Source: an uncultured Gammaproteobacteria bacterium
GTDB taxonomy: Bacteria > Patescibacteriota > Patescibacteriia > Magasanikbacterales > JBBTXJ01
Assembly: GCA_964610305.1 (NCBI GenBank)
Contig: CAZSVL010000002.1
Location: 40,522 to 104,521 of the forward strand
DNA: 64,000 bases
Direction: 5' to 3'
Of this stretch, positions 1 to 64,000 are shown one piece after another (position 1 is the first letter of the stretch; each line of letters starts with the position of its first letter). The position numbers and the translations under genes were made by a program. The notes under the pieces were generated by a model, which was not told the DNA's origin, did not search any database, and saw only the letters and a program-made list of their open reading frames with translations.

Positions 1-1112
1 AAGCACGGGCAGTTTAGTTGGCTTCCAATGAGCCACATTACCCAGATGGATTTTTTCAAGGACATTTCTGCGAGCAATCTGCGTGGTAATCAAGGACGGA
101 TTACCCTGGTCAGGCTTGTATCGCTCGTTAATAGCGTTTGTAACAGCAGAAGGCACGCCGTGGAACGGCGAGTCTACTTGTTGCAGCAATTTCCACGCCT
201 GCTTAAAGGTTTTGAAGATAACCAGATCTGCCGGGCCAAGCTTTAGGAGCTTGTCCGCTGCTGGCTTGGAATCCTTCTCTTCCTTCTTTGGGGGAGTGGC
301 AGCTTGCTCCGCTGGGGCAGTCTGCTGCTCTTGAGGCTGCTCTTGTTCACCAAGGTAATCAGTGACAGCACGCGCGATTGCTTCATCAGTAAGAGCAACG
401 GTGGTGCCAGTATTTCTGCTAACCTGCACAATAACATCAAGCGGTTCCCAAAGTGCTTTTACTTTGGATCCATGACGTCTTACTACTTTCTTAGCAAAGA
501 GCTTTCCTGCGTACATGCTCATGCCAGAGGGAAGTGTTGCCGGGAAGGCAAGCGCGGCAAGTGCTGTAGTAATGCTGCTGGGAATGCCCGGGCCGTCAAA
601 GCCTCGCTCTTTCAGGAGAGTCCAGGCTTTCTTGTATGCTCCAAAAAGAGCAACTTGCAAGGAAGATAGTCCAATTTCTGGACGCGGCGCGGGCGGGGCG
701 GGAACAGAAGCTGTTTTTGCAGCTCCATTTGTTGCCTCTAGACCCGTGTGCTTTTTCAGCAGAGCAGCAATGGTTTGCTTGCTCAGATTTTTACTCGGTG
801 CTCCAGACACCTTGATCTTGTGCTTTACACCTTCTTTAATGGACCAGCTTTTAATACTTCCCTTGGTGCTTCTATCAATCAGTCCGTGGTTCCACAGCTC
901 CTCAATGGCAGCTTGGGCGCCAGGGATAGTTGGCTTGAACTGCTTGCACATGTCAACAAGAATTTGTGATGGAAGAGATTCAGTGGTTCCATCAATCTGC
1001 TTTGCTAGATTCCAGGCAGCCTTAGCGGCACTATAGAGTGCCTTGCGTGAAGAGCTGAGCGTTATTGAACCCGTACTGGTACTTTCAGTGTTTGCGTTTT
1101 CTGTACTCACAT
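1..1112 (-). CDS. hypothetical protein with three internal ~75-aa repeats (K-x-A-W-x-L-L ... G-[IV]-P-S, HhH-like). The C-terminal part runs off the window edge.
   Basis: Translating the minus strand from about 1112 (GTG 1110-1112, AGGAGG just upstream) gives an uninterrupted frame to position 1 with three clear internal repeats. It is absent from the ORF track because no stop lies inside the window. Confidence 0.5.
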
Positions 1113-1228
1113 AGCCTCCTGTGGCCAGCATCAAATTATGCTAAGTTGAGCCTTTTTTTGTCAATGAATGCGAGATTTTTTTTATCAAAAAACACGCTTT
1201 TGTATAGTAGCGCGCTTTGACTGCTCTG

Positions 1229-1705
1229 TCAAGCAGCAAGCAGTTTTTGCTGCAGGTCTTTTAATCTACTGTAAAAGCCCCTGGTGTGGATAGAATTAAG
1301 ACCTAATTTGCAATGGTCATAATGATGCATCCATTCGTGCAAGAGTGTATTGAGGAACGTTTTGGCTGCTAGAGTTTGTCCACGCACCGCCGTTTTATTG
1401 TTTATATAAATATATTTGCTACCCGGTTTGTAGTAGCCGTATTGCCTAAACACTACTCGGCCGCCACTTTTTTTATGATGTTGGTTTGCGCTAGAGATTT
1501 TTAAGTTCACAATGTCAATGCGAGCCATATCTGCCAGCTCATCAAGAAGCTCATCTCCTAAAAACTGCCTTTTTTCTGTGCTACGAGCTTCCATAAGTTG
1601 CGCGCATAAGTTTCTTGATCTTTTTGATATATGAAAGTCTACGGTGAGGACCGCATTGCTTTTTTCGTAGTTATTTTTAGGCCTTGAAAAGATTGCCATC
1701 ATCAT
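1229..1705 (-). CDS. SprT-like / DUF45-type zinc metallopeptidase (HExxH)
   Basis: LLHEWMHHYDH contains HExxH plus a downstream His, with GFYSRL after it. The start is placed at the MMM codons because the longer ORF would translate the CATACAA repeats. Confidence 0.5.
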   Translation of the reverse strand: MMMAIFSRPKNNYEKSNAVLTVDFHISKRSRNLCAQLMEARSTEKRQFLGDELLDELADMARIDIVNLKISSANQHHKKSGGRVVFRQYGYYKPGSKYIYINNKTAVRGQTLAAKTFLNTLLHEWMHHYDHCKLGLNSIHTRGFYSRLKDLQQKLLAA

Positions 1706-1709
1706 GCAG

Positions 1710-1799
1710 CATACAACATACAACATGCAACATACAATATAGCCATATCAAAATTGGCATGTGGTTGTATTATCTGTATTATTTGATGTATGTTGTATG
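1710..1799. repeat. heptamer iteron region: CATACAA x4 (1710-1737), short palindrome GCCA..TGGC, then inverted TTGTATG-like copies (1765-1799)
   Basis: Read directly in the divergent intergenic region between 1229-1705(-) and 1829(+). Confidence 0.6.
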
Positions 1800-1828
1800 A
1801 TGAATGTCTGTTGTAGAGGGAGGATATC

Positions 1829-2452
1829 ATGAATGTACGGGGATTGCGACCGCAAAGATGTGTGTATATGCTTTTTTCTGGCGATCAGGCACAGGTAGTG
1901 CCGTTTTTGACAGAAGATTCTTATGCAAAGAGCGTTTTTAGGCAGCCCGGCTGGGTGGCAGAGCTTGGTTTAACATCTTGCGGACACTACGTGAGGCTGT
2001 TTGGGAGTTTTGGAGGGCTTTTGTGTGCAGAGATGCTTGTTGGTGGGCCGCTAAAGTCAAAGATTATAGCAGCGGATAGTTGCGCTATGGCGGAATTTGA
2101 TAAGTTCCGCGCCGTCCAACTGGTTGCGCGTGATGAGTCATTTAACGTCGGCGAGCATCGGGTGGATGCAGACTTTGAGCTTTCCATTTTGAAAAGAATG
2201 AAGTTCTCGCCGTTAGAAGGCGTAAAGGTGACATCTGAAGGTGGCACGCTAGAGCTGGGCGGTTTGTGGGGTCGCTCTAAACTATCCGTGCAGGCAATAG
2301 AGGGCGGCATTGAGATTCAGAGCGTGCACGAATTTGCGCAAGAAGTAGAAGGAAAAGTGCGCAAGGTGATTCCGCTAACCACCAAAAGCAGATTTTTAAG
2401 TCAGCAGCTTAATACAGATACGGCGTTTGAGCAGTTAGCTCTAGTAGGATAA
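1829..2452 (+). CDS. hypothetical protein
   Basis: GGGAGG RBS 7 nt before ATG 1829. The ORF is clean and is followed by an intrinsic terminator. Confidence 0.5.
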   Translation: MNVRGLRPQRCVYMLFSGDQAQVVPFLTEDSYAKSVFRQPGWVAELGLTSCGHYVRLFGSFGGLLCAEMLVGGPLKSKIIAADSCAMAEFDKFRAVQLVARDESFNVGEHRVDADFELSILKRMKFSPLEGVKVTSEGGTLELGGLWGRSKLSVQAIEGGIEIQSVHEFAQEVEGKVRKVIPLTTKSRFLSQQLNTDTAFEQLALVG

Positions 2453-2484
2453 AAAAAGGGACCCACGTGGGTCCTGTTTTATTA
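2453..2484. terminator. bidirectional rho-independent terminator
   Basis: AAAAAAA then GGACCCAC/GTGGGTCC, a perfect 8-bp stem, then TGTTTTATT. Confidence 0.75.
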
Positions 2485-3063
2485 TGCACAGGGTTGTCTA
2501 GCGCTTAAACGTTATAGCGTTGGTGATCCTTTGCTTGATCGTTGCTTTTGGCCACTTGTTCATGGGGTCATAGAGGCCCACATAGAGGGCTGCGATTAGT
2601 ACAACTACGGGAGTTCCAATGAAGAGTCATGTAGTGCTAAGGATTTGCTCTACATCTTTTTTTAGATTCTCGTGGAGTGTTGCTTGTAGGTTGAGCGGCT
2701 GGAGATCTTCTGTGGTCGTCTTCTCGCGTGGAGCCCGGAGTCCAGAAAAACGTGCTCGCGCTTTTTTTGTTTGCCTTTGTATATTGTCCAGTACGGAACA
2801 CTCTATATAAGTGTCTGATGGTAGGCGCATCTAGTCTCTCTCCGATGGTTGAGGTTGATTCACTTACGGAGGTAGTATAGGGCAGAATGTTGTTATTGCA
2901 TACACTTGTTCGTCCTTGTCACGGGTTGTTGGTGATGGCCTTGGTGGGAATATCGCTTCGCGATACTGTCTTCGCTTGTTCAGGAAAAGGCAAGCAAGCT
3001 TTCCTTTTCCACTCTCTCCGCTCAGCCGGCGAACCCTTTGGGTTCGTAATCCCACCACTCTGC

Positions 3064-3095
3064 CAACAAAAATACTGCCGTTAGGCAGTTTTTTT
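3064..3095. terminator. bidirectional terminator just 3' of tmRNA
   Basis: CTGCC-GTTA-GGCAG hairpin flanked by A-run and T-run. On the minus strand it directly follows the tmRNA CCA end. Confidence 0.7.
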
Positions 3096-3498
3096 GTTGG
3101 TGGAGATGGTGGGAATCGAACCCACGTCTGGATACGGTCCGCTATCCATGGTTGTCACACGTTTAGCTTGTTGTGTTTTTAACCGCAGGGTAGAAACAAG
3201 CAAAATAATCTGCGGCGATTCCTTCTGCGTTTCGGTGGGGTGGTGAGGAAACCCAGCGCACCTACTCTCGGAGTTATTGCACCGCCGGCCCGCTACCGAG
3301 TGTTGCGGAGGCGATGGTTGTTGCTCTATTTAGGCTACAACGGTTGCTAGCTGTGGTACTGCAAAAAGATTTTTTACAGCGGCCTTAGCTCGCGTAACTA
3401 CATTTGCAAGTAGTATAGTGAATGAATTTATTTAACTCTGCTCATTCTCAGAGCACGTGCCACGGAGCGCTTTGCGCCCATCGAAGCCGATCATCCCC
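3096..3498 (-). ncRNA. ssrA: tmRNA (transfer-messenger RNA)
   Basis: Minus-strand 5' end GGGGATGATCGGCTTCGATGGGCGC and 3' end GGACCGTATCCAGACGTGGGTTCGATTCCCACCATCTCCACCA, a tRNA-Ala-like acceptor/T-arm. It lies immediately downstream of smpB. The candidate tag frame ends ...AVPQLATVVA-TAA. Confidence 0.8.
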
Positions 3499-3499
3499 A

Positions 3500-3943
3500 T
3501 TAGTTTCCTTTTAGAAGCCGTCTAGCCTCTCTGTCGGTGTCTCTTTTCTTTATGCTCTCACGTTTATCGTGAAGCTTCTTTCCCTTTGCTAGACCCAGTT
3601 GAATCTTAATAAGATTCCCCTTTATATAAACAGAAATTGGCACAATTGTCAAGCCCTGTTCATTCACTTTTCCTCTTAAATGTTCCACTTCTCTTTTGTG
3701 CAGGAGCAGTGGTCTTGTGCGCTCTGGATCATAAGATTTGTCTGCCGCAGGCGCGTAGGCATTAACATACATATTAAGAAGCACGGGCCCCTCTTGTGTG
3801 AAGGCGGCGTGCGCTCCTTTAAGTGAAACATTGCCCGCTTTTATAGATTTAACTTCTGCTCCGGTGAGGGCTATACCCGCTTCAATTACCTGCAGAATTT
3901 CGTAATCATGACGTGCCCGTTTGTTTGTTGCAAGATTTTTCAT
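3500..3943 (-). CDS. smpB: SsrA-binding protein SmpB
   Basis: MKNLATNKRARHDYEILQVIEAGIALTGAEVKSIKAGNVSL... is the canonical SmpB N-terminus, with TRPLLLHKREV near the C-terminus. Confidence 0.85.
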   Translation of the reverse strand: MKNLATNKRARHDYEILQVIEAGIALTGAEVKSIKAGNVSLKGAHAAFTQEGPVLLNMYVNAYAPAADKSYDPERTRPLLLHKREVEHLRGKVNEQGLTIVPISVYIKGNLIKIQLGLAKGKKLHDKRESIKKRDTDREARRLLKGN

Positions 3944-3956
3944 TATACTTATAGCA

Positions 3957-4982
3957 ATGAAACCGCATTTAATAACTATTAGCACCAAAACCATTCTTAA
4001 GATCGTGGTGACGGTGCTCTTGTTGTGGCTTCTCTATATTATACGCGATATTGTATTACTTTTTTTTGTCGCGGTGATTTTGGCTTCTTTGATAGAACCG
4101 TGGGCAGCGTGGTGGGAGCATCGGAAGGTTCCGCGGTCGCTTTCCATCTTGGCCATCTATGTTGTTTTAGTGGGAATTGCAGCTGCTGTGGTGGTTTTGC
4201 TCTTGCCGCCTATTGTACGCGAGGGTCAGGGGCTCGTCAAAAATTTAAATACGTATTGGGAGGCAACGGCCGGATCAATTGGGGATCTTCAGCACTTTAG
4301 CACTGATTTTAATATCTTAGAGAGGGCAAAAGGTCTGCTTTTGCCAAGCTCTGGCGCGGTAGGGAAAACACTGGGCGGCATTGTTGCCACGGTGAGTGGT
4401 GTTTTTGGCGGCGTATTTTCATTGCTTCTTGTGTTGGTGCTGGCATTTTATTTGGTAGTAGAAGAGGAGAGTGCTGGCCGATGGATACGGGCTTTTGCTC
4501 CAGATCACTATCAGCCTTTTTTAACGCGGCTTTTCAAAAAAATGCAGCGTAAGCTGGGAAGTTGGCTGAGGGCTCAGCTTATCTTAAGCTTAATCGTGGG
4601 AGTCTTTACCTACGTTGGCCTTACTATTTTAGGAGTTGAGTACGCCTTAGTGCTTGCCCTTATTGCCGCGGTGCTAGAGTTAGTGCCGTACGTTGGGCCG
4701 GTGCTCTCGGCGGTTCCGGCATTATTTTTGGCGTTTACTCAAACAGGAGGCTGGACATTGCCTCTTGCCGTGCTTGCGCTTTTTGTGGTTATTCAGCAAT
4801 TAGAAAATGATCTTTTGGTGCCGCGCGTAATGCAAAAGGCTGTGGGGCTCAATCCGGTGGTGAGTATTATGGCTATTTTAATTGGAGCTCGTCTTGCTGG
4901 TATTGTAGGAGCACTTTTGGCTATTCCTGTGGCCACCGTCATCTACGTATTTACTGAGCAGATGAGATCTGAGCGGGCATAA
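3957..4982 (+). CDS. AI-2E family transporter (PerM/YdiK-like, UPF0118)
   Basis: About 8 TM helices and conserved AI-2E blocks (LLLWLLY..., LIAAVLELVPYVGP, FLAFTQTGGW). The start M is chosen to avoid overlapping smpB. Confidence 0.6.
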   Translation: MKPHLITISTKTILKIVVTVLLLWLLYIIRDIVLLFFVAVILASLIEPWAAWWEHRKVPRSLSILAIYVVLVGIAAAVVVLLLPPIVREGQGLVKNLNTYWEATAGSIGDLQHFSTDFNILERAKGLLLPSSGAVGKTLGGIVATVSGVFGGVFSLLLVLVLAFYLVVEEESAGRWIRAFAPDHYQPFLTRLFKKMQRKLGSWLRAQLILSLIVGVFTYVGLTILGVEYALVLALIAAVLELVPYVGPVLSAVPALFLAFTQTGGWTLPLAVLALFVVIQQLENDLLVPRVMQKAVGLNPVVSIMAILIGARLAGIVGALLAIPVATVIYVFTEQMRSERA

Positions 4983-4984
4983 TT

Positions 4985-5494
4985 ATGAGACGCTACAAGC
5001 GGTTTGATGACGGTAAGGAGCGCACCCCAGTGCTTTTTTTTGTTGGTGCTTTTGCTCTTTTAACCGCTACACTTGCGCTAGTTTTTATAAAATTTAACTC
5101 AAGCCAGCCAAAAGAGCAGCCAGTGGTTGCGCGCCAGATTAAGATTGATCCGGTTTTAAAACCACTTACTCCCGCTCCTGCCGCGGCGCAATACGATAAA
5201 AAAATTAATGAGATAGTAACGGTACTCACAGAGGAGTTAAAAAAAATTTGGGGAACAAGAGAAGATCAGCAGTGGGAGCAACGGGTCAGAGAGAAAAGTA
5301 GCTCAGTAGAAGCTATAAGTTTTATTGAGGGTACAGAAAAAGAAGTTTTGGCGCAAAGAGTTCCCGCATTAAGAAAAGAAGCTCACTTAACACTTGTTGT
5401 GCAGCTCTCCTCGTTGCGCCAAGGCCTGCAAAAAGGTCAGATTGACACGGTAGAAGAAAATTTGGTTAAAATAGAACACACCTTAGAATTATGA
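4985..5494 (+). CDS. hypothetical membrane-anchored protein
   Basis: N-terminal TM helix. Its start is separated from the upstream stop by two bases. Confidence 0.45.
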   Translation: MRRYKRFDDGKERTPVLFFVGAFALLTATLALVFIKFNSSQPKEQPVVARQIKIDPVLKPLTPAPAAAQYDKKINEIVTVLTEELKKIWGTREDQQWEQRVREKSSSVEAISFIEGTEKEVLAQRVPALRKEAHLTLVVQLSSLRQGLQKGQIDTVEENLVKIEHTLEL

Positions 5495-6252
5495 GAGTAG
5501 AGCCCAAAGTAGTGATATTAAGTGCGCTAGCCGGCTTGTGCTTTATTTTGTTATCTGTAAGTAATGGCTGGTTTGGCACGCTTGTGTGGTCCTTGGTACT
5601 TCTTGCGGCGGGCTTTTTTGCGGCATATTGGGCTCCAGAACTAGAGCACAAACATGCCAACAGAGCCATGATAACTATCCCGATACTCTTTTTCCTTCTT
5701 GGTGGCGTATTACTTTTTGTTCTGGTTGAGCAGACGCTTGCCAGGAGACTAACAGCACTGCTTACAACGTTTGGTTTCTTTGTTGCGCTTACTGCTATTT
5801 ATGATAAACAGCTACCAGCGCAGCTTCATATAAGAAGACTTATTCCTACCATGAGAATGGCTTTATATGGAGGTCTTTATGCCCTTTTTTCTGCTGGTTT
5901 TGGCATTATGATATTTCTTAAGCTGCCTGTTTGGTTTTTTGCGCCTGTATTGTCCGCCCTGTGTGGTCTTGCGGTCTGGAGCTTGCTTATAATTGCCGAT
6001 TGTAGCAAACAAAGACTGCTTCCTTCTGTCTATGTTATATCGGTCTTGACATTTGAGCTGTTTTGGGTTATAACATTCCTGCCCCTGGCATATCCGGTTG
6101 CCGGATTTGTGTTGAGCAGTGCCGTTTATATTGCGGTGCAAGCCATAGCTCAGCACGGCGCAGGGGAAAGACTTAAAAAACGTGCGCGCTCCAGAATGAT
6201 AAGCGCAAGCCTAGCAACGGCTTTTGTTCTTGCAATAGCCCGTTGGATATAA
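5491..6252 (+). CDS. hypothetical polytopic membrane protein
   Basis: ATGA start/stop overlap with the upstream gene. About 7-8 TM segments. Confidence 0.5.
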   Translation: MRVEPKVVILSALAGLCFILLSVSNGWFGTLVWSLVLLAAGFFAAYWAPELEHKHANRAMITIPILFFLLGGVLLFVLVEQTLARRLTALLTTFGFFVALTAIYDKQLPAQLHIRRLIPTMRMALYGGLYALFSAGFGIMIFLKLPVWFFAPVLSALCGLAVWSLLIIADCSKQRLLPSVYVISVLTFELFWVITFLPLAYPVAGFVLSSAVYIAVQAIAQHGAGERLKKRARSRMISASLATAFVLAIARWI

Positions 6253-6254
6253 CT

Positions 6255-7358
6255 ATGAGTGCACCTCATTTGCCTCCAAAACAACCAAAAAGAAAATCAA
6301 ACATAGCGGGCTCTGTGCCCGCGCTTTTACTTTTGGTTTTTACGGGCCTTTTAGCCGGCGCTACAGCAGCTCTTATGGTGCTCTCTTATTATCCTGATAT
6401 TGTGGGATTCCGTTTTCCCTATGAGATTAATCAGCCGCAATTAAAAAGCACCCTTAAAACACCAAGTGATGCTGGCGTGCAGGCTCGCGTAACGCAGCAG
6501 TCTATCTTAAATATTTTTTCTGCCAGTGCGCGCGTTAGCCGTGGTGGTGTTTCTTGGTTACCAAAACAAAAAGCTTTGGGTCAAGCAGTGTTGCTTACGG
6601 AAGATGGGTGGGCTCTGAGCAGCGCAGCGGTTGGTTTGCGCAGTATTGATGTGATTGCAACAGACGATCAAGGAAGTGTGTATCCGGTAGAGAAAACCGT
6701 AGTAGATGCCCAAAGCGGTTTTGCTTTTATAAAAATTGATGTTGGAGGAATGAGTGCTGTTCCTCTCTCAACAAAAAATAACTTTTTTCCTGCTGACAAT
6801 GTTTTCTCTATCACCGATGGCGTCTTTTTCTCTCACACTCTTTTACCCAGTGTTTACGATTCAAACAGACCTCTGCGATCAGACAGCATAACAAGATTTC
6901 CGGCTTTGGGTGGTGCCGACTATCTGCCTGAAGGTGCGCCACTTTTTGCTCTTGACGGGTCTTTGGCTGGAGTAGTAAATACCAAAGCAGCTCAGGTTTC
7001 TATGGTGCCTATTTCCGCCGTGCGATCAGTGGTAAAAGATGTCATAGCGGGCGATGGTCTAGCAGACGCGCAAGCGTATATTTCCTACATTTCAATGCCC
7101 GATGTTGTTCCAGCGCAGTTAAGCGCACAGTCTCCGCGAGCAGGCGCCTACGTAGTGGGCGTTGGAAGGACATCTACGGCAGTGCCATTACCAGCGCTGA
7201 GAGTTTCTGATATAATAGTGGCAGTTAATGACGAGCCGGTGACCGGTAGAGCTGATTTAGCGCTGCTACTCTCTCGCATGAGACCGGCACAAGAGGTGCT
7301 TTTGTCTGTTTTTAGAGACGGGCAATATATACGCATCCCCATTATTGTCTCTGCATAA
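6255..7358 (+). CDS. membrane-anchored PDZ-domain protein with a degenerate HtrA/trypsin-like domain
   Basis: C-terminal PDZ (VAVNDEPVTGRADLALLLSRMRPAQEVLLSVFRDGQYIRIPI). The upstream region resembles the HtrA core, but the GNSGG Ser motif is replaced (EGAPLFALDGSLAGVV). Confidence 0.45.
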   Translation: MSAPHLPPKQPKRKSNIAGSVPALLLLVFTGLLAGATAALMVLSYYPDIVGFRFPYEINQPQLKSTLKTPSDAGVQARVTQQSILNIFSASARVSRGGVSWLPKQKALGQAVLLTEDGWALSSAAVGLRSIDVIATDDQGSVYPVEKTVVDAQSGFAFIKIDVGGMSAVPLSTKNNFFPADNVFSITDGVFFSHTLLPSVYDSNRPLRSDSITRFPALGGADYLPEGAPLFALDGSLAGVVNTKAAQVSMVPISAVRSVVKDVIAGDGLADAQAYISYISMPDVVPAQLSAQSPRAGAYVVGVGRTSTAVPLPALRVSDIIVAVNDEPVTGRADLALLLSRMRPAQEVLLSVFRDGQYIRIPIIVSA

Positions 7359-8010
7359 TATGATTCACTACGCAATGCACCTGGCGCGCAGTTGGCGAGC
7401 CATGGTGTTGGTGGGATTGCTAATCGCGGTTATCGCCGGCGGTCTTTCTATGGTATCTGAACTGCAGTATCGCGCTCAGACTCAGGTGTTTGTGCTACCT
7501 ACGGCAACAGCTGGCAGTGATCCTTTTACGCTCGTAAAAACCGCTGAGAGAATCGGCGATAATTTGTCTCATGTGGTAAACACCAGTTCTTTTTTTGAGC
7601 GTGTTATAGAGAGAACTAATGGAACGTTTTCTAAATCTGATTTTGGAAAAAATGATAGAGTAGCGCGCAAAGTATGGAGCAGGTCTATTTCTGTAACTCC
7701 GGTTGTGGGTACCGGCTTTGTGCAAGTTGCGGCTTTTGATGGGAACAAACGTAATGCTGCAATACTGGCTAGTGCTGTGGCTGGTGTTCTGGCAGAGCGA
7801 GGTGGAGAGTTTGTTCCGGGAGATGTCACTATTAAGGAGGTAGACGCGGTGGTGCTGTCGCGTTTTCCGGTTCGCCCCAACGTACCGCTGAACATGATTT
7901 TTGGCTTTTTAATTGGTGTTTTGGGCGTTTCTCTGGTTGAATTGTTTAGAAATCCACGTCATTCTCACGCAAGAGAGCTGACAGCGGTGGATTGGGTGAA
8001 GCATTTGTGA
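7345..8010 (+). CDS. Wzz/CapA-like polysaccharide chain-length-determinant family protein (short)
   Basis: Two TM helices at the ends. The C-terminal TM carries the Wzz-type P..P....G...G..G motif (RFPVRPNVPLNMIFGFLIGVLGVSL). The start may be a downstream M. Confidence 0.45.
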   Translation: MSLHNMIHYAMHLARSWRAMVLVGLLIAVIAGGLSMVSELQYRAQTQVFVLPTATAGSDPFTLVKTAERIGDNLSHVVNTSSFFERVIERTNGTFSKSDFGKNDRVARKVWSRSISVTPVVGTGFVQVAAFDGNKRNAAILASAVAGVLAERGGEFVPGDVTIKEVDAVVLSRFPVRPNVPLNMIFGFLIGVLGVSLVELFRNPRHSHARELTAVDWVKHL

Positions 8011-8013
8011 TTT

Positions 8014-8122
8014 AGTAACTCGTAACTCGTAACTAGTAATTAGTAACTGGTCATAATTGGCTAATTTTAGCCATTTTTTTATATTTTTCTTTCTAGTTAC
8101 CAGTTACCAGTTACAAGTTACA
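8014..8122. repeat. heptamer iteron region: NGTAACT x5 (8014-8048), palindrome TGGCTAA/TTAGCCA, then inverted AGTTACN x4 (8095-8122)
   Basis: Read directly. Same architecture as 1710-1799 and 12300-12363. Confidence 0.7.
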
Positions 8123-8131
8123 AAAAACAAC

Positions 8132-8160
8132 TTGACATTTTGGCCAAAATGTGCTATTAT
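8132..8160 (+). promoter_or_regulatory. sigma70-type promoter TTGACA-17-TGcTATTAT, with a 12-bp palindrome TTTTGGCCAAAA in the spacer
   Basis: Perfect -35, 17-nt spacer, extended -10. The TSS would lie about 255 nt upstream of ATG 8422. Confidence 0.65.
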
Positions 8161-8421
8161 ATGTAGCTACAAAACGTCTAATGCAGAACAAGTAAGATAT
8201 AGTTGCTGCGGAGAAAAAGGCAGTTTTGGAGTAGTATTGCTAGGAGGAAACGTATAGAGCAAGACAAGTAAGAAATAGTTGTTGCGATAGATACGAGAGA
8301 AACTAAGCAATATCGGTAGTTTTCTGCGCGCTACCTGTTTGGCAAGGTGTTGCCCAAACAGGTGGAAGCGCAGAGGTGCTCGCCATAACAATGTCCATAA
8401 AGCGCAGGAAGGAGAAAAACC

Positions 8422-9345
8422 ATGCGTGTATCTTTTGCCGCGCTTGCGGCAGTTCTGGTGAGTGGTCAGTACGCCTACGCTCAGACTCCGGCTCCGGCTG
8501 CAGCTGCTGAGAACAAGTACGAGATCGTCCTCGTTGATCCTACTGATGATGAAGAGATCACGGGGGGCGAGCACGATGCGTCTATTGAATTCAATGAAAA
8601 GCTGCCCTGTTTTCCGGTGACTACCAAGCCAACGGCAGGTCTGGAGGTAAGGATTGCTTTTCAGGGGAAGGATCCGCGCGCTCGTAGTGCCACGGTTGTG
8701 GCGCCCGGTGTTTGTTTGGAGCTTCCGGTAGGAGTTCATGGCATGCTGCGTGGTTGCGTGATGAGCGACGGCCATTGTCACGTGGTTCGGGACTTGGGAA
8801 AGTTCACCGTGACTCGTCTGGAAAAGCCCAAGCCGCAGAAGCGGGTTCGTCCCGGTGGCAAGAGTGGCTCTTCAAAGAAGAAGGCTGCCCTTAAGCCGCT
8901 AGAGGTTCCACTGGGAGTCAGCGGCGGCACCTGCTACGATTCGGACGTGTATGAATGCGTGGGCGCAACGGGAAAGAAGCGCTCTGGCAAGTGCAGCGCG
9001 TATGTGAAAGAGGTGATCCTCTGTCCGACCCCTGGCCGCGTCTTGCTTGCAAGTGCTGATCCTCCTGTGGATCAGGCGCAGGCTGAGCGAGACGATGCGC
9101 AGGATGCGCGGATTGACGGACAGAGTGATCGGATTGGTGACATAGAAAGGCACGTGACAAGCCGGGCTGGCAACGACGATCCTCCCGCTCAGGCCGTAGT
9201 GCCTAGTGGCACTACTGATCCGTGTGTAAGAGAACGACTCAAGAGCAGGTTTTTTGTGCCTGATAGGAAGCCGGCAGCTCGCGCAGAAGCTGCAAAGCGA
9301 GAGTGCGAGATTGCTCACCGAGAGCGGACCGGCACCTCTCATTAG
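8422..9345 (+). CDS. secreted protein (signal peptide), Cys-containing, Ala/Arg/Asp-rich, unknown function
   Basis: RBS GGAGAAAAACC before the ATG. Signal peptide MRVSFAALAAVLVSGQYAYAQ. GC-rich relative to flanks. Confidence 0.55.
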   Translation: MRVSFAALAAVLVSGQYAYAQTPAPAAAAENKYEIVLVDPTDDEEITGGEHDASIEFNEKLPCFPVTTKPTAGLEVRIAFQGKDPRARSATVVAPGVCLELPVGVHGMLRGCVMSDGHCHVVRDLGKFTVTRLEKPKPQKRVRPGGKSGSSKKKAALKPLEVPLGVSGGTCYDSDVYECVGATGKKRSGKCSAYVKEVILCPTPGRVLLASADPPVDQAQAERDDAQDARIDGQSDRIGDIERHVTSRAGNDDPPAQAVVPSGTTDPCVRERLKSRFFVPDRKPAARAEAAKRECEIAHRERTGTSH

Positions 9346-9497
9346 AAAGTAAGGGTAATGGGTACTGTCACGCTGTGGCGGTACCCCTCTTTACACCGCA
9401 GCCAAGGTTTGGCTTCGGTGAGCAGAGCAGGAGGAGAGCACTTTGAATTAAGCTATAGCCACAGGGTTTGCGCCCTGCAATCCGAAAGGAGTTTGAC

Positions 9498-10112
9498 ATG
9501 AGGACGTCAACACAAGCGGCGCTGTGCGCAGCGCTCCTTCTGTGCCCAGAGTTGGCACGTGCAGATGAGAGGGTCCCTCCGCATCGTATTGATGGGTTGA
9601 GAGGCCGCGCAGCAGACCAGGAAGAAGAGACGATTAGGCGTAGCTCACGTTACTATCTTTTGGGTGGTACGTGGGGTCACTTGCGACCACATCCGGGTAA
9701 AACGGAGGGGTATCGCACGTTTGGTGGCGTAGGCTTTGGCCTGACCACGCCTTTTTATCGCAGAACAGCTGAGCTAGACGTAGAGCTTAAGGTTGGGCTG
9801 AGCGAAGCGGCGAAGACGGGCCCCGTTGTGGTGGTACGTATGCGGCCTGCGCTTGAGAGTCGTTTCCAGGCAGGTGGCGTAATTCAGTACTACTGGGACA
9901 ACAAAGATCTGTTTGATCTGGTGGATCACGGCTTTGGTGTTGGTGGAAGCTTTCTGTACACGCTGACATCTCGTCACAATGCGGCAGTCATGGCGGAGAG
10001 GCTTGATGCGTCGGTCGTAGCAGATCTAACATTGGGTAAAAATCGTTCAAAGACCGTAAACAAGAACACGTGGTCGCCGGCTTTTAGTTTGGCCATGGTG
10101 TTTCGTTTCTAG
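9498..10112 (+). CDS. secreted protein, possible outer-membrane beta-barrel (C-terminal ...FSLAMVFRF)
   Basis: AAAGGAG 6 nt before ATG 9498. Signal peptide ends ARA. Alternating hydrophobic C-terminus ending in Phe. Confidence 0.5.
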   Translation: MRTSTQAALCAALLLCPELARADERVPPHRIDGLRGRAADQEEETIRRSSRYYLLGGTWGHLRPHPGKTEGYRTFGGVGFGLTTPFYRRTAELDVELKVGLSEAAKTGPVVVVRMRPALESRFQAGGVIQYYWDNKDLFDLVDHGFGVGGSFLYTLTSRHNAAVMAERLDASVVADLTLGKNRSKTVNKNTWSPAFSLAMVFRF

Positions 10113-10117
10113 TCCGT

Positions 10118-10146
10118 GTGGTGAAGTGATCTTCACCCCTTTTAAG
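10118..10146 (+). terminator. putative intrinsic terminator
   Basis: GGTGAAG-TGAT-CTTCACC hairpin followed by CCTTTTAAG, a weak U tract. Confidence 0.4.
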
Positions 10147-10382
10147 CACATATTACTATTCATGGGCAGTAGTATATGCTTACAAGCGGACGACCACGCC
10201 GTTCTGCGTGTGTGCGAGGTATGCAACCTTCCGGTTGCATTGAGCATGGGCCTCACACCACGTAGAACGGCTTGGTCGACGCATGAGCGTAAATTAGGCC
10301 TTTACAAAACAAAGAAGACAAGTAAGCAAGAAACCGTTTCTTGGTGCGCCGAGGAAAGCGTATCAACATGCAAGGAGTTAAC

Positions 10383-12239
10383 ATGCGAAAGCTTTTTGTT
10401 CTACTGAGCGCCTGTATTTTCAGCATTGCCTGCGAGGGTGGGTGCGGCGATAACGCCGTTCCAGGAGGAGACTACGCGATCGCTGAAGGTGAGGGAGAAG
10501 GCGAAGCCGTTGCGGAGCCCGAGCCCGATCCAGAGCCTGAGTGCGATGAGAGTACGGCGTGCGATGAAGGTTTCAGTTGCGTCTCTGGCGAGTGCCGAGA
10601 AGTAGTTGAGGTTCCGGTAAAGCCTGAGTGTACTGACGATGATCCCTGCGATGAGGGCTTCCGCTGCGAGCGGGGCCTGTGCATTGAAGAGGTTGAGCCA
10701 GAGCCACTCGGCTGCACTTCTAACGCGGATTGCCCCAATCCGGCACAGTGCGATAGGGAGTCCGGTCTGTGTGTGGAGTACCGCATTCCGGATCCGGTTG
10801 AGCCGCCGTGCCGCGGCGTGGTGAGCTGCCCGTGTTACGATAACGGAACGTGTGACGACGGCGCGCTGTGCGTGGAGTCTGACAGCTCGGATATGTGTTA
10901 CCCCGATTCTGACAACGATGGCGTTGTTGATGAAGAGGATAACTGTCCGGCGGATGCAAACGGTCCGGCTGATGTTTCCAATCAGGTGGATCTGGATGGA
11001 GACGGCGCTGGCGATGCGTGTGATGAAGACGTGGACGGGGACGATGTTCCCAATGACGTTGACACGTGTCCGCGTACGCATAACCGGGATAACGATCCTG
11101 GCGCGTGCGCTCCGGAGCCTAACTGTCGGCAGAGCGATCAGTGTAATGATGGAAACGCGTGCACGGCAGATGTCTGTACGCCGCAGGGTACCTGTGAGAA
11201 TCGCCCCGTCAATTGTGACGATGGCGTGGATTGCACGGTTGATACCTGCATTCCGGCACTCGGTTGCTCTCATGAGGAGTCGGACGATCTGTGTGGTGAT
11301 GAGCTCTCGTGTTTCTCTTTTGGAGATGAGAGCGTCTGGCTGGATTTCTTTGGTGATCAGCTTGACCTTGAGTCTGGGTGCCAGCAGTGTGCCCCTGGCT
11401 TCCTTGGTAACGAGGACCAGTGTGACGACGGGGATCTGTGTACCCGAGGATCGTGCACGGATGAAATGACCTGCGAGCAGGAGCCTTTCTGCCATGAGAA
11501 TGAGCAGTGCCTGGTTTTCGGTGAGGAGCCGGACGAGGGTGAGGAAGATGAGCGGTTCGCTGCATGCGGAACGGATCAGGATGGAGACGGCTTCTTCCGT
11601 GGTTTCCGTATTCCGCTAGATGAGCGTGACTGCAATGACTGGAATGAGGACAGTAATCCGGATGCTCCTGAGCTGTGTGATCGAACTGACAACGATTGCG
11701 ATGGCGACATTGACGAGGGGTTTGAGTTTGGTTGGTGCGAGGTGGGCGTTGGTGCCTGCCGCCGTGTTGGTCAGCTCATCTGTAGCCCGGATCGTCGTGG
11801 AACGGAGTGCTCGGTCCGCGCTTGGGATCCTGATCCTGAGGTCTGCGGAGATGACATTGACAACGACTGCGATGGCGCAGTAGATGAGAACTGCAATGAT
11901 GGTGGTGGTCCTGGTCCCAATGGTGGGACGGACACCGTGCGTGTGTGCGTTCCGGCTGATCCGGGAGGCACGTGGCAGAGCAGCATCTTTGGGGATCCGT
12001 CCGGTGGGACGGAAAACCAGAATGCAGGCGCCTGTCGCGATGAGGTGACTCAGGAGCTCAATAGGAGTTTCCTGCGCTTTAACGCACGCAAGCCGAGCGG
12101 TTCGTACTGCTGCGGTTGGCATAACAACCCGGACGATGTTCGGGATACGTGTCAGGGACTGCGCGTTTACGTTGACGGCGTTGCTCAGGAGATTGAGTGC
12201 GTCAACGAGGACGGTCAGTACAACTATCGCCTTGAGTAA
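10383..12239 (+). CDS. Cys-rich secreted/lipoprotein with thrombospondin-type-3-like Ca-binding repeats and Myxococcus-type Cys-rich 'metal-binding' motifs
   Basis: AAGGAG RBS before ATG 10383. Signal MRKLFVLLSACIFSIAC. Contains [56 protein letters not shown] and CGDDIDNDCDGAVDENC. Confidence 0.65.
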   Translation: MRKLFVLLSACIFSIACEGGCGDNAVPGGDYAIAEGEGEGEAVAEPEPDPEPECDESTACDEGFSCVSGECREVVEVPVKPECTDDDPCDEGFRCERGLCIEEVEPEPLGCTSNADCPNPAQCDRESGLCVEYRIPDPVEPPCRGVVSCPCYDNGTCDDGALCVESDSSDMCYPDSDNDGVVDEEDNCPADANGPADVSNQVDLDGDGAGDACDEDVDGDDVPNDVDTCPRTHNRDNDPGACAPEPNCRQSDQCNDGNACTADVCTPQGTCENRPVNCDDGVDCTVDTCIPALGCSHEESDDLCGDELSCFSFGDESVWLDFFGDQLDLESGCQQCAPGFLGNEDQCDDGDLCTRGSCTDEMTCEQEPFCHENEQCLVFGEEPDEGEEDERFAACGTDQDGDGFFRGFRIPLDERDCNDWNEDSNPDAPELCDRTDNDCDGDIDEGFEFGWCEVGVGACRRVGQLICSPDRRGTECSVRAWDPDPEVCGDDIDNDCDGAVDENCNDGGGPGPNGGTDTVRVCVPADPGGTWQSSIFGDPSGGTENQNAGACRDEVTQELNRSFLRFNARKPSGSYCCGWHNNPDDVRDTCQGLRVYVDGVAQEIECVNEDGQYNYRLE

Positions 12240-12253
12240 GGAGAAGTAACACC

Positions 12254-12292
12254 CCGGCCCAGTGGAGTATTCCACTGTGGCCGGTTTTTTTA
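12254..12292 (+). terminator. rho-independent terminator
   Basis: CCGGCCCAGTGGAGTATTCCACTGTGGCCGG hairpin followed by TTTTTTT. Confidence 0.75.
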
Positions 12293-12299
12293 AGTAGAA

Positions 12300-12363
12300 A
12301 GTAACAAGTAACAAAAAACGCACAGTGCGAAAAATTGTTACTTGTTACTTGTTACTTGTTAAT
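12300..12363. repeat. heptamer iteron region: AGTAACA x2, palindrome CGCACAGTGCG, then inverted TGTTACT x4
   Basis: Read directly. Shares the core CAAGTWACAAAAAAC with the 8116 copy. Confidence 0.7.
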
Positions 12364-12370
12364 TTATAAT
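12342..12370 (+). promoter_or_regulatory. promoter TTGTTA-17-TATAAT built from the inverted heptamers
   Basis: -10 TATAAT at 12365-12370. -35 TTGTTA at 12342-12347, which is the first inverted repeat. Confidence 0.5.
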
Positions 12371-12376
12371 AAGAGC

Positions 12377-13753
12377 GTGTCGCTATCAGTACGACAACTT
12401 TTGGGTATTTTAGCTCTTTGTGTTTTGGGGGCGCTTTTGGCCGTGTACGCACCGGCCTTGGTGTTTGTGTTGCTGGTTTTGGCAATGGTGGTTTGGCTTT
12501 TGTCTTTTTCTGCACACGTAGGATGGTATATCCTACTTTTTTTATATCCGCTTTTGGGGTGGAGCGTTTCTCTCTCATCATTTGATTTAACTAAAGGAAC
12601 ATTTCTTGCCTCTTTTAACGCGCCGGTTGCTGATTTTTGGGCGCTTATCTTGATAACGGCAGTAGGTATTTGGATGCTTAGAGAAGATATGCGCGGTAGA
12701 GCAGTGCCTTTGCGCGCGCCGCGAGCCATGTGGTTTGGTTTTTTTGTGCTGTCTGCGCTTGTTTCATTATTCAATGCTCCTGCCACAGAGGTTTTTGATG
12801 GCTTCAGGTTTATTATTCGTAACCTGATCTTTATTTATGTGGCCTATGTGGTTTTGCCCACAGCCGCGCTCCGTAATCAGGATCAGATAAAAAAGAGCGT
12901 TGGGGTGCTATTAAGCATGGGAGTTGTGCTTATGGGTTGGGGTATTGCTTCTTTGTTTGTGCTGCAGCCGTTTTGGGGAGTGTGGCGGCGGGTGAGCCCG
13001 TTTGGCATTGGTGGTTGGGCGCCGCTTGGACTTTTTCATAATGATTTGGCAGAAGTGATGGTGGTGATGGTGCCTTTGGCTCTGTGGTGGTATGCAAATG
13101 AAAAACGCGATCATCTAAAACGTATAGCGCTGCTTTATGTAATCTTAATGACAACGCTAACGCTGCTTACCTTTAGTAGAACCGCGTGGATTGTGCTTTT
13201 TGTACAGTTGCTTGTCTATTGGATGTTGAGCGCTCAGAAAGTCAGACAGAGAGCCGCTCGTATTATAAGTCCTGTAGCTTTGATGTTGTTGATTCCCATT
13301 GGTGCGTACATGGTATTTTTTTCTGCTTCAGACTATGTGGCGTCTTCTACTTCATCAAGATTAGACATGACGCGTATTGCTCTTATGTCTTTTGCAGAGC
13401 ATCCTTTTATTGGTAATGGCGCGGGCAGACACATAGATTTAATTGCGGGAGCAGAGGCGTTTAGGATTGTGTATGGTCCGGCTTTTGATGCTCATGGGGT
13501 TATTCAAAAATTGCTCTCTGAGCAAGGTCTTTTTGGACTGATTTCCTTTTTTGCCTTTGTGCTTTGGCTTGTTTATGATATGGTTTTTGCGTATAAGCAT
13601 CAAAGAGCAGGTTCCTATAAACAGCTTTTGTTAGCACTGTGCGCCGTGGCTATTGGAGCGGTGGTGTATCAGCTATTTAATACGCAGTACTATACGGCCA
13701 AGATGTGGGTCCCTGTAGGTTTTGCGTACGCCGCATCTAGATTAAAACATTAA
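12377..13753 (+). CDS. Wzy_C/O-antigen-ligase-like polytopic membrane protein
   Basis: Multi-TM, with the O-antigen-ligase block (LTFSRTAWIVLFVQLL). The start is uncertain: GTG 12377, while the track's TTG 12335 would translate the repeats. Confidence 0.55.
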   Translation: MSLSVRQLLGILALCVLGALLAVYAPALVFVLLVLAMVVWLLSFSAHVGWYILLFLYPLLGWSVSLSSFDLTKGTFLASFNAPVADFWALILITAVGIWMLREDMRGRAVPLRAPRAMWFGFFVLSALVSLFNAPATEVFDGFRFIIRNLIFIYVAYVVLPTAALRNQDQIKKSVGVLLSMGVVLMGWGIASLFVLQPFWGVWRRVSPFGIGGWAPLGLFHNDLAEVMVVMVPLALWWYANEKRDHLKRIALLYVILMTTLTLLTFSRTAWIVLFVQLLVYWMLSAQKVRQRAARIISPVALMLLIPIGAYMVFFSASDYVASSTSSRLDMTRIALMSFAEHPFIGNGAGRHIDLIAGAEAFRIVYGPAFDAHGVIQKLLSEQGLFGLISFFAFVLWLVYDMVFAYKHQRAGSYKQLLLALCAVAIGAVVYQLFNTQYYTAKMWVPVGFAYAASRLKH

Positions 13754-13759
13754 CGTATC

Positions 13760-14974
13760 ATGAAAATTCTAATTGTATCGCAAGAAATTGCCATTGATCA
13801 GCCCGGAGGCAGCGGTAGGGTGGCGTGGGAACAGGCCAGAGGTTTAGCGCAAGCTGGGCATACGGTTGTACTGTGCGCTCCTATGCCGCGAAAAGGCTTA
13901 AAGAAAACCCAGAAAAGAGATGGCGTTACTATTTTTAGATATGGGAACGTAAAGCGGCGTGGGGTTTTAGGAAGATCATTTGCTGATATTGTGGATACTC
14001 CTGCTTTTATAAAAAAGACGCTTGCCGGCGCAAAGTATGACAAAATTATTGCTCATCACCCTCATGTAGCTTACGGGCTCTTGCGCGTTTCTGCGGCCAG
14101 GGCAATTCCGCTTTTATACGTATTCCATGCTTCTGCGGCAGCTGAAATAAGATATGAAGGGCTCTCCAGAAAGTCGCTTAGTAAATGGAATGAGTGGCTA
14201 CTGCGACCGGTGTACGTGCGCTGGACAGCATGGATTGAGAGATCAGTGCTCAAAAGAGCAAGAGCGGTGGCTGTTTTTTCTCATTTTTCTGCAAAGCTGC
14301 TTGAGGATTTATATGGAAGATCGGTTAAAGGGAAAACGGTAACCCGTTTGGCCATGGGTGTTGACATGAAGCGCTTTTCTGCGGCAAAATCAAAAAATGC
14401 GGTTCGCAAGAAGTTAAAGATTGATCAGAATAAGCTTGTTTTTTTAAGCGTACGCAGGCTAGTACCGCGAACGGGCGTTCATGTACTCATTGAGAGTTTT
14501 AGAATAGCGTATGACAGGCTGGGGGAGGACATAGAGCTTGTTATTGTGGGAGAGGGAAGAGAGCAGAAGCGACTAGAGAGCCTGAGCCGTTCAATAGGCC
14601 TGCGGAAAGTGGTGCGTTTTGTGGGAAGATCAAGCGATGAGCAGCTACCACTGTGGTATCAGGCAGCGGATGTGCACGTGATACCAACGGTTGCATACGA
14701 GGGATTTGGTGTATCAACTATAGAGTCTATGAGCAGCGGGGTGCCGGTTATTGGCGTGCCAACGGGCGCCATACCAGAGGTGTTGCTGTCATTTGATGAG
14801 CGGCTGCTTGCCGATGCTGCAAAGCCGCTTCCGCTGGCAGAGCGTTTGGTGTGGTTTGCAGAGGAGGGTGTGGCTGAAAAGTGGCCTGATCGATGCCGAG
14901 CATTTGTAAAAAGATTTTATAGCTGGTCTAAGCATACAGCGCAAGTAGAGGGGGTTTTGAAAGAAATAAAATAA
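13760..14974 (+). CDS. GT4-family glycosyltransferase
   Basis: EGFGVSTIESMSSGVPVIGVPTGAIPEV is the GT4 E-x7-E region. Confidence 0.7.
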   Translation: MKILIVSQEIAIDQPGGSGRVAWEQARGLAQAGHTVVLCAPMPRKGLKKTQKRDGVTIFRYGNVKRRGVLGRSFADIVDTPAFIKKTLAGAKYDKIIAHHPHVAYGLLRVSAARAIPLLYVFHASAAAEIRYEGLSRKSLSKWNEWLLRPVYVRWTAWIERSVLKRARAVAVFSHFSAKLLEDLYGRSVKGKTVTRLAMGVDMKRFSAAKSKNAVRKKLKIDQNKLVFLSVRRLVPRTGVHVLIESFRIAYDRLGEDIELVIVGEGREQKRLESLSRSIGLRKVVRFVGRSSDEQLPLWYQAADVHVIPTVAYEGFGVSTIESMSSGVPVIGVPTGAIPEVLLSFDERLLADAAKPLPLAERLVWFAEEGVAEKWPDRCRAFVKRFYSWSKHTAQVEGVLKEIK

Positions 14975-14980
14975 GAAGCC

Positions 14981-17041
14981 ATGAGTCTAGCGGTACTTAA
15001 TTCCTATACGCCGCACATAGAGCGCCTTTTAAAGGGCGCGATTTTGATTAATTTGGCAACTCCGTTGATTGTTTTTTTTGATATTTTGCCGTATCCCTTT
15101 GTTACCTCTAAAGTATTTTTTTTGCAGATTCTTATTTCTTTGAGCGCCTTTTTTTATGGACTACTTCTTTTTTTAGAGCCTAAGAAGTATTGGCCGCGCG
15201 TTGGGCTCTTGCATGGCGCTGTTATTTTGTATGGATGTGTGATGCTGCTATCTACTCTCTTTAGTGTAGACTCGGCCAGATCCTTGTGGGCAAATCATAC
15301 GCGCATGCTGGGGAGTTTTGCGATGCTGCATTACGGTATTTTGTTTTGGATAGTGAGTGTGCTCTATGATGAGAAATTTTCTTCTCTTTTAAGGCGTGTG
15401 CTATTAGGGGTAATTTTTGCTGTTGGTGTTTTAGCGCTTTTGGAATGGGCTGGTGTTTTATTTCCCAATAGAGAGTGGCAGCGCATTGGCAGCACCGTGG
15501 GAAGCCCATTTGGCCTTTCTCTTTTAGCGCTTTATGGCGTGGCGCTCAGTATTTTAGAATTTTATAAGAAAAAGAGGTTGTTAGCAGCAGTGCTGAGCAT
15601 TTTTTTTATTGCTCTGGTGTTTTTGACCGGAACGCGAGGAGCTGTTGTTGCAATGGTTGGCGGCGCTTTGTTTGTTGGTTTAGTGTTGGTATTGAAAAAG
15701 TCGTTGTTGAATCTTTCGCAAAAAAAAGCCGCTTTGCTTGTCGGGGCAGTATCACTTCTGTTTGTGGTCGGTCTATTTGGTGGTGTTGCAGTCTCCAAGT
15801 TGCCTGCGTTTGATACGCTCAGTAGTGCCGCAAGCATTGGATCGCGCCTTACGGCATGGGATATATCTGTTAAGGCAGCACTAAGCAAGCCGCTCCTTGG
15901 CTACGGGCCGTTTACTTTTTTGTATGCCTTTAACGAGTTTTATGACCCCGCGGCAATTAGTTTTGCTTTTGATGAAACCTGGTTTGATAATGCCCACAAC
16001 TATTTTTTTGAGCAGCTTAGCAGCATGGGAATGGTAGGATTTTTTGTGTACATAGGCATTTTTGCGCTCGCCCTATTTTATTGTTGGCGATTAGCAAAAG
16101 ACGGCAGGCAATCTTTAGCTTTGGCCTATGCCACTATTGTGGTAATGCACGCGCTTTGGTTGGTTTTTGAGTTTGAAGAAGCCAGTTCACTACTTGTTTT
16201 TGTGATAATTCTAGGCCTTCTTGCCGCATCACAGAAAAAAATGTTATCTGAGAAAAAAGTATCAAAAGCGCTTCCTCTTGTTTTAATGGTTGCCGCTCTG
16301 CTTATGGGACGATCAAGCATACGATCAGTTCAAGCAGCTGCTGCGCACCAGCAGGCACTCAATTATGCGCGCAGCGGAGAGGTGGGGGGATGGTTTGAGG
16401 CGCAAAAAAAAGCGCTCAGCAGTGCCGGACCTTACGCTCACAGTATGAGGCTAGATATGGCGCGTGTATTTTCAGAATTTGAGCTTCCGCCAGACGCATC
16501 TTCTGTGCCGCTTGTTGATGCAGTATTTACTTTTATGCGCTCGCAAATGGCGTTGTCTCAAGAGGATCGCCCTTTGGATCCGTTTGCTTATCTTTTTGAT
16601 GCCGATATTGCCCGCAGAAGGTATACTATATTTAGGGCTACGGCCGATGCTGACAGGGCTCTGCAACTTTATGAAAAAGCGCAAGAAGTCGCGCCGCGTA
16701 GGCCACAGCTTTTCTTAAGTAGTGCCTTTGCCTCTATTGATTTTAAAGAGTTTGATGAGGCAAAAAAGGAAGCGTACGCAGCTTTAGCATTAGCTCCAGA
16801 AGATGAGCGTGTGGCTAAGTTGTTGGCAGATGTTCTAGTGGGGATTTATCAAGACGGTGAGGACAAGGCTCTCTTAGAAGAAGCGCTTGGTTTGTATGAG
16901 CGTGTTTCTATTAAACGTCCACCTGGAACGTACGATGCTTTGTACAAGAGTTGGTCAACGGCGCTGCAGCTAGCCGGACAGCCAGAAAAAGCAGCTGAAA
17001 TGTTAGGCAATATTGATAATGAAAATACTACTCGTCAATAA
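14981..17041 (+). CDS. O-antigen-ligase-like membrane protein with C-terminal TPR-like helical domain
   Basis: About 10 N-terminal TM helices with the Wzy_C block (FLTGTRGAVVAM), then a soluble C-terminal ~280-aa TPR-like repeat region. Confidence 0.6.
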   Translation: MSLAVLNSYTPHIERLLKGAILINLATPLIVFFDILPYPFVTSKVFFLQILISLSAFFYGLLLFLEPKKYWPRVGLLHGAVILYGCVMLLSTLFSVDSARSLWANHTRMLGSFAMLHYGILFWIVSVLYDEKFSSLLRRVLLGVIFAVGVLALLEWAGVLFPNREWQRIGSTVGSPFGLSLLALYGVALSILEFYKKKRLLAAVLSIFFIALVFLTGTRGAVVAMVGGALFVGLVLVLKKSLLNLSQKKAALLVGAVSLLFVVGLFGGVAVSKLPAFDTLSSAASIGSRLTAWDISVKAALSKPLLGYGPFTFLYAFNEFYDPAAISFAFDETWFDNAHNYFFEQLSSMGMVGFFVYIGIFALALFYCWRLAKDGRQSLALAYATIVVMHALWLVFEFEEASSLLVFVIILGLLAASQKKMLSEKKVSKALPLVLMVAALLMGRSSIRSVQAAAAHQQALNYARSGEVGGWFEAQKKALSSAGPYAHSMRLDMARVFSEFELPPDASSVPLVDAVFTFMRSQMALSQEDRPLDPFAYLFDADIARRRYTIFRATADADRALQLYEKAQEVAPRRPQLFLSSAFASIDFKEFDEAKKEAYAALALAPEDERVAKLLADVLVGIYQDGEDKALLEEALGLYERVSIKRPPGTYDALYKSWSTALQLAGQPEKAAEMLGNIDNENTTRQ

Positions 17042-19376
17042 ATTTTGGTATCCACGCGGCGGAGCCGAGCATTATGTTTTGGCGTTGCGTGAGCAGCTAA
17101 AAGCAAAAGGTCACACCGTGATTGAATTTGGGATGCATCATCATTTGAATATAAAAACGCCGTTTGATACATATTTTGTATCAGAATTGGATTTTAAAAA
17201 ACGCGGCGGGATAAAAGATAGTCTGCACAAGCTGATGCGGGTTATCTATTCTCCGCAAGCGCGCAAGAAGTTTGCTCAGCTTTTGGTAGATGAGGCGCCT
17301 GATGTTATTCATATTCATAACATTTATCACCAACTCTCTCCGTCAATTTTGCTTGCTGCTGAGCGTGCGCGGATTCCTGTTGTGATGACGGCCCATGATT
17401 ACAAGATTACCAATCCTAACTATAGAATGTTTCACCGTGGGCAGGTGTGTGAGCATAGTGATCATGGCAGATTTTGGGAGGCGCTCAGATATAGGTGCAT
17501 GGACACCTGGAGCGCCAGCTTTGCAGTTATGGTGGAGAGCTATGTGCATGCTTTTTTGGGTACGTACAGACGAGCCGTTACGCGTATTGTGAGCCCTAGC
17601 AATTTTTTGATTGATTTAGCGGTGAGTCGTGGCGCGCCCAGAAAATGGTTTATCAAAATTCCTACGGGCATTGCTATGCCCGCTATGCCAAAAGAGTTGG
17701 GGCAGCAGGCAGTAGTTTATTTTGGGAGACTCTCTGAAGAAAAAGGATTGGGCGTTTTGCTTGAGGCGGCTAAGATGGCTCGTACCACGCCATTTGTAAT
17801 TGTTGGCAGAGGGCCCATGGAAGCGGCTTTGAGATCTCGCGCGGGAGAGCTTGGATTGCGCAACGTTACTTTTGCGGGTTTTTTGCAGGGTGAGAGTCTG
17901 TGGAAAGTGGTGGCTGGCGCAAAAGCTGTGGTGGTGCCCACCCTTAGTTTTGAGAATTACCCATTGTCTGTGCTTGAGGCTCAGGCTTTGGGCACTATTG
18001 TTATAGCGAGTGCGGTAGGCGGTCTGCCAGAGCAAATAGTTAATGGGGAGACGGGTTTTTTGGTTCCTCCCGGAGATGCCGTAGAGCTAGCTAAAGCGGT
18101 GGAGCGCGCCATGGAAATGGATGAGGATGATCTAGCGCACATGGAGGCGGCAGCGAGAGCGGGAGTGATGCGCGTTAATGGTCATGACGAGCATATAAGC
18201 AGAATAGAGGCTTTATATAAGAGCGTGCAAGATACTGCTGCAGACGATGATAAATCCTTGCGCGTTGCTGTTATTGGGGCTAAAGGGTATCCACCGTCAT
18301 ATGGTGGCGTAGAACAGCACGTAGCGGCTCTAGGGCGCGTTTTTGCAGGGCTGGGGCACAAGGTGGTTATCTATAGTAGGTCATGGTATAGCCAAAAAAA
18401 TCAAAATGGCGATGATCCTGTAATAAGTCGCCGCCTCTGGAGCCCCAAGATAAATGGGCTGGATACACTTTATCATTCGTTTGCCAGTACGCTGTCGGCT
18501 TTGGTGGGAGATTATGATGTGGTGCATTTTCATGGAGTAGGCCCTGCTGTTTTTGCCTTTTTTGTGCGTTTGTTTTCAAAAGCTAAGGTGATAGTAACTG
18601 TTCATTCGCTTAACAGAATGCATCCTCAGTGGGGATTTTTTGCTCGGCTGTGGCTTCGTTTTGGAGAATGGGCCGCCGCAATATTTGCCCACGAGACTAT
18701 TGTTGTCTCCAGAGATTTAAGATCATATTTTAGAGGAAAACATAAAGCTGCCCGGATCCACTTTATTCCTAATGGCGTGGCGGTGAGAGAGAAAAAACCA
18801 GCGGCATCTTTGCTTGGTAGATGGGGCTTGCAGGAAGCTTCTTATGTTGTGGTGGTGGCGCGATTGGTAAAATCAAAACGTGTAGATGAAATTTTGCAGG
18901 CGTGGCGGTCCCTGCGAGCGGCAGATAGAAAGGATTGGAAGCTTGTCATTGTGGGAGATCAAAGTTTTTCATCTGATTATGTTGACGAGCTTAAAGATTT
19001 GGCGGGGAAAGATAAAAGTATTATTTTTACGGGCTGGCAGGAGGGCGAGGCACTGCAGGCCTTAATTGCTCATGCCCAAGCCTTGGTTTCTGCGAGCGCT
19101 TCTGAAGGGTTGCCTCTGACGCTGCTAGAAGCAAGTGCTTATGGGGTGGGCGCACTAGTCTCAGATATTGCTCCTCATAGAGAGATAGTTAAAGTAGACG
19201 CCGCGCGTTTTGCTGTGGGAGATGTGCCAGCGCTTGGCGCAGCCCTCAAACGGCTTTTAACTGACCCTGGATGGTTTGAGCAACTAGGAGAGCAAAATAA
19301 AAAACTCGTGGCGAGCGAGTATCAATGGGAGTCGGTAGCAGACAAAACGCTTAGTTTATACTATGATAGGCTTTAA
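17013..19376 (+). CDS. tandem two-domain GT4 glycosyltransferase (GT4-GT4 fusion)
   Basis: Two complete GT4 units (...ENYPLSVLEAQALGTIVIASAVGGLPE... and ...EGLPLTLLEASAYGVGALVSDIAPHRE...). Confidence 0.65.
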   Translation: MIMKILLVNKFWYPRGGAEHYVLALREQLKAKGHTVIEFGMHHHLNIKTPFDTYFVSELDFKKRGGIKDSLHKLMRVIYSPQARKKFAQLLVDEAPDVIHIHNIYHQLSPSILLAAERARIPVVMTAHDYKITNPNYRMFHRGQVCEHSDHGRFWEALRYRCMDTWSASFAVMVESYVHAFLGTYRRAVTRIVSPSNFLIDLAVSRGAPRKWFIKIPTGIAMPAMPKELGQQAVVYFGRLSEEKGLGVLLEAAKMARTTPFVIVGRGPMEAALRSRAGELGLRNVTFAGFLQGESLWKVVAGAKAVVVPTLSFENYPLSVLEAQALGTIVIASAVGGLPEQIVNGETGFLVPPGDAVELAKAVERAMEMDEDDLAHMEAAARAGVMRVNGHDEHISRIEALYKSVQDTAADDDKSLRVAVIGAKGYPPSYGGVEQHVAALGRVFAGLGHKVVIYSRSWYSQKNQNGDDPVISRRLWSPKINGLDTLYHSFASTLSALVGDYDVVHFHGVGPAVFAFFVRLFSKAKVIVTVHSLNRMHPQWGFFARLWLRFGEWAAAIFAHETIVVSRDLRSYFRGKHKAARIHFIPNGVAVREKKPAASLLGRWGLQEASYVVVVARLVKSKRVDEILQAWRSLRAADRKDWKLVIVGDQSFSSDYVDELKDLAGKDKSIIFTGWQEGEALQALIAHAQALVSASASEGLPLTLLEASAYGVGALVSDIAPHREIVKVDAARFAVGDVPALGAALKRLLTDPGWFEQLGEQNKKLVASEYQWESVADKTLSLYYDRL

Positions 19377-19675
19377 TCTTCTGGAGATTCAGAGAGGTCA
19401 TCTTCTTTCTTAGATTTTGCTGTTTTACTGCTTGGACTATAGAGTCTGCCGGCAATATTCCACCGGTCTACATACTGACCGATGCCTTTTTTTTGCGATT
19501 TTTTACTAATGGTGCTTTTTTGAGACCATTTAACAAGGCTTTCAAAGTTTATTTTGTATCGCCCCGCTACAACGATGTAGGAGAGCTCATCATCCAAAAT
19601 AGCACGTCTTATGGTTTGCTGACTCACTCCAAAGAGTTTTGCAGCTTCTGAGACTGATACGCGGATGATATTCAT
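19373..19675 (-). CDS. helix-turn-helix DNA-binding protein, excisionase/MerR-type HTH family
   Basis: VSEAAKLFGVSQQTIRRAILDDEL is a typical HTH_17/Xis-family motif. Basic C-terminal tail. Confidence 0.6.
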   Translation of the reverse strand: MNIIRVSVSEAAKLFGVSQQTIRRAILDDELSYIVVAGRYKINFESLVKWSQKSTISKKSQKKGIGQYVDRWNIAGRLYSPSSKTAKSKKEDDLSESPED

Positions 19676-19680
19676 AGCTG

Positions 19681-19704
19681 TTTGTATAGACTAGTGTATA
19701 CAAA
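19681..19704. promoter_or_regulatory. 24-bp near-palindromic operator TTTGTATA-N8-TATACAAA, copy 1, abutting the HTH gene start
   Basis: Read directly. It begins 6 nt upstream of the HTH ATG. Confidence 0.55.
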
Positions 19705-19793
19705 CAGCGTATATTACTAGCGTTTTTGTGTCAATTTGGACCATCAATGAATATTAGATTGAAACTGTGGATAAGTTGACCTAAATAGGCCTC

Positions 19794-19817
19794 TTTGTAT
19801 ACACTAGTCTATACAAA
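19794..19817. promoter_or_regulatory. second copy of the 24-bp operator, the exact reverse complement of copy 1
   Basis: TTTGTATACACTAGTCTATACAAA. The two copies are about 110 bp apart centre to centre. Confidence 0.55.
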
Positions 19818-19958
19818 TAGAGCTGGTAACAGGTAATGAGGGGGTGAGTATTAGTACATTTTCTTTTTTCTCTTGTTGCCCGTTATCGGGCACCTGTTTC
19901 CAATAAGTTATCCCCACCCGTTATCAAAAGCCGTGATTAGCTACAGCTATACCCAAGG

Positions 19959-20510
19959 ATGAAAAATAAGGCTCACGATCACTTGCTGCTTTTCAGGCTT
20001 CAGACCAAACAAGATAAACAAGCCTTTACGCAGCTCTACGATAAATACTACGCCGATATTCATCGGTTTGTTTTGTTTAAGGTGCCGACCGCAGAGATAG
20101 CCGACGATATAGTGGCGCAGGTGTTTGAAGGGCTTTGGATGTATGTGGTACAAAGAAAGCGTATCATTCACTTTAGGGCGCTGATGTATCGCATAGCAAG
20201 AAATAGCGTTGCTGAGCATTATCGCAGGGAAGGTAAAACTATGGATGTAGCCATAGAGTACGTGGAATTTGATGTAGCGCAGGATAATGACGGGTTGCTG
20301 GGAGTAGCGCGAGAAGATTTGTTGGCCGCGTTTGTGCAGCTTACCGAGGATCAAGCGGAGCTCATACAACTAAGATATATAGAAGGATTGCCCATAAAGG
20401 TGGTGGCAGAAGTAGTGGGAAAGAGCCGTGGCGCGGTGAGTGTTAGCTTGGGGAGGGCGCGGGCTAGTCTCAAACGCATTTTGGACGCAGATGTCCACAA
20501 GAAAAAATAA
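19959..20510 (+). CDS. ECF-type RNA polymerase sigma factor (sigma-70 regions 2 and 4)
   Basis: Region 2 (FTQLYDKYYADIHRFVLFKV...) and region 4 HTH (GLPIKVVAEVVGKSRGAVSVSLGRAR). Confidence 0.75.
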   Translation: MKNKAHDHLLLFRLQTKQDKQAFTQLYDKYYADIHRFVLFKVPTAEIADDIVAQVFEGLWMYVVQRKRIIHFRALMYRIARNSVAEHYRREGKTMDVAIEYVEFDVAQDNDGLLGVAREDLLAAFVQLTEDQAELIQLRYIEGLPIKVVAEVVGKSRGAVSVSLGRARASLKRILDADVHKKK

Positions 20511-20531
20511 CTATCGCAAGGTATACTGACT

Positions 20532-21539
20532 ATGGCGATTAGCCAAAAACAATTAAAGGATTCTCTTGCTGCATTGGGCAGTGATTTTTCTGCAGTTGAT
20601 GAAAAGAGAAGTAAGCAAACGCGAGAGCGTGTGTTGGCTTTTATGGATAACAATCCTATTGCCACTGCGCCAAGCGCATACGAAAGATTGAGATTGGCAG
20701 GAAAGTATATAATGCCGTCAGGCGTCTGGCATTATGCCTTGCAGCCTATAATGGTGGTGGTGCTTGCCTTTACGCTGGTTACCGGCGGTTGGGTGACATC
20801 GGTATCTGCCGCTAGTGGGAGTCTGCCAGGAGATGCGCTTTATACGGTAAAATTGGTTTCGGAAAAAACGCAGCTGCAACTTGCATACTGGTCTGATGAT
20901 CCGCTGGTGGTAACAGGGCTGCAGGTATCTTTTGCAAAAAGAAGGATAGATGAAATAAAAGCGGTGAGCGAGCTCTCGCCGGGAGACAAGGAGGAGCGAA
21001 TAGACAAAGCAGTGAGAGGTTTTAAAAAAGGAATCGCGGCAGTGCGCGAATCATTAGAGACAGCGGCCGATAATAAGCCTGAGCAGGTTGCGGCGATCGC
21101 CAGAAAAATACAGGATCAGGGCACTGATTTGGTAGAAGCCATAGAGCAGGCGGAACAAGCGTTGCCTCAAGATGTGGCTCAAGAGCTTGCCAGTGCAAAA
21201 GAAGTTGTGGAAGATGCAACGGATCAGGCGGTAGAGGTTATTGTGGAGAGTCGGCAACAGGGAGATCAGTTGGTTTCTTCAGACGATATAGCCAGTGTAA
21301 TTGTTGGAAAGCTGGATCGCGCTACGGTAAGCGCAGAGCCAAAAGAAGCTCTCTTGAGCGAGAAAGTTGTGCAAAAGCATCTAAAAGACGGAGAATTTGA
21401 GCAAGCGCTGGACGAGGTAAAACGCATGCGCGCTTTGGTAAAAGAGCAAACTGCGCAACAAGAAGAGCAGGAGCCAAGCTTGCCAGGTGTGCTTATAAGG
21501 GTGATAGAGAACGTAACAAGCACTATAATAGGCGAATAA
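20532..21539 (+). CDS. putative anti-sigma factor (single-pass membrane protein with acidic coiled-coil extracytoplasmic domain)
   Basis: Immediately downstream of the ECF sigma. Cytoplasmic N-terminus, one TM (IMVVVLAFTLVTGGW), then LYTVKL... Confidence 0.5.
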   Translation: MAISQKQLKDSLAALGSDFSAVDEKRSKQTRERVLAFMDNNPIATAPSAYERLRLAGKYIMPSGVWHYALQPIMVVVLAFTLVTGGWVTSVSAASGSLPGDALYTVKLVSEKTQLQLAYWSDDPLVVTGLQVSFAKRRIDEIKAVSELSPGDKEERIDKAVRGFKKGIAAVRESLETAADNKPEQVAAIARKIQDQGTDLVEAIEQAEQALPQDVAQELASAKEVVEDATDQAVEVIVESRQQGDQLVSSDDIASVIVGKLDRATVSAEPKEALLSEKVVQKHLKDGEFEQALDEVKRMRALVKEQTAQQEEQEPSLPGVLIRVIENVTSTIIGE

Positions 21540-21561
21540 CCATACGTTTAGTTAATTATTA

Positions 21562-21735
21562 TTAATCATTTCTCGTCCCTTGTGGGGAGGATTCAGCCGA
21601 TTGGCGGGCTGTATCCTCCTCTGATAAGGGGAGTAAGGAAAAGTAGTTGTGCATTAAGGTCGAGCTTCCATAAGGGAGTGTGCACGGCATTGTAACTGAT
21701 CTTGGTTGCGAGAAATGATCATTGCCAAGATCGGT
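21562..21735 (+). promoter_or_regulatory. structured 5' leader with long-range and local alternative pairings
   Basis: TCATTTCTCG (21566-75) pairs with CGAGAAATGA (21709-18). The latter also sits in the loop of a local hairpin GATCTTGG..CCAAGATC. Internal hairpin GGAGGATTCAGCC..GGCTGTATCCTCC. Confidence 0.35.
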
Positions 21736-21758
21736 ATCTAAAAAAGTCTAAATAACTT

Positions 21759-24700
21759 ATGACTACAGCAATAGCATATTCTAGAAAAGCATTTACGGGT
21801 GTTGTTGTTGCGTTGACGGTACTTTGGTCAATTGGTGCGGCCGCACTGATTTCTCCACTAGTAGCACAAAGCGCAGTCGCTCTAGCAGATCTCTCAGACG
21901 GAGATTTGATCATGACTGACGGCGCTGCAGCAGGGGCTACGGTATACGTGCACAACGACGGTAAAAAATACCCATTCCCTAACGCCAAGATCTACGCATC
22001 ATGGTACGGGGACGACTTTTCAAGCGTGATGCGCATTTCTGCGGAAGACATGGGATCCCTTGCATGGGGCTCCAACATGCTCTACCGCCCAGGCTCACGA
22101 TTGATTAAAGTTCCAGACGATCCAAAGGTGTACGCTGTTTTGCCAGGAGGCACAGTAGCGTGGGTCAAGGATGAAGCAACAGCACAGAAGTTTTACGGAG
22201 ACGCATGGGCAGGTCGTGTAGACGACTTGTTGGCATCTCTATTTGTAGCTGACTACACCAATGATCCAAACATGGATCTAACCGCTGATTCAAACTACCC
22301 TGACGGTACACTTATTAAAGTAGATGATGGCGAAGTAGCTGCATCTGCTTTGATGTACTACTACATTGACGGTGGTATGAAGCGCGCAGTGGGAGACGAC
22401 GCAATGGGACAGTTCAACTTGGACTACGCCATTGAAGTTTCCTCTGACGACGCAGCAGCATTTGACGACGGCGACGCTATGGGATCAGGAGAATTCCTTA
22501 ACCCAGTAGCCGTACAGGAAGGTACAACCACTCCTGGAGCAGACGCACCAGACGAGGTGGTAGCAGACGGAGACCTTTCCTTTAGTCTAGCCGCAGACAG
22601 CCCAACTGCTCGTCTTCTTGACGGGACAGGACTCAACGCAGTGTTGAAGGTGGCTGTAAGTGGTGAGGGTAACATCGACGAGCTAACCTTTAAGAAGGTT
22701 GGAACAACCGCTAACACCAACATTACTGGTATGCGCGTTGTTGACAGTTCTGGCGCACGTCTTGGTAACGTAGTTTCTTCAATCAATGAGGATGACACGG
22801 TTACCTTTACAGGACTTGACCACGACGTTGATGGAAGCGACTCACTTGAATTGCAAGTGGATCTAAACACCTCAGCAGGCGCTTCTGACGCACGCTTTGA
22901 GTTGACTGGTGTTGACTCTGGCGCAAGCGTATCAGGACTTCCTGTTGCAGGATTCTTGCTAGACGTTAAAGACGGTTCAACTGTTGTAACCACGGTCACC
23001 TTTGACCTTGATGGTCCAGCGGATAACTCCAGTGTTCAGCTTGGTAATGAGATTGAAATATTCAACTTCACACTTCGCGACACCGGAAGTAAAGAAAAGT
23101 CAACTTTTGACGGTATAACTCTTTACAACAACGGTTCTGTTACTGATGAAGACGTAGAGGACTACAAGCTTGTAGCTCCAAACGGCGACATCTTGGCAAC
23201 CGTACAGCAAGACGGCAAGTGGGTAGTATTTGACGGCTTGGACTACGAGCTGATCAAGGGTGCTACCAAGTCATTTAAGATCAAGGCTACACCTAAGACA
23301 GGTGCAACCAGGACTATTGACTTGCAGCTCCAAAATGACTACGACTTGAAAGTAATGGGCAATACTTCTGCTCACTACATCCTAGCTACCGCTGACGGTA
23401 GCGGAACTAACGACTCAACCTTCCCTGTAGGTGACGCTTCTGGCTACACCGACATGACTTTGGCTTCAGGTTCTCTAACCTGGAACAAGTCTGGAGAGAA
23501 CCCAACCTCTAACTACGCCGTAGGAGAGGCTGACGTAATCTTGGGAAGCTTTGACGTTAAAGCAACTGGTGAAGATATTGAAATCAGAAAAGTAAGCTTT
23601 GCCGTTCTTGAAAGCACTTCTGGTTCAACTTCAACTTCACTTGACGGAAGCGTCTTTATTAAGGCTGACGGCCAGACACTCTACAGCGCAGCATTTGCAC
23701 GTAGCATGTTTACCGGAACCAACACAGACGTAACTGAGTCAAGTAAGTCACTAAGCACCTTCCTAACCGTTCCTGCGGGAGAAACCAAACGTATTGACAT
23801 TGTTGGTACTATTGGATCCGCTGCAGCTTCAACGGACAGCTACGGTGCCGTGTTTAATGTTGCTCAGAACAAGCGCCTAACTACGGGCGACTTGCAGACT
23901 CCAACAGCTAGCATTGTTAACGCAGCAGTACGCTCTGTGAAAGCAGCAGCACTGACGGTTAACAACATTACCATGGCCGCTTCTGGAACCTACAAGATTG
24001 TTGCAGGAACCAACGGCGCGCTTGTTGGTAAGTATGTGCTTGACGCCAGCTCTGGTGGTGAGGACGTACGCGTTAACAGCATTGTAGTAAGCCAGGGTAA
24101 CGGTGGTTCCGCCGCAAGCGTAACTGACTGGAGCAACTGGCGCCTCTACAGAGTTGAAGCTGATGGATCAGAGACTGCTCTGGACACCAGCAACGATACT
24201 AACACGGGTGCTGCTAACATGACCTTTACCTTGATCACTCCTGAAGTGATTGGTAAGTCAGACGTAGACGGAGTTACCTACCACTTGCGTGCTAACCTTG
24301 CTTCCGCCGCTGGCGCAAGCGAGACCGCCGTATTTGTTGTGGGTAATGAAGGAAGCGCAGCTGTGGGAGATGTTACTGGAAACTCAGTGACGGAGAGCGT
24401 ACTTAATGGTACTTCAACGGGAAGCACCTCACTTGGAAGCACGGTAATTATTACCGCTTCTGGTGGAGCAATTAAGATTGCTGTTGATTCCGCAAACGCA
24501 CCGGTGAAGAACTCTCTGGTTAACATTGGTACTACCAATTACAACCTGGGTGCCTTTACTATCAAGGCAGAAGATGAAGATCAGAAAGTTACTGACCTTG
24601 AGGTGAGCTTGTTTGGAACAGCAAGTCTAAACGATGTTAGAAACGTCCGCCTATACTTGGATGACGCTTCAACACCACTTGCTCAGGTAACACAGCTAAC

Positions 24701-25529
24701 CACGGGTGGAGACAATGCTGCTACCGGATATCACACATGGACTTCTGCTAGCGAGTTGTTCAGAATTGAAGCTGGACAGACACGCCGCGTGAAATTCCTT
24801 GCAGACATTGCAGGAGCTGGTACTGCTAAGCTTGGTAATGATGTTCGCCTTGAGATCCGCGACGCAAGTCACGTATCCTCAACCGGTGTCAGCACCAACA
24901 CAGCATCAACCAAGACCGTGCTTAACACCAACTCAATCACTCACACCATTCAGCCATTTACCGTAACGGTAGCAGAGGCAAGCCCTGCATATCCTGCTTC
25001 TAACTTGGAGAAGGACGTGTCAACGGGATCCCTCTTGGCGCAGTTTAAGATCACTAACTCTGGTTCTGCTACAATCACTACCACGCAGTTTAAGATCTTT
25101 AACAACGGTGCATGTACGTTTGATTCAGACGGTGCAACCACCTGTAACTCTACCGGTGTTCAGTACTCACTGAAGACTTCAGCTGAGAACGCAAACTCCA
25201 CAACCAACTTGGTATCTGGAGAGGACACTGAAGAGAGCTCTGGTGTAATTACCTTCTCTGGTGGAGGACTTGCATCATCAGCTAACATTGTAATTGCCGC
25301 AGGACGCTACAGAACCTTTGGTGTGTATGTGTCTGGTACTAACGATGGATTTGCTAAGGGTGCTAGCTGGCAGCTCTCTGTTGCAACTGAAGGTGATATG
25401 ACCTTTAGCGTGCAAGATGAGAACTTGGGTTATGACGGTAACGTTGACGGTAATCAGGACGACTCTAACACGGGTCTAAAGATGACTGGTCAGCCTAGCT
25501 TGCCATCTGTCACAGACAGCGTAACCTAA
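21759..25529 (+). CDS. giant secreted surface protein (1256 aa; acidic, S/T/G/D/V-rich tandem beta-sandwich repeats), putative S-layer or adhesin
   Basis: Signal peptide (VVVALTVLWSIGAAALISPLVAQSAVA), repetitive Ig-like composition, strong terminator after the stop. Confidence 0.65.
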   Translation: MTTAIAYSRKAFTGVVVALTVLWSIGAAALISPLVAQSAVALADLSDGDLIMTDGAAAGATVYVHNDGKKYPFPNAKIYASWYGDDFSSVMRISAEDMGSLAWGSNMLYRPGSRLIKVPDDPKVYAVLPGGTVAWVKDEATAQKFYGDAWAGRVDDLLASLFVADYTNDPNMDLTADSNYPDGTLIKVDDGEVAASALMYYYIDGGMKRAVGDDAMGQFNLDYAIEVSSDDAAAFDDGDAMGSGEFLNPVAVQEGTTTPGADAPDEVVADGDLSFSLAADSPTARLLDGTGLNAVLKVAVSGEGNIDELTFKKVGTTANTNITGMRVVDSSGARLGNVVSSINEDDTVTFTGLDHDVDGSDSLELQVDLNTSAGASDARFELTGVDSGASVSGLPVAGFLLDVKDGSTVVTTVTFDLDGPADNSSVQLGNEIEIFNFTLRDTGSKEKSTFDGITLYNNGSVTDEDVEDYKLVAPNGDILATVQQDGKWVVFDGLDYELIKGATKSFKIKATPKTGATRTIDLQLQNDYDLKVMGNTSAHYILATADGSGTNDSTFPVGDASGYTDMTLASGSLTWNKSGENPTSNYAVGEADVILGSFDVKATGEDIEIRKVSFAVLESTSGSTSTSLDGSVFIKADGQTLYSAAFARSMFTGTNTDVTESSKSLSTFLTVPAGETKRIDIVGTIGSAAASTDSYGAVFNVAQNKRLTTGDLQTPTASIVNAAVRSVKAAALTVNNITMAASGTYKIVAGTNGALVGKYVLDASSGGEDVRVNSIVVSQGNGGSAASVTDWSNWRLYRVEADGSETALDTSNDTNTGAANMTFTLITPEVIGKSDVDGVTYHLRANLASAAGASETAVFVVGNEGSAAVGDVTGNSVTESVLNGTSTGSTSLGSTVIITASGGAIKIAVDSANAPVKNSLVNIGTTNYNLGAFTIKAEDEDQKVTDLEVSLFGTASLNDVRNVRLYLDDASTPLAQVTQLTTGGDNAATGYHTWTSASELFRIEAGQTRRVKFLADIAGAGTAKLGNDVRLEIRDASHVSSTGVSTNTASTKTVLNTNSITHTIQPFTVTVAEASPAYPASNLEKDVSTGSLLAQFKITNSGSATITTTQFKIFNNGACTFDSDGATTCNSTGVQYSLKTSAENANSTTNLVSGEDTEESSGVITFSGGGLASSANIVIAAGRYRTFGVYVSGTNDGFAKGASWQLSVATEGDMTFSVQDENLGYDGNVDGNQDDSNTGLKMTGQPSLPSVTDSVT

Positions 25530-25566
25530 AGCATCTAGCTTTACTTTATACGCCTAGCGTATAGCA

Positions 25567-25596
25567 AAAGCCCCCACACGGGGGCTTTTGTTTTTA
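25567..25596 (+). terminator. rho-independent terminator
   Basis: GCCCCC-ACAC-GGGGGC followed by TTTTGTTTTT. Confidence 0.8.
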
Positions 25597-25603
25597 GTAC
25601 GCA

Positions 25604-25755
25604 GGGGTTAGGGTGTAGGGTGTAGCCTCTTAGCGTCATCCTGAACTTGATTCAGGATCCAGGCAGGAGTATAAGACGTGCTCTATTTCTACCCTAGATT
25701 CTGAATCAAGTTCAGAATGACAAGTGGGCAACACTACACCCTACACCCTAACCCC
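25604..25755. mobile_element. MITE-like 152-bp palindromic element with perfect 22-bp terminal inverted repeats (GGGGTTAGGGTGTAGGGTGTAG ... CTACACCCTACACCCTAACCCC)
   Basis: Terminal IRs are exact reverse complements. Two internal hairpins (TCCTGAA-CTTGAT-TTCAGGA and TTCTGAA-TCAAGT-TTCAGAA) are themselves mutual reverse complements. Confidence 0.55.
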
Positions 25756-25771
25756 TATACCCTAGAGAAAC

Positions 25772-25800
25772 TTGACAAAAGCGCAAGAATTTGCTAAGGT
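25772..25800 (+). promoter_or_regulatory. promoter TTGACA-17-TGcTAAGGT
   Basis: Perfect -35, 17-nt spacer, extended -10 TG. Confidence 0.55.
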
Positions 25801-25856
25801 AAGGGGCTCCTTGTAGTATGGGAGTAGTTCTTAAACAAATAAAAAAGGAGAGAACC

Positions 25857-27998
25857 ATGAAGACGCCCCTATTGGGTATCGCGGTGCTCTTGAGCGCAAG
25901 CGGATGTTTGCAGTTTGAAGACAGGGCTTTTGTGTGCGAGAGTGATGATGACTGCGCGCAGGGAGTATGCGCCAGAGCATCACTGGATGACACGCAGACC
26001 TACTGCTTGGTTAACCCACCTGATTTATCTGAAAGCCAAGAAGGTGAAGGGGAGAAGCCTTCTGAGGGCGAAGGTGATAATCCAGAGCCTCAAGAGGGTG
26101 AAGGCGAGACGCCAAACGGTGAATCTGGAGGCGAGGGTGAGGGTGAGGAGATTGACCCGCCGGATGGTGAAGGAGAGGGCGAGCACGTCATTGGCGAAGG
26201 TGAAGGCGAGCTTGATTCTGGCGAAGGTGAGGGAGAAGATTCGTCTGGAGAGGGAGAAGGCGAGGTAATTGATCCCGGCGAAGGTGAAGGAGAGTTTGAT
26301 CTCGGCGAGGGAGAAGGCGAAGGAGAGGGCGAGGGCGAGCCTGATTGCCTTTTGGATGATCAGTGTATTGCTCATGATCCTTGTACCATAGGCCGTTGTC
26401 TTGCGGGAGAGTGTCGTATTGTTTTAGCAGATGATAACACTCCGTGCAGCGATGACAATGCCTGCACAGCGGCAGACACGTGTCAGGCTGGCAATTGCAT
26501 GCCGGGCGATGCTCTGGATTGTAGTGATTTTGAAGATCAGTGCAATGAGGGAGCGTGCGATCCTGATTCAGAGCAGGAGAATCCCTGCTTTAGCGAGCCG
26601 CGTCTCTCAGACGAACCGCTCGCCTGTCAGAGTGGGCTTTTTTGCGCGGTGGACGGCGTTTGCCTTGATGGTATTTGTGAGGAGCAGCAAAGAGATTGTT
26701 CTGAGTTTAATGGAGCGTGCGCAACGGGCGTGTGCTCTGAAGATCTAGGGCGCTGCCTTGCAGATGGCGCTCCTCATGAGGAAGATTTATGTGATTTGGA
26801 GCAGCCGGCGCAGTGTCATCATGGTGCATGTCAAAATGGGGCCTGCGCGGTAGTCCGGGACCAGAACGGTAGTCAGTGCAGCGATGGAATGTTGTGCACG
26901 GGCGCTGATAGTTGCGAGGACGGCGTTTGCGAAGGGATTGCCATCTCATGCGGTCATCTAAGTGATCAGTGCAATGAGGGAGTTTGCAACTCTGATACGG
27001 GCGCGTGTGAAGCGCGCGCCGTGGATGATGAGACTCAGTGCAATGACGGACTTTTTTGCACGGTGCTGGACCAGTGCAGCGGCGGCATCTGCTCAGGCGC
27101 TGCGCGCGATTGTAGCGTCGCAGATGAGATCTGCTCTATTGGCGTTTGTTCTGAGGAGCAGTCCGAGTGTGTTGCGGATGACGCTTTAGCCAATGCTACG
27201 CCGTGCGACGATCTGGATGTGTGCACGGGCGAGGGAAGCTGCCAAGATGGCGCTTGTCAGCCCGGAGAGGCGCTTAATTGCGACCATGCGGCTGATCAGT
27301 GCAATGCGGCGGTTTGCAATCCTGAATCGCTAGAGGATGATCCGTGTGAAGCTGTTCCTGTAGATGATGACACGCCTTGTACTGACGGCGATGATCTGTG
27401 CACGGTTGAAGACAGCTGCCAGCAAGGTGTCTGCGAAAGCGGAGACGCTCCTGACCGGGATGAAGATGAGCACATAGATGACCGGTGTGGTGGCGACGAC
27501 TGTGATGATGGCGATCAGACCGTTTATCCCGATGCTCCGGAGCTTTGCGACGGAGTTGCTAATAGCTGTGGTGGCCAGGTAGACGTGTTTTATGAGGTGC
27601 CGACACCTTCATGGTCTGAGTGGGGTCCTGTGGATGGTTTTGCGCGTGTTTGGACAGAGGCTGCCCGCGCTGGAAAGGTGTGTGTAGAGACAATTCTAGA
27701 GAATGCACATGCACGCTCTTCTCAAATTGGATTGCCAGAGAATTGTTCTCTTGAGATTTGCGTTGAAATTCAAAACGGTGATGAGGGAGCTGCCATACGT
27801 TTTGATGTTGTTGACTATGGACAAGTATGGCTTCTGGAAGAAGAGGATGGGGAGTTTTGTCAAAGTCTTCCGGACGATTTGCCGAATCCGCTAGAAGTGG
27901 AAATAATTTCGGTTGGTAATGGTGAACGATATATGTGCAACTTCAAAATCCGCTCCACGCTCTCTGCAGAAGGTGAGGGAGAGGGTGAAGGTCTGTAA
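25857..27998 (+). CDS. Cys-rich GE-repeat secreted lipoprotein (more than 15 ~40-aa Cys modules; C-terminal [10 protein letters not shown] motif)
   Basis: AAGGAG RBS before the ATG. Signal ...LLSASGC. Long (GEGE)n acidic linker. Repeated C-x-D-x-N-x-C-T-x-x-D-x-C-x-x-G-x-C modules. Confidence 0.7.
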
Positions 27999-28004
27999 AG
28001 TAAT

Positions 28005-28035
28005 GAGGTTACCTCACGCGAGGTAGCCTTTTTTA
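28005..28035 (+). terminator. rho-independent terminator
   Basis: GGTTACCTC-ACGC-GAGGTAGCC (one G-U pair) followed by TTTTTT. Confidence 0.75.
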
Positions 28036-28042
28036 ATACTCC

Positions 28043-28071
28043 TTGACAAAAATGAAAAAGAGTGGTACGGT
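28043..28071 (+). promoter_or_regulatory. promoter TTGACA-17-TGgTACGGT
   Basis: Perfect -35 and extended -10 TG. The -10 hexamer is weak. Confidence 0.45.
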
Positions 28072-28126
28072 TTGGTCAGGGGAAAAGCAAAAAAACGCTA
28101 AAACAAAAGAAAAAAAAGGAGGGGTC

Positions 28127-29719
28127 ATGCGAGTACTCACGGGGACCCTGGCAGCTTTGCTGCTGTGTTCAACCAATGCATTAGCTCAGGATGATCAAGA
28201 TGAGTCCTCAGAGTCACTACAAGAGAGTGAAAGCTCTGACGATGAGCCGCAGAAGATTGGTGTGTTGGTTTTGCCAGCCAACAAGAAGCTTAGAGCCGTG
28301 GCAATGGATCTAGAAGAGCTTTTAGCCATGTCATTTAGCGATAAGACGCCTTTTGCTGTCCTAGATGGTGAACAATTGCGCAAAATTGTTGCGCCAGAGC
28401 AGCCGTTTAAAAAGCAAAGCAAGGCCGTAGAGCAGTGCCTAAAGGATCCAGGCTGCATTGCGCCGCTCATGGTCCAAGAAGACATGATTTTCTGGACCGT
28501 AAGCTACGTGGGTAAGAGTGGTAAAGGTTTGCGTCTGCGGCTCAACCTGTTTGATCTGGATGGTAACGTGATTGCTACCCATGATTCTGGGCGCGTAACG
28601 CAAGAGCAGCTTTACGAGGGCACCTTTTTGACAGCAGAAAAGCTGATTGGAAAGCACCGTGGAACGCTCATTGTAAAGACCCCTAGCGATGCGCATGTCA
28701 TCATCAATGATGATAAGCATCCCAGTGGCGAGCATACGTTGTCATTTCTTGAGCCCGGGCCGTATAAGATTGTGGTAAGCAGCAAAGGGAAGAGACCCTT
28801 TGAGCAAACCGTAGAGCTGAGGGCTTCGGCCCTAGAGACAGTAGAGGTTAAAGCTACCGATCTTAAACCTTGGGTAAGTAAGGCCGTGGCTCAGAAACGC
28901 GATCAAGGCATTGCTTATTTCCGCAAGGACCTCTTTGAGATGGCGGCAAGTACGCTTGCAGAGGCGCGAGCCCTGCCGGGCGGGGATCAGGATAGTAAGT
29001 TGCTTTTCTATCTGGCGCGTAGCTACGTAGATCTCAATGAGCTTGCAAAAGCGTTTGAGTCCGCAGAAGCGGCTACCAAAACGCATGATCCAGAAGGTAA
29101 GTTTGGAAAGCGTGCTGCAGAGTTGTTGAAAAATCTGCGCAAATCATACGGAAGCGTCATCTTTAAGCGTTTGGCTAGCTCCACTGTAAAACAGGGCTAC
29201 ATCTATCTTGATGACATTGCCGGGCTCATTGGAAAGGAAAAGAAAGAGCAGTTTAGAAAACTGCGGAATCGTCTGAAGAGCCAAGCGGTAGATTTGAGCA
29301 CAAGTGGGTACGTATACTTTTTGCCCTACGGCCAGTATCGCGCCAATGGGGTTCCCTTTACGGTAGAGCAGGGAAGTCTGCCAGAGGTAGAGATTCTGCT
29401 AGAGGCCACGCCTCGTGAGCAGGAGTCAAAGGGTCTTTCTGTGCCGGTCATGGTAGCCTCTGGGGCTGGCGCTGCGCTGCTCACGGCATTTGGCATGCAT
29501 TTGATGGCTGTTTCAGAAGCTGAGGATTATGAAACAGCAGGAAATCAAAAGAAGGCTTTTGAGGCGCGCGATTGTGCAGAGTTTTATCAGAAAACAGCCT
29601 TTGTTGGCTACGGTTTAGCCGCCGTCGCTGGAGGTGTTGCTGGATGGCTCTGGTGGCAGGACCAAAGCAGAAGCGTTGTTGCGCTTCCTGGTCAGCTGAT
29701 TTTGCAGGGATCATTTTAG
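28127..29719 (+). CDS. secreted PEGA-domain protein with TPR-like helical region and C-terminal TM segment
   Basis: AAAGGAGGGG RBS before the ATG. Signal ...STNALAQ. PEGA-like block GTLIVKTPSDAHVIINDD...YKIVVSSKGKRPFEQTVEL. Confidence 0.6.
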   Translation: MRVLTGTLAALLLCSTNALAQDDQDESSESLQESESSDDEPQKIGVLVLPANKKLRAVAMDLEELLAMSFSDKTPFAVLDGEQLRKIVAPEQPFKKQSKAVEQCLKDPGCIAPLMVQEDMIFWTVSYVGKSGKGLRLRLNLFDLDGNVIATHDSGRVTQEQLYEGTFLTAEKLIGKHRGTLIVKTPSDAHVIINDDKHPSGEHTLSFLEPGPYKIVVSSKGKRPFEQTVELRASALETVEVKATDLKPWVSKAVAQKRDQGIAYFRKDLFEMAASTLAEARALPGGDQDSKLLFYLARSYVDLNELAKAFESAEAATKTHDPEGKFGKRAAELLKNLRKSYGSVIFKRLASSTVKQGYIYLDDIAGLIGKEKKEQFRKLRNRLKSQAVDLSTSGYVYFLPYGQYRANGVPFTVEQGSLPEVEILLEATPREQESKGLSVPVMVASGAGAALLTAFGMHLMAVSEAEDYETAGNQKKAFEARDCAEFYQKTAFVGYGLAAVAGGVAGWLWWQDQSRSVVALPGQLILQGSF

Positions 29720-29776
29720 TAAAGTAGTCGTCTGTTTTGTGCAGGCGGCTTTTTGTTTTGGTCGAGCTTTGCTACT

Positions 29777-32038
29777 ATGGGAGCCATGAGTAGAAATCTA
29801 CCAATAAAACAGCGGATAGTACAAGCTTTACTGCTCCTTGTGTTGGCTACGCCACTTGTCATGTTGCCAAGTACATTTTATTTCCCTTTTTCTACCACAA
29901 AGGCTTGGTTTTTTAGAGCTGTCATTCTTGCGACCCTTTTTGCTTGTGTATTTTTTTCTAAAGACTTGCGCGCCATCAAGCCAAAAAATAATCTGGTGGC
30001 ATTTGCCGTTTTATTTTTTTTGTTAATTTACGCTGTAACCACCGCTACGAGCATAGATGTGCATAGATCTTTCTGGGGGAATTACGAGAGGATGATGGGT
30101 CTTGTTACTATGATATATTTTGTGGTTTATTTCTTTTTATTGAGAACCTTCTTTTTTGATAAACAATCGTGGCGCTGGTTTTGGGGTATTTTTGGTGGTG
30201 TTGGTATTGTGGTTTTTTTGCTTGGTTTGTATCAAAGCTACAATCCTGACTTTTTGATTGGTAGGCAATTTGGTGGAAACCACGGATACCGTGAAAACAT
30301 TACGCTCGGCAATCCGCTTTATGTTGGGCAATATAGCGTGTATCTCCTTTTTTTGGGCTTGTATTGGCTTAAAGATACATTTGATAGATGGCGCATAGAT
30401 AAATCACGTGTTAAAGAGCTGTGGTTTTGGGGGGCCGCAGTGTTCTCTAGTCTTGGTTTGTTATATTTGTCTCAAACAAGAAGTTCGTTTGTTGGACTAG
30501 TAATGGCGGTTTTTTGTGGCTGCGCTTTGATGGCTTTGCTTCATCAAAAAAAGAGGGATAGGCGCATCTATTTGATTGCTTTTGTTCTTATGAGTTTGGT
30601 GGCTGCTTTTATTTTAAGTCCTCTGAGTCAATCGGTGACCGCTCATCTGGGAAAAGTAAATCGGTTTACCGACTTAAATTTTTTGTCCTCTTCAAACATC
30701 AATCGTATACATGCATGGAAGACGGCCGCAACAGCATGGAAAGACCGCGCTTTTCTAGGTTGGGGTCCTGGCACTTTTTCTATTGCTTATAATCAGTATT
30801 TTGATAGTAGGCGATTAATTAAACGAGACTTTACCGACACGTGGTTTGACAGCTCTCATAATCAATACCTAGACGCGCTATCAGAGCAAGGTGTTTTGGG
30901 GTTTGTTGCGCTGCTTTTTTTGTATGCAAGTGTGCTGATAGGACTTATGGTTGCTTGCCGAAGAGGACATATCAAGCTCATTGATATGATGATGCTTGTG
31001 GGACTGTTGATAACGGTGGGTGTTACTAATATATTTGTTTTTGAACAAGTTACTTCATATTTCAGTCTTTTTTCTTTTTTGGCATTTGTTAGTTTTATTA
31101 TAGATGGACAAAAAAATGACTTCGTTCTTAATCGTTCCTCAGTGCCGATCCGCGGGGCACTTCTTTACGGATCAGTTATAATTTTGTCAGTGGTCTCGTT
31201 TTACACCGTGATAATACCTGCGCGTGCAAACGCTACGGTACTCTCCTCACTTCTGCAAGTGGTACGCACAGGATCTGTTGAAGACCTCTTGCTCTCAGCG
31301 GAGCAGGCAACGCGTAGCGGCTTTGCTCACCATGAGCATAACTATTCAAAATTAGCAGAGCTTTTACTCAAGACGGCCTACATACCGCAGGAGCATCTGC
31401 AGCCCATGATTTCGCTTTACCGCTTCACTATTGAAGGGTTGCAAGAGCAAATGAAAAAACACCCAAGAGATGTATCTTTGCCTATGCTGATAGCGCCCGT
31501 CTTGCATGATGCTTATAGGGTGGCGCCGGCTCTATTTCCGCGTGGCAGAGAGCGCGGCGATCAATATTTTGTTAAGGCTTCTGAGCTTTCTCCCAATCGG
31601 CAAGAGATATTGGCCTATTGGGGTAATCAGATTATGCAGTCAGGCAATTTAAAGGATGCGCGGGAGCCGTATGTAAGAGCGCTGGCGATGGCTCCAAGCT
31701 CTCCAATTTCATTTAATTTGTATGCGGATTATGTAATGGCAATAGAAGAAAATCCCAGCAAGGCACTTCATTTATATGAGTGGGGGATTAAAGAACGTTT
31801 GGTAGACATAAACAGTAAACGCTTGGTGGACATGGTGCGAGCTGTTCAGAGCGCTCATGGTAAGCAGCAGGCTTTAGAGCGGCTTGATGTGTTGATCTAT
31901 TGCTTTACACATGGTGGTGATAGGTCGGACTGTGGCGTTTATGGGCGCACAGACCCTGTTTATGGGCGCATAGATCCGATTCCTTCTTTTATGGGCCCGC
32001 TTTACGACCTAAGAGAAGAATTAGTGAGCAGCACTTGA
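29777..32038 (+). CDS. O-antigen-ligase-like membrane protein with C-terminal TPR-like domain (paralog 1 of 3 tandem)
   Basis: Wzy_C-type core (LSQTRSSFVGLVMAV) plus a helical C-terminal domain. The start is ambiguous (29753-29786). Confidence 0.6.
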   Translation: MGAMSRNLPIKQRIVQALLLLVLATPLVMLPSTFYFPFSTTKAWFFRAVILATLFACVFFSKDLRAIKPKNNLVAFAVLFFLLIYAVTTATSIDVHRSFWGNYERMMGLVTMIYFVVYFFLLRTFFFDKQSWRWFWGIFGGVGIVVFLLGLYQSYNPDFLIGRQFGGNHGYRENITLGNPLYVGQYSVYLLFLGLYWLKDTFDRWRIDKSRVKELWFWGAAVFSSLGLLYLSQTRSSFVGLVMAVFCGCALMALLHQKKRDRRIYLIAFVLMSLVAAFILSPLSQSVTAHLGKVNRFTDLNFLSSSNINRIHAWKTAATAWKDRAFLGWGPGTFSIAYNQYFDSRRLIKRDFTDTWFDSSHNQYLDALSEQGVLGFVALLFLYASVLIGLMVACRRGHIKLIDMMMLVGLLITVGVTNIFVFEQVTSYFSLFSFLAFVSFIIDGQKNDFVLNRSSVPIRGALLYGSVIILSVVSFYTVIIPARANATVLSSLLQVVRTGSVEDLLLSAEQATRSGFAHHEHNYSKLAELLLKTAYIPQEHLQPMISLYRFTIEGLQEQMKKHPRDVSLPMLIAPVLHDAYRVAPALFPRGRERGDQYFVKASELSPNRQEILAYWGNQIMQSGNLKDAREPYVRALAMAPSSPISFNLYADYVMAIEENPSKALHLYEWGIKERLVDINSKRLVDMVRAVQSAHGKQQALERLDVLIYCFTHGGDRSDCGVYGRTDPVYGRIDPIPSFMGPLYDLREELVSST

Positions 32039-32079
32039 TATTTTTGTAGGGGCGCGCTACTATAGCAGCCACTGCTTTT

Positions 32080-34392
32080 ATGACAATTTTGCCACAACGT
32101 CATGTAAAAAAGTTGGTGCGTCTTGCTCAGGCGCTTGTTTTGTTGTCCATGACTATGGTTTTATTTGTAGCTCTTGAGCAGGTTGTATTTCCTTTTGTGG
32201 TCACAAAAATTTGGATTTTTCAGGCTTTTGTTGCGGCGGCTTTTGGTCTTTATTTGATAATTCTTTTATTTGATAGGAAATATTTGCCAAAAATCAGCGT
32301 ACTTTCTGGGGCGATAGCCTTTTTTTTGGTGGCAACGCTTATTAGTTCCTTTTCTGGCGTTGATTCTACCAGATCGCTCTGGTCTGTGCATGAGCGAATG
32401 CTGGGCTGGTTTAATGTAGCGCATTTTGCGGCTTTTTACGTTTTGATTATTGGTTTGTTTAGAACAAAAAAGGAGCGCATGTTTTTGGTGATGTGGTTTT
32501 TGCTTTTGAGCATCCCCAACAGCATAACGGTTATGATTCAAAAGCGTGTTCCCGGATTTTTGCTGAGCGATTCTAATCGTCCTGTGGGGCTTTTGGGGAA
32601 CGCCATTTACGTTTCTTTTTTTGGGGTTTATGTGATGTCATTTGCGCTGCTGGTATCACGTTTTTGTGTTGAAAAATTTAAAGCAAGTAAGCAGTACGCA
32701 ACGCGGCTTATTACTTATGGTTGGTTTAGTGGGATCGTGGTTTGTGCAGTAGCCGCTCTTTTGGCGGGGATAGCAACTGGTTTGTCAAACAGCAGAAGTG
32801 CGATGCTTGGCTTGATGGCCATGCTTATTTGGGCGAGCATAGTTGTGGCGATTGCAGCCTCTGCAAGGCGTGTAAGAAAAAAAGCCATCATGTTTTTGTT
32901 GGTAGTAGCGATGGGTGTAAGTGTTGTGGTGATTGGCAACAAGAGTCCACTGCTAGAAAAGGCTCCGCTTGTGGGAAGATTTGCAAACTTTTCGCTTATG
33001 AGCGGCTCAAATGATAATCGTTTATTTGCGTGGGAGGTGGGGTTGAAAGGATTTGCCGAAAGACCATGGTTTGGCTGGGGGATCTACAACTATAGTTCTG
33101 TTTTTAACAAATACTATGAGGGTCGTCGGCTTCAATCAGACAATTATGCAGAAACCTGGTTTGATAATGCTCACAATTTTTATATTGATACGCTTGTAAC
33201 GGGCGGTATTATTGGTTTGTTGGGTTATTTAAGCATGTATGTTGCGGCACTTTATTTGTGCTATTGGGGGTGGAAGAAAAATCGCCTTTCTTTTTTTGAA
33301 ACAACGCTGCTTAGTTCTTTGGTTGTGTTTCATGCGGTGCAGAATATTTTTGTCTTTGAACACATAGTTTCATATTTGAGTTTCTTTTTGCTGCTTGCTT
33401 TTATAGCAGGTGGTACCGGAAAAGTGCGGAATTATAGGAGAGGAGAAATCAATGTGTTTGTGGTTGTTCTAGCCGCTGTGTTGGTTGTGATTAGTACAGG
33501 TTTTGTTATATACAGGGCTAATATTGTCCAGTATCAAGCAAATAGGTATATGTATACTGGTTTGCATACGCTCTATGCTACCGGCAAAGCTGGCTTGTGG
33601 TTTTCCGATTTCAATAAGGCTTTGGCGCTTCCTACGCCTCACAGAGCACATATTATTGAAGAGATGGCTCGTTCTATTTTAGGTGCCAATATTCCACCAG
33701 AATTGGTTAATGATAGGCTCAGAGAAATGGGGGGATACATCATCAAGGAATTGGAAAATAATACTGCAGAACATGAGTATGATGTGATTAATCGCATGAT
33801 GCTTGCTGAGATGTGGTTTTTTATGGGCCGACTATTCCCTAATGAATATCCGGATGCCTTTGAGTTGGGAGATCAATATTTTACGGCAGCTATAGCTCAG
33901 TCACCACAGCGTCAACAGCTTTTGATTAATTGGGCCAGTCATCTTGCGCGCATTGGTATGTGGGATAAAAGCAGAGATGTTATGCTTCGTGCTCGTTCAT
34001 TTTCTCCCAAGGTTGGTGTAGTTGCCGAGGCGTATCAGGCCTATTTAGAAAGAACAAACCAAAAAATGACGGCATTAAGACACAAAGCTGTGCTTTTGGA
34101 TTTTCACCGAGGATCGTTTAAGGAGTACGAAGAGAATGCCATTGATTATCATAATTTTGTAGATAAAGAGAAAGGTGCTCGCAGGTTGGCGAATTTTATT
34201 GCGTGTACAGATCAGATTGTTCCCGCACAGTGTCCACCAGTTCAGCGCCGCGAGGTAATGGTAATTGTTCCTCGTGTTGAAACATTTGATATTGTAATTA
34301 ATTACTATAAGCAGTTAGATCCAGAGAATCTAGAGCCATTCCAGAGTGCTAAGCTGTTTTATTATCCAGCAGAGGAGTCTCATGAATCATAA
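32080..34392 (+). CDS. O-antigen-ligase-like membrane protein with C-terminal helical domain (paralog 2)
   Basis: Same architecture (SNSRSAMLGLMAM), ending ...ETWFDNAHNFYIDTL. Confidence 0.6.
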   Translation: MTILPQRHVKKLVRLAQALVLLSMTMVLFVALEQVVFPFVVTKIWIFQAFVAAAFGLYLIILLFDRKYLPKISVLSGAIAFFLVATLISSFSGVDSTRSLWSVHERMLGWFNVAHFAAFYVLIIGLFRTKKERMFLVMWFLLLSIPNSITVMIQKRVPGFLLSDSNRPVGLLGNAIYVSFFGVYVMSFALLVSRFCVEKFKASKQYATRLITYGWFSGIVVCAVAALLAGIATGLSNSRSAMLGLMAMLIWASIVVAIAASARRVRKKAIMFLLVVAMGVSVVVIGNKSPLLEKAPLVGRFANFSLMSGSNDNRLFAWEVGLKGFAERPWFGWGIYNYSSVFNKYYEGRRLQSDNYAETWFDNAHNFYIDTLVTGGIIGLLGYLSMYVAALYLCYWGWKKNRLSFFETTLLSSLVVFHAVQNIFVFEHIVSYLSFFLLLAFIAGGTGKVRNYRRGEINVFVVVLAAVLVVISTGFVIYRANIVQYQANRYMYTGLHTLYATGKAGLWFSDFNKALALPTPHRAHIIEEMARSILGANIPPELVNDRLREMGGYIIKELENNTAEHEYDVINRMMLAEMWFFMGRLFPNEYPDAFELGDQYFTAAIAQSPQRQQLLINWASHLARIGMWDKSRDVMLRARSFSPKVGVVAEAYQAYLERTNQKMTALRHKAVLLDFHRGSFKEYEENAIDYHNFVDKEKGARRLANFIACTDQIVPAQCPPVQRREVMVIVPRVETFDIVINYYKQLDPENLEPFQSAKLFYYPAEESHES

Positions 34393-36703
34393 TTTAGAAC
34401 AATTTTTACAAAAGATAGGGCAGGGCGCACTTTATGGTGCTGCGCTTGTTCCTGCTATTATTGCTACCTCTGGGTTTGTTTTTCCCTTTATTACACCTAA
34501 GGTTTTTGTGGTGCAAGCGATGGCAATGGTAGTTCTGGTTGTCTGGATGATTTTATATCTGTATGAGCCAAAGAGATACGCACCTAAAAAGTCCTGGATA
34601 TTTTTGACGTTGGCAGCGTGGGTCTTGTGGCTATTTATTAGCGCTATCTATGGCGTGGATTTTTATAGATCTATCTGGAGCGATCAGGAGCGCATGTTTG
34701 GTATATTCACGGTTGCCAGTTTTTTTGTGCTTGCGTTGGGTTCTAGCGTTTTTTTAAGAGAAAAGAAGGATTGGGGTGGTTTAGCTAAAGCCCTCTTACT
34801 ATCAGGAGCCGTTGTCATGATTGGGGGTGTATATCAACTTATTGATCCGACGGTTTTGGCTGGTGATGGTGGAAGAATTGAGAGTACAACCGGTAATGCA
34901 ACCTATTTGGCTTTTTACGCTGTGTTTATTTTTATACTGTCAATTTTTGTATGGGCTAAGAGGGCGGCTCTCAACGGTTCAAAAGAGATGCTGCTGCGGG
35001 GTGTATTAGCGGCTTTAATGGTTTTATCGGTCGTTAATTTTTTTGGAGCAGCGGCACGTGGTGTAGCTCTTGGATTAGCGGCAGCATTCATATGGGTTGT
35101 GGTAATAGCTGCGGCAATAGGTAGCAGTAAAAAAGTCAGGAACTATGCGCTTGGGGTGATGCTTCTTATGGTAGGCTTTTCAGCGCTATTAGTATTTGGT
35201 GGTAATACGCGACTGGTGCAGTCAGTGTCTCTGCTAAATCGTATTTCTGATTTTTCTATCTCAGGAACTGTAGAAACGCGACTGCGCACATGGGATAGCG
35301 CGTTTGCTGCAACGGCGGAAAAACCCCTCTTTGGGTGGGGGTGGTCAAATTTTGCTGCCGCATATGATAAGCACTATAATCCTGATCAGCTTAAACACGG
35401 TTATGGAGAAACGTGGTTTGATAATGCGCACAATACGGTCATTGAGGTGTTAACCACAAGCGGTGTTCCGGGCGCACTGCTTTATTTGATGATGTGGGTT
35501 GCCTTAATGGGATCACTCTTTGTCTTGTATAAGAAAGGGCGGCTGACAACGACAGAATATGCGATTTTGAGTGCCTACGTTGTCTTCCATTTTGTTCAAT
35601 CGTTATTTGTTTTTGACCATCCGCTGTCTTATCTGGCGCTGTTTTATGTGTTGGGCTATGTGGCTTATTTGGAGGCGGGGCAGCGTACCATATTTTCTCA
35701 AGGGTTGCGTTTAAAAGGCAACACAAAAAGAACGGTATCGGTGGCGCTTGTTCTTTTGGGAATCGTGATGCTTAATGTGACCGTTGTAAGAGCGGTGCGT
35801 GCCAATCGGCTTGAATCTGATTCACATGAGGCATTGGCTCTGCAGCGAGATATAGGCCTATGGCATGAATTAACCAAGCAAGCGGTAGAGGTTAGCGGAC
35901 CATACTCAAGTCATATTATTTTAAACGCCGGAAAGGCGCTTCAGGAATTGCCGCTTGTGGCTCTTCCGCGCACGCAAGATTTAGCACTCATTTATGAAGA
36001 CATGATCGGGCGCGTGGAGCGGAATATGGCCAAGCACCCACACTTTATCACCCACAAGCTGCTTTATGTGAGTCTTTTGGCCAATCAAGTGCTTCTGTTT
36101 GAGGAAACAAAAGAGGCTTCTGCGGCTCTGGCGCTCAGGGTGGCAGAGGATGCACGTGAACTATCGCCGCTTAGGCAGCAGATGTTCTATACGTTGATCC
36201 AGAGCTATATGGATGCTGATCGGTTTCAAAAAGCTCTTCCTCATATTGGCATGCTCCGTTCATCCTCTCTTTTGCGTGCCGATGTGCACAGGGTAATTGG
36301 CGGCTTTTACCTCTTGGCAGGTCAACACAAAGAAGCTATAGATTCATATGAGATGGCCATACGAGTTCATGGATCTCCTTTGGCCGTGGTTGGTGCTGGT
36401 GATAATGTGGAGTTATTGGAAGAATACGGGCTATTGCAGATAGAGCACGGAAATCCTATGCGAGGTGTGTGGTTTTTGGACAGCATTGCTTCGTGCCGAC
36501 AGTCTGATATAGATTGGGTTCCTTGTTTGTGGGGAAGCAGCGATATGGCCGCATTGTTTGTGCCAAGTAGGAAAGCGCTAGCAGCTGCTTTGATTTATTA
36601 TAGACAAGCGGGAAGAGATGATAGGGTTGCTGCATATACCACTTATACAGAGCGTTTTTATCAGGGACTGCAGCTGCAGCAGATTCTAGAGGCTACTCCT
36701 TGA
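34382..36703 (+). CDS. O-antigen-ligase-like membrane protein with C-terminal TPR-like domain (paralog 3)
   Basis: Overlaps the upstream stop by 11 nt. Conserved ...GETWFDNAHNTVIEVL block shared by all three paralogs. Confidence 0.6.
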   Translation: MNHNLEQFLQKIGQGALYGAALVPAIIATSGFVFPFITPKVFVVQAMAMVVLVVWMILYLYEPKRYAPKKSWIFLTLAAWVLWLFISAIYGVDFYRSIWSDQERMFGIFTVASFFVLALGSSVFLREKKDWGGLAKALLLSGAVVMIGGVYQLIDPTVLAGDGGRIESTTGNATYLAFYAVFIFILSIFVWAKRAALNGSKEMLLRGVLAALMVLSVVNFFGAAARGVALGLAAAFIWVVVIAAAIGSSKKVRNYALGVMLLMVGFSALLVFGGNTRLVQSVSLLNRISDFSISGTVETRLRTWDSAFAATAEKPLFGWGWSNFAAAYDKHYNPDQLKHGYGETWFDNAHNTVIEVLTTSGVPGALLYLMMWVALMGSLFVLYKKGRLTTTEYAILSAYVVFHFVQSLFVFDHPLSYLALFYVLGYVAYLEAGQRTIFSQGLRLKGNTKRTVSVALVLLGIVMLNVTVVRAVRANRLESDSHEALALQRDIGLWHELTKQAVEVSGPYSSHIILNAGKALQELPLVALPRTQDLALIYEDMIGRVERNMAKHPHFITHKLLYVSLLANQVLLFEETKEASAALALRVAEDARELSPLRQQMFYTLIQSYMDADRFQKALPHIGMLRSSSLLRADVHRVIGGFYLLAGQHKEAIDSYEMAIRVHGSPLAVVGAGDNVELLEEYGLLQIEHGNPMRGVWFLDSIASCRQSDIDWVPCLWGSSDMAALFVPSRKALAAALIYYRQAGRDDRVAAYTTYTERFYQGLQLQQILEATP

Positions 36704-36734
36704 TTTTTTAGGGTGGTTTTGTTAGGGTTGGTCC

Positions 36735-38735
36735 ATGCAAAAGATGCAGCTTTTTATAGCTATACCCTCATATAACCGTGCTGACGCCTTGCGAACGTTG
36801 CTAGGTCAGTTGCAGGTGCAAAAAACCGATTATGATTTTGTGGTAGTTGCATTAAATGATGGTGGTAATGAGCAGTCTGAGGCGGTTTTAAAGCAAGCCT
36901 TAGCACATGGATTACGTTTGGTGTGGAATAAGACATCCCGGGGAAGCGGTTTGCCTTCTGCTCGGAATAAAATTTTAGACACCATTGAGCGTCTTTACAA
37001 CAGACAACCAACCACGGTTGTTTTTTTGGATGATGATTGCGAAGTGGACGAGGATTTTGCGCAGAGGCTCTATGAAGCATCGCTGAAGTATGATGGTTTT
37101 ACCTTTGCTATTGAAACGGTTGGTCGCTCTGGCATTGTAAATACCAAAGATAATCCTCTTGTCAGTAGATTGCTTGCGCCGGCTTTAGGTAGAGCCTGGC
37201 TTAAGATTGGTTTTTTACGGGGCGGGTATTTTCAGAGAAGAAGCGTGCCGGTGCGGGTGGACCATCTTCCGGGTGGGTGCTTGGCTTATAGGTTTGATAA
37301 ATATAAAGAGCTCAGATTTGATCCGCAGTTAAACGACGGTAACTCAATTGCCGAGGATACGGATTTTTCACGAGCACTAAGTGTAGCGGGGGCGCAGCTT
37401 TGGTATTGTGGCTATTACGGCATTATCCACCGACCACCATCTCGTGGCGGCGTTCGTGTGGCTACTTCTAAGGAAAAATATTATTATTACTGGAGAAATA
37501 AACAGTACTTGTGCAACAAGTGGGAAGGTCGACGCTGGAATTTAGCGGCACGTACCTTTACGTTTTTTGAGGCTGTTGTGTTAAGCGTGATGCACAGAAC
37601 GTGGCTGTTGCCAGCTTGGCTAAAAGCAGGTAGGCAAATTTTTAATGTAGAAAAAAACGAACGTCTTTCTATTCTTGCGCCGATCTCTGGTATAAACCCA
37701 GATTCTACTTTTGGCGGAGAAGTATACGATGCGCACTTGCTTTCAGCACTCAGCACATATGCTGATGTACACGTGCTGGTTCCTGAGGGTGGAGTAATTG
37801 CAGACGGCGGTAGTGGTTGGAGCGTTACAACATTTTCCAAACCAAAATCATCACTGCGCTACTATTTTAGACAACTCCGTTTGGTGAAGGATATTTATAG
37901 AAAAAGGCCATTTGATATATTGTGGGTTCATTCTCCATACACGATGGCCCCATTTATGCTCATGTGCAAGTTGTGGATGCCTGGCATTAAGATACATGCG
38001 CAGTTTTTGCACAGAGAAACGTCTTTCAGTAGAACACTTTTGACGTGGTTTGGTCTGCATTTTTGGGATTCAATGAGTAGCTGTTCTGCTGCTAGTGTTA
38101 AAGATATAGTAGAGTATTTTGGGTTTGATGATAGCCGCTTTGTGGTTGCATATCCGGGCGTATCAGATGTGCCTGAGCTGCCAGTGGAGACTGAGCCAAA
38201 GGAAAGCGATTTTTTACTGCTACATGTAGGAAGTCTTATCAAAAGAAAAAATGTCTCATTTTTGCTTGATGTTATGGCTGCTTGTGGTTCTGATGTGAGC
38301 CTTGTTGTTTTGGGTGACGGGCCGCAGCGAGAGAATTTGGAGCAAAAGGCTGAGCAGCTTGGTTTGGACAAACGTGTACAATTTCTTGGAAGATGTAGTG
38401 ATGAGCAAAAGCATTCTTGGATGCAGCGCGCTGATGTGTTGGTTTTAGCTTCCTTGCGCGAGGGATTTGGTATGGTTGTTACAGAAGCAGCAACTCACGG
38501 CACGCCATCTTTGGTGTCAGACAGATTTTCTCTTCCAGAAGTGGTACTGGAAAATCAGACAGGTCTGGTGCGCTCGCTTGAAATAAATGCTTGGGTTAGT
38601 GCCATTGCGGATCTAAAAGATAACTCTGACAAAAAAGGGAAATTGGGACAAAGAGCCAAGGAGTGGACGGCAAGCCAGTTTAGTTGGGATGTCAGCGCGC
38701 AGAGAGTCCACAAACACCTAAAGACTCTCCTATGA
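36735..38735 (+). CDS. GT2-GT4 two-domain glycosyltransferase
   Basis: N-terminal GT2 (IAIPSYNRADAL...FLDDDCEVDED) and C-terminal GT4 (EGFGMVVTEAATHGTPSLVSD). Confidence 0.65.
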   Translation: MQKMQLFIAIPSYNRADALRTLLGQLQVQKTDYDFVVVALNDGGNEQSEAVLKQALAHGLRLVWNKTSRGSGLPSARNKILDTIERLYNRQPTTVVFLDDDCEVDEDFAQRLYEASLKYDGFTFAIETVGRSGIVNTKDNPLVSRLLAPALGRAWLKIGFLRGGYFQRRSVPVRVDHLPGGCLAYRFDKYKELRFDPQLNDGNSIAEDTDFSRALSVAGAQLWYCGYYGIIHRPPSRGGVRVATSKEKYYYYWRNKQYLCNKWEGRRWNLAARTFTFFEAVVLSVMHRTWLLPAWLKAGRQIFNVEKNERLSILAPISGINPDSTFGGEVYDAHLLSALSTYADVHVLVPEGGVIADGGSGWSVTTFSKPKSSLRYYFRQLRLVKDIYRKRPFDILWVHSPYTMAPFMLMCKLWMPGIKIHAQFLHRETSFSRTLLTWFGLHFWDSMSSCSAASVKDIVEYFGFDDSRFVVAYPGVSDVPELPVETEPKESDFLLLHVGSLIKRKNVSFLLDVMAACGSDVSLVVLGDGPQRENLEQKAEQLGLDKRVQFLGRCSDEQKHSWMQRADVLVLASLREGFGMVVTEAATHGTPSLVSDRFSLPEVVLENQTGLVRSLEINAWVSAIADLKDNSDKKGKLGQRAKEWTASQFSWDVSAQRVHKHLKTLL

Positions 38736-41700
38736 AACTCCTTATTCTAAACGAATATTGTCAGCCTTTTGTTCCTGGCGGAGCGGAAGCAAGCATGATG
38801 CAGTCAGCAAGAAGCATGCAAGAAAAAGGGCACGATGTCACTATCGTTACTCCAAATTACGGAACTGTCGCGCAAGAAGTAATTGACGGTGTTTCAATTA
38901 AGAGATATTGGTTTCCAGCGCGGCTTGCTAAGGGTTCTAGAAAAACCACCAGGGCGTGGTGGCACACCAGCATTTTTTGGTGGTTGTATGGTAGTTATGC
39001 GGTGCTCAGAGCCACTTCTAAAATTCGTCCTGATATTATTCATGTTCATGGCAAGTTTAGTCTTGTCTCTGCTTTGGTTGCACGTTTTTTTTACAAGATT
39101 CCGGTCCTTTTCACAGCCAGAGATTACAGGGCCTTGTGCAATTACGGACTTTGCATTACCAGTCACGCAAAGCGTTGCTCTACAACAGAATACTGGGGCT
39201 GGGAGTTTGCTGAATATGTCCGTATATATACCAAAGGCAGGCCGCAGGATTGGGCTATAAATGCTCTCTATGCGGTAAGAGGAAGGATGTGGTCATCATT
39301 GCTGCGCGCCTGCGCACGCAGGGTTGATAAGGTTATATGTGTCAGCAAAGCAGTTGAGTGTATATATAACAAAAGTGGAGTACTTAATACAACGACTATT
39401 TTTAACATTCAAAAAAAGTTGCCTGAGACCAAGGAAGTGATGCAGAGCCGTCACAGAGCCATTGCTGTCGGAAAACTATCCCCCGGCAAAGGTGGTGGAT
39501 TTTTGCCAGACGTAATTATCCAGAGCCTTGAGATTGATCCAACACTGAAGTGGGAAGTATATACCAGCGGTGGTCTTTTATATAATGATTTTATTCGCGT
39601 CCTAGACACTCATATTAAAAACGGAAGCGTTCTTGTTAGTGGATATATTCCCAATGACCAGCTGCTGGAAAAGATGGCGCAAAGCGCCGTGTTGGTTATT
39701 CCTTCTGTGTGGCAGGAGCCGCTTACCCGTCTGGCACTTGAAGCGCAGAGCGTTGGCACGCCGGTGGCCATTACTGATACAGGTGGCTCCAGTGAGGTTG
39801 TTAGAGATGGGGAAACGGGCTTGGTTTTGCCGCTAGAGTCTAAGGCGTTTGCGCAAGGTGTTGTTACAATAGCGCGTGATACAGACAAATACCGAAATGC
39901 CATTGCTGAAAATAGAGAGAGTCTATTGAGTACATTTTGTGTTCAACCAATTAATCAACACGAGCATCTCTATAAGAGTCTTATTGACAATAAGCCCTCT
40001 GCACTAGGTGTTATGCTTCCTCCAGGCGGCTCTTTTACGGTGCTGGATCATCATGGACAGAAATCACGTTTTATTTTTTATCTGGAGAAATACGCTAAAG
40101 CATTTAATCATGTCTATGTTTTTGTATATGAGCGCGAGGACATACGGGGATTGCCAAGCAATGTCACGGTAGTTCAGCCACCATTTGATATGGACAAGCG
40201 GTTGTACGGTTTTCTCCTTCCTTTTTATCATCGCAGCCTTATTAAACGTTGTTCTGTAATAAGGCTTACTCAGATGGATGGGTGTATTCCCGCTATCATG
40301 AGCACGCTTTTTTGGCGCGTGCCTTATGTGGCCACGTTTGGCTATAAGTACGCGGAGTTTGTAAGGCTTAATGGTAGAATTGCTTTTAGCTATCTTATGC
40401 GAGCACTGGAGCGTGTTGGTATTAGATATGCAAGCGCCGTAATTTACACTACTGAAGAGACCAAAAATCATTTACTAGGACGGGTTGGGCCCTGGCTGGC
40501 TCCCCGGCTGTGGTTTGTGCCCAACGGAGTTGATACATCAACTTTTGTACCAAAAGAAAGAGATTCTAGCATACTGCTTTTTGTAGGGAGACTTGAGAAG
40601 CAAAAGAATCTATTTGCTCTGCTGCAGGCCATTGCTGATGTACCTAAAGAATGCGCCACCAGAGTCGTGTGGATAGGTAGAGGTAGTCAAAAACGAGCGC
40701 TTGAGAATAAGGCCCAGCAGTTGGGTGTTGAGCTTGAAATTATTGATAAGGTGGATCACGCAGCGCTACCCGAGTATTTTGGTCGGGCTGGCATTTTTAC
40801 TTTGGTATCGTTTATTGAGGGTATGCCAAAGGTGTTGGTAGAGGCTATGGGTGCGGGGTGTTGTCCTCTTGTCTCTGATGCAGACGGAAACAGAATATTG
40901 GTAGAGCATGAGAAGACCGGCTATGTGGTAGGCACTGACTCGCAGAGCATTGCCTTGGGGCTTACAAAATTATTAAAGAATCCTCTATTGCAAAGGCGGT
41001 ATGGAGATGCAGCTAGATCCCATATTGTAGAGCGATATGATTTGAGCGCCACACTTGAAACAGAGACGCAAGCATTAAAGAAGTTTGACACTGCAACTCC
41101 TTCAATACTGCGGCGACTTTTTGTAAAACCGTTTGTATCGCTTTTGAAATTTTCAAAGAGAGGCAGTGGTTTTTCTATGCGCATTATCAAGTGGACAGGT
41201 AGAGCCGCAGTGCCTACCCATCCTAAACATCTTTACTCGCCTTCATCTCTGTGGGCGCTTGAGCATATAAAAGAGGGGAGTCGTGTACTTGATGTGGGCT
41301 GTTCGGCTGGTGCTCATAGTATGGCAGTTTCTCAAAAGGCAGGCTTTGTGCACGGGTTTGATTATGATAGGCGGAGGATCTTGCAAGCAAAGCAAGCCGC
41401 AGAGCGTGAGGGTCGCAAAAGTATAATTTTTTCACATGGAGATGCAACAAAAAGGTTTCCATTTGCAGAAAATACACTAGATCATGTACTATTGCTAGAC
41501 ATTTTAGAGCATGTGTATCAAAGAGATGATGTTCTGTCTGAGTGCGTCCGTGTTCTAAAGCCAGGCGGCACGTTGCTTTTGGCACTGCCAAACAGGGATA
41601 CAAAATGGAAGCAGTTGCAGCGTAGTGTGGGGCTCAGTTCATATACTGATCCTGATCATAAAATTGAATATACGTTGGATGAGTGCAAAGAAATTTGCCA

Positions 41701-41890
41701 ACGCTTTGGGCTTGAGGTAGGGCGCGTTGAGGGAGTTGTGGTGGACACACCGTGGATCGGTATAGGTGATGCAATCGGAGCGTTGCTACCACGTTTTTAT
41801 AAAGCCTATGCAAAGCGTCGTGCAGACAAAGTAAAAACACATCCACAGGAGAGTATTGGATTTAGAATTGTGGCAAATAAACCCCTATAG
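38732..41890 (+). CDS. three-domain GT4-GT4-class I SAM methyltransferase fusion
   Basis: ATGA overlap with the upstream gene. Two GT4 units plus a C-terminal methyltransferase (VLDVGCSAGAHS...LKPGGTLLLALPN). Confidence 0.65.
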   Translation: MKLLILNEYCQPFVPGGAEASMMQSARSMQEKGHDVTIVTPNYGTVAQEVIDGVSIKRYWFPARLAKGSRKTTRAWWHTSIFWWLYGSYAVLRATSKIRPDIIHVHGKFSLVSALVARFFYKIPVLFTARDYRALCNYGLCITSHAKRCSTTEYWGWEFAEYVRIYTKGRPQDWAINALYAVRGRMWSSLLRACARRVDKVICVSKAVECIYNKSGVLNTTTIFNIQKKLPETKEVMQSRHRAIAVGKLSPGKGGGFLPDVIIQSLEIDPTLKWEVYTSGGLLYNDFIRVLDTHIKNGSVLVSGYIPNDQLLEKMAQSAVLVIPSVWQEPLTRLALEAQSVGTPVAITDTGGSSEVVRDGETGLVLPLESKAFAQGVVTIARDTDKYRNAIAENRESLLSTFCVQPINQHEHLYKSLIDNKPSALGVMLPPGGSFTVLDHHGQKSRFIFYLEKYAKAFNHVYVFVYEREDIRGLPSNVTVVQPPFDMDKRLYGFLLPFYHRSLIKRCSVIRLTQMDGCIPAIMSTLFWRVPYVATFGYKYAEFVRLNGRIAFSYLMRALERVGIRYASAVIYTTEETKNHLLGRVGPWLAPRLWFVPNGVDTSTFVPKERDSSILLFVGRLEKQKNLFALLQAIADVPKECATRVVWIGRGSQKRALENKAQQLGVELEIIDKVDHAALPEYFGRAGIFTLVSFIEGMPKVLVEAMGAGCCPLVSDADGNRILVEHEKTGYVVGTDSQSIALGLTKLLKNPLLQRRYGDAARSHIVERYDLSATLETETQALKKFDTATPSILRRLFVKPFVSLLKFSKRGSGFSMRIIKWTGRAAVPTHPKHLYSPSSLWALEHIKEGSRVLDVGCSAGAHSMAVSQKAGFVHGFDYDRRRILQAKQAAEREGRKSIIFSHGDATKRFPFAENTLDHVLLLDILEHVYQRDDVLSECVRVLKPGGTLLLALPNRDTKWKQLQRSVGLSSYTDPDHKIEYTLDECKEICQRFGLEVGRVEGVVVDTPWIGIGDAIGALLPRFYKAYAKRRADKVKTHPQESIGFRIVANKPL

Positions 41891-41893
41891 ATT

Positions 41894-43918
41894 ATGCAAA
41901 AAAAGGCATTTATTACCGGTATAACAGGACAGGATGGCTCGTATTTAACCGAGCTCCTTTTGGAAAAAGGATACGAGGTGCACGGACTTATCAGAAGAAG
42001 TTCTAATTTTAACACACAAAGAATTGATCATTTGTATCAAGATCCTCATGCGCCCAACCGGCGACTTTTTTTGCATTATGGAGATCTGAGCGATGCAAGC
42101 GCCCTCTCTCGCTTGGTGGAGAAAATTCAGCCGGATGAAGTTTATAATTTGGGAGCGCAGAGTCATGTGCACGTGAGTTTTGACATACCTGAATATACAG
42201 CTGATATTGTCATGCTGGGGACGGTAAGACTGCTTGATGCGATTAGAAAACTAGGAAAAGATGTTCGGTTTTATCAGGCGGGCAGCTCTGAGATGTTTGG
42301 CCGTGTTCGAGAAGTTCCACAGAGCGAGCTTACGCCGTTTTATCCACGTAGCCCCTACGCATGTGCCAAGGTGGGAGCGCATTGGATGACGGTGAATTTT
42401 AGAGAAAGTTATGATTTATTCGCCAGCAACGGCATCTTGTTTAATCACGAATCGCCTCGGCGCGGAGCAACGTTTGTAACCAAGAAGATTTCTAGAGCTT
42501 TTGCTCGCATTAAGGCAGGGATAGATCCGTGCGTTTATTTGGGAAATCTTGAGGCACGCAGAGATTGGGGATATGCCAAAGAATATGTTGAGGTAATGTG
42601 GCGTATGTTGCAGCATGATACTCCGGATGATTTTGTAGTTGCCACCGGAACAAACCATAGTATAAGAGATTTTGCTCAGCGAGCGGGGCATTATGCTGGT
42701 TATGATTTAGTGTGGGAAGGTGCTGGTTTGGATGAGGTGGGTATGGACAGGACTACAGGAAAAATTTTGGTGAGGATTGATAAACGTTACTATAGATTAG
42801 CTGAGGTTGAGCGATTGGTAGGGGATGCAAGTAAGGCTGAACGTGATCTTGGCTGGAAGCCTCAAACTGATTTTGATCAGCTGGTAAAAATTATGACGGA
42901 GCATGATATGCAGGAGTATGGTGTGAGTGGCGGAGCTCCAATCCTTTTTGAGCAAAACTCAACAGATCAAAGCGCTATAGCTAAAGACGCAAAAATATTT
43001 GTAGCCGGACATAAAGGTTTGGTGGGGTCTGCTATTGTGCGGGCGCTGAAGGCAAAAGGCTATAATAATATCATCAGCAGAAGCAAAGAAGAGCTAGATC
43101 TGCGAGATCAAAGAGGGGTAGACGCCTTTTTTGCCCAAGAAAAACCAGAATATGTGTATTTGGCAGCAGCGCGTGTGGGAGGCATTTTAGCTAATGATAC
43201 GCATAAGGCAGATTTTATATATGATAATTTAAGCATTGAAACTAACGTTATCAGCAGCGCTCACAAGTACGGCGTAAAAAAATTGCTATTTCTTGGAAGC
43301 AGTTGCATTTACCCTCGTGGTGCCCAGCAGCCAATGAAAGAGGATGCTCTGCTTGAGGGTGCACTTGAGCCCACCAATGATGCATATGCAATTGCAAAAA
43401 TTGCCGGCATTTATCTGTGCAGGTCATATCGGCAGCAGTACGGAAGCAACTTTATATCGGTAATGCCTACAAATTTGTATGGGCCAGGCGATAATTTTGA
43501 TTTGGAGAGTTCCCATGTCATACCGGCACTTATTGCAAAGTTTGTAAAAGCAAAAAATGAGGGATCTTCTAGTGTTAATATTTGGGGGACCGGAAAACCA
43601 CGGCGCGAGTTTTTACATGTTGATGATTTAGCTGACGCCTGTATTTTTTTGATGGAATCCTACCAAGATGCTGAGCTTGTGAATATAGGAACAGGCGTTG
43701 ATATCACCATAGAGCAGCTTGCCAAGAGCATTGCAGAAAAAGTAGGGTTTACGGGAGCGCTTCGTTTTGACACCAGCAAGCCAGATGGCACGCCTCGTAA
43801 GCTTTTAGATGTGAGCCGTCTTCACCAGTTAGGCTGGCGTCATCAAATCCAGCTTGACGAGGGGCTCAGCAGTACTATTTCTTGGTATGAGCAAAACATC
43901 TCTAGCACCACGCAATAA
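41894..43918 (+). CDS. gmd-fcl: bifunctional GDP-mannose 4,6-dehydratase / GDP-L-fucose synthase (Gmd-Fcl fusion)
   Basis: N-terminal half matches Gmd ([33 protein letters not shown]). C-terminal half matches Fcl/WcaG ([53 protein letters not shown]). Confidence 0.9.
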
Positions 43919-44990
43919 GACAGATTTCCTTTTTGTGTATAGGAACCCCGCTCTCAATGAGGTTCTTGATAGTAAAGATGAGTGCGGATTGCCCCAAGAT
44001 TTTTTGTACGGGATGAGCGCTCTGTCGCCTGCGGGCAATTGGATTAATGTCCCCAAAGGAGCCAGAGTGGGCTTAAGAAGACTAACCAATGTTATTGAGT
44101 GGCCGTTTACTCGTTTGGCAAAACTGGGCTTTCCGCTAGAAATATACCCTCAATTTAAGGCCAAGCTTAATAGATCCCGAGTAGTGTTTGGCATTAATGA
44201 TGCAATAGGTTTTGGATTGCTTTTTTACAAGCGTCTTGGTCTGCTTAAGGCTGATGTGTGGGTAATTGCCCAAAGCGTTCATGAACGAGCGCTTAGACAT
44301 TTTAAGTTAAAGTGGCTTACTATGCCTTTTGTAAGGTGGCTTTTAAAAGGAGCTGAGCGTGTATTTGTTCTGTCTGATGCGGCAAAAGAGCCTATGATCG
44401 TCAATTTTGGAGTGGATGCTAAAACGCTGCATAAGTTCTCTTTTGGCGCTGATACTCAATTTTGGAAACCGGCGCGGGGTCCACGATCTAACTATGTTCT
44501 GAGTATTGGTAATGATTCTAATAGAGATTACAAAACCCTTCTTGCTGCCACTACTTCAAACGTACCGGTAAGAATAATTACGCATTTGTCAGTAGAAAGA
44601 TCTGCCGGAGAGCTCATGTTAGAATCGTCTCTTAGCTTTGAGCAGGTACGCGAGCGATACCAGAGTGCCGCACTTGTTGTTATTCCAACCACAGAATTAC
44701 TTTATGAATCGTCTGGTCTCTCATGCGCATTGCAGGCAGCTGCATGTGGAGCTCCTTTGATTTTGCCTGCTATACCGGCGCTGCAGGAAATTTTTAAGAA
44801 TAAGGAGCACTGTCTTTTTTATAAGCCGGGAGACAGCCGTGAGCTCGGGCACTTGATAGAGCAATTGCTTGAGGATAAAAAAAGGGCAGCACGCATGGGA
44901 CGGAGGGCGGCATCATACATAAAAAAATACTTATCTTTAGACGCTCCCGCTAGGAGCATAAGAAAAGTCTTGCAAAAAAAAGCAGCATAA
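43887..44990 (+). CDS. GT4-like glycosyltransferase
   Basis: C-terminal GT4 motif region ([24 protein letters not shown]). The start is uncertain: ATG 43887 overlaps the upstream gene by 32 nt. Confidence 0.5.
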
Positions 44991-45006
44991 GCTACCGTAT
45001 AATCTT

Positions 45007-45819
45007 ATGAAGGCATTGAAGAATGAAAAATTAGGCGTCATGGGCGCTGGAATGGTAGGGGGAGCGGTTATTGGCTATCTGGATAGTGTAGGCGCAGATT
45101 TTGTTATATATGATCCCGCTAAGGGGCATACCGATGCGGAGCTGCTCAATGAGGCTAGCATTGTATTTTTATGTGTTCCAACACCTTTTGAGGAAGATGG
45201 TTCTGGATTTGATTTAAGCTATGTTCACAGCGCACTGAGTACTCTCAAGGGACGAAAAATTGTTGTTATTAAATCAACCGTTGTTCCAGGAACAACAGAG
45301 CAGCTTCAGGCGCATTATCCGCAGCACAGGATTATGTATAATCCTGAGTTTTTAACCGAGCTTACCACCGAGCAAGACTTTGCTTATCCGGATCGTCAGA
45401 TAATTGGATACACTAAGAGAAGTTTTGGTGTGGCTACGGATGTTATGCTACTGCTGCCATCAGCGCCTTTTGAGCGAGTTGTGCCGGCTACGGAAGCGGA
45501 GATGATAAAGTATTATGGTAATACGTGGTTTTCCGCTAAGGTGGTTTTTGCTAACCAAATGTATGATCTCTGTCAACGATTAAATGTAGATTATGATCTG
45601 GTAAAAGATGGTGTTGCGGCCGACAAGCGTATAGGAAGAACCCATCTGGATATTTTTCATCGCGGTTACAGAGGTTATGGCGGAAAGTGCCTTCCCAAGG
45701 ATACGCGCGCATTAATTCAATTGGGCGATCAATTGGGCATGTCTATGGATATGCTTAAAATGGTAGAGCATATAAACAACAAGATTAGAAAGCAGTCAGA
45801 TTTGGATTTAGATAGGTAG
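45007..45819 (+). CDS. UDP-glucose/GDP-mannose 6-dehydrogenase-family protein, truncated (lacks C-terminal nucleotide-sugar-binding domain)
   Basis: GAGMVGG Rossmann motif and the catalytic GGKCLPKD Cys motif at residue 228. The protein ends at 270 aa. Confidence 0.6.
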   Translation: MKALKNEKLGVMGAGMVGGAVIGYLDSVGADFVIYDPAKGHTDAELLNEASIVFLCVPTPFEEDGSGFDLSYVHSALSTLKGRKIVVIKSTVVPGTTEQLQAHYPQHRIMYNPEFLTELTTEQDFAYPDRQIIGYTKRSFGVATDVMLLLPSAPFERVVPATEAEMIKYYGNTWFSAKVVFANQMYDLCQRLNVDYDLVKDGVAADKRIGRTHLDIFHRGYRGYGGKCLPKDTRALIQLGDQLGMSMDMLKMVEHINNKIRKQSDLDLDR

Positions 45820-45820
45820 T

Positions 45821-46243
45821 ATGTTTGTGTTGGACAAGAAACCGCCGCGCAACATGGAGGTGGAAAAAGTGGGATTTTTTATCTCTCTTTTTTTGTTTTT
45901 GAGTATTATTAATGTGATTTTCAGGTTGGGTGTTAGCGCCAGCAGTGTCAGACTCCCTGCTGGACTTTTTGTGGTGGCACTGCTCGTACTCTTAAGAAGT
46001 AGGTGGAATCGCAGGCATGCTATCTCACTTGCAGCGGGAATGAAGCGTTTTGGACAGCTTCTCAATGATATGGTGGTCGGTCTTGGTCTTTTTGTTGTTT
46101 ATGTGTGTGGAGTTGGCTTAACAGCATTGAGCGTGCGATTGATCAGAAAGCGTCTTTTGCCTGTCAGCAAGAAGGGCGATACGTATTGGCAACAACTGGA
46201 CTTAAGCAAGCAAGAGCGATCAGCATATCTTGATCAATTCTAA
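45821..46243 (+). CDS. small hypothetical membrane protein
   Basis: 2-3 TM helices, tightly packed between neighbours. Confidence 0.4.
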   Translation: MFVLDKKPPRNMEVEKVGFFISLFLFLSIINVIFRLGVSASSVRLPAGLFVVALLVLLRSRWNRRHAISLAAGMKRFGQLLNDMVVGLGLFVVYVCGVGLTALSVRLIRKRLLPVSKKGDTYWQQLDLSKQERSAYLDQF

Positions 46244-46244
46244 T

Positions 46245-47993
46245 ATGACAGTACTTGGAATATCTTGCTATTATCATGATTCTGCAGCAGCACTTATTGT
46301 AGATGGAAAGCTTGTTGCTTGCGCAGAGCAAGAGCGGTTTTCGCGAAAAAAGCATGATAGCGATTTTCCGCTAGATGCCATAACTTTTTGCCTGCAGAAG
46401 GCGGGCATTACAATTGATCAGGTAGATGCGGTAGCTTTTTACGAAAAACCACTTCTAAAATTTGAACGGCTTTTGTTTTCTCATATAGATGGATTTCCTA
46501 AGAGCCTCCCAACGTTTCTTAAGGCCATGCCGTCATGGCTTGGGACAAAATTAAGATTGCAATCAAAAATAAAAAGGACGCTTAAATACAGGGGGCCGGT
46601 ATATTATGTTCATCACCACATGGCGCATGCCGCAGCAGCTTTTTTGGTGAGCCCGTTTAAACAGGCAGCTGTCTGCACCAGCGACGGCGTGGGGGAGTGG
46701 ACCACCAATTCCCTTGGTCATGCATCAGAAAAAGAGATTACCCTTAAAAAAGAGATCCGATTTCCGCATTCTCTTGGCTTGCTCTATTCTACCGTCACGG
46801 CATATCTTGGTTTTTCAGTGAACAATTCAGAGTATAAGGTTATGGGTCTGTCACCTAATGGAGATCCAAGCGTATATAGGGAGCATTTTAAGCAGATAAT
46901 TGATGTAGCCGAGGACGGCAGTTACGCTTTTGACATGAGCTACTTTAATTTTCATGTGGGATCGCGTATGCCCTCCAGAAAGTTTTGCGATTTGTTTGGC
47001 GGGCCAGCACGCGATGCTGAATCGGAGTTGCTGCAACGTCATAAAGATATTGCCGCAGCACTGCAGGAGCGGGTTGAGGAAATACAGCTCATGCAGTTGC
47101 GCCACCTTTACAATATAACTAATTGTGAGAATTTAGTGATGGGCGGTGGTGTGGCTCTCAATAGCGTCTTCAATGGCAAGATTTTAAGCGAGACGCCTTT
47201 TTCTAAGGTATGGATACACCCCAATGCAACCGATGGTGGATCAAGTGTGGGGGCAGCTTTTTATGTTTATAACACTGTTTTTGACAATGAGCGGGATTAT
47301 GAATTTAACAACCCTTACCAAGGCCCTGCGTTTAGCGACAGGCAGATAAAGGGGTTTTTAGAAGAGCATGGTGTGGTGTATGATCAGTTTGAAAGTAAGG
47401 ATGCTTTAGTTGAGCGTACGGCAGAGCTCTTAGTTGAAAACAAGGTTATTGGTTGGTTTCAGGGCGGCATGGAGTGGGGGCCCAGAGCGCTGGGCGCGCG
47501 CAGTATTATCTCAAACGCAAGCAATCCAGATATGAAGGAGATACTCAACACAAAGGTTAAGCATAGGGAGCCTTTTAGACCATTTGCGCCGGTAGTGTGT
47601 GCAGAGGATGCTCCTGTGTATTTTGAGTGCGACGTGCCTGTGCCTGTGCCCGCAGATTACATGCTTATGGTCTATCCCATAAAAAAAGAGTTTCATGACA
47701 GCATACCTGCGGTAACGCATGTAGATGGAAGCGGGAGACTCCAGACGGTGCGCAGAGAGCAAAATGAACTTTATTACGATGTAATAAAGGCTTTTGGCAG
47801 ACTCAGTGGTATCCCCATACTGGTAAACACTTCTTTTAATATCAGAGGCGAGCCTATTGTGTGCTCGCCATTTGATGCATATCGTTGTATGATGGGCACG
47901 GGCATAGATTGTTTAATAATGGGATCATTTGTAATCTTCAGGGAAAATAATCCTCAACACATGTGGGATAGTGAGCAGCTTGCCATAGATTAA
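46245..47993 (+). CDS. NodU/CmcH-family carbamoyltransferase
   Basis: N-terminus MTVLGISCYYHDSAAALIVDGKLVACAEQERFSRKKHD is the carbamoyltransferase N-domain. Length about 580 aa. Confidence 0.75.
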   Translation: MTVLGISCYYHDSAAALIVDGKLVACAEQERFSRKKHDSDFPLDAITFCLQKAGITIDQVDAVAFYEKPLLKFERLLFSHIDGFPKSLPTFLKAMPSWLGTKLRLQSKIKRTLKYRGPVYYVHHHMAHAAAAFLVSPFKQAAVCTSDGVGEWTTNSLGHASEKEITLKKEIRFPHSLGLLYSTVTAYLGFSVNNSEYKVMGLSPNGDPSVYREHFKQIIDVAEDGSYAFDMSYFNFHVGSRMPSRKFCDLFGGPARDAESELLQRHKDIAAALQERVEEIQLMQLRHLYNITNCENLVMGGGVALNSVFNGKILSETPFSKVWIHPNATDGGSSVGAAFYVYNTVFDNERDYEFNNPYQGPAFSDRQIKGFLEEHGVVYDQFESKDALVERTAELLVENKVIGWFQGGMEWGPRALGARSIISNASNPDMKEILNTKVKHREPFRPFAPVVCAEDAPVYFECDVPVPVPADYMLMVYPIKKEFHDSIPAVTHVDGSGRLQTVRREQNELYYDVIKAFGRLSGIPILVNTSFNIRGEPIVCSPFDAYRCMMGTGIDCLIMGSFVIFRENNPQHMWDSEQLAID

Positions 47994-47994
47994 T

Positions 47995-49572
47995 ATGAAA
48001 TTACTAAGGAGCATTACCAGATATCAGCTCAGCATTGCTGGGCTGTTTGTAATGGCGCTTTTTTTGCTTCTCTTTAGGTTGGACATGCGTTCTTTTTGGA
48101 CGGATGAGTGGTATTCGTTTAGGTTTTTTGACATGAGTTTATTTGAGTATTTAAAGTATTATTGGCAACATCCTGATAATCATCCGCCTGGTTTTTATGC
48201 CATTACCACGTCTTTTGTTAATTTCTTTGGAAGATCAGATGTTGTAGTTAGGCTGCCAGCTGTTATAGGTGGTTTGTGGGCCTTTGTGGCGAGCGCTTTT
48301 CTTATTAAAGAGACGGTGGTTAAGAATAGGAGGGGTATTATGCTGCTCTCGTTGCTGCTTATAGCAACCGCTCCTTACTTGATTCTAATAGGACAGACGG
48401 CGCGTTATTTTACCCTTGCGGCAGGCGCTGGACTTTCAGTGCTATATGCAATGCTTAGATTAATAAAGAAGCCCAGCATAGCCAGAGGATTGTGGTACGC
48501 TTTTGCGCTTGTTGTTGTGGGTTACCTTGATTACCCAACTCTTTTTTACAGTGTTTGTGGGAGTGGGGCGGTCATAGCACTTCATTATTTTCGCAATCGA
48601 CAAAAGCGGGCAGTTTATACGTGGCTTGGGTCTGGCCTTCTTGCTGGTTTAGTAGTTTCCCCGCTTGTTCCTATTTTGCTCGCGGAGATCAGGGCAGAAT
48701 CTTTATCTGGCCCTGATGTGCTCTCTGGCGGTCTTATGGCGTGGGGCATGCGCGTGCTGTCTTACGGGTATGCTCTTAGTCACGGCATGATAAGCTTGCC
48801 CTTTGGTATTGTTACCGTGTTGTGGCTCGTCTTATTTGCTATACTGGGATTTATTTTTCTTAAAAGGCGAAGGGCGGCAATTCCTCGGTTAGCAGAGCTT
48901 GATTATGTAATAGTCTACGGAGCTGTGGGGCTCATCTTAAATACGCTCCTTTTTGCTGCGCTTGAGAGATATAGCCCTATAGCATTTCCGCGTTATGTGC
49001 TTTTGTCGCTTTATCTGCTGTTTATAGTACTTTCTGCCTTCATAATGCGGCTTTCTGCATCAAGGCATATCAAGGCCGTTCTAGCGGGTCTTTTAGTGGC
49101 AATTCACGTTTTTGGACTAAGCGCTTATTACAGCAGATCTCATTTTGTGGACGCAACTTTTTTTGCCGACAATAGGGGTATGTTCGCTTTCGTAAAAGAA
49201 AACGCGCAGGAGGGCGATGCCCTTTTGCTTTCTGATGATTTGCCGGAAGAGATTTATCGGTGGTATAAGGAGCGCTATTTTGAGGGTCTGGTTACCTATG
49301 ATGGTAAGATAGAGACGCCGGCCGATAGGATTTGGGTGGTGGCGATGGCACATGATTATGCGGCAGGCAGTTGGGGGTCTGACTTGTTTGTTCATGAACT
49401 TGTGGATCGTCTTGGGAGCACTCAATGGCACATAAGCAAAAGTAGATACGGTTCACCTCTTCATGATGAAGTGGTCGCTATAAAAAGCGGTGTTACAGGC
49501 GTTCAAAGTTATCTGTATAAGGTGGGAGCCTTTTTAGTGGAAAAGCGTGTTGAGCCGTTGCCAGAGCTGTGA
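47995..49572 (+). CDS. GT-C fold glycosyltransferase (ArnT/PMT-like, GT39/GT83-type), polytopic membrane protein
   Basis: Many TM helices. First periplasmic loop has the DE motif (FWTDEWYSF) typical of ArnT/PMT enzymes. Confidence 0.55.
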   Translation: MKLLRSITRYQLSIAGLFVMALFLLLFRLDMRSFWTDEWYSFRFFDMSLFEYLKYYWQHPDNHPPGFYAITTSFVNFFGRSDVVVRLPAVIGGLWAFVASAFLIKETVVKNRRGIMLLSLLLIATAPYLILIGQTARYFTLAAGAGLSVLYAMLRLIKKPSIARGLWYAFALVVVGYLDYPTLFYSVCGSGAVIALHYFRNRQKRAVYTWLGSGLLAGLVVSPLVPILLAEIRAESLSGPDVLSGGLMAWGMRVLSYGYALSHGMISLPFGIVTVLWLVLFAILGFIFLKRRRAAIPRLAELDYVIVYGAVGLILNTLLFAALERYSPIAFPRYVLLSLYLLFIVLSAFIMRLSASRHIKAVLAGLLVAIHVFGLSAYYSRSHFVDATFFADNRGMFAFVKENAQEGDALLLSDDLPEEIYRWYKERYFEGLVTYDGKIETPADRIWVVAMAHDYAAGSWGSDLFVHELVDRLGSTQWHISKSRYGSPLHDEVVAIKSGVTGVQSYLYKVGAFLVEKRVEPLPEL

Positions 49573-49585
49573 TAAGGTGTTTTGT

Positions 49586-49792
49586 ATGGAAGAAATGTTA
49601 GAACAAAAAAAAGAAGATCTGCAGCAGATCCCAGAGACAAATCCTGGTTTTTTTAGACAGTTTGCGCGTTTTTTACGCGTGAGAAAACTCTACTGGCTTA
49701 CCCCTATTGTACTCCTTCTTCTTTTGGTGGGAGTGCTTATTGTGGTGGGGCAAAGCTCTAGTGTCTCGCCTTTTATCTACGCTCTGTTTTAG
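49586..49792 (+). CDS. small single-TM membrane protein
   Basis: AAGGTG RBS before ATG 49586. MEEMLEQKK...LTPIVLLLLLVGVLIVV. Confidence 0.4.
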   Translation: MEEMLEQKKEDLQQIPETNPGFFRQFARFLRVRKLYWLTPIVLLLLLVGVLIVVGQSSSVSPFIYALF

Positions 49793-49797
49793 AAACA

Positions 49798-50502
49798 CTA
49801 GCGCTCCAGCCAAAGATCAGCGCCCACACGGAGACCTTCAAGCATCATGGCTTTAGTCATTTTTGATGAGCCGGCCGTGCGATCCGCAAAGGTGATAGGA
49901 ATTTCTTTGAAGCGCGCTCCGCATTTCATAGCTCTGAATTTCATTTCAATTTGAAATCCATAGCCATCAGCCTTGATGGTGTTTTTTAAAATGCATTCTA
50001 AAAGGTCTCTTTTGTAACCAACAAATCCAGCAGTCGCATCTTTAGTTGGCAGTCCAGTTGCCGCTCGGGCATAGAGGTTTGCCGCCTTTGATAAGAGGAG
50101 GCGGTAAGAAGAGAACTCAGTAACGTTTCCACCGGGGACATAACGTGAACCAATGACCACATCATGGTTTGATAGAGCACTGATCATTGAGGATAAATAA
50201 CGTGGATGGTGAGATAAATCCGCATCCATTTGAACGATAGCGCTAATTTGTGAATCTGCTAGCACTTTTATAAATCCATCAATATATGACTGACCGAAGC
50301 TTTTAGGTTTTTGCCGCTTAAGTAGCTCTACAGCATTGTTTTTTTGTTGGTAGGATTCAACGGTCGTCGCGGTTCCGTCTGGCGATCCGTCGTCAACAAC
50401 TAAGACGTTTATGTCAGAATTCGCATATTGAAATATAGTATCCAATGTTTTTTCAATGGTGAGGGCTTCGTTGTACGTTGGTATTATAATGGTAGTTTTC
50501 AT
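49798..50502 (-). CDS. GT2 polyprenyl-phosphate glycosyltransferase (Dpm1/ArnC-like)
   Basis: IIIPTYNEALTI...LVVDDGSPDGT...QMDADLSH is the Dpm1-type DxD GT2. Confidence 0.75.
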   Translation of the reverse strand: MKTTIIIPTYNEALTIEKTLDTIFQYANSDINVLVVDDGSPDGTATTVESYQQKNNAVELLKRQKPKSFGQSYIDGFIKVLADSQISAIVQMDADLSHHPRYLSSMISALSNHDVVIGSRYVPGGNVTEFSSYRLLLSKAANLYARAATGLPTKDATAGFVGYKRDLLECILKNTIKADGYGFQIEMKFRAMKCGARFKEIPITFADRTAGSSKMTKAMMLEGLRVGADLWLER

Positions 50503-51950
50503 CGGCCCATGGCTTTTGCAATAATGTGGACGGTTTTAAGCACGATAACAATGTCCATCAGAAGGGATCGGTATTTCATATAGTATAGATCATATTCCAG
50601 TTTCACCAGATTTTCTTCTAGTGTTGCGCCGTAGCGGTAGCTTACTTGTGCCCAGCCGGTAAGACCGGGGCGAATAAGATGTCTAATACTATAGTAGGGC
50701 ATGCGTGATTGCAGTTGATCAACAAACGCAGCGCGCTCAGGTCTCGGGCCAATAAGATTCATTTCTCTTTTCAGGATATTCCATGATTGAGGAAGCTCAT
50801 CAATTCTGAGTTTTCTTAGCCATTTACCCACTTTGGTTATGCGCGTGTCATTAGCACTGGCAAATTGTGGGCCGCTCTCTTCTGCCAGCCCATCTTTACC
50901 TTTTGCATACATGGTTCTGAGTTTGTAAATGGTGAACGGCTTATTATGCAGGCCAACGCGTTTTTGTTTGATAAAAAGAGGTCTGCCTGATTCTGCTAAA
51001 ATAGCGATCGCCACAAAGGGAAGCAAAATGAGTAGTAGTAGGCCGAGCGCTATGGCAAAGCCAACGTCTGCAACCGTGCGCAGCGCATCGTAATATTGCT
51101 TTCGGCTTTCCCGCAAGTTTTGCCAAAACCAGCTCTCGTTTACCATATCGGCATTTACCCGGCCGGTTATGTGTTCATAAAAAGTAGCTAAATCTGCCAT
51201 TTCCACGCGCCAGAAAAGTAACTCATAGAGTTCTTTTTCTAGCTCTCCTGCGCGCGCAAGGTGAGGAGCGATTACCACGGTGTGGATTTCTTTGATGTCT
51301 ACTACTGATCTAATGCGCATGGGGTCCGAGAAAAGCTGCACGCTAGAGCTGATGTGGTGGGGAATAAGGTGCTGCTCTGGTTCCATGATTGCAGCCGTAG
51401 TAAAACCAAGCTGAGGATCTTTTGCAAATGAGGTGACAAGGTCCTCAACACGCGGATGAAATCCTAAAAATAGGATGGTGCGACGCAATAGTTTTGGACC
51501 AAGTGAGTGATTAAAAAGGGCGCGCCAAAGGGAAATCAGTACTATGCTAAGCAGTACCGTTAGTACTAAATTGGTTTTTGGCGTGATTCTAAAGGCGGGA
51601 ACAAAGTAAAAGAACATGAGCCCCACAAAAAAGTTTGCGATGAAGCTAATGAGAAGATTTTGGAAAAAACGAATTGAATTTTTTGCCTTCCTAATATCGT
51701 AGAGGCCATTGATAAAAAAGATTATAACCCACAGAGCAAAAACGATCCCAAAGGCAACTCGGTGCGTACTCCAATAGGGGCCAATGTCAAGCGTTTTGTA
51801 GCGAATCATAAGAGCCACAAGAAGCGCTCCTTGCATGAGCAATAGATCGGCAGCGGCTAGAATAATTTGTTTAAACTTTATGACCCGGTTATTCATAGAT
51901 GCCTTGAGCTTATCAAAAAGAGGGGTTTTTTTCAAGATAGACCCTTGCAC
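50499..51950 (-). CDS. initiating polyprenyl-phosphate sugar-1-phosphate transferase (WbaP/CpsE Bac_transf family)
   Basis: C-terminal Bac_transf domain (PLFIKQKRVGLHNKPFTIYKLRTM...DELPQSWNILKREMNLIGPRPE...GLTGWAQV). Confidence 0.8.
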   Translation of the reverse strand: MQGSILKKTPLFDKLKASMNNRVIKFKQIILAAADLLLMQGALLVALMIRYKTLDIGPYWSTHRVAFGIVFALWVIIFFINGLYDIRKAKNSIRFFQNLLISFIANFFVGLMFFYFVPAFRITPKTNLVLTVLLSIVLISLWRALFNHSLGPKLLRRTILFLGFHPRVEDLVTSFAKDPQLGFTTAAIMEPEQHLIPHHISSSVQLFSDPMRIRSVVDIKEIHTVVIAPHLARAGELEKELYELLFWRVEMADLATFYEHITGRVNADMVNESWFWQNLRESRKQYYDALRTVADVGFAIALGLLLLILLPFVAIAILAESGRPLFIKQKRVGLHNKPFTIYKLRTMYAKGKDGLAEESGPQFASANDTRITKVGKWLRKLRIDELPQSWNILKREMNLIGPRPERAAFVDQLQSRMPYYSIRHLIRPGLTGWAQVSYRYGATLEENLVKLEYDLYYMKYRSLLMDIVIVLKTVHIIAKAMGR

Positions 51951-51984
51951 AGGAGCGAGGTGGCTGATATAGTTGATCTATTCT

Positions 51985-53985
51985 ATGTTTAAAAGCAGTA
52001 TTACAGTGGCAGCAGGGCGTTTCTTGGCGCTCGCTTTTTTAATAGGAAGTCTGGTGGCAACACCGGTTTTTGCTAAGCTGCCAAATGATCCCTATACTTT
52101 GGGTTCGTGGTTTTTTGATATTATCAATGCAAAGGAGGCGTGGGATCTTCAGACAAGTGCGCGCGATATTGTGGTGGCGGTGATTGATGGGCCGGTAGAC
52201 ACTAACCATCCAGAGCTAAAGAATAATCTATGGAGCAATCCTGCAGAGCGCAAAGACGGCGTGGATAACGATGGCAACGGGAAGACTGATGATGTTATAG
52301 GGTGGGATTTTATACATATGGATGGAGACCCTTCTCCTCAAATGGAGGGCGCGCGTGATACACTGGCGTTTCATCATGGGACAACCGTTGCGGGGATTAT
52401 TGGGGCAGAGGGGAATAATAAAACGGCGGTATCAGGCATGGCCTGGGATGTAAAAATAATGCCACTTCAGGTATTAGATGAAGATGGGAGCGGTTTGGTT
52501 GATCATGTGGTTCAAGCGGTAGAATACGCCATAGAGCAGAAGGTGGATATCATAAATTTGAGTTTTGTGGGTGATGATTATGATCATGATTTTTATAAAG
52601 TGGTAAAGCGAGCTTACCATGAGGGAATTGTGGTGGTTGCCGCTTCTGGCAACGATGGCAATGGAAAAGGCGGAGGAAACTTGAATTTTAAGAGGCGCTA
52701 CCCGGTGTGTTTGGATAGCGATGAGCAAGTACCCTTTTTACTTGGTGTAGCTTCTACTGATAAGAGGGATGAGCCCTCTATTTTCACCAATCATGGTAGT
52801 GGATGCATAGATATCTCTGCGCCCGGTTCTGGCATAACAAGCTTGTCAGTTCATGATCCAAGCAACGGTTTTCCCTCTCAAATACTAACGGGAATTTCTG
52901 GTACCTCTATAGCGGCACCGTTTGTCTCAGGAGTTGCTGCGCTCATAAAACAGCGCCATCCTGATATGAGCGCTGGATCAATTATTGATGTTATAAAGAG
53001 ATCTGCAGATGATATTGATGATAAATCAGATTTGGCGCGTGGTGCAATGGGCGCTGGAAGATTAAACGCCCAGAACGCATTAAAGTTAGCGGCGCAGGAT
53101 CGTGGTGGGCATGGGGCAGAATTTGTAGTGATGTTTGATGGTGGTCAGTGGACCAATGTGAGGCATTTTGCTCATGATTATAAAAAGATAACGCAGTTTA
53201 TTACTCCAGTGCCGTTTGCAGATATCATCACACTGGAGATTATTGATATCAACAGAGATGGCGTGCAGGAGGTAGTTTACGCTTACGCGAGTGATGAAGG
53301 TACGCGTTTGGTAGCGTATTCATTGGAGGGTTACAAAATTTTTGAATCGGTTATTTCTGCCGAAGTGGTAAGAACGGTAGGCTTAGCAGGAGCAGATGTG
53401 CTGCGCAATGGGGACGGTGGTGTTGTGGTGGGATTTCCTTCTGAGGGTCAATTCAAGATAGTAGAGTATAAGGCTGATGGAGATATTTTTCACTGGTTTA
53501 TTGGTGGGGAACTAGAGAGCGATCTAGAATCTGTTTCAGTTTCTTTTTCTGATACGGGATTTATTTATGGTCTAGCACACTACGGAACTCATACCGTTCG
53601 GTCAACATGGAATTTTATAGGCGCATTTGATAAATCAAAACGTTTTGATGTGCCTGATGGAAATGCACGCCCTATTGCGGGCAATGGTAACGGTAGTGTT
53701 TTGGCATACGGAGCCGCCAAGGAGCGCTCTTCAGCGGTGACCGTTATTAAAGAAGGAGAAGCTGCGGCAACCACTTTTTCACCGTATGGCAGTTTTTTGG
53801 GCGGTAGTTCAGTTACCCTTATTGATTGGGATGTAGATGGTCAGGAGGAAGTTGTTGTGGGGGCTGGGCCAGGCGGAGGACCTCATGTTAAAATATTTTC
53901 TTTGGAGGGTGAGCTAGAGGGAGAGTTTCTAGCGCATGGACCGCAATATCATCACGGAATTTTTGCCCGCGCCTTTTTAAAGTAG
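51985..53985 (+). CDS. secreted subtilisin-like serine protease (S8) with C-terminal FG-GAP/VCBS-like repeats
   Basis: Catalytic D, H and S blocks (VAVIDGPVDTNHPEL; HHGTTVAGII; GTSIAAPFVSGVAALI). Signal peptide present. Confidence 0.8.
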   Translation: MFKSSITVAAGRFLALAFLIGSLVATPVFAKLPNDPYTLGSWFFDIINAKEAWDLQTSARDIVVAVIDGPVDTNHPELKNNLWSNPAERKDGVDNDGNGKTDDVIGWDFIHMDGDPSPQMEGARDTLAFHHGTTVAGIIGAEGNNKTAVSGMAWDVKIMPLQVLDEDGSGLVDHVVQAVEYAIEQKVDIINLSFVGDDYDHDFYKVVKRAYHEGIVVVAASGNDGNGKGGGNLNFKRRYPVCLDSDEQVPFLLGVASTDKRDEPSIFTNHGSGCIDISAPGSGITSLSVHDPSNGFPSQILTGISGTSIAAPFVSGVAALIKQRHPDMSAGSIIDVIKRSADDIDDKSDLARGAMGAGRLNAQNALKLAAQDRGGHGAEFVVMFDGGQWTNVRHFAHDYKKITQFITPVPFADIITLEIIDINRDGVQEVVYAYASDEGTRLVAYSLEGYKIFESVISAEVVRTVGLAGADVLRNGDGGVVVGFPSEGQFKIVEYKADGDIFHWFIGGELESDLESVSVSFSDTGFIYGLAHYGTHTVRSTWNFIGAFDKSKRFDVPDGNARPIAGNGNGSVLAYGAAKERSSAVTVIKEGEAAATTFSPYGSFLGGSSVTLIDWDVDGQEEVVVGAGPGGGPHVKIFSLEGELEGEFLAHGPQYHHGIFARAFLK

Positions 53986-53989
53986 TAGT

Positions 53990-54940
53990 ATGAAAAAAAA
54001 GATATTGATTGGTGGGGGTGTAGCCTTGGTGGCACTTTTTTTTCTCTTGAAGTGGCAGCTAGATACACAAGCCATTGATGTGGATTCTTTGCAAGAAGTG
54101 GTAGCTTCAGATTTTTTATGGCCGTCTGGCCCTCCACTCTTGGTGCTTAAAGACTTGCAAGTAGATTTTAAAAAAACAACGTTTGTACTTGATGCTGGAA
54201 GTTTGACTCAACAACCCTTTTCCTCTGATTGGCATTTTAGATTTGTCAATCATAATGCGCTGTATGCCTTTACAAAAAAAAGGGAAATGGGACGCTCAGA
54301 ATTGCAAACACAGATTTACCGGATAGACCCAAAAGAATTGCTCCCGTTTGCTTTTAAACGATTTGGATCCAGAAGGCTGCTAGATCTGTATCCTAACAAA
54401 GATGGATCGCGGGTAGTTGTTATGTCTCGTATAGGCGAGACATCCAGCTACGAGTTTTGCAAATTGGCTTTTGGAGACCCTGAAAGGGTGGGGTGTCAGC
54501 ATAGACTAACGGTTACAGGGGAGAACATTAAATTTGCCTGGGATGATCAGGAAATGTTTGCTTTAACGTCAGAAAAAGAGGGTCACATAAATGTTTACGG
54601 ATCCGCCAGCGAACTAACGAGTCTAAGTGTTGATGAGCAAAAAGAGGAGTATGCGCTCTGGGAGGCAAGAATGAACAAGGACCGGGCCGCCAAGGTGCCG
54701 GCAAGAAGTTGGCGTGGATACTTGCTTGTTGATGATATGAGTGGCCGAACGCTGTTTAAAGCAAAATCTGCTAGAGCAGTTATTGTTGGATTAGACCGCG
54801 TCTTGCTTCTTGTCGATGGTAGATTGCTTGCCATAGATACAAAAAATCGCACTAAAGCGACCATTTTAGCTAATCCTAGTTTGAATGCGTCAACCATTTT
54901 AGTAGGAGGTGTTCAGGGAGATACGTTTATTTTTAATTAA
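53990..54940 (+). CDS. hypothetical membrane-anchored protein
   Basis: N-terminal TM. Immediately downstream of the S8 protease. Confidence 0.45.
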   Translation: MKKKILIGGGVALVALFFLLKWQLDTQAIDVDSLQEVVASDFLWPSGPPLLVLKDLQVDFKKTTFVLDAGSLTQQPFSSDWHFRFVNHNALYAFTKKREMGRSELQTQIYRIDPKELLPFAFKRFGSRRLLDLYPNKDGSRVVVMSRIGETSSYEFCKLAFGDPERVGCQHRLTVTGENIKFAWDDQEMFALTSEKEGHINVYGSASELTSLSVDEQKEEYALWEARMNKDRAAKVPARSWRGYLLVDDMSGRTLFKAKSARAVIVGLDRVLLLVDGRLLAIDTKNRTKATILANPSLNASTILVGGVQGDTFIFN

Positions 54941-55460
54941 GAGGTACAACGGTTCCGGTTATGCGGTTTCTATGAATAGGGCCGTATTCTCTTGAGTCAA
55001 TGCTGTTTTCCCTGTTGTCTCCTATAACAAAGTAGTGATGAGGCGGTATGTCAATGCTCTTGCGGGCTAACCCACGCGCTGCTGTTACAATAAATTCTCC
55101 CAAGTAGTCTTCCTCTAGAACGGTCTGCTTGCCAGAGCTGTCGGTAACGGTTATGCCATTGTTAACTATAGCCAGAGATTCTCCGGGCAAGCCAACAATA
55201 CGTTTTACAATAAGGGCATTTTCACGGGAAGGGTGATAGAGCTGAACAACATCACCGCGCTGTGGCGTCTTAAAATAGAGGGAGACGCGATTAACAATAA
55301 ACAGCGTGTCATCTTGCAGGTTTGGGTCCATTGAGAGCCCTTCTACTCTTCCTAATTCTAGTACAAAAAAGCGTATAAAAAAAACGGCAATTACTACCTG
55401 CACGGTAATAAATGCTACTTTTGCAAGGTATGAGCTGATTGCGGCGCTGCGAGTAGACAT
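54933..55460 (-). CDS. lepB: signal peptidase I (S26 family)
   Basis: GLSMDPNL (Ser box) and GDNRENSIDSREYGP (Lys/box E region). The start is taken at the M preceding the TM helix. Confidence 0.8.
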   Translation of the reverse strand: MSTRSAAISSYLAKVAFITVQVVIAVFFIRFFVLELGRVEGLSMDPNLQDDTLFIVNRVSLYFKTPQRGDVVQLYHPSRENALIVKRIVGLPGESLAIVNNGITVTDSSGKQTVLEEDYLGEFIVTAARGLARKSIDIPPHHYFVIGDNRENSIDSREYGPIHRNRITGTVVPLN

Positions 55461-55474
55461 GTTATACTTGTCTA

Positions 55475-55822
55475 ATGGAGAATGCGTGGTACGCACTACA
55501 AAACATAGGATTTGGTCTTAAATATGCATCGCTTTCCTTGTTAGCGGCCGATGCCGCCATAGGATTTGTGGTGGGTTTTGTAATGGCCACTTTTATGTAT
55601 CTATTTATAATGACAGAGCGTAGCCCGGTTCATATAAAGGAGATGGTGCGTCATAAAGATCCGGCACACGCCTTTACTAAAGTTTCAGCCAAGAATAAAA
55701 AAGGTATTTTTACAGACTCCTTTACATCTTTTCAAAATGAATATCACCAAGTGAGAACGCTTGTCTTTGGTACGGTGATATTATTTTTGATTGTCGTAAT
55801 GATTGCTGTTAGTCGCTATTGA
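55475..55822 (+). CDS. possible small membrane protein (doubtful)
   Basis: Two hydrophobic segments, but it lies in a divergent intergenic gap and no clear RBS was found. Confidence 0.2.
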   Translation: MENAWYALQNIGFGLKYASLSLLAADAAIGFVVGFVMATFMYLFIMTERSPVHIKEMVRHKDPAHAFTKVSAKNKKGIFTDSFTSFQNEYHQVRTLVFGTVILFLIVVMIAVSRY

Positions 55823-57153
55823 GAAGGAGAATTTTGTCCAGGACTGTTTGGTGGTGTTTGGTTGCTAGGAGGGGGTGTTGATTGTTGGTTTGGCGCTGCT
55901 TGTGCCACTTTTTTTGTTTTACGGTGATGAGAAACACTGTAGGCTATTGAGCCGCCGGCAATGAGGAGGATCAGACCAACGGCAGTAGCAAAGAGTGTGT
56001 TTTTGTTGGCAGAAAAGAAATTTAAAACCTCAAAACTAACGTCTCTTTTGTTGCTTTGATGAACACCATATGAAAGTTGGCCTGTAATGTAATACGTGCC
56101 TGCGTTTTCTGCCCTGAACGTGTGGGTAAATGATTGAGAATCGCTCACGGGAACAAAAAGGGCATCAGTAGAGGCAGTATCAATGAGAACCTCATCGTGG
56201 TATATGTCAAAAATCATCTTTGCGTCGACGCCACTTTCACCTACGTTTTCTGCTGCTGCATTTATTCTAACAAGTTCTCCTTGTCTGTATTCATCTTTCT
56301 CTACCGTAAATTCTGATAGATTAACCTCCTGCGCCAGGCTTCCTTTTGGAAAGACGCGAAAGCCAGAGATTTTTTCTATGATGGGATTATTGTCTTCGTC
56401 ATAGAAAACTACGGTGGCTTCATAAGAGCCTACGTCAAGCTCAAGATCAGTTTGTGCGGTTACCACCTGCCGCGTAAAAGCACCAATTATAGGTATGTTT
56501 TCAGCCTGTACACGCGCATTAAAAATAAAGTCTGGATTTTCTTTATCAATTACCGTGAGCTGAATCAGAGATGGGCGTGCTGCTACGTTACCGGTATTAT
56601 TCATAATAAAACGAAAGTCAATGTTGCGACCAACTTCTGAATTGTTGACTGAAATGTCCGAAATGTCGTAGATTACGCGCTCGTCATTAGTTACATGAAA
56701 AACAATAGTTCCTTGCGCGCCTGCGTACACTTTTACGGTAGTACCTCCCTGGCTATCGTCTGCTGCGCTTGCGGGTGGAATTACGGTTCCGGTAACGGTG
56801 GCGTGATACGTTCCGGCAGCCAGGTCTCTTGGCTCTATAAAAAATTCAAAGTTGGTCATGCGATCTCCCGGCTCAAATCCAACCGTCATGTCATGTTTTG
56901 GTTTTATGTATTGGGCCGCTGGGCCGCCAATTTCAACACTAATTTTTTCACTTCCATCAGTGCCGCCACGTGTAAAAAGAACAAAACCAGGAACTGATGA
57001 TCCTGAGAGAACATTATCTGCTCTAAATTGGGCCGGTGTGATACCAAAGGCCAACGTAGATTGCGGAAAGGCAGCTGTAAGAAGTAGCAAACTGACAGCT
57101 GCACAGAAAAAAAGTATCTTAAAAAAAAGGTCCTTTCTCAAAATATTTATCAT
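55816..57153 (-). CDS. cell-surface protein with signal peptide, beta-sandwich repeats, C-terminal TM anchor and Pro/Gln/Ser-rich tail
   Basis: N-terminal signal, mature end ...AFGITPAQF, C-terminal TM (LFATAVGLILLIAGGSIAY). Paralog of 57166-58095. Confidence 0.55.
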   Translation of the reverse strand: MINILRKDLFFKILFFCAAVSLLLLTAAFPQSTLAFGITPAQFRADNVLSGSSVPGFVLFTRGGTDGSEKISVEIGGPAAQYIKPKHDMTVGFEPGDRMTNFEFFIEPRDLAAGTYHATVTGTVIPPASAADDSQGGTTVKVYAGAQGTIVFHVTNDERVIYDISDISVNNSEVGRNIDFRFIMNNTGNVAARPSLIQLTVIDKENPDFIFNARVQAENIPIIGAFTRQVVTAQTDLELDVGSYEATVVFYDEDNNPIIEKISGFRVFPKGSLAQEVNLSEFTVEKDEYRQGELVRINAAAENVGESGVDAKMIFDIYHDEVLIDTASTDALFVPVSDSQSFTHTFRAENAGTYYITGQLSYGVHQSNKRDVSFEVLNFFSANKNTLFATAVGLILLIAGGSIAYSVSHHRKTKKVAQAAPNQQSTPPPSNQTPPNSPGQNSPSQ

Positions 57154-57165
57154 ACATTCATTATA

Positions 57166-58095
57166 TCATTTTTTTTTAAGTGAGTCTTGTGAAAAGCGGT
57201 AGAGATGAAAGAGTGATCCGCACAAGGCTAGAACCACAAGTAAAATAAACTTTTTTTTATGTTGAGCGAGGCGCTCAGTGAGTGTGAGTGGAGTAAGGAC
57301 AGTAAAAGTAACGGTATCGCTATCAATAAGAGCATTTTGTTTGTCATCAAGAAATGTTAGTTGTGCTGTGTGTTTTCCACTCCCAACTACATGATCAAAG
57401 GTGGGGAAAATGCTTGTTTCAGAAAATGGAGACAAGGTAATACCATCTTTTGGCTGGTAATATATTGTTTCTGTGGTGCCGTCAGGAGAGATGAGCTTTA
57501 CAGCGAGAGATGTAGCATAAAAGGGAATATTGCTGTCATTTACCCCCAAGAAAGACATTTCTACATTCTCTCCGGCACTTTTTGCTCCTATGCTTACTTG
57601 CTCAATAGCGCGTTTGTTTATGATGACCTCATTGGTTATAGAAAAATGTATGCGAGCTCCAACGGCGTGTATTACATTGAGTGTGGGGCCGTTTTCTTGC
57701 TTTCTTGCAGGTTCAAAAGAAAAAGCAGCAATTATCTCATAAGAGCCTGCAGGCAACTTTGAGCCATCAAGGCTAAAAGGGTAGGACAGTGTTGTTTTTT
57801 CTGTTTTCCAGGGAACAGATGTTCCAAGAGGGGTTTTAAGAGCTTGTTTTCCGTTTCCGCTAATGTGCACGTTTACCACCATATCCTCAGTTGGAACCTT
57901 TGCATTAGAAAGATGAAAAGCGCGATGAATATCGGCGGATGTGTGGATATTATCAATGGTGATCGCAGAGGGGCTTACACCAAACGCATACACACTCTGA
58001 ACTCCTAAAAAGGTGCCGAGGAAAAATATTGTGAGTGCAAGAATTTTTGTGTTTAGGAATCGGCTATGGCCGTAAAGACTATGGTATGTGTGCAT
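57166..58095 (-). CDS. cell-surface protein, paralog of 55816-57153, with C-terminal TM anchor
   Basis: Mature N-terminus ...AFGVSPSAITIDN matches the AFGITPAQFRADN of its neighbour. C-terminal TM plus KKK. Confidence 0.55.
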   Translation of the reverse strand: MHTYHSLYGHSRFLNTKILALTIFFLGTFLGVQSVYAFGVSPSAITIDNIHTSADIHRAFHLSNAKVPTEDMVVNVHISGNGKQALKTPLGTSVPWKTEKTTLSYPFSLDGSKLPAGSYEIIAAFSFEPARKQENGPTLNVIHAVGARIHFSITNEVIINKRAIEQVSIGAKSAGENVEMSFLGVNDSNIPFYATSLAVKLISPDGTTETIYYQPKDGITLSPFSETSIFPTFDHVVGSGKHTAQLTFLDDKQNALIDSDTVTFTVLTPLTLTERLAQHKKKFILLVVLALCGSLFHLYRFSQDSLKKK

Positions 58096-58958
58096 GTGCC
58101 GCCGGCGCCCTTGTCAGGCGCTTTTAGTAATGTATAAAGAGTTTTTGTTGATTCAGATGCGTCATTTGTTCTCTGAAGCAGATTCAATTGAACCGTGCTA
58201 GCATCGTTGGTAAATTCCGTGCCATCGCCATAGGTAAATCCAGAGGTGGCGCTGTAATGGGTGCTGGTTGTGTTAATGATGCCCGCTGTACAGCTCATGT
58301 TATCGGCACTTTGAGAAGCGTCCATGTCTCTGTTGCCTGTATTGGTGAATAAGAGGGATTTTTCAGCAGATTGTGCCCCTAGTGTTAGGGTTCCATAATC
58401 AACATTCTCAGTAATGTTAAGCGCCAACAGGCTGTTGTATTCCCATGTGTCGGTGCCCTCATCAGAGGCGGACGCGTCATCTTCAACTTTTATATATGAT
58501 GTCCAATTAGTACCAGAGTGAGGCGCCCCGGCATCGGTGGGGTCTGCGTAGTATTGCAGTGCAATGGAATACTCATAGACAATATCTTGATCAGCTCCGC
58601 CGCTGCAGCCGCTGAGTGTTACGGTGCCAGCGTAGCAATCATTATTGTCTGCAGAGCATGCTTCAGCTGAGGCAACGTTGGTACGGTGCATTACTTCTGT
58701 CCATTGAGAAACAGCGTCTATCTCCTCACAGCCGTCAAGATCAGAGGCGGTTCCGTGCACGTAGACGGTAACGGTGGTGTTTTCAGAAGGCGATATGGAA
58801 GATACATCTGATCCTAAAGATGTTAGGGATGTGGTTATAGTATCAATGGTGGGAGCATTATTAGCCTGCCCTTCCGCAGCGTCAAACCATAAAAAAAAGC
58901 TAAGCATCACTGATGAGCCTATAAGAATTTTTTTGAGTACGTTGGGTATTGTCACGCA
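58053..58958 (-). CDS. secreted T/S/D/G-rich protein with conserved Cys pairs (paralog A)
   Basis: Signal peptide when started at GTG 58958. The C-terminus ...GGTCTHTIVFTAIADS parallels its paralog. Confidence 0.5.
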   Translation of the reverse strand, partial: CVTIPNVLKKILIGSSVMLSFFLWFDAAEGQANNAPTIDTITTSLTSLGSDVSSISPSENTTVTVYVHGTASDLDGCEEIDAVSQWTEVMHRTNVASAEACSADNNDCYAGTVTLSGCSGGADQDIVYEYSIALQYYADPTDAGAPHSGTNWTSYIKVEDDASASDEGTDTWEYNSLLALNITENVDYGTLTLGAQSAEKSLLFTNTGNRDMDASQSADNMSCTAGIINTTSTHYSATSGFTYGDGTEFTNDASTVQLNLLQRTNDASESTKTLYTLLKAPDKGAGGTCTHTIVFTAIADS

Positions 58959-58983
58959 TATAGTATAGCATAATACACGGATC

Positions 58984-59012
58984 AAAAAACCCTCTGATAG
59001 AGGGTTTTTTGT
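58984..59012. terminator. bidirectional terminator
   Basis: AAAAAACCCTC-TGATA-GAGGGTTTTTT. Confidence 0.7.
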
Positions 59013-59029
59013 GCCATCGTAAAAGTGTT

Positions 59030-60085
59030 TTAGTTAGCGTGATCTGCGTCTTGCAGAGAGGTAAGGGTAATGGTACCCGTACAGGTTCCGCTTACACCAG
59101 TGGTAGGTGTATGGATAGCTAGATATAGCTGCGTGCTGCTAGAGGTAGAGCTAGTTGTTCTCTTAGTTAGTCCAAGAGAAATAGTCGTAGATTCTGATGT
59201 TCCCAAGTTCCTAGCGGTACCGGTAGCAAGTCCAAATTCTGACTCTGTTACGTTAAAGTAGATTCTTGAGAGTGAAATGGTACCAGCTCCGCATGACAGC
59301 GTTCCACCAGATTTGGTTACATCCAGTGTGCGGTTTCCGGTGTTACCAATTCCCAGCGTTTGGCGTCCTTTTGAACCGGTGCTGGATGCCAAAGGCATGG
59401 TGCCAAAGTCAATTCCAGTAGTAAGTTCCATGGCGAGTAGTCCGCCCAATTCAAATGCTTTAGAGGCAGTTCCAGCGTCACCATCGCTGTCATCAGTTAC
59501 TGCTGCAAAAGCTGCCCATGTAGTATCAGAGAATTGAGAATCCGCGTCTGTTGGCTCCATGTAGTGCGGCATGTGATACTTAACGTGATAGTTCATTTCA
59601 GTATCTGCAGCAGATGCGCAGTTAGAACCATCTGATCCTGCGTTTGGTGAGTTTGCATTTCCTAAAGTGGTAGACACCATATCAGTTCTTCTGCAGCTAT
59701 CTATGTCTTCCGTGCAAGAGCTTGTGTTGCTCACAGAGGCGCGGTACACAGAGAAGTCCCAGTTTCCTCCATCAGCATCTGTGCTTGGGTTATCAATTTC
59801 TTGGCAGCTGTTTTCATCCGTAACTTTTCCGTGAATGAACAGATCAGTAGGAGTTACTCCTTCTGCAAGCCAAATGGTTGTGGTGGCTGATCCGTATTCT
59901 GTAGCAGAAACGGTAATGTTGTTTATTACCGGATCTACATTACTTATGGTGACAGATCCGGTGCTGTCGTCAGCAGAGGATCTTGTCAGGATTAAGGCTA
60001 TCACTGCGGCTACGGCAATTATCGTAAAGGCAATTCCGTAAACCAAGTGAGCTGAGCCTTGCTTTGAGTTTGATGGCATACGCAT
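59030..60085 (-). CDS. secreted/anchored T/S/D/G-rich protein with conserved Cys pairs (paralog B)
   Basis: N-terminal signal-anchor. Shared motifs with paralog A (TGNR.LD; GTCTGTITLTSL). Confidence 0.5.
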   Translation of the reverse strand: MRMPSNSKQGSAHLVYGIAFTIIAVAAVIALILTRSSADDSTGSVTISNVDPVINNITVSATEYGSATTTIWLAEGVTPTDLFIHGKVTDENSCQEIDNPSTDADGGNWDFSVYRASVSNTSSCTEDIDSCRRTDMVSTTLGNANSPNAGSDGSNCASAADTEMNYHVKYHMPHYMEPTDADSQFSDTTWAAFAAVTDDSDGDAGTASKAFELGGLLAMELTTGIDFGTMPLASSTGSKGRQTLGIGNTGNRTLDVTKSGGTLSCGAGTISLSRIYFNVTESEFGLATGTARNLGTSESTTISLGLTKRTTSSTSSSTQLYLAIHTPTTGVSGTCTGTITLTSLQDADHAN

Positions 60086-60117
60086 GGTTTATGCAAGGTT
60101 TTAGTAAAAGTTAGTGC

Positions 60118-60354
60118 TTATTCTTCTATCTGTAGATTGACCTCTACAGAGTTATTTGAGCCTTCAGAGGGTGGAGTTATCTCTCCAATCTGCAGGCGTA
60201 CTTCCGTACTGTTGTTGCTCCCCTCCGATTGCACCATTTCATCAGGGGCAGCATCAGCAGGCTGCGTTGCGCTATTGCGCGTCGCAAGGTTTGCTACAAG
60301 TACGATAACGGCCGCTACAGCCACCACCGCAGCAATCCTACTGTATTGTTGCAT
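60118..60354 (-). CDS. small membrane-anchored protein with duplicated SEGSNNS.EV.LQI.E motif
   Basis: N-terminal TM plus two tandem 16-aa repeats. Has its own extended -10 promoter. Confidence 0.4.
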   Translation of the reverse strand: MQQYSRIAAVVAVAAVIVLVANLATRNSATQPADAAPDEMVQSEGSNNSTEVRLQIGEITPPSEGSNNSVEVNLQIEE

Positions 60355-60380
60355 AGCGTTGTTGATTAATGGATGGCATT

Positions 60381-60389
60381 AGTATACCA
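60381..60389 (-). promoter_or_regulatory. extended -10 element TGgTATACT
   Basis: On the minus strand about 25 nt upstream of ATG 60354. Confidence 0.4.
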
Positions 60390-60436
60390 CATTTCACTTC
60401 TTCTTTTTTTTGTAAATAATTTTTGATGTGGATAAG

Positions 60437-62080
60437 TTATAACTGCGTCCTTCTATCGCTCCAAAGAAATAGTAGAGACATGCCACAGATAGCAATGATG
60501 ATAGACAAAGTGGTGGCAGGACTTCTTTCTTTTTTACTGAGCTGTATGGATATGCGACGCGCCTCTTTTTTATCAACTGTTTTCACAAAGCTGTTTATAA
60601 AAGCGGTGTTGCCAGCTCTATCATGGGCGGTGATACCGAGTGTTATTTTTTTTGTCCCTCTTGTTTGTATTTCGTAGGGAGACTTGTCAATGGTGACGGC
60701 GCTCATTTCATTTTCTTGGATACTAAAATGGGATATTCCAGAGAGCTCATCAATCGCCTGGATATCAGCTATAAGGTGTGTGGAACGGTCAATGAGAAAG
60801 GCCTGATACTCCACGCCATGTATTTGAGGAGGTGTTGAGTCAATTTTTAGTTGCAGATGTGCCGTTGTTTCTGCCGACCCGCCTTCTGGTTTTACGTGGG
60901 CATACCATATGCCATCTTCTAATTCTTGCGTCAGAGAAAGAGCCTCTTGTGGTTCGCCTGCTGGGTCAGTAAGCGGATTTTGATCTATAGCGGCATACGC
61001 CCTGTCTGCTCCCTGCAGTTGCCATGAGATTTCTGCTGATGTGGCGCTATACCACTGGTATTCGCTAGGATGCGTTGGAGAGTTCAGTGATGTGACGCTG
61101 GGCTCTGAAGGGGCAATTTTGTCTTCCGGCGCATCGGGCGCCTTTTTTGGAACAGAAAGCGTTAATGTTTGGCTTTTGGGAGTGAGTGTTTTTCCCGTTA
61201 GAGCTTCATATATCCAAGAGCCGGCGTCCATTTCAATTTTATGCGACCCCTCATTGAGAATTTTAAACGTAACGCGCATGACCGGTACATCGCCGTGACG
61301 GTATCCACTTCCGGGCACACCACCAGAAAAGTGGATTTTTCCACGTTCATCATTAACGGGTGTTTGGTTCCATATGTTAAAGCCTGAATGGTCATATTTT
61401 ATATCCAGCACTTGCAGATCCCCATCAGGGAACGATACAGCACCTTCTAGAGCGTTTATATGGTTGTTTCCCGTGTTTATAGACACATCCACCACCAACA
61501 CTTCTGTAACGCCCTTTGTAACTACACTAGAGGCCGCTAGCTGAGCGGAGGCAATAATTTCTCTATGTTGCTTTATGAGCCATTGAGGGGTTTGCGTTGG
61601 CTCTACCTCTGGTAGTTCTGGCAATGGAGTAAGTGCAGGACACGCCGCCGTATTTAAAAAGGGGAGAAGTTGCGCCAGATCTGCTCCGCCAATAGACCCG
61701 TCTTCATTTAAGTCAAAAACGCCTTCCGATCCTCCCCAAAAAAGGCTCATGAGCGATAAATCCTTACAGTCTATTTCGTTATCGTCATTAAAGTCCGCTT
61801 CTCCTTTTTCTAGTTTTTTTATGGGGATAAGGCTGGGTGTTTCTTTTCTTGGTGGGGAGCCGCCATACGCCGGGTTAGGGTCTTCATTGTCCTGCGGATT
61901 GTAAGAGGATTCTGATGAAGAAGACGATGAGGATGAGCTTGATGATTCTTCTGCATCACCTATTCTTACAACCAAATAGGCAAAATCTGCCACTGCAATG
62001 CTTGGCGCCAGTACACCAAAAAGAAGCACCAAAAGGGAGCCTATTGGAAGGGCTTTTGTTTTAAGAAAATTAAAACCCAT
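60437..62080 (-). CDS. secreted dockerin-domain protein with poly-Ser linker, cohesin-like/Ig-like beta-sandwich region and C-terminal TM anchor
   Basis: Signal peptide MGFNFLKTKALPIGSLLVLLFGVLAPSIAVA. Two Ca-binding dockerin loops (DFNDDNEIDCKDL and DLNEDGSIGGADL). C-terminal TM. Confidence 0.6.
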   Translation of the reverse strand: MGFNFLKTKALPIGSLLVLLFGVLAPSIAVADFAYLVVRIGDAEESSSSSSSSSSSESSYNPQDNEDPNPAYGGSPPRKETPSLIPIKKLEKGEADFNDDNEIDCKDLSLMSLFWGGSEGVFDLNEDGSIGGADLAQLLPFLNTAACPALTPLPELPEVEPTQTPQWLIKQHREIIASAQLAASSVVTKGVTEVLVVDVSINTGNNHINALEGAVSFPDGDLQVLDIKYDHSGFNIWNQTPVNDERGKIHFSGGVPGSGYRHGDVPVMRVTFKILNEGSHKIEMDAGSWIYEALTGKTLTPKSQTLTLSVPKKAPDAPEDKIAPSEPSVTSLNSPTHPSEYQWYSATSAEISWQLQGADRAYAAIDQNPLTDPAGEPQEALSLTQELEDGIWYAHVKPEGGSAETTAHLQLKIDSTPPQIHGVEYQAFLIDRSTHLIADIQAIDELSGISHFSIQENEMSAVTIDKSPYEIQTRGTKKITLGITAHDRAGNTAFINSFVKTVDKKEARRISIQLSKKERSPATTLSIIIAICGMSLLFLWSDRRTQL

Positions 62081-62125
62081 CTTTCTTTGCAGCAAGTATA
62101 CCATAGGTACTCCATAAATAATGTG

Positions 62126-62131
62126 GTATAA
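62126..62131 (+). promoter_or_regulatory. -10 element TATAAT placed 10 nt before ATG 62142 (possible leaderless mRNA)
   Basis: TGGTATAATCTTCTCACTATG. No SD sequence is present. Confidence 0.35.
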
Positions 62132-62141
62132 TCTTCTCACT

Positions 62142-63158
62142 ATGGGTGACAATATCTCATTTGAGAAAAAAAATGTTCTTGTCACAGGAGGGGCCGGCTT
62201 TATTGGTTCTCTGCTGTGTGAAGAGCTTATAAAGGAAGCGCGTGTTATTTGTATGGATAACTTTTTATCCAGCAGCGCGTTTAACATAGACCATTTGTTG
62301 CCTTACGATGACTTTGAGTTTGTTAAGCATGATGTTTCCGTACCTTTTAAGCTCACCGATTTTTCAGAGATTGAAAAATTTGCCGTAGAGTTTCAGGGAG
62401 TGCAAGAGGTGTATCATTTGGCATGTCCCACAGCACCAAAACATTTTGATGAATTTAAGGTAGATACGCTTAAGGCAAACTCGCTGGCAATGATAAATAC
62501 GCTAGAGATTGCCAAGCAATACAAAGCCAAATATTTATTTGCCAGCAGCTCTGTGGTGTATGGTCCGCCAAAAGAAAAGGACATGAGATTTGCAGAGAAT
62601 TTTACGGGTGTGGTGGATCAGCTCAGCAAGCGTGCTTGCTATGACGAGGGAAAGCGTTTTGGCGAGACATGCGTTGATACGTACCGGCAAATGTTTGATC
62701 TTGATGTAAGGATCGCCAGGATTTTCCGCACGTATGGCCCACGCATGCAACTGCGCGAGGGGCGCATGATTCCTGATTTTGTTCTCAGTGCACTTGATGG
62801 AAAAGATTTGGTTATTCATGGAGATGAAACGTTCTCTACCTCTGTTTGCTATGTTTCAGATATTGTAGATGGTCTTATAAGGCTGATGCACAGGAATGAG
62901 TACTTGGGACCGGTAAATATTGGAGATGATAAACGTTACCTGATTTCAGAAATCGCTCAGAAGATTATTGATTTGTTAGAATCAGAGTCCAAGATTACGT
63001 ATGAGGCAAAAATTGCCTTTATGACATCACTTGGTTTGCCTGATCTTACAAAAGCGCGCGAAGAGTTGGGTTGGGTGCCGCTTGTTCGTTTAGAGGATGG
63101 TCTGCGTAAGGTAATTGACTACACTATCGCAAACAAGGAGTCTTTGCGGGAATTTTAA
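62142..63158 (+). CDS. UDP-glucuronate decarboxylase-like SDR (UXS / ArnA-C-like)
   Basis: VLVTGGAGFIGS; ASSSVVYG; ACYDEGKR (YxxxK); RIARIFRTYGPRM..GRMIPDF. All closely match UXS-family blocks. Confidence 0.75.
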   Translation: MGDNISFEKKNVLVTGGAGFIGSLLCEELIKEARVICMDNFLSSSAFNIDHLLPYDDFEFVKHDVSVPFKLTDFSEIEKFAVEFQGVQEVYHLACPTAPKHFDEFKVDTLKANSLAMINTLEIAKQYKAKYLFASSSVVYGPPKEKDMRFAENFTGVVDQLSKRACYDEGKRFGETCVDTYRQMFDLDVRIARIFRTYGPRMQLREGRMIPDFVLSALDGKDLVIHGDETFSTSVCYVSDIVDGLIRLMHRNEYLGPVNIGDDKRYLISEIAQKIIDLLESESKITYEAKIAFMTSLGLPDLTKAREELGWVPLVRLEDGLRKVIDYTIANKESLREF

Positions 63159-63159
63159 G

Positions 63160-63245
63160 TCAGGCATTAGGCAGTAGGCATTAGGCTTCAGTGATCGCAC
63201 CTTAAAAGTGCGCTAATGCCTGAGGCCTACTGCCTAATGCCTCAA
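63160..63245. repeat. nested palindrome built from (TAGGCA)-type repeats: AGGCATTAGGCAGTAGGCATTAGGC ... GCCTACTGCCTAATGCCT, with inner hairpin CGCAC..GTGCG
   Basis: Read directly. It sits between the UXS stop and the terminator. Confidence 0.6.
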
Positions 63246-63268
63246 AAAAGGCGCTTGCCTTTTTTTTG
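63246..63268. terminator. bidirectional terminator
   Basis: AAAAAAGGC-GCTT-GCCTTTTTTTT. Confidence 0.7.
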
Positions 63269-63289
63269 ATCCTGATGTTCACTACTAGG

Positions 63290-63946
63290 ATGAATGACAC
63301 GGTAGTGGTAATCCCTGCGTACAATGAGAGCGGTAGAATAGGGCAGACTATTAAAGGGCTTGCTGATTTGCCCTATGATCTTGTGGTGGTAGATGATGGC
63401 TCTTCTGACGGGACTGCTCAGGCCTGCGCTGGCGCAACGGTTTTGCGGCACGGTCTAAATAGAGGGCAAGGGGCTGCTCTTCAGACCGGGACACAATGGG
63501 CGCTGCAAAGAGGCGCCTCTTACGTGGTACACTTTGATGCTGATGGTCAGTTTGAGCCATCAGATATAAAAAGAGCGCTTGACATAGTGCGCAGTACAGA
63601 TATCCACATTATTTTGGGGTCACGATTTTTGGGAGAGAGCAGCGAGCTCCCCTTTACTAAGCGCTACATTATTTTTCCAGTGGCACGCGTCATAAATTGG
63701 GCTTTTTCTGGCTTGTGGCTCTCAGATGTTCATAACGGCTTTAGAGTTATGACGAGCCGTGCCGCATCTGAAATAAATATTGAGGTTGATCGCATGGCTC
63801 ACAATACGAACATTTTAAGCCAGATCAGAAAAAAGAAGTTGAGCTATCAGGAAATGCCCGTACGGGTATATTATCATAGGTACGGACAGGGTGTTGGCGG
63901 AGGTTTTAAGATAATGGGAGATTTACTCATGGGTTGGTTTTCGTAA
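63290..63946 (+). CDS. GT2 polyprenyl-phosphate glycosyltransferase (GtrB/ArnC-like)
   Basis: VVVIPAYNESGRI...LVVVDDGSSDGT...HFDADGQ. Confidence 0.75.
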   Translation: MNDTVVVIPAYNESGRIGQTIKGLADLPYDLVVVDDGSSDGTAQACAGATVLRHGLNRGQGAALQTGTQWALQRGASYVVHFDADGQFEPSDIKRALDIVRSTDIHIILGSRFLGESSELPFTKRYIIFPVARVINWAFSGLWLSDVHNGFRVMTSRAASEINIEVDRMAHNTNILSQIRKKKLSYQEMPVRVYYHRYGQGVGGGFKIMGDLLMGWFS

Positions 63947-63948
63947 AT

Positions 63949-64000
63949 TATGGCATTTATTCAAACAGCGCTGCTGCTTTTTGTAGCATTTGCAGCGTAC
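63949..64000 (+). CDS. 5' fragment of a probable GtrA-like small membrane protein (continues beyond window)
   Basis: Begins 2 nt after the GtrB-like stop. MAFIQTALLLFVAFAAY... is a hydrophobic GtrA-like start. Confidence 0.3.

Follow-up and report, generated by a model that had tools for sequence, protein, structure and literature searches.

A conserved cassette of a BldN-like ECF sigma factor, a DUF5667 membrane protein, a structured leader RNA and a giant, probably wall-anchored surface protein in Patescibacteria

The initial annotation placed three consecutive genes in this part of the window (the whole 64,000-nucleotide stretch analysed), and all three are found where it put them, co-oriented on the + strand: an ECF sigma factor gene (19959-20510), a single-pass membrane protein gene (20532-21539) and the gene of a giant protein (21759-25529). 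The sigma factor, of only 183 aa, belongs to the ECF (group IV) class, having regions 2 and 4 (Pfam Sigma70_r2, 29.7 bits; Sigma70_r4_2, 41.7 bits) and lacking regions 3 and 1.1, and it passes the ECF superfamily model TIGR02937 with 77.6 bits (cut-off 42.9). Among NCBIfam models TIGR02952 (BldN family) scores highest, at 98.1 bits, short of its equivalog cut-off of 206 bits; in the PDB, 6dxo_A matches best (E = 3.7e-12). Judged by these matches, its nearest characterised relative is the developmental sigma factor BldN, not a stress sigma factor, and the envelope-stress role first proposed for the locus finds no support.

Divergently oriented from the sigma gene is a gene on the - strand (19373-19675) for a 100 aa DNA-binding protein of the HTH_17/excisionase family (Pfam HTH_17, 33 bits; TIGR01764, 31.4 bits), a likely transcriptional regulator of the genes described here; 41 of 60 related loci have a homologue in this divergent position before the sigma gene. 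A repeat search of the region between the two genes found a 30-nt palindrome (CTGTTTGTATAGACTAGTGTATACAAACAG; no strand assigned) resembling an operator at 19678-19707 and a second copy at 19791-19820; the latter overlaps the −10 element of a sigma70-like promoter for the sigma gene (TTGACC-18-TACACT, 19776-19805, + strand), recognised by consensus match only (9/12). Palindromes were seen between the HTH and sigma genes in 23 of 42 related loci using a crude detector, and in 35 of 59 relatives a consensus scan found sigma70-type sites before the sigma gene.

The membrane protein (335 aa) has one transmembrane segment at residues ~65-94, preceded by a short cytoplasmic N-terminus (~64 aa in the window). 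Its extracytoplasmic helical domain matches Pfam DUF5667 (PF18915) with 30.7 bits over residues 96-213, above the gathering threshold of 27, and 24 of 25 family members match this model. The ectodomain is long, helical and apolipophorin-like, and it carries S/T-rich tails in relatives; the second conserved part of the protein is an N-terminal cytoplasmic helix, with the motif LxxLRxx..PDxxWxxxTRxxLL.

The giant protein (1256 aa, 130 kDa, pI 4.25) is acidic, S/T/A/G-rich and almost Cys-free (S+T 21 %, D 8.7 %). Its only hydrophobic segment is N-terminal (residues 10-45, with an AQSA motif at 36-39), giving a signal peptide of residues 1 to ~39 and no other membrane segment, as expected of a secreted protein. 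An N-terminal alpha/beta domain (residues ~49-253; 21903-22517), putatively PlyCB-like and cell-wall-binding, precedes about nine beta-sandwich domains from residue ~273 (22575) onward; the terminal domain is conserved, repeat-built and of putatively wall-binding-like fold, the beta-rich body variable. The initial description of a giant S/T/D-rich secreted surface protein is borne out; the protein is secreted and probably wall-anchored. The domain search that had been suggested gave no Pfam, NCBIfam or PDB profile match to SLH, nor to CWB2 or other S-layer families. The gene is embedded in a large protein/polysaccharide glycosylation island on the + strand, of which the upstream part (12335-19376) encodes Wzy_C proteins (12335-13753 and 14981-17041), a GT4 (13760-14974) and a double GT4 (17013-19376), and the downstream part (29753-43918) three Wzy_C proteins, GT2/GT4, a GT4 with a methyltransferase, and a GDP-mannose dehydratase/epimerase; all related loci that were looked up have Wzy_C, GT4 or PMT genes on the flanks of the cassette. 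We infer that the giant protein is probably a glycosylated coat or S-layer-like protein. Set against what is generally known of Gram-positive S-layer proteins, it shares the signal peptide, the acidic, S/T/A/G-rich and almost Cys-free composition, the wall-binding-like terminal domain with a variable beta-rich body, the adjacent glycosylation genes and the long structured leader, a feature also of Lactobacillus slpA, which has a long, structured, stabilising 5′ UTR. It differs in having no sequence relation to SLH, the wall-binding module of Bacillus Sap and EA1, to CWB2, that of Clostridioides SlpA, or to the Pfam and NCBIfam S-layer families, and the S-layer genes known so far usually rely on strong housekeeping promoters rather than lying behind an ECF sigma/anti-sigma pair.

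That giant-protein homologues are linked to an ECF pair in relatives is amply confirmed: among 60 Patescibacteria loci with at least 2.6 kb of DNA upstream of the homologue, 59 have the sigma and DUF5667 genes directly upstream on the same strand. Searching reciprocally from the DUF5667 protein, the giant gene is next in 35 of 41 loci and the sigma gene lies upstream in 64 of 66. The arrangement was kept in all seven neighbourhood look-ups, at giant-protein identities down to 26-31 %, and the synteny spans several candidate phyla, holding at 22-30 % protein identity. True short paralogues that share only the N-domain of the giant protein lack a DUF5667 gene. More distant sigma/DUF5667 pairs occur without any giant gene, so that the pair is the older unit. 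The adjacency of pair and giant gene is far beyond chance, and the data support the three genes as a conserved functional unit. It is scarcely credible that the genes came together by chance or by an accident of one lineage, the giant ORF being one of many large adhesin-like genes having no regulatory tie, given these counts and the covarying RNA element fixed between the genes; this reading was rejected on the synteny counts. The cassette is conserved across a large Patescibacteria branch of tiny, uncultured bacteria (Uhrbacteria, Falkowbacteria, Magasanikbacteria and relatives), and the window holds one copy.

The DUF5667 protein most likely acts as the anti-sigma factor of this sigma factor, a role assigned from context and topology only. 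Its gene is adjacent to and translationally coupled with the sigma gene; the gap is 21 nt in the window, and in 44 of 59 relatives the sigma stop and DUF5667 start codons overlap or lie within 15 nt, a spacing typical of sigma/anti-sigma coupling. The initial call of an anti-sigma-like single-pass protein holds for topology and sigma adjacency but not for domain content, as Pfam and NCBIfam reveal no known anti-sigma domain (class I ASD/zf-HC2, RskA-type or RsbN-type) and PDB sequence and profile searches nothing beyond coiled-coil noise. It could be argued from this result, from the short cytoplasmic part, from the long apolipophorin-like ectodomain with its S/T-rich tails, and from linkage to the giant gene as tight as that to the sigma gene, that the protein is instead a membrane-anchored partner in assembly, export or anchoring of the giant protein, with the sigma factor soluble and regulated otherwise, for example by the HTH_17 repressor only. 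We consider this improbable, in view of the close stop/start spacing, the conserved cytoplasmic helix and the distant sigma/DUF5667 pairs that occur without a giant gene; moreover RsbN itself had no recognisable anti-sigma domain until its structure was solved (PMC6101532).

The check initially proposed, for an ECF-type −35/−10 in the leader of the giant gene (21540-21758), is negative; in relatives the motif TGTAAC-N15-17-CGTCT lies upstream of the membrane-protein gene instead, often within the sigma coding sequence. A scan of 1.58 Mb for the exact motif TGTAAC-N15-17-CGT[ACT][TA] gave 56 occurrences before or within the sigma gene or in the gap between it and the membrane-protein gene, and only three at other places; 47 of 59 relative loci have it where expected. 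In the relatives scanned it is never found in the leader or in front of the giant gene, and no other target lies within 5 kb either side of the match in any locus fetched. Where the motif falls within the sigma coding sequence (28 distinct sites), synonymous positions are constrained: T is invariably the last base of the preceding codon, valine is always GTA (20 % gene-wide) and the next-to-last codon is always NCG. The motif resembles the published BldN site, CGTAAC-N16-CGTTGA (PMC2375139). The window has no convincing ECF promoter anywhere: two weak candidates can be read from the + strand, GGTAAC-N16-AGTAT (19825-19851) and TGTTTC-N18-CGTTAT (19895-19924), neither of which scores as high as any family site, and the best score in a PWM scan is 10.7 against a training minimum of 12.7. 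The promoter would thus be degenerate here, and the promoter logic of the relatives is presumed to carry over. The link from sigma factor to transcript is weakest in the window itself, where no sequence reaches family ECF promoter scores.

The 219 nt between the membrane-protein and giant genes (21540-21758, + strand), a structured leader that may be a 5′ UTR or intercistronic RNA, fold into three hairpins at −79.5 kcal/mol (energy z-score against shuffles, −5.0). Hairpin 1 (GGGGAGGAU...AUCCUCC, 21576-21631, + strand) has no U-run after it and is the apparent counterpart of the ...GGCGGGGGA.../AUCCUCGCC block in relatives; hairpin 3 (21695-21733, + strand) lies just upstream of the giant-gene start codon. 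Comparative analysis revealed an RNA element at 21646-21688 (+ strand) that was not noticed in the initial annotation, consisting of a P1 stem (GUUGUGCAU/GUGCACGGC), an invariant AAGGUCGA bulge on the 5′ side (21656-21663) and a P2 hairpin (GCUUCC-AUAA-GGGAGU) stacked on the 3′ arm of P1. This architecture is present in 60 of 62 distinct leaders and in all 64 loci with the upstream gene, and the window copy scores 12.7 bits with our model R3 (21648-21684). Compensatory changes occur in 10 of 10 pairs, 95.7 % of cells are paired compared with 42-57 % in slid controls, and a repeat on independently collected loci gave 93.4 % pairing and a covariation score of 0.93 against ≤0.20. Neither the window leader (E-values up to 5) nor six relatives' leaders (up to 1) match Rfam 15, and the element is a previously undescribed conserved structured RNA with strong covariation. 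Like Rfam cis-regulatory RNAs, it sits in the 5′ leader of a single gene family and joins a short stem bearing a conserved, asymmetric bulge to a further hairpin, a format common among small riboswitches and protein-binding leaders; unlike them, it matches no Rfam 15 family. As in riboswitches, a conserved, covarying structure lies in a 5′ leader; no terminator or anti-Shine–Dalgarno pairing is evident there as an expression platform.

How the giant gene is transcribed depends on what else the leader contains. The initial annotation saw no terminator between the anti-sigma stop and the giant gene, and a scan of the + strand of 21540-21758 indeed finds no hairpin followed by a T-run, although the spacer is strongly folded; such a combination occurs in at most 2 of 62 related loci. 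Nor is an independent sigma70 promoter recognisable across the family: of 57 leaders only 2 contain a sigma70-type site, compared with 35 of the 59 regions preceding the sigma gene and 1 of 59 control stretches of coding DNA. As the family shows neither a canonical terminator nor a recognisable promoter just before the giant gene, its sigma-dependent expression by co-transcription is the most economical explanation, and since the ECF promoter lies before the membrane-protein gene and never before the giant gene, the latter is most likely the distal gene of a sigma-dependent transcript. Control of the surface protein by the sigma factor is favoured by the conserved unit and by the economy of co-transcription; the window itself offers no recognisable ECF promoter. 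Several observations would instead suit transcription of the giant gene alone from an unrecognised leader promoter, for example in the block ...GCCCGCUCG...(A)AUCCUCGCC just upstream of P1, with the pair linked to it otherwise: the DUF5667 ectodomain may act as a sensor of the coat or wall, making the giant protein the input of the pathway, or the sigma regulon may lie elsewhere. The leaders are long (75-720 nt from stop codon to motif) and have conserved blocks upstream of P1, the ECF motif is never directly before the giant gene, and in about half of the loci a strong hairpin comes after the membrane-protein stop, as does a U-less one in the window (dG about −27); terminators of these bacteria may do without U-runs, which was counted against read-through, as was the very high expression that a major coat protein would need and that is uncommon in genes lying distal to an anti-sigma gene. 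The window also has a sigma70-like site, GTGATA-17-TATAAT (21501-21529, 10/12 match), in the last codons of the DUF5667 gene. However, Thr-Ile-Ile codons account for this site, and the closest relatives do not share its TATAAT. Leaders are as poor in sigma70-type sites as coding DNA is, although such sites are common before the sigma gene in the same genomes, and the conserved blocks ahead of P1 are able to base-pair with one another, which would be expected of an RNA but not of promoter hexamers. Furthermore, the 5′ arm of P1 covaries with the 3′ arm, so that transcription must start upstream of P1, and the ECF motif has no other target within 5 kb of each side in every locus fetched. We therefore regard a separate promoter as possible but rather unlikely, and return to co-transcription.

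Among sigma systems with large surface outputs, SigI/RsgI of cellulolytic clostridia likewise combines an alternative sigma factor with a single-pass membrane anti-sigma factor (presumed in the cassette), the RsgI ectodomain sensing extracellular polymer and the output being very large secreted surface proteins; it differs in its sigma family (SigI, not ECF/BldN-like), in the recognisable N-terminal and carbohydrate-binding domains of RsgI and in the SigI promoters that its targets themselves carry. The closest known system is that of BldN, RsbN and the chaplins and rodlins of Streptomyces, where the anti-sigma gene is a direct sigma target and the output consists of surface-coat proteins (PMC6101532). 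The cassette resembles it in its BldN-like sigma factor (by top family, TIGR02952, and top PDB match, 6dxo_A), in the inferred promoter (GTAAC-N16/17-CGT compared with CGTAAC-N16-CGTTGA), in a single-pass partner with cytoplasmic N-terminus and large ectodomain, whose gene itself lies behind a sigma-type promoter, and, presumably, in a proteinaceous surface coat as output (PMC6101532). On the other hand, the window sigma factor scores 98 bits against the 206-bit BldN family cut-off, no similarity to RsbN can be detected in the DUF5667 protein, most relatives carry the promoter within the sigma coding sequence, and a conserved structured RNA parts the regulator genes from the target. That presumed target is one adjacent 130-kDa gene without its own sigma-type promoter, whereas in Streptomyces the targets are small amyloid genes at dispersed sites, every one of them behind its own BldN promoter.

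On balance we lean towards an explanation in which the cassette has five parts, namely the divergent HTH_17 regulator with its palindromic operators, the BldN-like ECF sigma factor, the DUF5667 protein, the leader RNA and the giant protein, and leads from sigma factor through co-transcript to coat protein. A housekeeping-type promoter gated by the HTH_17 protein would drive the sigma gene; free sigma factor would then fire the ECF-type promoter upstream of the membrane-protein gene, and the transcript, meeting no intervening terminator or promoter, would continue through the leader into the giant gene. The leader RNA (P1, AAGGUCGA bulge and P2) would act post-transcriptionally, and through processing and 5′-end stabilisation, or through factor binding, it may allow the distal coat mRNA greatly to exceed the regulator mRNA. 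The coat protein would be the main output of the sigma factor, with the anti-sigma gene on the shared transcript providing negative feedback, and the outer coat protein of these bacteria is probably made under the control of this sigma factor.

The three open reading frames described in the initial annotation are confirmed as a co-oriented set on the + strand, comprising an ECF sigma factor gene (19959-20510, 183 aa, with sigma-70 regions 2 and 4), a DUF5667 membrane-protein gene (20532-21539, 335 aa, Pfam DUF5667, one hydrophobic segment) and the gene for a giant secreted protein (21759-25529, 1256 aa, 130 kDa, with an N-terminal hydrophobic segment). With 77.6 bits, the sigma factor exceeds the cut-off of the ECF superfamily model TIGR02937 (42.9); its best NCBIfam model is that of the BldN family, at 98 bits and below the cut-off of 206, and its best solved relative is 6dxo_A, which we take to be the BldN-RsbN complex. 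The DUF5667 protein scores 30.7 bits against 27 in Pfam, and the domain is matched by 24 of 25 family members. The family conserves a short cytoplasmic N-terminal helix (LxxLRxx..PDxxWxxxTRxxLL), the transmembrane segment (at approximately residues 65-94 here) and SLPGDxLYxxK at the start of the ectodomain. Searches of the PDB by sequence and by profile detected neither a known anti-sigma domain nor a solved relative of this protein; an anti-sigma role is suggested by the coupling of its gene to that of the sigma factor (the two overlap or are separated by at most 15 nt in 44 of 59 loci), by its membrane topology and by the precedent of RsbN. Upstream of the sigma gene lies a divergent HTH_17/excisionase-family gene (19373-19675, minus strand), and the region between them contains two copies of a 30-nt palindrome (19678-19707 and 19791-19820), the second of which overlaps the -10 of a sigma70-like sequence, TTGACC-18-TACACT.

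Homologues of the giant protein are found in Patescibacteria, for example Candidatus Uhrbacteria. The gene order sigma, DUF5667, giant was present in all seven neighbourhood look-ups (giant proteins of 26-60 % identity), with a divergent HTH_17 gene upstream in six (the related locus L007 is without it) and Wzy_C and/or glycosyltransferase genes close by in six. A locus scan with the N-terminal domain of the giant protein, taking one genome per species, yielded 79 loci, of which 60 are of the giant type with at least 2.6 kb of upstream DNA. Using HMMs of four proteins, the sigma and DUF5667 genes were found upstream and on the same strand in 59 of these 60, the single remaining locus having an assembly gap; the proposition that homologues of the giant protein are never linked to ECF pairs thus fails decisively. 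The DUF5667 gene is absent from true short paralogues that carry the N-terminal domain alone. A reverse search with the DUF5667 segment gave 80 metagenome loci, in which a sigma gene precedes the DUF5667 gene in 64 of 66 and a giant gene directly follows it in 35 of the 41 with enough downstream DNA. The six loci without a giant gene are distant pairs with low HMM scores (G+C 0.55-0.67 in five of them), from which we conclude that the sigma/DUF5667 pair is the older unit, to which the giant gene was added in this lineage.

The relatives share an ECF-type promoter motif. Exact copies of TGTAAC-N15-17-CGT[ACT][TA] occur in 47 of 59 loci, with 56 coding-strand copies at the cassette and only three elsewhere in the 1.58 Mb scanned, and the motif resembles the published BldN site, CGTAAC-N16-CGTTGA (PMC2375139). 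Twelve of the 56 copies are just upstream of the sigma gene, 34 lie inside its coding sequence approximately 290-400 nt from its start, and 10 are between the sigma and DUF5667 genes, such that the motif is upstream of the DUF5667 gene in every arrangement, and the leader of the giant gene never contains it. The situation in Streptomyces is parallel, with rsbN directly targeted by BldN, which also drives the chaplin and rodlin coat genes (PMC6101532). In most relatives a TGTAAC-N17-CGTCT sequence falls within the sigma2-sigma4 linker (for example L006:4397-4424, L019:2804-2831 and L087:3283-3310, each in the coordinates of its own locus). Among the 28 distinct internal sites, the codon of the variable preceding residue always ends in T, valine is without exception encoded by GTA (gene-wide frequency, 20 %), every next-to-last codon is NCG, and serine is TCT in 26 of 28. 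This constraint at synonymous positions indicates that the DNA motif itself is under selection within the coding sequence, and a promoter so placed would drive the downstream genes and not a full-length sigma mRNA. Where the promoter precedes the sigma gene, it ends approximately 6 nt before the start codon (L028:2779-2805, L042:2913-2939, L076:2919-2945), and the sigma mRNA would therefore be leaderless.

The sigma gene of the window lacks the internal TGTAAC-N17-CGTCT, and in a PWM scan the best site of the window scored 10.7, short of the family range, whose training minimum is 12.7. Two weak ECF-like candidates are present at 19825-19851 (GGTAAC-N16-AGTAT) and 19895-19924 (TGTTTC-N18-CGTTAT); in the closest relatives the sigma start codon is closely preceded by TGTACT-N16-CGTTAC and TGTAAC-N16-CGGTAT. 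It had been proposed that an ECF-type -35/-10 be sought in the 219-nt spacer (21540-21758) between the DUF5667 and giant genes, and a promoter of this kind in the leader is rejected, no site there being among the top scores of the scan. A CGTAAC at 21511-21516 was considered as an ECF -35 and discarded, as there is no CGT at the right spacing.

Transcription of the giant gene is most simply explained by the upstream promoter. The earlier reading that the spacer contains no terminator is borne out by a consensus scan, which found no hairpin followed by a T-run on the + strand, and a canonical terminator past the DUF5667 stop codon is present in at most 2 of 62 loci. When sigma70-type sites are defined as TTGnnn-N16-18-TAnnnT with at least 8 of 12 matches, they are seen in 35 of 59 regions upstream of the sigma gene, 2 of 57 leaders and 1 of 59 length-matched coding controls. 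The consensus scan identified a sigma70-like GTGATA-17-TATAAT (10/12) at 21501-21529, in the final codons of the DUF5667 gene; we dismissed it as a conserved promoter, since its TATAAT corresponds to Thr-Ile-Ile codons and is absent from the closest relatives. With neither promoter nor terminator detectable between the two genes, the simplest reading is that the giant gene is the distal gene of a transcript from the ECF-type promoter, which may also start at the housekeeping promoter of the sigma gene. Hairpins without a U-tract might nevertheless terminate transcription between the DUF5667 and giant genes, and it is conceivable that unusual promoters transcribe the latter. Taken as a whole, the interpretation in the initial annotation survives in part: the evidence for a dedicated sigma/membrane-protein/coat-protein cassette is strong, that for expression of the coat gene from a sigma-dependent transcript is moderate, and for envelope stress we found none.

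The leader is itself strongly folded: the spacer of the window forms three hairpins (energy z-score -5.0). AAGGTCG(A/G) is present in all leaders. Constrained folding gives one architecture in 60 of 62 distinct leaders: a stem (P1), a bulge on its 5′ side that combines 1-6 variable bases with the invariant octamer, and a hairpin (P2) that is usually stacked straight on the 3′ arm of P1. An edited 35-column core covariance model (R2), made without the window, recovered 35 leaders in 834 kb, all at the correct position and strand, with two weak outliers, and a model rebuilt from its real hits (R3) found 29 leaders and one likely false match among independently collected metagenome loci. In the 35-leader alignment 95.7 % of cells are paired (42-57 % in slid controls), and compensatory changes occur in 10 of 10 pairs with a covariation score of 0.77 (at most 0.16 in controls); for the metagenome leaders the corresponding values are 93.4 %, 10 of 10 and 0.93 (at most 0.20), although these alignments are model-fitted and so biased toward the structure. 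Given how far the values exceed the controls, and given the replication, we see no reasonable reading of these sequence comparisons other than a real RNA structure. The window copy (21646-21688, + strand) is a weak-scoring member at 12.7 bits, seen solely in a local unfiltered search and recovered by neither R2 nor R3 in the large searches. No Rfam family matched the leader of the window or those of six relatives. A reading of the octamer AAGGTCGA as a promoter -10 is excluded by the covariation between the 3′ arm of P1 and its 5′ arm, which precedes the octamer.

In many lineages P1 is preceded by a second conserved domain, CAGGG-hairpin-CCTGACGGGCGGGGGA ... TTGCCCGCTCG ... ATCCTCGCC, also written CAGGG-hairpin-CCUGACGGGCGGGGGA ... 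AUCCUCGCC, within which alternative pairings are possible; the RNAalifold consensus on the extended leader is weak. This domain lies 60-120 nt before the octamer motif (L087:4670-4765, L006:5784-5880), and GGCGGGGGA could pair either with CCCGCTC or with ATCCTCGCC, an arrangement reminiscent of a switch. The window contains a reduced form, GGGGAGGAT...TGGCGGGC...ATCCTCC, at 21584-21622. A tiny 8-codon ORF (ATG ATC ATT GCC AAG ATC GGT ATC TAA) is located in hairpin 3 at 21716-21742, and the intergenic regions of the cassette in some relatives contain long near-perfect hairpins or tandem GCTGGAAGCTGGTAGCT-type repeats (L007:5694-5770, the L036 leader, L008:4028-4120).

As to the role of the element, we favour either processing with stabilization of the 5′ end or the binding of a factor, and it would uncouple the level of the coat mRNA from that of the regulator mRNA. 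A more ambitious and rather unlikely proposal is that the P1/AAGGUCGA bulge/P2 core, joined in many lineages by the larger upstream domain, is a new class of cis-regulatory RNA that gates the main surface protein of Patescibacteria within a coat-homeostasis circuit. Such a leader would sense a metabolite or bind a protein (precursors of the wall or of glycans, the HTH_17 protein and the coat protein are examples), and would act together with the ECF promoter hidden inside the sigma coding sequence; if true, the two would form a dedicated, phylum-wide coat-homeostasis circuit in regulator-poor organisms. The window octamer (21656-21663) is the same as that of the synthetic TetR-binding RNA aptamer 5-1.2, in which AGAAAGGUCGAU occupies a similar setting in the internal loop of a stem (PMC3466194). 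The likeness is probably a coincidence, but it prompts the idea that the leader RNA could be bound by an HTH protein, the neighbouring HTH_17 protein for instance.

The giant protein has a pI of 4.25, 21 % serine plus threonine, two cysteines and no hydrophobic segment other than the N-terminal one. No Pfam or NCBIfam family matched it, and PDB sequence and profile searches yielded nothing useful. In an AlphaFold model built with 50 homologues (mean pLDDT 77.6), an alpha/beta region at the N-terminus (residues ~49-253) precedes about nine beta-sandwich domains, and a Foldseek search of the whole protein against the PDB returned only generic multi-Ig chains with TM below 0.2. The signal peptide, the acidic, S/T-rich and nearly cysteine-free composition and the surrounding Wzy_C, glycosyltransferase and PMT genes together suggest an O-glycosylated coat or S-layer-like protein that is anchored to the wall; it could also be an adhesin.

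The window is one large glycosylation island, with Wzy_C, GT4/GT2, methyltransferase fusion and GDP-mannose dehydratase/epimerase genes. The stretches 12335-19376 and 29753-43918 encode five Wzy_C-domain proteins as well as several GT4/GT2 glycosyltransferases, including fused double ones. Five Wzy_C paralogues (of the O-antigen ligase/O-oligosaccharyltransferase type) in 32 kb is an unusual density, and several have TPR tails; their number and the double glycosyltransferases suggest that proteins or the wall are elaborately glycosylated. Two G+C-rich ORFs, 25818-27998 (726 aa) and 10341-12239 (632 aa), with a local G+C of 0.54-0.56 against ~0.46, encode Cys-rich repeat proteins with long acidic Gly-Glu runs, and both are probably further secreted surface proteins. 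The 632-aa protein matches TSP_3 and a MopE metal-binding motif; a Pfam search with the 726-aa protein gave no match. Between the latter and the Wzy_C genes is a 558-aa PEGA-domain protein (22 bits, 28043-29719) with a signal-like N-terminus and a hydrophobic segment at its C-terminus. A tmRNA gene is located at 3098-3498 on the - strand (Rfam RF00023, 81 bits).

The cassette is a variant of the theme in which an ECF sigma factor controls a surface coat, and is closest to BldN-RsbN-chaplins. Literature searches on DUF5667, on Patescibacteria with S-layer and sigma factor, and on ECF with Parcubacteria gave no relevant paper, and two S-layer surveys mention Patescibacteria/CPR in passing only. 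As far as the literature searched shows, the phylum-wide linkage of the pair to a single giant gene, the promoter embedded in the sigma coding sequence and the structured leader RNA are undescribed. Patescibacteria (the Candidate Phyla Radiation) account for a large part of the diversity of bacteria and are nearly all uncultured; they live attached to other cells, with tiny genomes and few regulators, and it is their surface that meets the host. To our knowledge, essentially nothing has been established about the proteins that form this surface or about their control. From the cassette come a widespread candidate for the coat protein, with its putative wall anchor and its glycosylation island, a dedicated BldN-like sigma circuit whose promoter motif is defined and often lies within the sigma gene, and a new structured RNA in which an eight-base bulge is invariant; each of the three offers a marker by which the coat gene can be found in further genomes. 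Its likeness to BldN-RsbN-chaplins suggests that placing a surface coat under an ECF sigma factor is an old solution among monoderm bacteria.

Follow-up and report, generated by a model that had tools for sequence, protein, structure and literature searches.

A covarying two-tier hairpin with a nearly invariant bulge in the leader of a predicted envelope-protein gene of Patescibacteria

Comparative analyses of a 64,000-nt stretch of Patescibacteria DNA (the window) indicated that the 219-nt region between a DUF5667 gene and the gene for a large predicted envelope protein (21540..21758, + strand, delimited from the ORF map) forms a structured, sense-strand leader, and that this leader contains a conserved RNA motif, hairpin C (21646..21688, +). 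The motif has a defined structure, strand and genomic context, it is conserved and covaries, and well over a hundred candidate-phyla-radiation loci have it in the same position. Hairpin C is apparently an undescribed, cis-acting leader RNA that is not in Rfam. We consider hairpin C most likely to be a recognition site for a conserved trans-acting factor through which envelope-protein expression is set, an assignment of function that we hold with about even confidence. An earlier, sequence-only reading of this DNA had described a structured leader of the same gene, and the comparison bore this out, with conservation and covariation on the sense strand.

The motif was always found within a gene cassette with the order ECF sigma factor, DUF5667 membrane protein, motif and large envelope protein, the upstream pair being found in nearly all loci. 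In the window, the first gene of the cassette encodes an ECF-type sigma factor (19959..20510, +; Pfam Sigma70_r2/r4/ECF; TIGR02937 at 77.6 bits, cut-off 42.9), and the second, starting 21 nt after the sigma gene, encodes a DUF5667 membrane protein (20532..21539, +; Pfam PF18915) that is a putative anti-sigma factor. The ECF sigma gene was upstream in 73 loci and the DUF5667 gene, as identified by tblastn, in 59. Among 80 metagenome loci anchored on the DUF5667 gene, 57 had the envelope-protein gene, the rest ended too early to tell, and none had a different gene downstream of DUF5667. Two loci (L034 and L036), in which the similarity of the proteins is limited to part of the N-terminal region, had neither the cassette nor the motif. 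None of the conserved neighbours (sigma factor, membrane protein, an HTH_17 protein and glycosyltransferases) was an obvious RNA binder.

The gene downstream of the motif (21759..25529, +) encodes a 1256-aa protein with an N-terminal membrane helix, an EccB-like repeat region and a long region without a recognised family. The protein had no match in Pfam, NCBIfam or the PDB sequences, and more than 529 relatives were found in Patescibacteria species-level genomes. An AF2 model of residues 1-280 (pLDDT 79.9) matched EccB periplasmic domains in Foldseek at E = 4e-6, with a low TM of ~0.2. We predict that this is an envelope or surface protein.

The leader is probably the intercistronic part of a single sigma/DUF5667/envelope-protein transcript. 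In 20 loci an ECF promoter, GTAAC-N15-18-CGTN, lies ahead of the sigma gene, its end 8 nt from the ATG. A promoter of this type inside the leader was considered and rejected, as the promoter motif was absent from the envelope-gene leaders apart from two chance-type matches, compared with 23 at the sigma genes. A candidate sigma-70 promoter at 21501-21529 was also rejected; the orthologues do not keep it, and it stems from codon choice in the last part of the DUF5667 gene. After the envelope-protein gene there is a canonical intrinsic terminator (25567..25596, +; AAAAGCCCCC ACAC GGGGGCTTTTGTTTTT), which was read directly from the sequence, the pattern scan not having listed it, and which indicates that the organism does use intrinsic terminators.

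Folding of the leader together with the start region (21540-21775) gave an MFE of -79.5 kcal/mol on the + strand (z = -4.76), and 0/200 shuffles were as good, confirming that the region is more structured than chance; the MFE z of the - strand was -2.77. Homologous intergenic regions are typically 220-285 nt long and their predicted folds are also highly structured. Three hairpins were predicted in the window copy. The first, hairpin A (21576..21631, +), is long and imperfect, with a purine-rich 5' arm (GGGGAGGAU) and a pyrimidine-rich 3' arm (AUCCUCCUC), and has an energy of -35.3 kcal/mol (z = -5.2). It takes in the 13-bp hairpin of the sequence-only reading (21586-98 with 21607-19), which exists with a complementarity of 12/13 rather than a full 13. 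RNAalifold of six close relatives kept hairpin A, with compensatory changes at several pairs. By eye, hairpin A looks like the counterpart of a GAGCGGGAG...CUUUCGCUC module in other Uhrbacteria-type leaders. The hammerhead-like CUGACGAG in this upstream module was rejected as a ribozyme candidate, since the required GAAA is missing (by eye) and Rfam was negative.

The last of the three, hairpin D (21695..21735, +; z = -4.8), has a stem of ~11-12 bp (21695-21706 with 21724-21735) and a loop of ~17-19 nt. The local hairpin GATCTTGG..CCAAGATC noted earlier is indeed part of an 11-nt, 91% inverted repeat at this place (21695-705 with 21725-35). The sequence of hairpin D is not conserved and no MAFFT alignment of the relatives' versions was obtained, yet every close relative has a hairpin there, as judged from single-sequence folds of L001, L002, L003 and L023. 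The tract 3' of hairpin D is A-rich, not U-rich, and the start region beyond it, rich in A/U, is predicted to be partly open (mean unpaired probability 0.58). This gene does lack an obvious SD, as had been remarked; however, an SD-like 4-mer, even a weak one, was found for only ~9/43 ORFs of the window, so that SD-less starts are the norm here and the lack of an SD does not single out the envelope-protein gene.

Hairpin C, between hairpins A and D, was identified by a match to a covariance model (R3), by folding and by covariation. In the window it comprises an outer stem (21646-54 with 21680-88), a 5' bulge (UAAGGUCGA, 21655-63) and an inner hairpin (21664-79; GCUUCC AUAA GGGAGU), and the single-stranded bulge contains the invariant core AAGGUCGA (21656..21663, +). 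Its pair probabilities were at least 0.97, the bulge was predicted to be 99.8% unpaired, and the z-score was -3.8 on the + strand compared with -0.47 on the - strand. The window copy was the sole R3 match in the 64-kb window (21646-21688; 22.1 bits, E = 0.0044), and it is a weak member of the family, with a short 9-nt bulge, a U rather than an A before the core and a score of 22 bits. The sequence-only reading had not singled out the hairpin around AAGGUCGA; only its 3' arm was noticed, as one copy of a duplicated ATAAGGGAG. The exact ATAAGGGAG occurs only once (21670-78), and what had been taken for the second copy, ATAAGGGGAG (21624-33), contains an extra G and forms the 3' base of hairpin A.

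Across the family the motif is a two-tier hairpin in which the sequences of the outer and inner stems are free, yet covarying. The 5' strand carries a bulge of 9-13 nt that ends in a nearly invariant [A/C]AAGGUCG[A], and the 3' strand is usually without any unpaired nucleotide. The inner loop is variable and the outer stem ranges from 5 to 11 bp or more. In the inner helix, pyrimidines are kept on the 5' strand and purines on the 3' strand, with the pairs varying only between C-G and U-A. The motif is followed immediately in the window by CAUUGU (21688..21693, +), which is invariant as CAYUGU in the five closest relatives, and at the equivalent place in more distant leaders there is YUAYUCW. 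Simple binding of a protein to the bulge does not explain the inner-helix asymmetry or this 3' tail.

Conservation of the core was assessed in 82 unique homologous genome loci. Within 300 nt upstream of the start codon, 55 of these had the exact AAGGTCGA (chance of an exact match ~0.005 per locus) and 20 more had it with one mismatch. In five orthologous loci, with protein identities of 57-60%, the architecture was kept and AAGGUCGAG was invariant. When only the core was constrained in the MFE parse, the same two-tier hairpin was obtained in more than 60 leaders; the strict architecture was found in 28/56 real sequences compared with 10/560 with shuffled flanks. In the alignment, the core columns (13-19) were 95-100% invariant.

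Since the stems share no sequence, MAFFT alone could not align the hairpins, and covariance models were required. The first of these, R1, built from loop-trimmed pseudo-seeds, performed poorly: at E <= 1 there were five matches, and at E <= 10 false positives appeared. It was replaced by R2, for which 13 real hairpins sharing one geometry were padded with a few N, and the R2 matches in turn served to build R3; a loose descriptor scan allowing one core mismatch produced too many false positives. Searching 1.05 Mb on both strands, R3 gave 70 matches at E <= 1, of which 68 were sense-strand matches within the leader; those elsewhere were only marginal strays. An independent metagenome replicate was anchored on the DUF5667 gene rather than on the envelope-protein gene. 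For its locus scan the first DUF5667 alignment was too divergent and 12 closer sequences were used instead. The replicate gave 58 leader matches, all on the + strand, covering 54 of the 57 loci with an envelope-protein gene, and in these matches the hairpin ended ~29-122 nt before the estimated start codon.

Covariation was seen in all of the modelled pairs, with double changes in 13/13. In three alignments, 91.3%, 89.5% and 89.0% of the cells were paired, compared with 52-56% in shuffles and 33-52% with slid partners, percentages that are inflated because the alignments were fitted to the model, a bias that the slid-partner and flank-shuffle controls reduce but do not remove. The corresponding double-change cells numbered 234 vs 77, 363 vs 114 and 248 vs 73 (0/500 shuffles as high each time), and further pair types in the replicate set numbered 53 vs 43.1 (0/500). 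The covarying stems flank the core and contain 51 G-U cells compared with 7 A-C cells, which argues for RNA on one strand. The spacing from CAU to CAYUGU in the orthologues was 16, 16, 15 and 15 nt, and the length of the inner hairpin varies across the family; the orthologue differences are not multiples of three, indicating that the leader is not coding. A leader peptide or upstream ORF was rejected, as the short ORFs that exist do not keep their frames among orthologues.

Searches of the whole window against Rfam 15 (4227 families) identified only a tmRNA at 3098-3498, so that no known riboswitch family accounts for the leader. In 21300-22000 at E <= 10 there were only chance-level matches of 13-18 bits, eleven homologous loci had no match at the gathering threshold, and the leader of L049 gave nothing at E <= 5. 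In the literature on DUF5667, on CPR RNA motifs and on S-layers with sigma factors, we found no description of the motif or the cassette.

Based on these observations, we propose that the ECF-sigma, DUF5667 and envelope-protein genes would be read on one transcript, of which the leader would be the intercistronic segment and hairpin C, as one copy of a widely conserved Patescibacteria motif, the functional core. The bulge is the most likely recognition site, because it is held single-stranded between two helices and does not change between lineages with protein identities of just 25-30%. It may be bound by a conserved trans-acting factor, whether a protein or a component of the translation or RNA-decay machinery, which would set the translation or the lifetime of the envelope-protein message. 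Output of the envelope protein would thereby be uncoupled from that of the regulators encoded upstream. Two known types of recognition element were tried and rejected for this bulge. A CsrA/RsmA site, with A(N)GGA in a hairpin loop, does not fit, as the core AAGGUCGA is in a bulge and the base after GG is U in 63/65 and C in 2/65 copies. A kink-turn, with a 3-nt bulge and tandem G-A/A-G pairs, does not fit a bulge of 9-13 nt and the lack of a conserved GA on the non-bulged strand at the junction.

A different role for the same hairpin, which we regard as unlikely, would be in processing and stability: the sigma/DUF5667/envelope-protein transcript would be cut at or next to the motif, by RNase P acting on a tRNA-like helix or by another endonuclease, and the hairpin, now at the 5' end, would then protect the distal message, taken to be highly expressed. 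The probable operon layout is consistent with this idea, with an ECF promoter found only upstream of the sigma gene, no terminator-like site found ahead of the big gene and a terminator after it, as is the very high predicted stability of hairpin C. In most copies there is no unpaired 3'-strand nucleotide between the inner and outer helices, and with that strand unbroken the two helices could stack coaxially. We take AGGUC followed by a hairpin to resemble the variable loop and T arm of a tRNA, with the outer helix "acceptor-like". However, neither ARAGORN, applied to the window and the leaders, nor the Rfam tRNA model recognised the motif, the inner loop is variable and never T-loop-like, and the outer stem is 5 to at least 11 bp rather than a fixed 7. 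There is also no conserved 3' CCA or first base pair, and a single tRNA among all the fetched loci was too few for a consensus of the organisms' own tRNAs.

A small-ligand riboswitch is more doubtful still. A compact pocket would arise by docking of the bulge on the purine-rich strand of the inner helix, and ligand binding would alter the accessibility of the downstream initiation region. The ~9 invariant unpaired nucleotides beside a helix that varies only between C-G and U-A form a pattern known from loops that contact a helix groove. In many members of the family, an AAGG-type element immediately ahead of the AUG is locked into a small hairpin, and the distance from the motif to the start codon is only ~36-44 nt in some copies. 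Against this, there was no Rfam match, the motif is small for an aptamer, and the context of sigma and anti-sigma factors with an envelope protein points to no metabolite. There was no conserved expression platform either: no terminator was seen, and there was no conserved pairing of the motif or its tail with the start region. In some Uhrbacteria leaders the 3' tail (UAYUCAU) seemed an attractive partner for the start codon region, but a permutation test did not support this pairing (p = 0.70). A pseudoknot partner for the bulge was also rejected, as no conserved or enriched complementary k-mer was found elsewhere in the leaders and no compensating change accompanies the difference between L056 and L077 at core position 8. 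More generally, for a riboswitch of any kind, the conserved hairpin was present and a conserved alternative pairing was not found.

These two ideas also bear on a bolder proposal, which we advance only tentatively and think improbable: that the AAGGUCGA hairpin is a new, Patescibacteria-specific class of functional RNA, being either a minimal tRNA-like punctuation signal, cut by RNase P or a tRNA-recognising enzyme so as to release the envelope-protein message from a sigma/anti-sigma operon and stabilise it, or a very small riboswitch whose bulge is docked on the purine strand of the inner helix. If true, it would add a post-transcriptional layer to the most conserved envelope gene cassette of the ultrasmall Patescibacteria.

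The switch proposed in the sequence-only reading, in which a distal pairing alternates with local hairpins as a riboswitch or attenuator controlling translation, is very improbable. The pairing itself was confirmed: TCATTTCTCG (21566-75) and CGAGAAATGA (21709-18) are present, and the perfect complementarity is 11 nt, between a 5' arm (AUCAUUUCUCG, 21565..21575, +) and a 3' arm (CGAGAAAUGAU, 21709..21719, +) in the loop of hairpin D. An 11-bp inverted repeat across the central hairpin is unusual, as 0/200 shuffles reached it and the mean longest repeat in shuffles was 6.2, and a nested alternative fold with the long helix replacing hairpin D was just 3.5 kcal/mol above the MFE. However, in that nested model the long helix had an equilibrium probability of ~0.35%. 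The two pairings are also not mutually exclusive by base overlap: CGAGAAATGAT is in the 19-nt loop of hairpin D, and the distal pairing would therefore form a pseudoknot with hairpin D instead of replacing its stem. Conservation and covariation, by which that reading had proposed to be checked, were found for the middle hairpin and not for the distal pairing, which is unique to the window. It was absent from 46 homologous leaders, where flanking inverted repeats were at chance level (4-8 bp, with one of 9 and one of 10), and RNAalifold of the six closest relatives contained no long-range helix. The start region belongs to neither pairing. As for an attenuator, a simple scan of 21540-21758 found no terminator-like site on the + strand, and the tract after hairpin D is the A-rich one noted above. 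The 11-bp pairing and the near-duplicate AUAAGGG(G)AG within the leader of the window are lineage-specific features, not a conserved mechanism.

Scarcely credible is a DNA-level element, with the 11-bp inverted repeats bounding an invertible segment, for phase variation of the surface protein by a switch of the fimS or cwpV type, or AAGGTCGA being a DNA protein-binding or promoter element. In its favour are the 133-bp segment enclosed by perfect inverted repeats ahead of a surface-protein gene and a conserved HTH_17 gene nearby. However, the repeats are only in the window and not in homologous leaders, the HTH_17 protein (~100 aa) is no recombinase and none was recognised among the conserved neighbours, the only other assembly of this sequence is identical and in the same orientation, and scanning metagenomes for the left flank gave no match. 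In addition, no fixed distance separates AAGGTCGA from any second element, the ECF promoter motif of the cassette is absent from the leaders, and the covarying stems with their excess of G-U over A-C cells argue for RNA. The junction expected from an inversion would be ATCATTTCTCG then CAACCAAGATC.

Recognition of hairpin C by a trans-acting factor is thus the reading that we prefer, and the motif is of interest for several reasons. The Patescibacteria, or candidate phyla radiation, represent a very large and almost uncultivated bacterial diversity whose gene regulation is little known, and the cassette of ECF sigma factor, DUF5667 protein, structured RNA and large envelope protein is now defined as a strictly conserved unit. 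The compact motif, with its strong covariation and invariant 8-nt core, is a concrete and cheap experimental target, and the R3 model, as a working definition, might be put forward as a new RNA family and serve to annotate Patescibacteria genomes. Should the motif control the main envelope protein, it would bear on how the epibiotic cells build the surface through which they are thought to contact their hosts.

Comparisons with known systems place the motif near several types of element. tRNA-like processing signals are found in bacteria in RNase P cleavage of operons, in tRNA punctuation and in the tRNA-like domain of tmRNA. The motif resembles these in its position between cistrons and in having AGGUC and a hairpin with the 3' strand unbroken into the outer helix, in the manner of a variable loop, T arm and acceptor stem; unlike them, it has no T-loop, CCA or fixed outer stem, and ARAGORN and the Rfam tRNA model were negative. 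Long, structured 5' untranslated regions are known for S-layer and crystal-protein genes, and include the STAB-SD element of B. thuringiensis cryIIIA. The present leader is likewise a highly structured region of ~100-250 nt before a large, presumably abundant envelope protein, and the motif likewise has a purine-rich AAAGG far upstream of the start codon. A STAB-SD or ribosome standby site would need an exposed stretch complementary to the 3' end of 16S rRNA. By sequence logic, the AAAGG in the bulge, which is predicted to be unpaired, could pair with the CCUUU of a standard 16S 3' end (there is no 16S gene in the window), whereas the invariant UCGA could not, and SD use is rare in this genome, judging from the ORFs of the window.

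Closer in form are the operator hairpins of mRNAs, such as those of ribosomal-protein leaders, the ThrRS operator and the phage coat-protein operator with its bulged base. In these, too, a helix is interrupted by conserved unpaired nucleotides, and the stem sequences are free but paired, tens of nucleotides upstream of the start codon. The present bulge differs in being long (9-13 nt) and strictly one-sided, and its binding partner and any mimicry of rRNA or tRNA are putative. Although it matches none of the 4227 Rfam 15 families and is confined, as sampled, to Patescibacteria and the single sigma/DUF5667/envelope-protein cassette, the motif is similar to the orphan leader motifs of the CMfinder/Breaker type in Rfam, which also have covarying stems around a few invariant unpaired nucleotides and a fixed position and orientation before one gene family.

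Between the gene for a DUF5667-family membrane protein (20532-21539, + strand) and that for a 1256-residue protein (21759-25529, +), a leader of 219 nt (21540-21758, +) was found to be strongly structured. The region 21540-21775 folded at -79.5 kcal/mol on the + strand (z = -4.76, with none of 200 shuffles as good), against z = -2.77 on the - strand. The fold comprised three + strand hairpins, A (21576-21631, z = -5.2), C (21646-21688, z = -3.8) and D (21695-21735, z = -4.8), and the structure of hairpin C was gone on the opposite strand (z = -0.47). The repeat search recovered the inverted repeats named in the sequence-only reading, all on the + strand: a perfect 11-nt complementarity (21565-75 with 21709-19), a hairpin complementary at 12 of 13 positions (21586-98 with 21607-19) and an 11-nt, 91% inverted repeat (21695-705 with 21725-35). 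The duplicated motif proposed there does have two copies, of which only one is an exact ATAAGGGAG; the other carries an additional G. The start region of the 1256-residue protein gene is A/U-rich and partly open in the ensemble (mean unpaired probability 0.58). That it lacks an obvious SD is correct but ordinary here, as an SD-like 4-mer of any quality lies within 22 nt of the start in only roughly 9 of the window's 43 ORFs, and a good one in 2-3; judged from these starts, translation initiation in the source organism seems largely SD-independent. Leader-encoded short ORFs were rejected as the conserved element because their frame was not kept between orthologues.

The closest leaders came from four orthologous loci (57–60% protein identity) and two genome contigs, of which one matches homologous locus L001 exactly. 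Gene order was kept across these loci and leader length was 173-219 nt. In the alignment, AAGGUCGAG, CAU and CAYUGU were invariant, hairpin A was long throughout, the position of D was occupied by a hairpin whose sequence was unrelated between leaders, and the AUG was preceded by an A-rich tract. The outer stem flanking AAGGUCGAG differed wholly in sequence between species and retained its pairing (GUGCA/UGCAC, GUGAAGA/UCUUCAC, GUGCUAGC/GCAAGCAC and GCUUGCGGU/ACCGCAGC). RNAalifold on the six sequences retained hairpin A, with compensatory changes in its support. For orthologue P0003 (locus L002), the public gene call places the ATG inside hairpin D, at 4001, and the start by homology is at 4040, 39 nt downstream.

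Searched against one genome per species, the protein-family alignment detected more than 529 relatives; the scan returned 79 loci, and start codons were placed by tblastn. Exact AAGGTCGA occurred within 300 nt upstream of the start in 55 of 82 unique loci, where chance is about 0.005 per locus, and a core with one mismatch (AAGGUCGG, AAGGCCGA, AAGGUCGU or AAAGUCGA) in 20 others. Folding each leader with the 8-mer kept unpaired as the sole constraint gave a common architecture in over 60 of them. Its outer stem has 5-11 bp, the 5' bulge spans 9-13 nt with the core at its end, the inner hairpin is mostly 14-24 nt long, and 0-3 nucleotides are left unpaired before the 3' arm of the outer stem. 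The strict form of this motif was present in 28 of 56 real sequences, compared with 10 of 560 with shuffled flanks. The bulge consensus is N1-4 [A/C]AAGGUCG[A>G>U], and in the inner helix pyrimidines are conserved on the 5' strand and purines on the 3' strand, so that the pairs of this helix vary almost solely between C-G and U-A. Two leaders carry a tandem pair of AAAGGUCGA cores (L014, ~5768-5802 and 5873; L016, 5788 and 5848).

A first covariance model, from trimmed seeds, performed poorly and was replaced. Model R2, built from 13 real hairpins of a single geometry (alignment A8), gave 46 matches at E ≤ 0.04, every one in a leader. Its rebuild from these matches, R3, was searched against 1.05 Mb on both strands and gave 70 matches at E ≤ 1, of which 68 lay in sense orientation ahead of the homologous gene and two were strays (E = 0.55 and 0.61). 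The sole match in the window was hairpin C (21646-21688; 22.1 bits, E = 0.0044). All 13 modelled pairs changed on both sides in the alignments of the 46 (A10) and 70 (A11) matches. Paired cells amounted to 91.3% in A10 (53.9% shuffled, 35-48% with partners slid) and 89.5% in A11 (51.6% and 39-47%), and double-change cells to 234 versus 77 and 363 versus 114 shuffled, with none of 500 shuffles as high in either case; both alignments were fitted to the model, which favors pairing, and the slid-partner and independent flank-shuffle controls offset this bias only in part. G-U cells outnumbered A-C cells by 51 to 7, which places the structure in the sense RNA. The expectation that the leader would be structured and conserved with covariation was thus borne out.

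A replicate set anchored on the DUF5667 gene, rather than on the envelope-protein gene, gave the same picture. In the 80 loci returned from metagenome contigs, R3 gave 58 leader matches, each of them on the + strand and 3' of DUF5667, and the motif was present in 54 of the 57 loci reaching into the envelope-protein gene, its 3' end ~29-122 nt ahead of the estimated start codon. Loci with neither motif nor envelope-protein gene were on contigs ending too early to show them, and no alternative gene followed DUF5667 in any of the 80, some of which end too early. Paired cells were 89.0% versus 55.9% shuffled, double-change cells 248 versus 73 and further pair types 53 versus 43.1, the last two values being reached in none of 500 shuffles.

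The 1256-residue protein had no sequence match in Pfam, NCBIfam or the PDB, and its relatives are numerous in Candidatus Uhrbacteria and other Patescibacteria. In the structure model of residues 1-280 (21759-22598; pLDDT 79.9), a membrane helix leads into small alpha/beta repeats, which resemble the periplasmic repeats of EccB of type VII secretion systems (Foldseek E = 4e-6, with a TM of only ~0.2); from this model and resemblance, an envelope or surface protein is a reasonable prediction. An ECF-type sigma factor gene (19959-20510, +; TIGR02937, 77.6 bits, cut-off 42.9) precedes the DUF5667 gene, and an HTH_17 gene lies near this pair on the opposite strand. By tblastn, nearly all genome loci had these genes upstream of the leader (sigma in 73, DUF5667 in 59); in L034 and L036, where the proteins have just a portion of the N-terminal region in common, neither cassette nor motif was present.

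In 20 loci, the pattern GTAAC-N15-18-CGTN (in fuller form TGTAAC-N16-CGTC(T)) lies upstream of the sigma gene, ending exactly 8 nt ahead of the ATG; it is an ECF-type promoter and implies a nearly leaderless, putatively autoregulated sigma mRNA. The window has a degenerate version, GTTTC...CCGTT, around 19915-19945, ~35 nt upstream of the ATG. The envelope-gene leaders lacked this pattern, and a simple scan listed no terminator-like site in the window leader. A canonical intrinsic terminator, AAAAGCCCCC-ACAC-GGGGGCTTTTGTTTTT, read from the sequence and not listed by a pattern scan, lies 3' of the envelope-protein gene (25567-25596, +). From this placement of promoter and terminator we infer that the three cassette genes can be co-transcribed, which would make the leader an intercistronic RNA.

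Beyond the envelope-protein gene is a long series of large ORFs on the same strand (25818-43918, +; 558-1068 aa). Of two checked, 25818-27998 had no Pfam or NCBIfam family and 28043-29719 had a PEGA domain; R3 found no motif in the series. Elsewhere, Rfam RF00023 identified a full-length tmRNA gene (3098-3498, -; 81 bits) where ARAGORN reported none, long ORFs of the two strands overlap one another at 10341-12323, and G+C is 0.53-0.56 at 8000-12000 and 26000-28000 against ~0.45 in the remainder.

In many Uhrbacteria-type loci the intercistronic RNA is ~250 nt and has further conserved modules. An upstream CAGGGCG..CGUCCUG hairpin is followed, still upstream of the motif, by CCUGACGAGCGGGAGAAC-[variable hairpin]-CUUUCGCUCGUG (e.g., L049 5760-5860, L070 4385-4480, L045, L067 and L028), which has the appearance of a second covarying RNA structure; its counterpart in the window may be hairpin A. 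Directly after the motif, most such leaders have a single-stranded YUAYUCW tail (e.g., L085 5370-5390, L088 and L128), represented in the window's subfamily by CAYUGU (21688-21693, +), and a GGAUUCUCACGGAUCC hairpin is a further module. In many members, an AAGG(N)U element (gcccgcaagggcuacccuAUG; e.g., L049 5965-5985, L070, L035 and L045) is also covered by a small hairpin, the end of which is 4-8 nt from the start codon; this hairpin is missing from the window's subfamily. The 3' tail showed no significant co-variation with the start region.

The 8-9 nt single-stranded bulge sequence is invariant across lineages whose proteins are 25–30% identical, and no conserved intramolecular partner for it was found in the leaders. 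Based on this one-sided bulge between two helices of free sequence, the strand-asymmetric inner helix, and the position of the motif 30-130 nt upstream of the start codon in a fixed cassette, the most economical reading, held with middling confidence, is that a conserved, putative trans-acting factor recognizes the bulge and would set how well the envelope-protein message is translated or how stable it is. A processing and stabilizing signal, possibly tRNA-like, is rather unlikely: AGGUC followed by a hairpin resembles the variable loop and T arm of a tRNA, but tRNA detectors were negative for the window and the leaders. We consider a very small riboswitch improbable; the sequence-only reading had likened the leader to riboswitches, and neither the window leader nor any of eleven homologous loci matched an Rfam family. 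A switch between the distal pairing (21565-75 with 21709-19) and a local hairpin is very doubtful. None of 200 shuffles equaled this 11-bp pairing in the window, yet it was not conserved: the longest motif-spanning inverted repeat in 46 other unique homologous leaders was 4-8 bp in 44, 9 in one and 10 in one, which is the chance level, and RNAalifold found no long-range helix in the six close sequences. Nor are the pairings mutually exclusive, as CGAGAAAUGAU is in the loop of hairpin D and so does not compete base for base with its stem; the distal alternative costs +3.5 kcal/mol in the nested model (population 0.35%). An inverton or other element acting at the level of DNA is scarcely credible, the orientation being the same in the only other assembly of the sequence.

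We found no description of this leader motif in the literature searched. Its covariance-model definition is good and its genomic context very consistent. Structured leader motifs that act in cis are already known as a kind, and this one is outside every Rfam family.

Follow-up and report, generated by a model that had tools for sequence, protein, structure and literature searches.

Sequence features of a nested intergenic palindrome point to a CGTC-tagged REP dimer in the loop of inverted heptamer arrays

Two kinds of described repeat come closest to the locus analysed here: small hairpin repeats of the REP type and tandem arrays of intergenic heptamers. Among the former, REPINs are reportedly doublets of GTAG-type REPs that are mobilised by RAYT transposases (Bertels & Rainey 2011; Nunvar et al. 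2010). CGTC-tagged REPs, as defined by Di Nocera, De Gregorio & Rocco (2013; BMC Genomics 14:522; PMC3733652), have an unpaired CGTC tag (variants TGTC and CCTC), a stem of 8-9 bp whose first two positions are complementary A/T residues, a 4-5-nt loop and an unpaired 3′ tail with the consensus CCA. They occur mainly as head-to-head dimers, often heterodimers, with partners mostly 20-100 bp apart, and they range from about 20 to thousands of copies per genome, without an associated transposase (PMC3733652). The class includes the Neisseria dRS3 (CGTC-1) and the Rickettsia RPE-4 and RPE-6 repeats, and sphingomonads are among its hosts (PMC3733652).

Intergenic heptamers have been described in several lineages. 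Rehm et al. (2015; PLoS One 10:e0144275; PMC4692102) reported G-rich heptamers in Xanthomonas (GGGAATC) and Nostoc (GGGGAYT), with a preference for arrays of four units; in Xanthomonas, 70-75 pairs of arrays converge to give inverted repeats. These G-rich repeats are found preferentially on the antisense strand, less than 50 bp ahead of an ORF (PMC4692102). MacGregor (2015; Front Microbiol 6:1397) described direct repeats of the heptamer TAACTGA in intergenic DNA of Beggiatoaceae, Cyanobacteria and Bacteroidetes, with 169 direct sets versus one indirect, sited just upstream of start codons.

The locus considered here is an intergenic palindrome in a 64-kb stretch of DNA, which we call the window. 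A first-pass annotation had proposed that it is a MITE-like element bounded by telomere-like terminal inverted repeats, or else a REP-like structural element. We consider it a composite, in which a CGTC REP dimer sits in the loop of a heptamer palindrome, that is not one mobile element and probably acts as a passive structural spacer; we give this reading a probability of about 0.7. Both repeat layers are of kinds already described. The host appears, from its sequence, to be a Patescibacteria/CPR-like and more specifically Uhrbacteria-like bacterium. Named homologues of the 1256-aa protein encoded just upstream of the palindrome are all from Patescibacteria, the best being from Candidatus Uhrbacteria RIFCSPLOWO2_02_FULL_51_9 with 58% identity. 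Relatives retain the synteny of HTH, ECF sigma factor, DUF5667 and giant-protein genes, and two of them (~60% protein identity) have another downstream gene and do not have the composite. Neither heptamer palindromes nor CGTC REPs turned up for the CPR in our literature searches.

The gene for the 1256-aa protein (ORF 21759-25529) has its stop codon at 25527-25529, 36 nt before a GC-rich hairpin and T-run resembling an intrinsic terminator (25565-25595, plus strand; CAAAAGCCCCC-ACAC-GGGGGCTTTTG-TTTTT), which precedes the palindrome and is context rather than component. The outer arms of the palindrome, at 25603-25625 and 25734-25756, were identified by a repeat finder as a 23-nt inverted repeat with 100% complementarity, which confirms the 22-bp exact reverse-complement repeats annotated earlier and lengthens them by one further A/T pair. 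The left arm (25603-25625) is made of degenerate heptamers, A-GGGGTTA-GGGTGTA-GGGTGTA-G (TRF period 7, GGGTGTA x3.1 at 25605-25625). The right arm (25734-25764) reads CTACACC-CTACACC-CTAACCC-CTATACC-CTA (TRF period 7, CTACACC x4.4), and its extra heptamer (CTATACC CTA, to 25764) is unpaired on the left. Within the window the 22-mer of the arms has only these two sites, with 0 expected from 100 shuffles. TAG recurs every 7 nt in the left arm (25609, 25616 and 25623), giving stops in all three plus-strand frames, and the right arm likewise has a TAG every 7 nt that gives minus-strand stops in all three frames.

Inside the outer arms lie the two hairpins that had been annotated as reverse complements of each other, and the repeat finder bears this out, with a 29-nt inverted repeat at 25635-25663 and 25693-25721 that is 90% complementary. 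The inner 19-mer occurs in the window only at 25639-25657 on the plus strand and, with two mismatches, at 25699-25717 on the minus strand (shuffle expectation 0.02), and a 33-nt spacer at 25662-25694 holds no repeat or match. The region 25595-25770 is predicted to fold, as the plus strand, into one long nested hairpin of -94.3 kcal/mol (z = -11.6) and, as the minus strand, into a structure of -100.8 kcal/mol (z = -13.5); both values are far below those of shuffled sequences, and no shuffle matched either. A 4.2-kb Logan contig (SRR8146441) is identical to the window until 25656 and ends within the first of the inner hairpins. On the far side of the palindrome, the next gene most plausibly starts at ATG 25858, with AGGAG ahead of it, and by eye the start of its product resembles a lipoprotein signal. 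The palindrome had been placed between a terminator and a promoter. The upstream half of that description holds, but TTGACA (25772) and TAAGGT (25795) on the downstream side fail a consensus scan, and a promoter there is only a possibility.

Tag, stem, loop and tail identify the inner hairpins as two CGTC-tagged REPs in head-to-head arrangement, with the tags facing outward, and the REP-like alternative in the first-pass annotation was right for the interior. Unit 1 (25634-25661, plus strand) has the tag CGTC at 25634-25637, the stem ATCCTGAA, the loop CTTGA, the returning stem TTCAGGAT and the tail CCA. Unit 2 (25695-25722, minus strand) has the tag TGTC at 25722-25719, the stem ATTCTGAA, the same loop, the returning stem TTCAGAAT and the tail CTA. 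Both are perfect 8-bp stems that start with AT and close on a 5-nt loop, and the stems are 39 nt apart. They differ in one compensated base pair, which makes the pair a heterodimer; the differences (C>T, G>A) leave each small hairpin perfect. Relatedness is also visible at the nucleotide level, as 25633-25661 is identical at 28/29 positions (96.6%, blastn) to plasmid intergenic repeats of Sphingobium yanoikuyae and Sphingomonas koreensis. The Sphingobium locus is itself a heterodimer, with CGTC-ATCCTGAA-CTTGT-TTCAGGAT-CCA head-to-head with CGTC-ACCCTGAA-CTTGT-TTCAGGGT-CCA.

By stem and loop length the nearest described family is CGTC-2, which has an 8-bp stem and a 5-nt loop. The units share with CGTC REPs the tag, stem, loop, tail, outward-tag heterodimer arrangement, intergenic site and lack of an adjacent transposase. 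Unlike the described families, they are in a Patescibacteria/CPR-like host, outside the five phyla listed in PMC3733652; a pattern scan finds one REP dimer in the 64 kb, and that dimer is nested between heptamer arrays. The units can also be compared with REPINs: both consist of two inverted REP hairpins that together make a larger hairpin, and both are dispersed intergenically in many genomes, but the tag here is CGTC rather than GTAG and the window revealed no RAYT (Y1) or other transposase. We also considered a GTAG tag of the RAYT type at the ends of the arms (..GGGTGTAG) but set this reading aside, as the match simply follows from the heptamer sequence. A blastn search of a phage database gave zero matches, and a literature search with raw sequence strings returned chance primer matches only.

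The arms are best understood beside the other period-7 arrays of the window. TRF finds ten, whereas 60 dinucleotide-shuffled sequences averaged 1.0 and never exceeded 3. Eight of these arrays pair up as four inverted repeats that differ in their unit, and all four lie in intergenic DNA between co-directional genes. Besides the arms described above, these pairs are (TAGTAAC)x5...(AGTTACC)x4 at 8013-8121 (arrays 8013-8048 and 8095-8121; fold z = -3.6), (AAGTAAC)x2.3...(TTGTTAC)x4 at 12299-12361 (arrays 12299-12314 and 12335-12361; z = -5.5) and (AGGCATT)x3.6...(CTAATGC)x4.3 at 63162-63242 (arrays 63162-63186 and 63213-63242; z = -7.7). Each of these three directly follows a stop codon or lies past a terminator-like hairpin. 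The first begins 3 nt past the stop of ORF 7345-8010, and its loop is a small hairpin followed by a T-run. The second has a terminator-like hairpin ahead of it and the central hairpin CGCAC-A-GTGCG. The third begins 4 nt past the stop of ORF 62121-63158 and has the central hairpin CGCAC-CTTAAAA-GTGCG, followed by a terminator-like hairpin. The latter two are centred on the only two CGCAC...GTGCG hairpins in the window. With four inverted pairs, each with a unit of its own, the arms under study look like one case of a genome-wide habit, and because the unit is particular to each locus the palindromes are unlike copies of a mobile element. What had been called telomere-like terminal inverted repeats are better described as degenerate heptamer arrays, of the type that makes four unit-distinct intergenic palindromes in this window.

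Such arrays are widespread. In a search of one genome per GTDB species (596 Gb), the 20-mer GGTTAGGGTGTAGGGTGTAG was found at 48 loci, compared with ~1 expected by chance according to our own arithmetic for 596 Gb. The hosts are Cyanobacteria, Acidobacteriota, Pyrinomonadaceae/Blastocatellia, Gemmatimonadota, Planctomycetota, Elusimicrobiota, Chloroflexota and several CPR lineages. Many of the 48 loci have an inverted partner array within 30-150 nt, around an unrelated interior. Their 361 kb of sequence contain 208 arrays of period 7, versus 25-64 for each of the periods 8-12, and 28 inverted period-7 pairs with many different units. On one Doudnabacteria contig, inverted TAGCTTC/CTAGAAG heptamers occur at four sites. 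A Planctomycetaceae MAG has a true MITE-like family that carries the same TAGGGTG array, with eight loci and common outer ends (GTAACCGTTCACGAAAATTT). In a syntenic relative (74 kb), the counterpart of window positions ~34-54 kb contains zero heptamer arrays.

The arms resemble the Xanthomonas and Nostoc heptamers, and the cyanobacterial STRR, in being tandem, degenerate G3-4N3-4 repeats that occupy intergenic DNA between co-directional ORFs; arrays of four units that have G4 potential, and convergent pairs that make inverted repeats, are further likenesses to the Xanthomonas and Nostoc repeats. With 3.1 and 4.4 copies (TRF), the arms have the two or more GGGNNNN units in non-coding DNA by which Rehm et al. 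recognise such repeats. The units GGGTGTA, GGGGTTA and GGGTATA (TAGGGNN) are not the GGGAATC of Xanthomonas or the GGGGA(C/T)T of Nostoc, so they are the same kind of repeat but another family. The other three heptamer palindromes of the window, unlike the Xanthomonas and Nostoc repeats, are not G-rich, and the common denominator of the palindromes is therefore period 7 plus inversion, and not G4 potential. The arrays are like the TAACTGA repeats in being intergenic heptamer tandem arrays with stop codons and in their puzzling spread across phyla, and TAACTGA resembles the units of two other arrays in the window (TAACTNG/GTAACNN). Unlike the TAACTGA repeats, the window arrays are inverted pairs at the 3′ ends of genes.

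The REP units have a distribution of their own. We scanned JGI metagenome contigs and IMG/VR with the pattern TYCTGAACTTGATTCAGRA, which specifies exactly the stems TCCTGAA and TTCTGAA, and found matches on at least 120 JGI metagenome contigs and 25 IMG/VR viral contigs. Most of the matches listed keep the flanks GTCA-[hairpin]-TC, often with a related hairpin in the opposite orientation within 100 nt. The two commonest stems among the matches listed are TCCTGAA (84/249) and TTCTGAA (48/249). In the same matches, the base preceding GTC is T in 120 units and C in 95, so that 215 of 247 have one or the other, and the commonest tails among the 247 are CTC (55), CTA (50) and CCA (44). Dimers among the matches listed are head-to-head in 48 cases, 42 of them heterodimers, tandem in 18 and tail-to-tail in 11, and several of the contigs have two to three REP dimers each. 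A less circular test, anchored on TGAC only and placed downstream of the exact unit, gave at least 7/8 stem pairs at 35 of 89 candidate partner sites among the matches listed, with 14 different stems, versus 0 of 42 for a control anchor. Since both stems recur many times among the matches listed, the dimer in the window pairs two recurrent variants; we had considered a compensatory change in situ between the inner hairpins and rejected it on the same ground.

These two surveys bear on whether the whole 152-160-bp unit could be a single MITE, bounded by the heptamer arms as terminal inverted repeats and mobilised by a transposase from another part of the genome. It does look like a bacterial MITE in its length of ~150 bp, its terminal inverted repeats (perfect over 23 nt), its intergenic site and its strong fold, and the Planctomycetaceae family shows that a TAGGGTG array can belong to a true MITE-like element. 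However, there is no target-site duplication (left flank ...TAGTACGC, GTACGC; right flank ATACCCTAGAG..., ATACCC), the composite occurs once in the 64-kb window, and no related IS was found. The inner hairpin is absent from 48 of 48 arm-matching loci, and the same arms are absent from the flanks of the 145 hairpin-matching loci among the matches listed, so that arm and hairpin are not combined at any of these 193 loci. The "terminal repeats" are tandem arrays common to unrelated loci, and arrays of this type make the window's three other, unrelated palindromes. A cognate transposase, which the first-pass annotation had suggested looking for, was not found by Pfam or NCBIfam among the ~38 ORFs of the window, whose matches include polysaccharide and surface functions, SmpB, an ECF sigma factor and signal peptidase. 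Nor was there a transposase cluster among ORFs within 400 nt of the 247 REP units at the 145 loci listed, where the biggest groups encode EF-Tu/LepA and histidine kinases, in line with the reported lack of a transposase for CGTC repeats. We therefore do not retain the MITE or non-autonomous transposon annotation, and regard a single transposable unit as very improbable.

How the REP dimer came to lie between the arms is a separate question. Without 25634-25722, the heptamer arms enclose a loop of 19 nt, an ordinary size for such palindromes. Among the matches listed, two further loci have head-to-head REP dimers within perfect palindromes of 22-23 bp, while no control reached 8 bp, and REP dimers within longer palindromes were described in Anabaena variabilis, Thermomicrobium roseum and Halothiobacillus neapolitanus (PMC3733652). 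Period-7 arrays are ~2-fold enriched within 100 nt of REPs among the matches listed (3 near, 26 far). We do not claim a systematic association of REPs with heptamers from a ~2-fold enrichment on three cases. As the enrichment is only about 2-fold, the nesting could be fortuitous, with REPs and heptamer arrays alike favouring intergenic DNA, and not the result of targeted insertion.

One feature of the arms invites a functional explanation. The first-pass annotation counted only three G-tracts and judged a quadruplex unlikely. The count is correct for the plus strand, where the left arm has three, but with the extra unit of the right arm the minus strand has four, GGG TATA GGGG TTA GGG TGTA GGG at 25739-25762 (oligonucleotide AGGGTATAGGGGTTAGGGTGTAGGG). 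This is a predicted motif of canonical four-tract form and the sole G3+N1-7 x4 motif in the 64 kb, so the earlier judgement was wrong for this strand of the right arm. It lies 10-33 nt upstream of TTGACA on the antisense strand, the strand that G-rich repeats close upstream of an ORF (within 50 bp) prefer according to Rehm et al. (PMC4692102). The composite might then be a locus-specific regulator of one of its neighbours, the lipoprotein gene downstream or the surface-protein gene upstream, either as a G4/hairpin switch or as a heptamer operator; a 7-nt periodicity would fit protein binding in register, and the nearby ECF sigma/anti-sigma pair is a candidate heptamer-binding regulator. Against this, the other three palindromes (TAGTAAC, TTGTTAC, AGGCATT) are not G-rich and lie beside unrelated genes, the promoter is the one that fails the consensus scan, and the composite is absent from the equivalent intergenic region in relatives that keep the synteny of sigma factor, DUF5667 and giant protein. 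We regard such a regulator as unlikely; the composite need not have a locus-specific regulatory role.

A structured small RNA or a cis-acting RNA, for example a 3′-UTR stabiliser transcribed with the upstream gene, would be another way to account for the very stable fold predicted on both strands. REPs act in mRNA stabilisation in E. coli, which provides a precedent. But both strands fold equally well, as expected for a DNA palindrome rather than an oriented RNA, and the composite is conserved in none of the retrieved loci. It is sited past the terminator, and the consensus scan found no promoter-like site reading into it. Rfam gave zero matches at the gathering threshold over the whole window; at the locus, those with E <= 10 are terminator-like fragments and BTnc231 (17.9 bits versus a gathering score of 80.4), and sub-threshold matches are confined to the terminator portions of unrelated families, none of them relevant. 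Because an apparently good terminator stands ahead of it and the element is perhaps rarely transcribed, roles at the RNA level are doubtful, and we consider an RNA of this sort very unlikely.

We return to the composite of two repeat layers as the preferred reading. The heptamer palindromes would originate locally by slippage or expansion, with their inverted symmetry maintained, and would persist at gene 3′ ends, where long hairpins are tolerated. The REP dimer would have landed, or been retained, in the single-stranded loop of an earlier heptamer palindrome. The resulting composite may be a passive spacer between the terminator of the gene for the 1256-aa surface protein and the lipoprotein gene that begins next. 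The region, as single-stranded DNA or as RNA from read-through, could form the very stable nested hairpin, which might block read-through and 3′ exonucleases, and the arms would supply three-frame stops on whichever strand reads in. The sequence itself shows the anatomy, the class of each layer, the recurrence of both kinds across phyla and a lack of transposon hallmarks in the window; insertion into the loop and any function are what we infer from the arrangement only. A bolder proposal, to which we give a low probability, is that a single unrecognised process, acting on intergenic hairpins with a 7-nt register, makes the heptamer palindromes, of which there are four in these 64 kb and dozens more in Cyanobacteria, Acidobacteriota, CPR, Gemmatimonadota and Planctomycetota. 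Repeats might be added from a template, or a protein or polymerase might have a footprint of one heptamer, and CGTC dimers would preferentially insert into the loops. If this were true, the element would capture the interplay of two mechanisms that shape genomes across phyla, neither of which has a known enzyme.

For annotation, the practical consequence is that a "telomere-like TIR transposon" is replaced by two documented repeat classes. For the REPs, the locus widens the host range of the CGTC class, with copies that differ little from those of Alphaproteobacteria in what appears to be a Patescibacteria-like genome and on many metagenomic and viral contigs, and REP dimers that recur within the loops of longer palindromes may point to a preferred target. 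Heptamer palindromes with a unit of their own at each locus, frequent in this small genome and across phyla, sharpen the old question of why 7-nt repeats are over-represented in intergenic DNA. Both the heptamer-palindrome phenomenon and the means by which CGTC REPs spread are worth following up.

Besides the composite, in which inverted heptamer arrays enclose a head-to-head dimer of CGTC-tagged REP hairpins, the window holds three intergenic heptamer palindromes, each made of inverted tandem arrays and each with a different unit sequence: TAGTAAC/AGTTACC at 8013-8121, AAGTAAC/TTGTTAC at 12299-12361, and AGGCATT/CTAATGC at 63162-63242. A further array, of 4.6 copies of CATACAA with only weak TTGTATG partners, lies between divergent genes at 1710-1741. 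Period-7 arrays are 10-fold more abundant in the window than in shuffled sequences. Hairpins of the form CGCAC-N(1-9)-GTGCG occur only twice in the 64 kb, at 12319-12329 and 63196-63212, and both are the exact centres of heptamer palindromes. A pair of such hairpins somewhere in the 64 kb is not unusual by chance, arising in 15 of 100 shuffles; what is striking is that both land in heptamer-palindrome loops, rather than elsewhere in the window.

The heptamer units of the composite contain TAG or TAA (25609, 25616 and 25623 on the forward strand, 25734-25762 on the reverse), as do the arms of the other palindromes. Since 7 is not divisible by 3, a run of three units is enough to place a stop in each of the three frames on the strand entering the palindrome, whichever side it is entered from. 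MacGregor (2015) had already remarked on the stop codons within TAACTGA repeats.

Among the loci retrieved with a 20-mer from the heptamer array, the Planctomycetaceae MAG Im510_bin130 carries a true multi-copy element of ~130-150 nt (L016, L018, L021, L022, L023, L046 and L048). Its outer inverted ends are GTAACCGTTCACGAAAATTT...AAATTTTCGTGAACGGTTAC, and its interior has the same GGTTAGGGTGTAGGGTGTAG array as the window composite, opposite TTGTCCC-type units. This element is a MITE-like family, but one whose heptamers lie inside it and not at its ends.

Upstream of the composite, 19373-25529 encodes a cassette of an HTH_17 regulator (reverse strand), an ECF sigma factor (19959-20510), a DUF5667 protein (20532-21539) and a 1256-aa protein without Pfam domains, an arrangement kept in Uhrbacteria-like relatives. 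The heptamer composite is absent from the giant-gene loci of these relatives (L198, L199, L200). Directly 3' of the stop codon of their orthologous giant gene is a longer CGTC-like hairpin, GTCATCCTGGAG-TCCCGAC-TTG-TCGGGAC-GATAGGATCCA (L198 6575-6625; L200 6944-6985; L199 7843-7862). Downstream of the composite, the gene at 25858-27998 has an N-terminal lipoprotein-like signal and, at 26192-26339, 27- and 57-nt tandem repeats rich in GE; its product has no Pfam match. Elsewhere in the window, smpB (3500-3994, reverse strand) is followed immediately, on the same strand, by a tmRNA gene (3098-3498; Rfam RF00023, 81 bits).

CGTC REP dimers also occur on a CPR-like metagenome contig (L061 9700-11150), where a sortase-like ORF (10076-10792, reverse strand) lies between two inverted, near-identical segments, each with at least 45 identical nt upstream of the tag and each holding one head-to-head CGTC REP dimer. 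About 10 of the 25 IMG/VR matches to the 19-mer, the inner hairpin sequence, lack the GTCA and TC flanks (L174, L177, L180, L186-L189 and L191-L193). These look like coincidences within coding sequence (e.g. ..SELDSE..) and not REPs, and the count of 25 viral contigs thus overstates REP presence. A contig assembled from short reads of this genome (Logan SRR8146441_100637, L049) ends at window position 25656, within REP unit 1. Such palindromic repeats break up assemblies and will be under-counted in MAGs.
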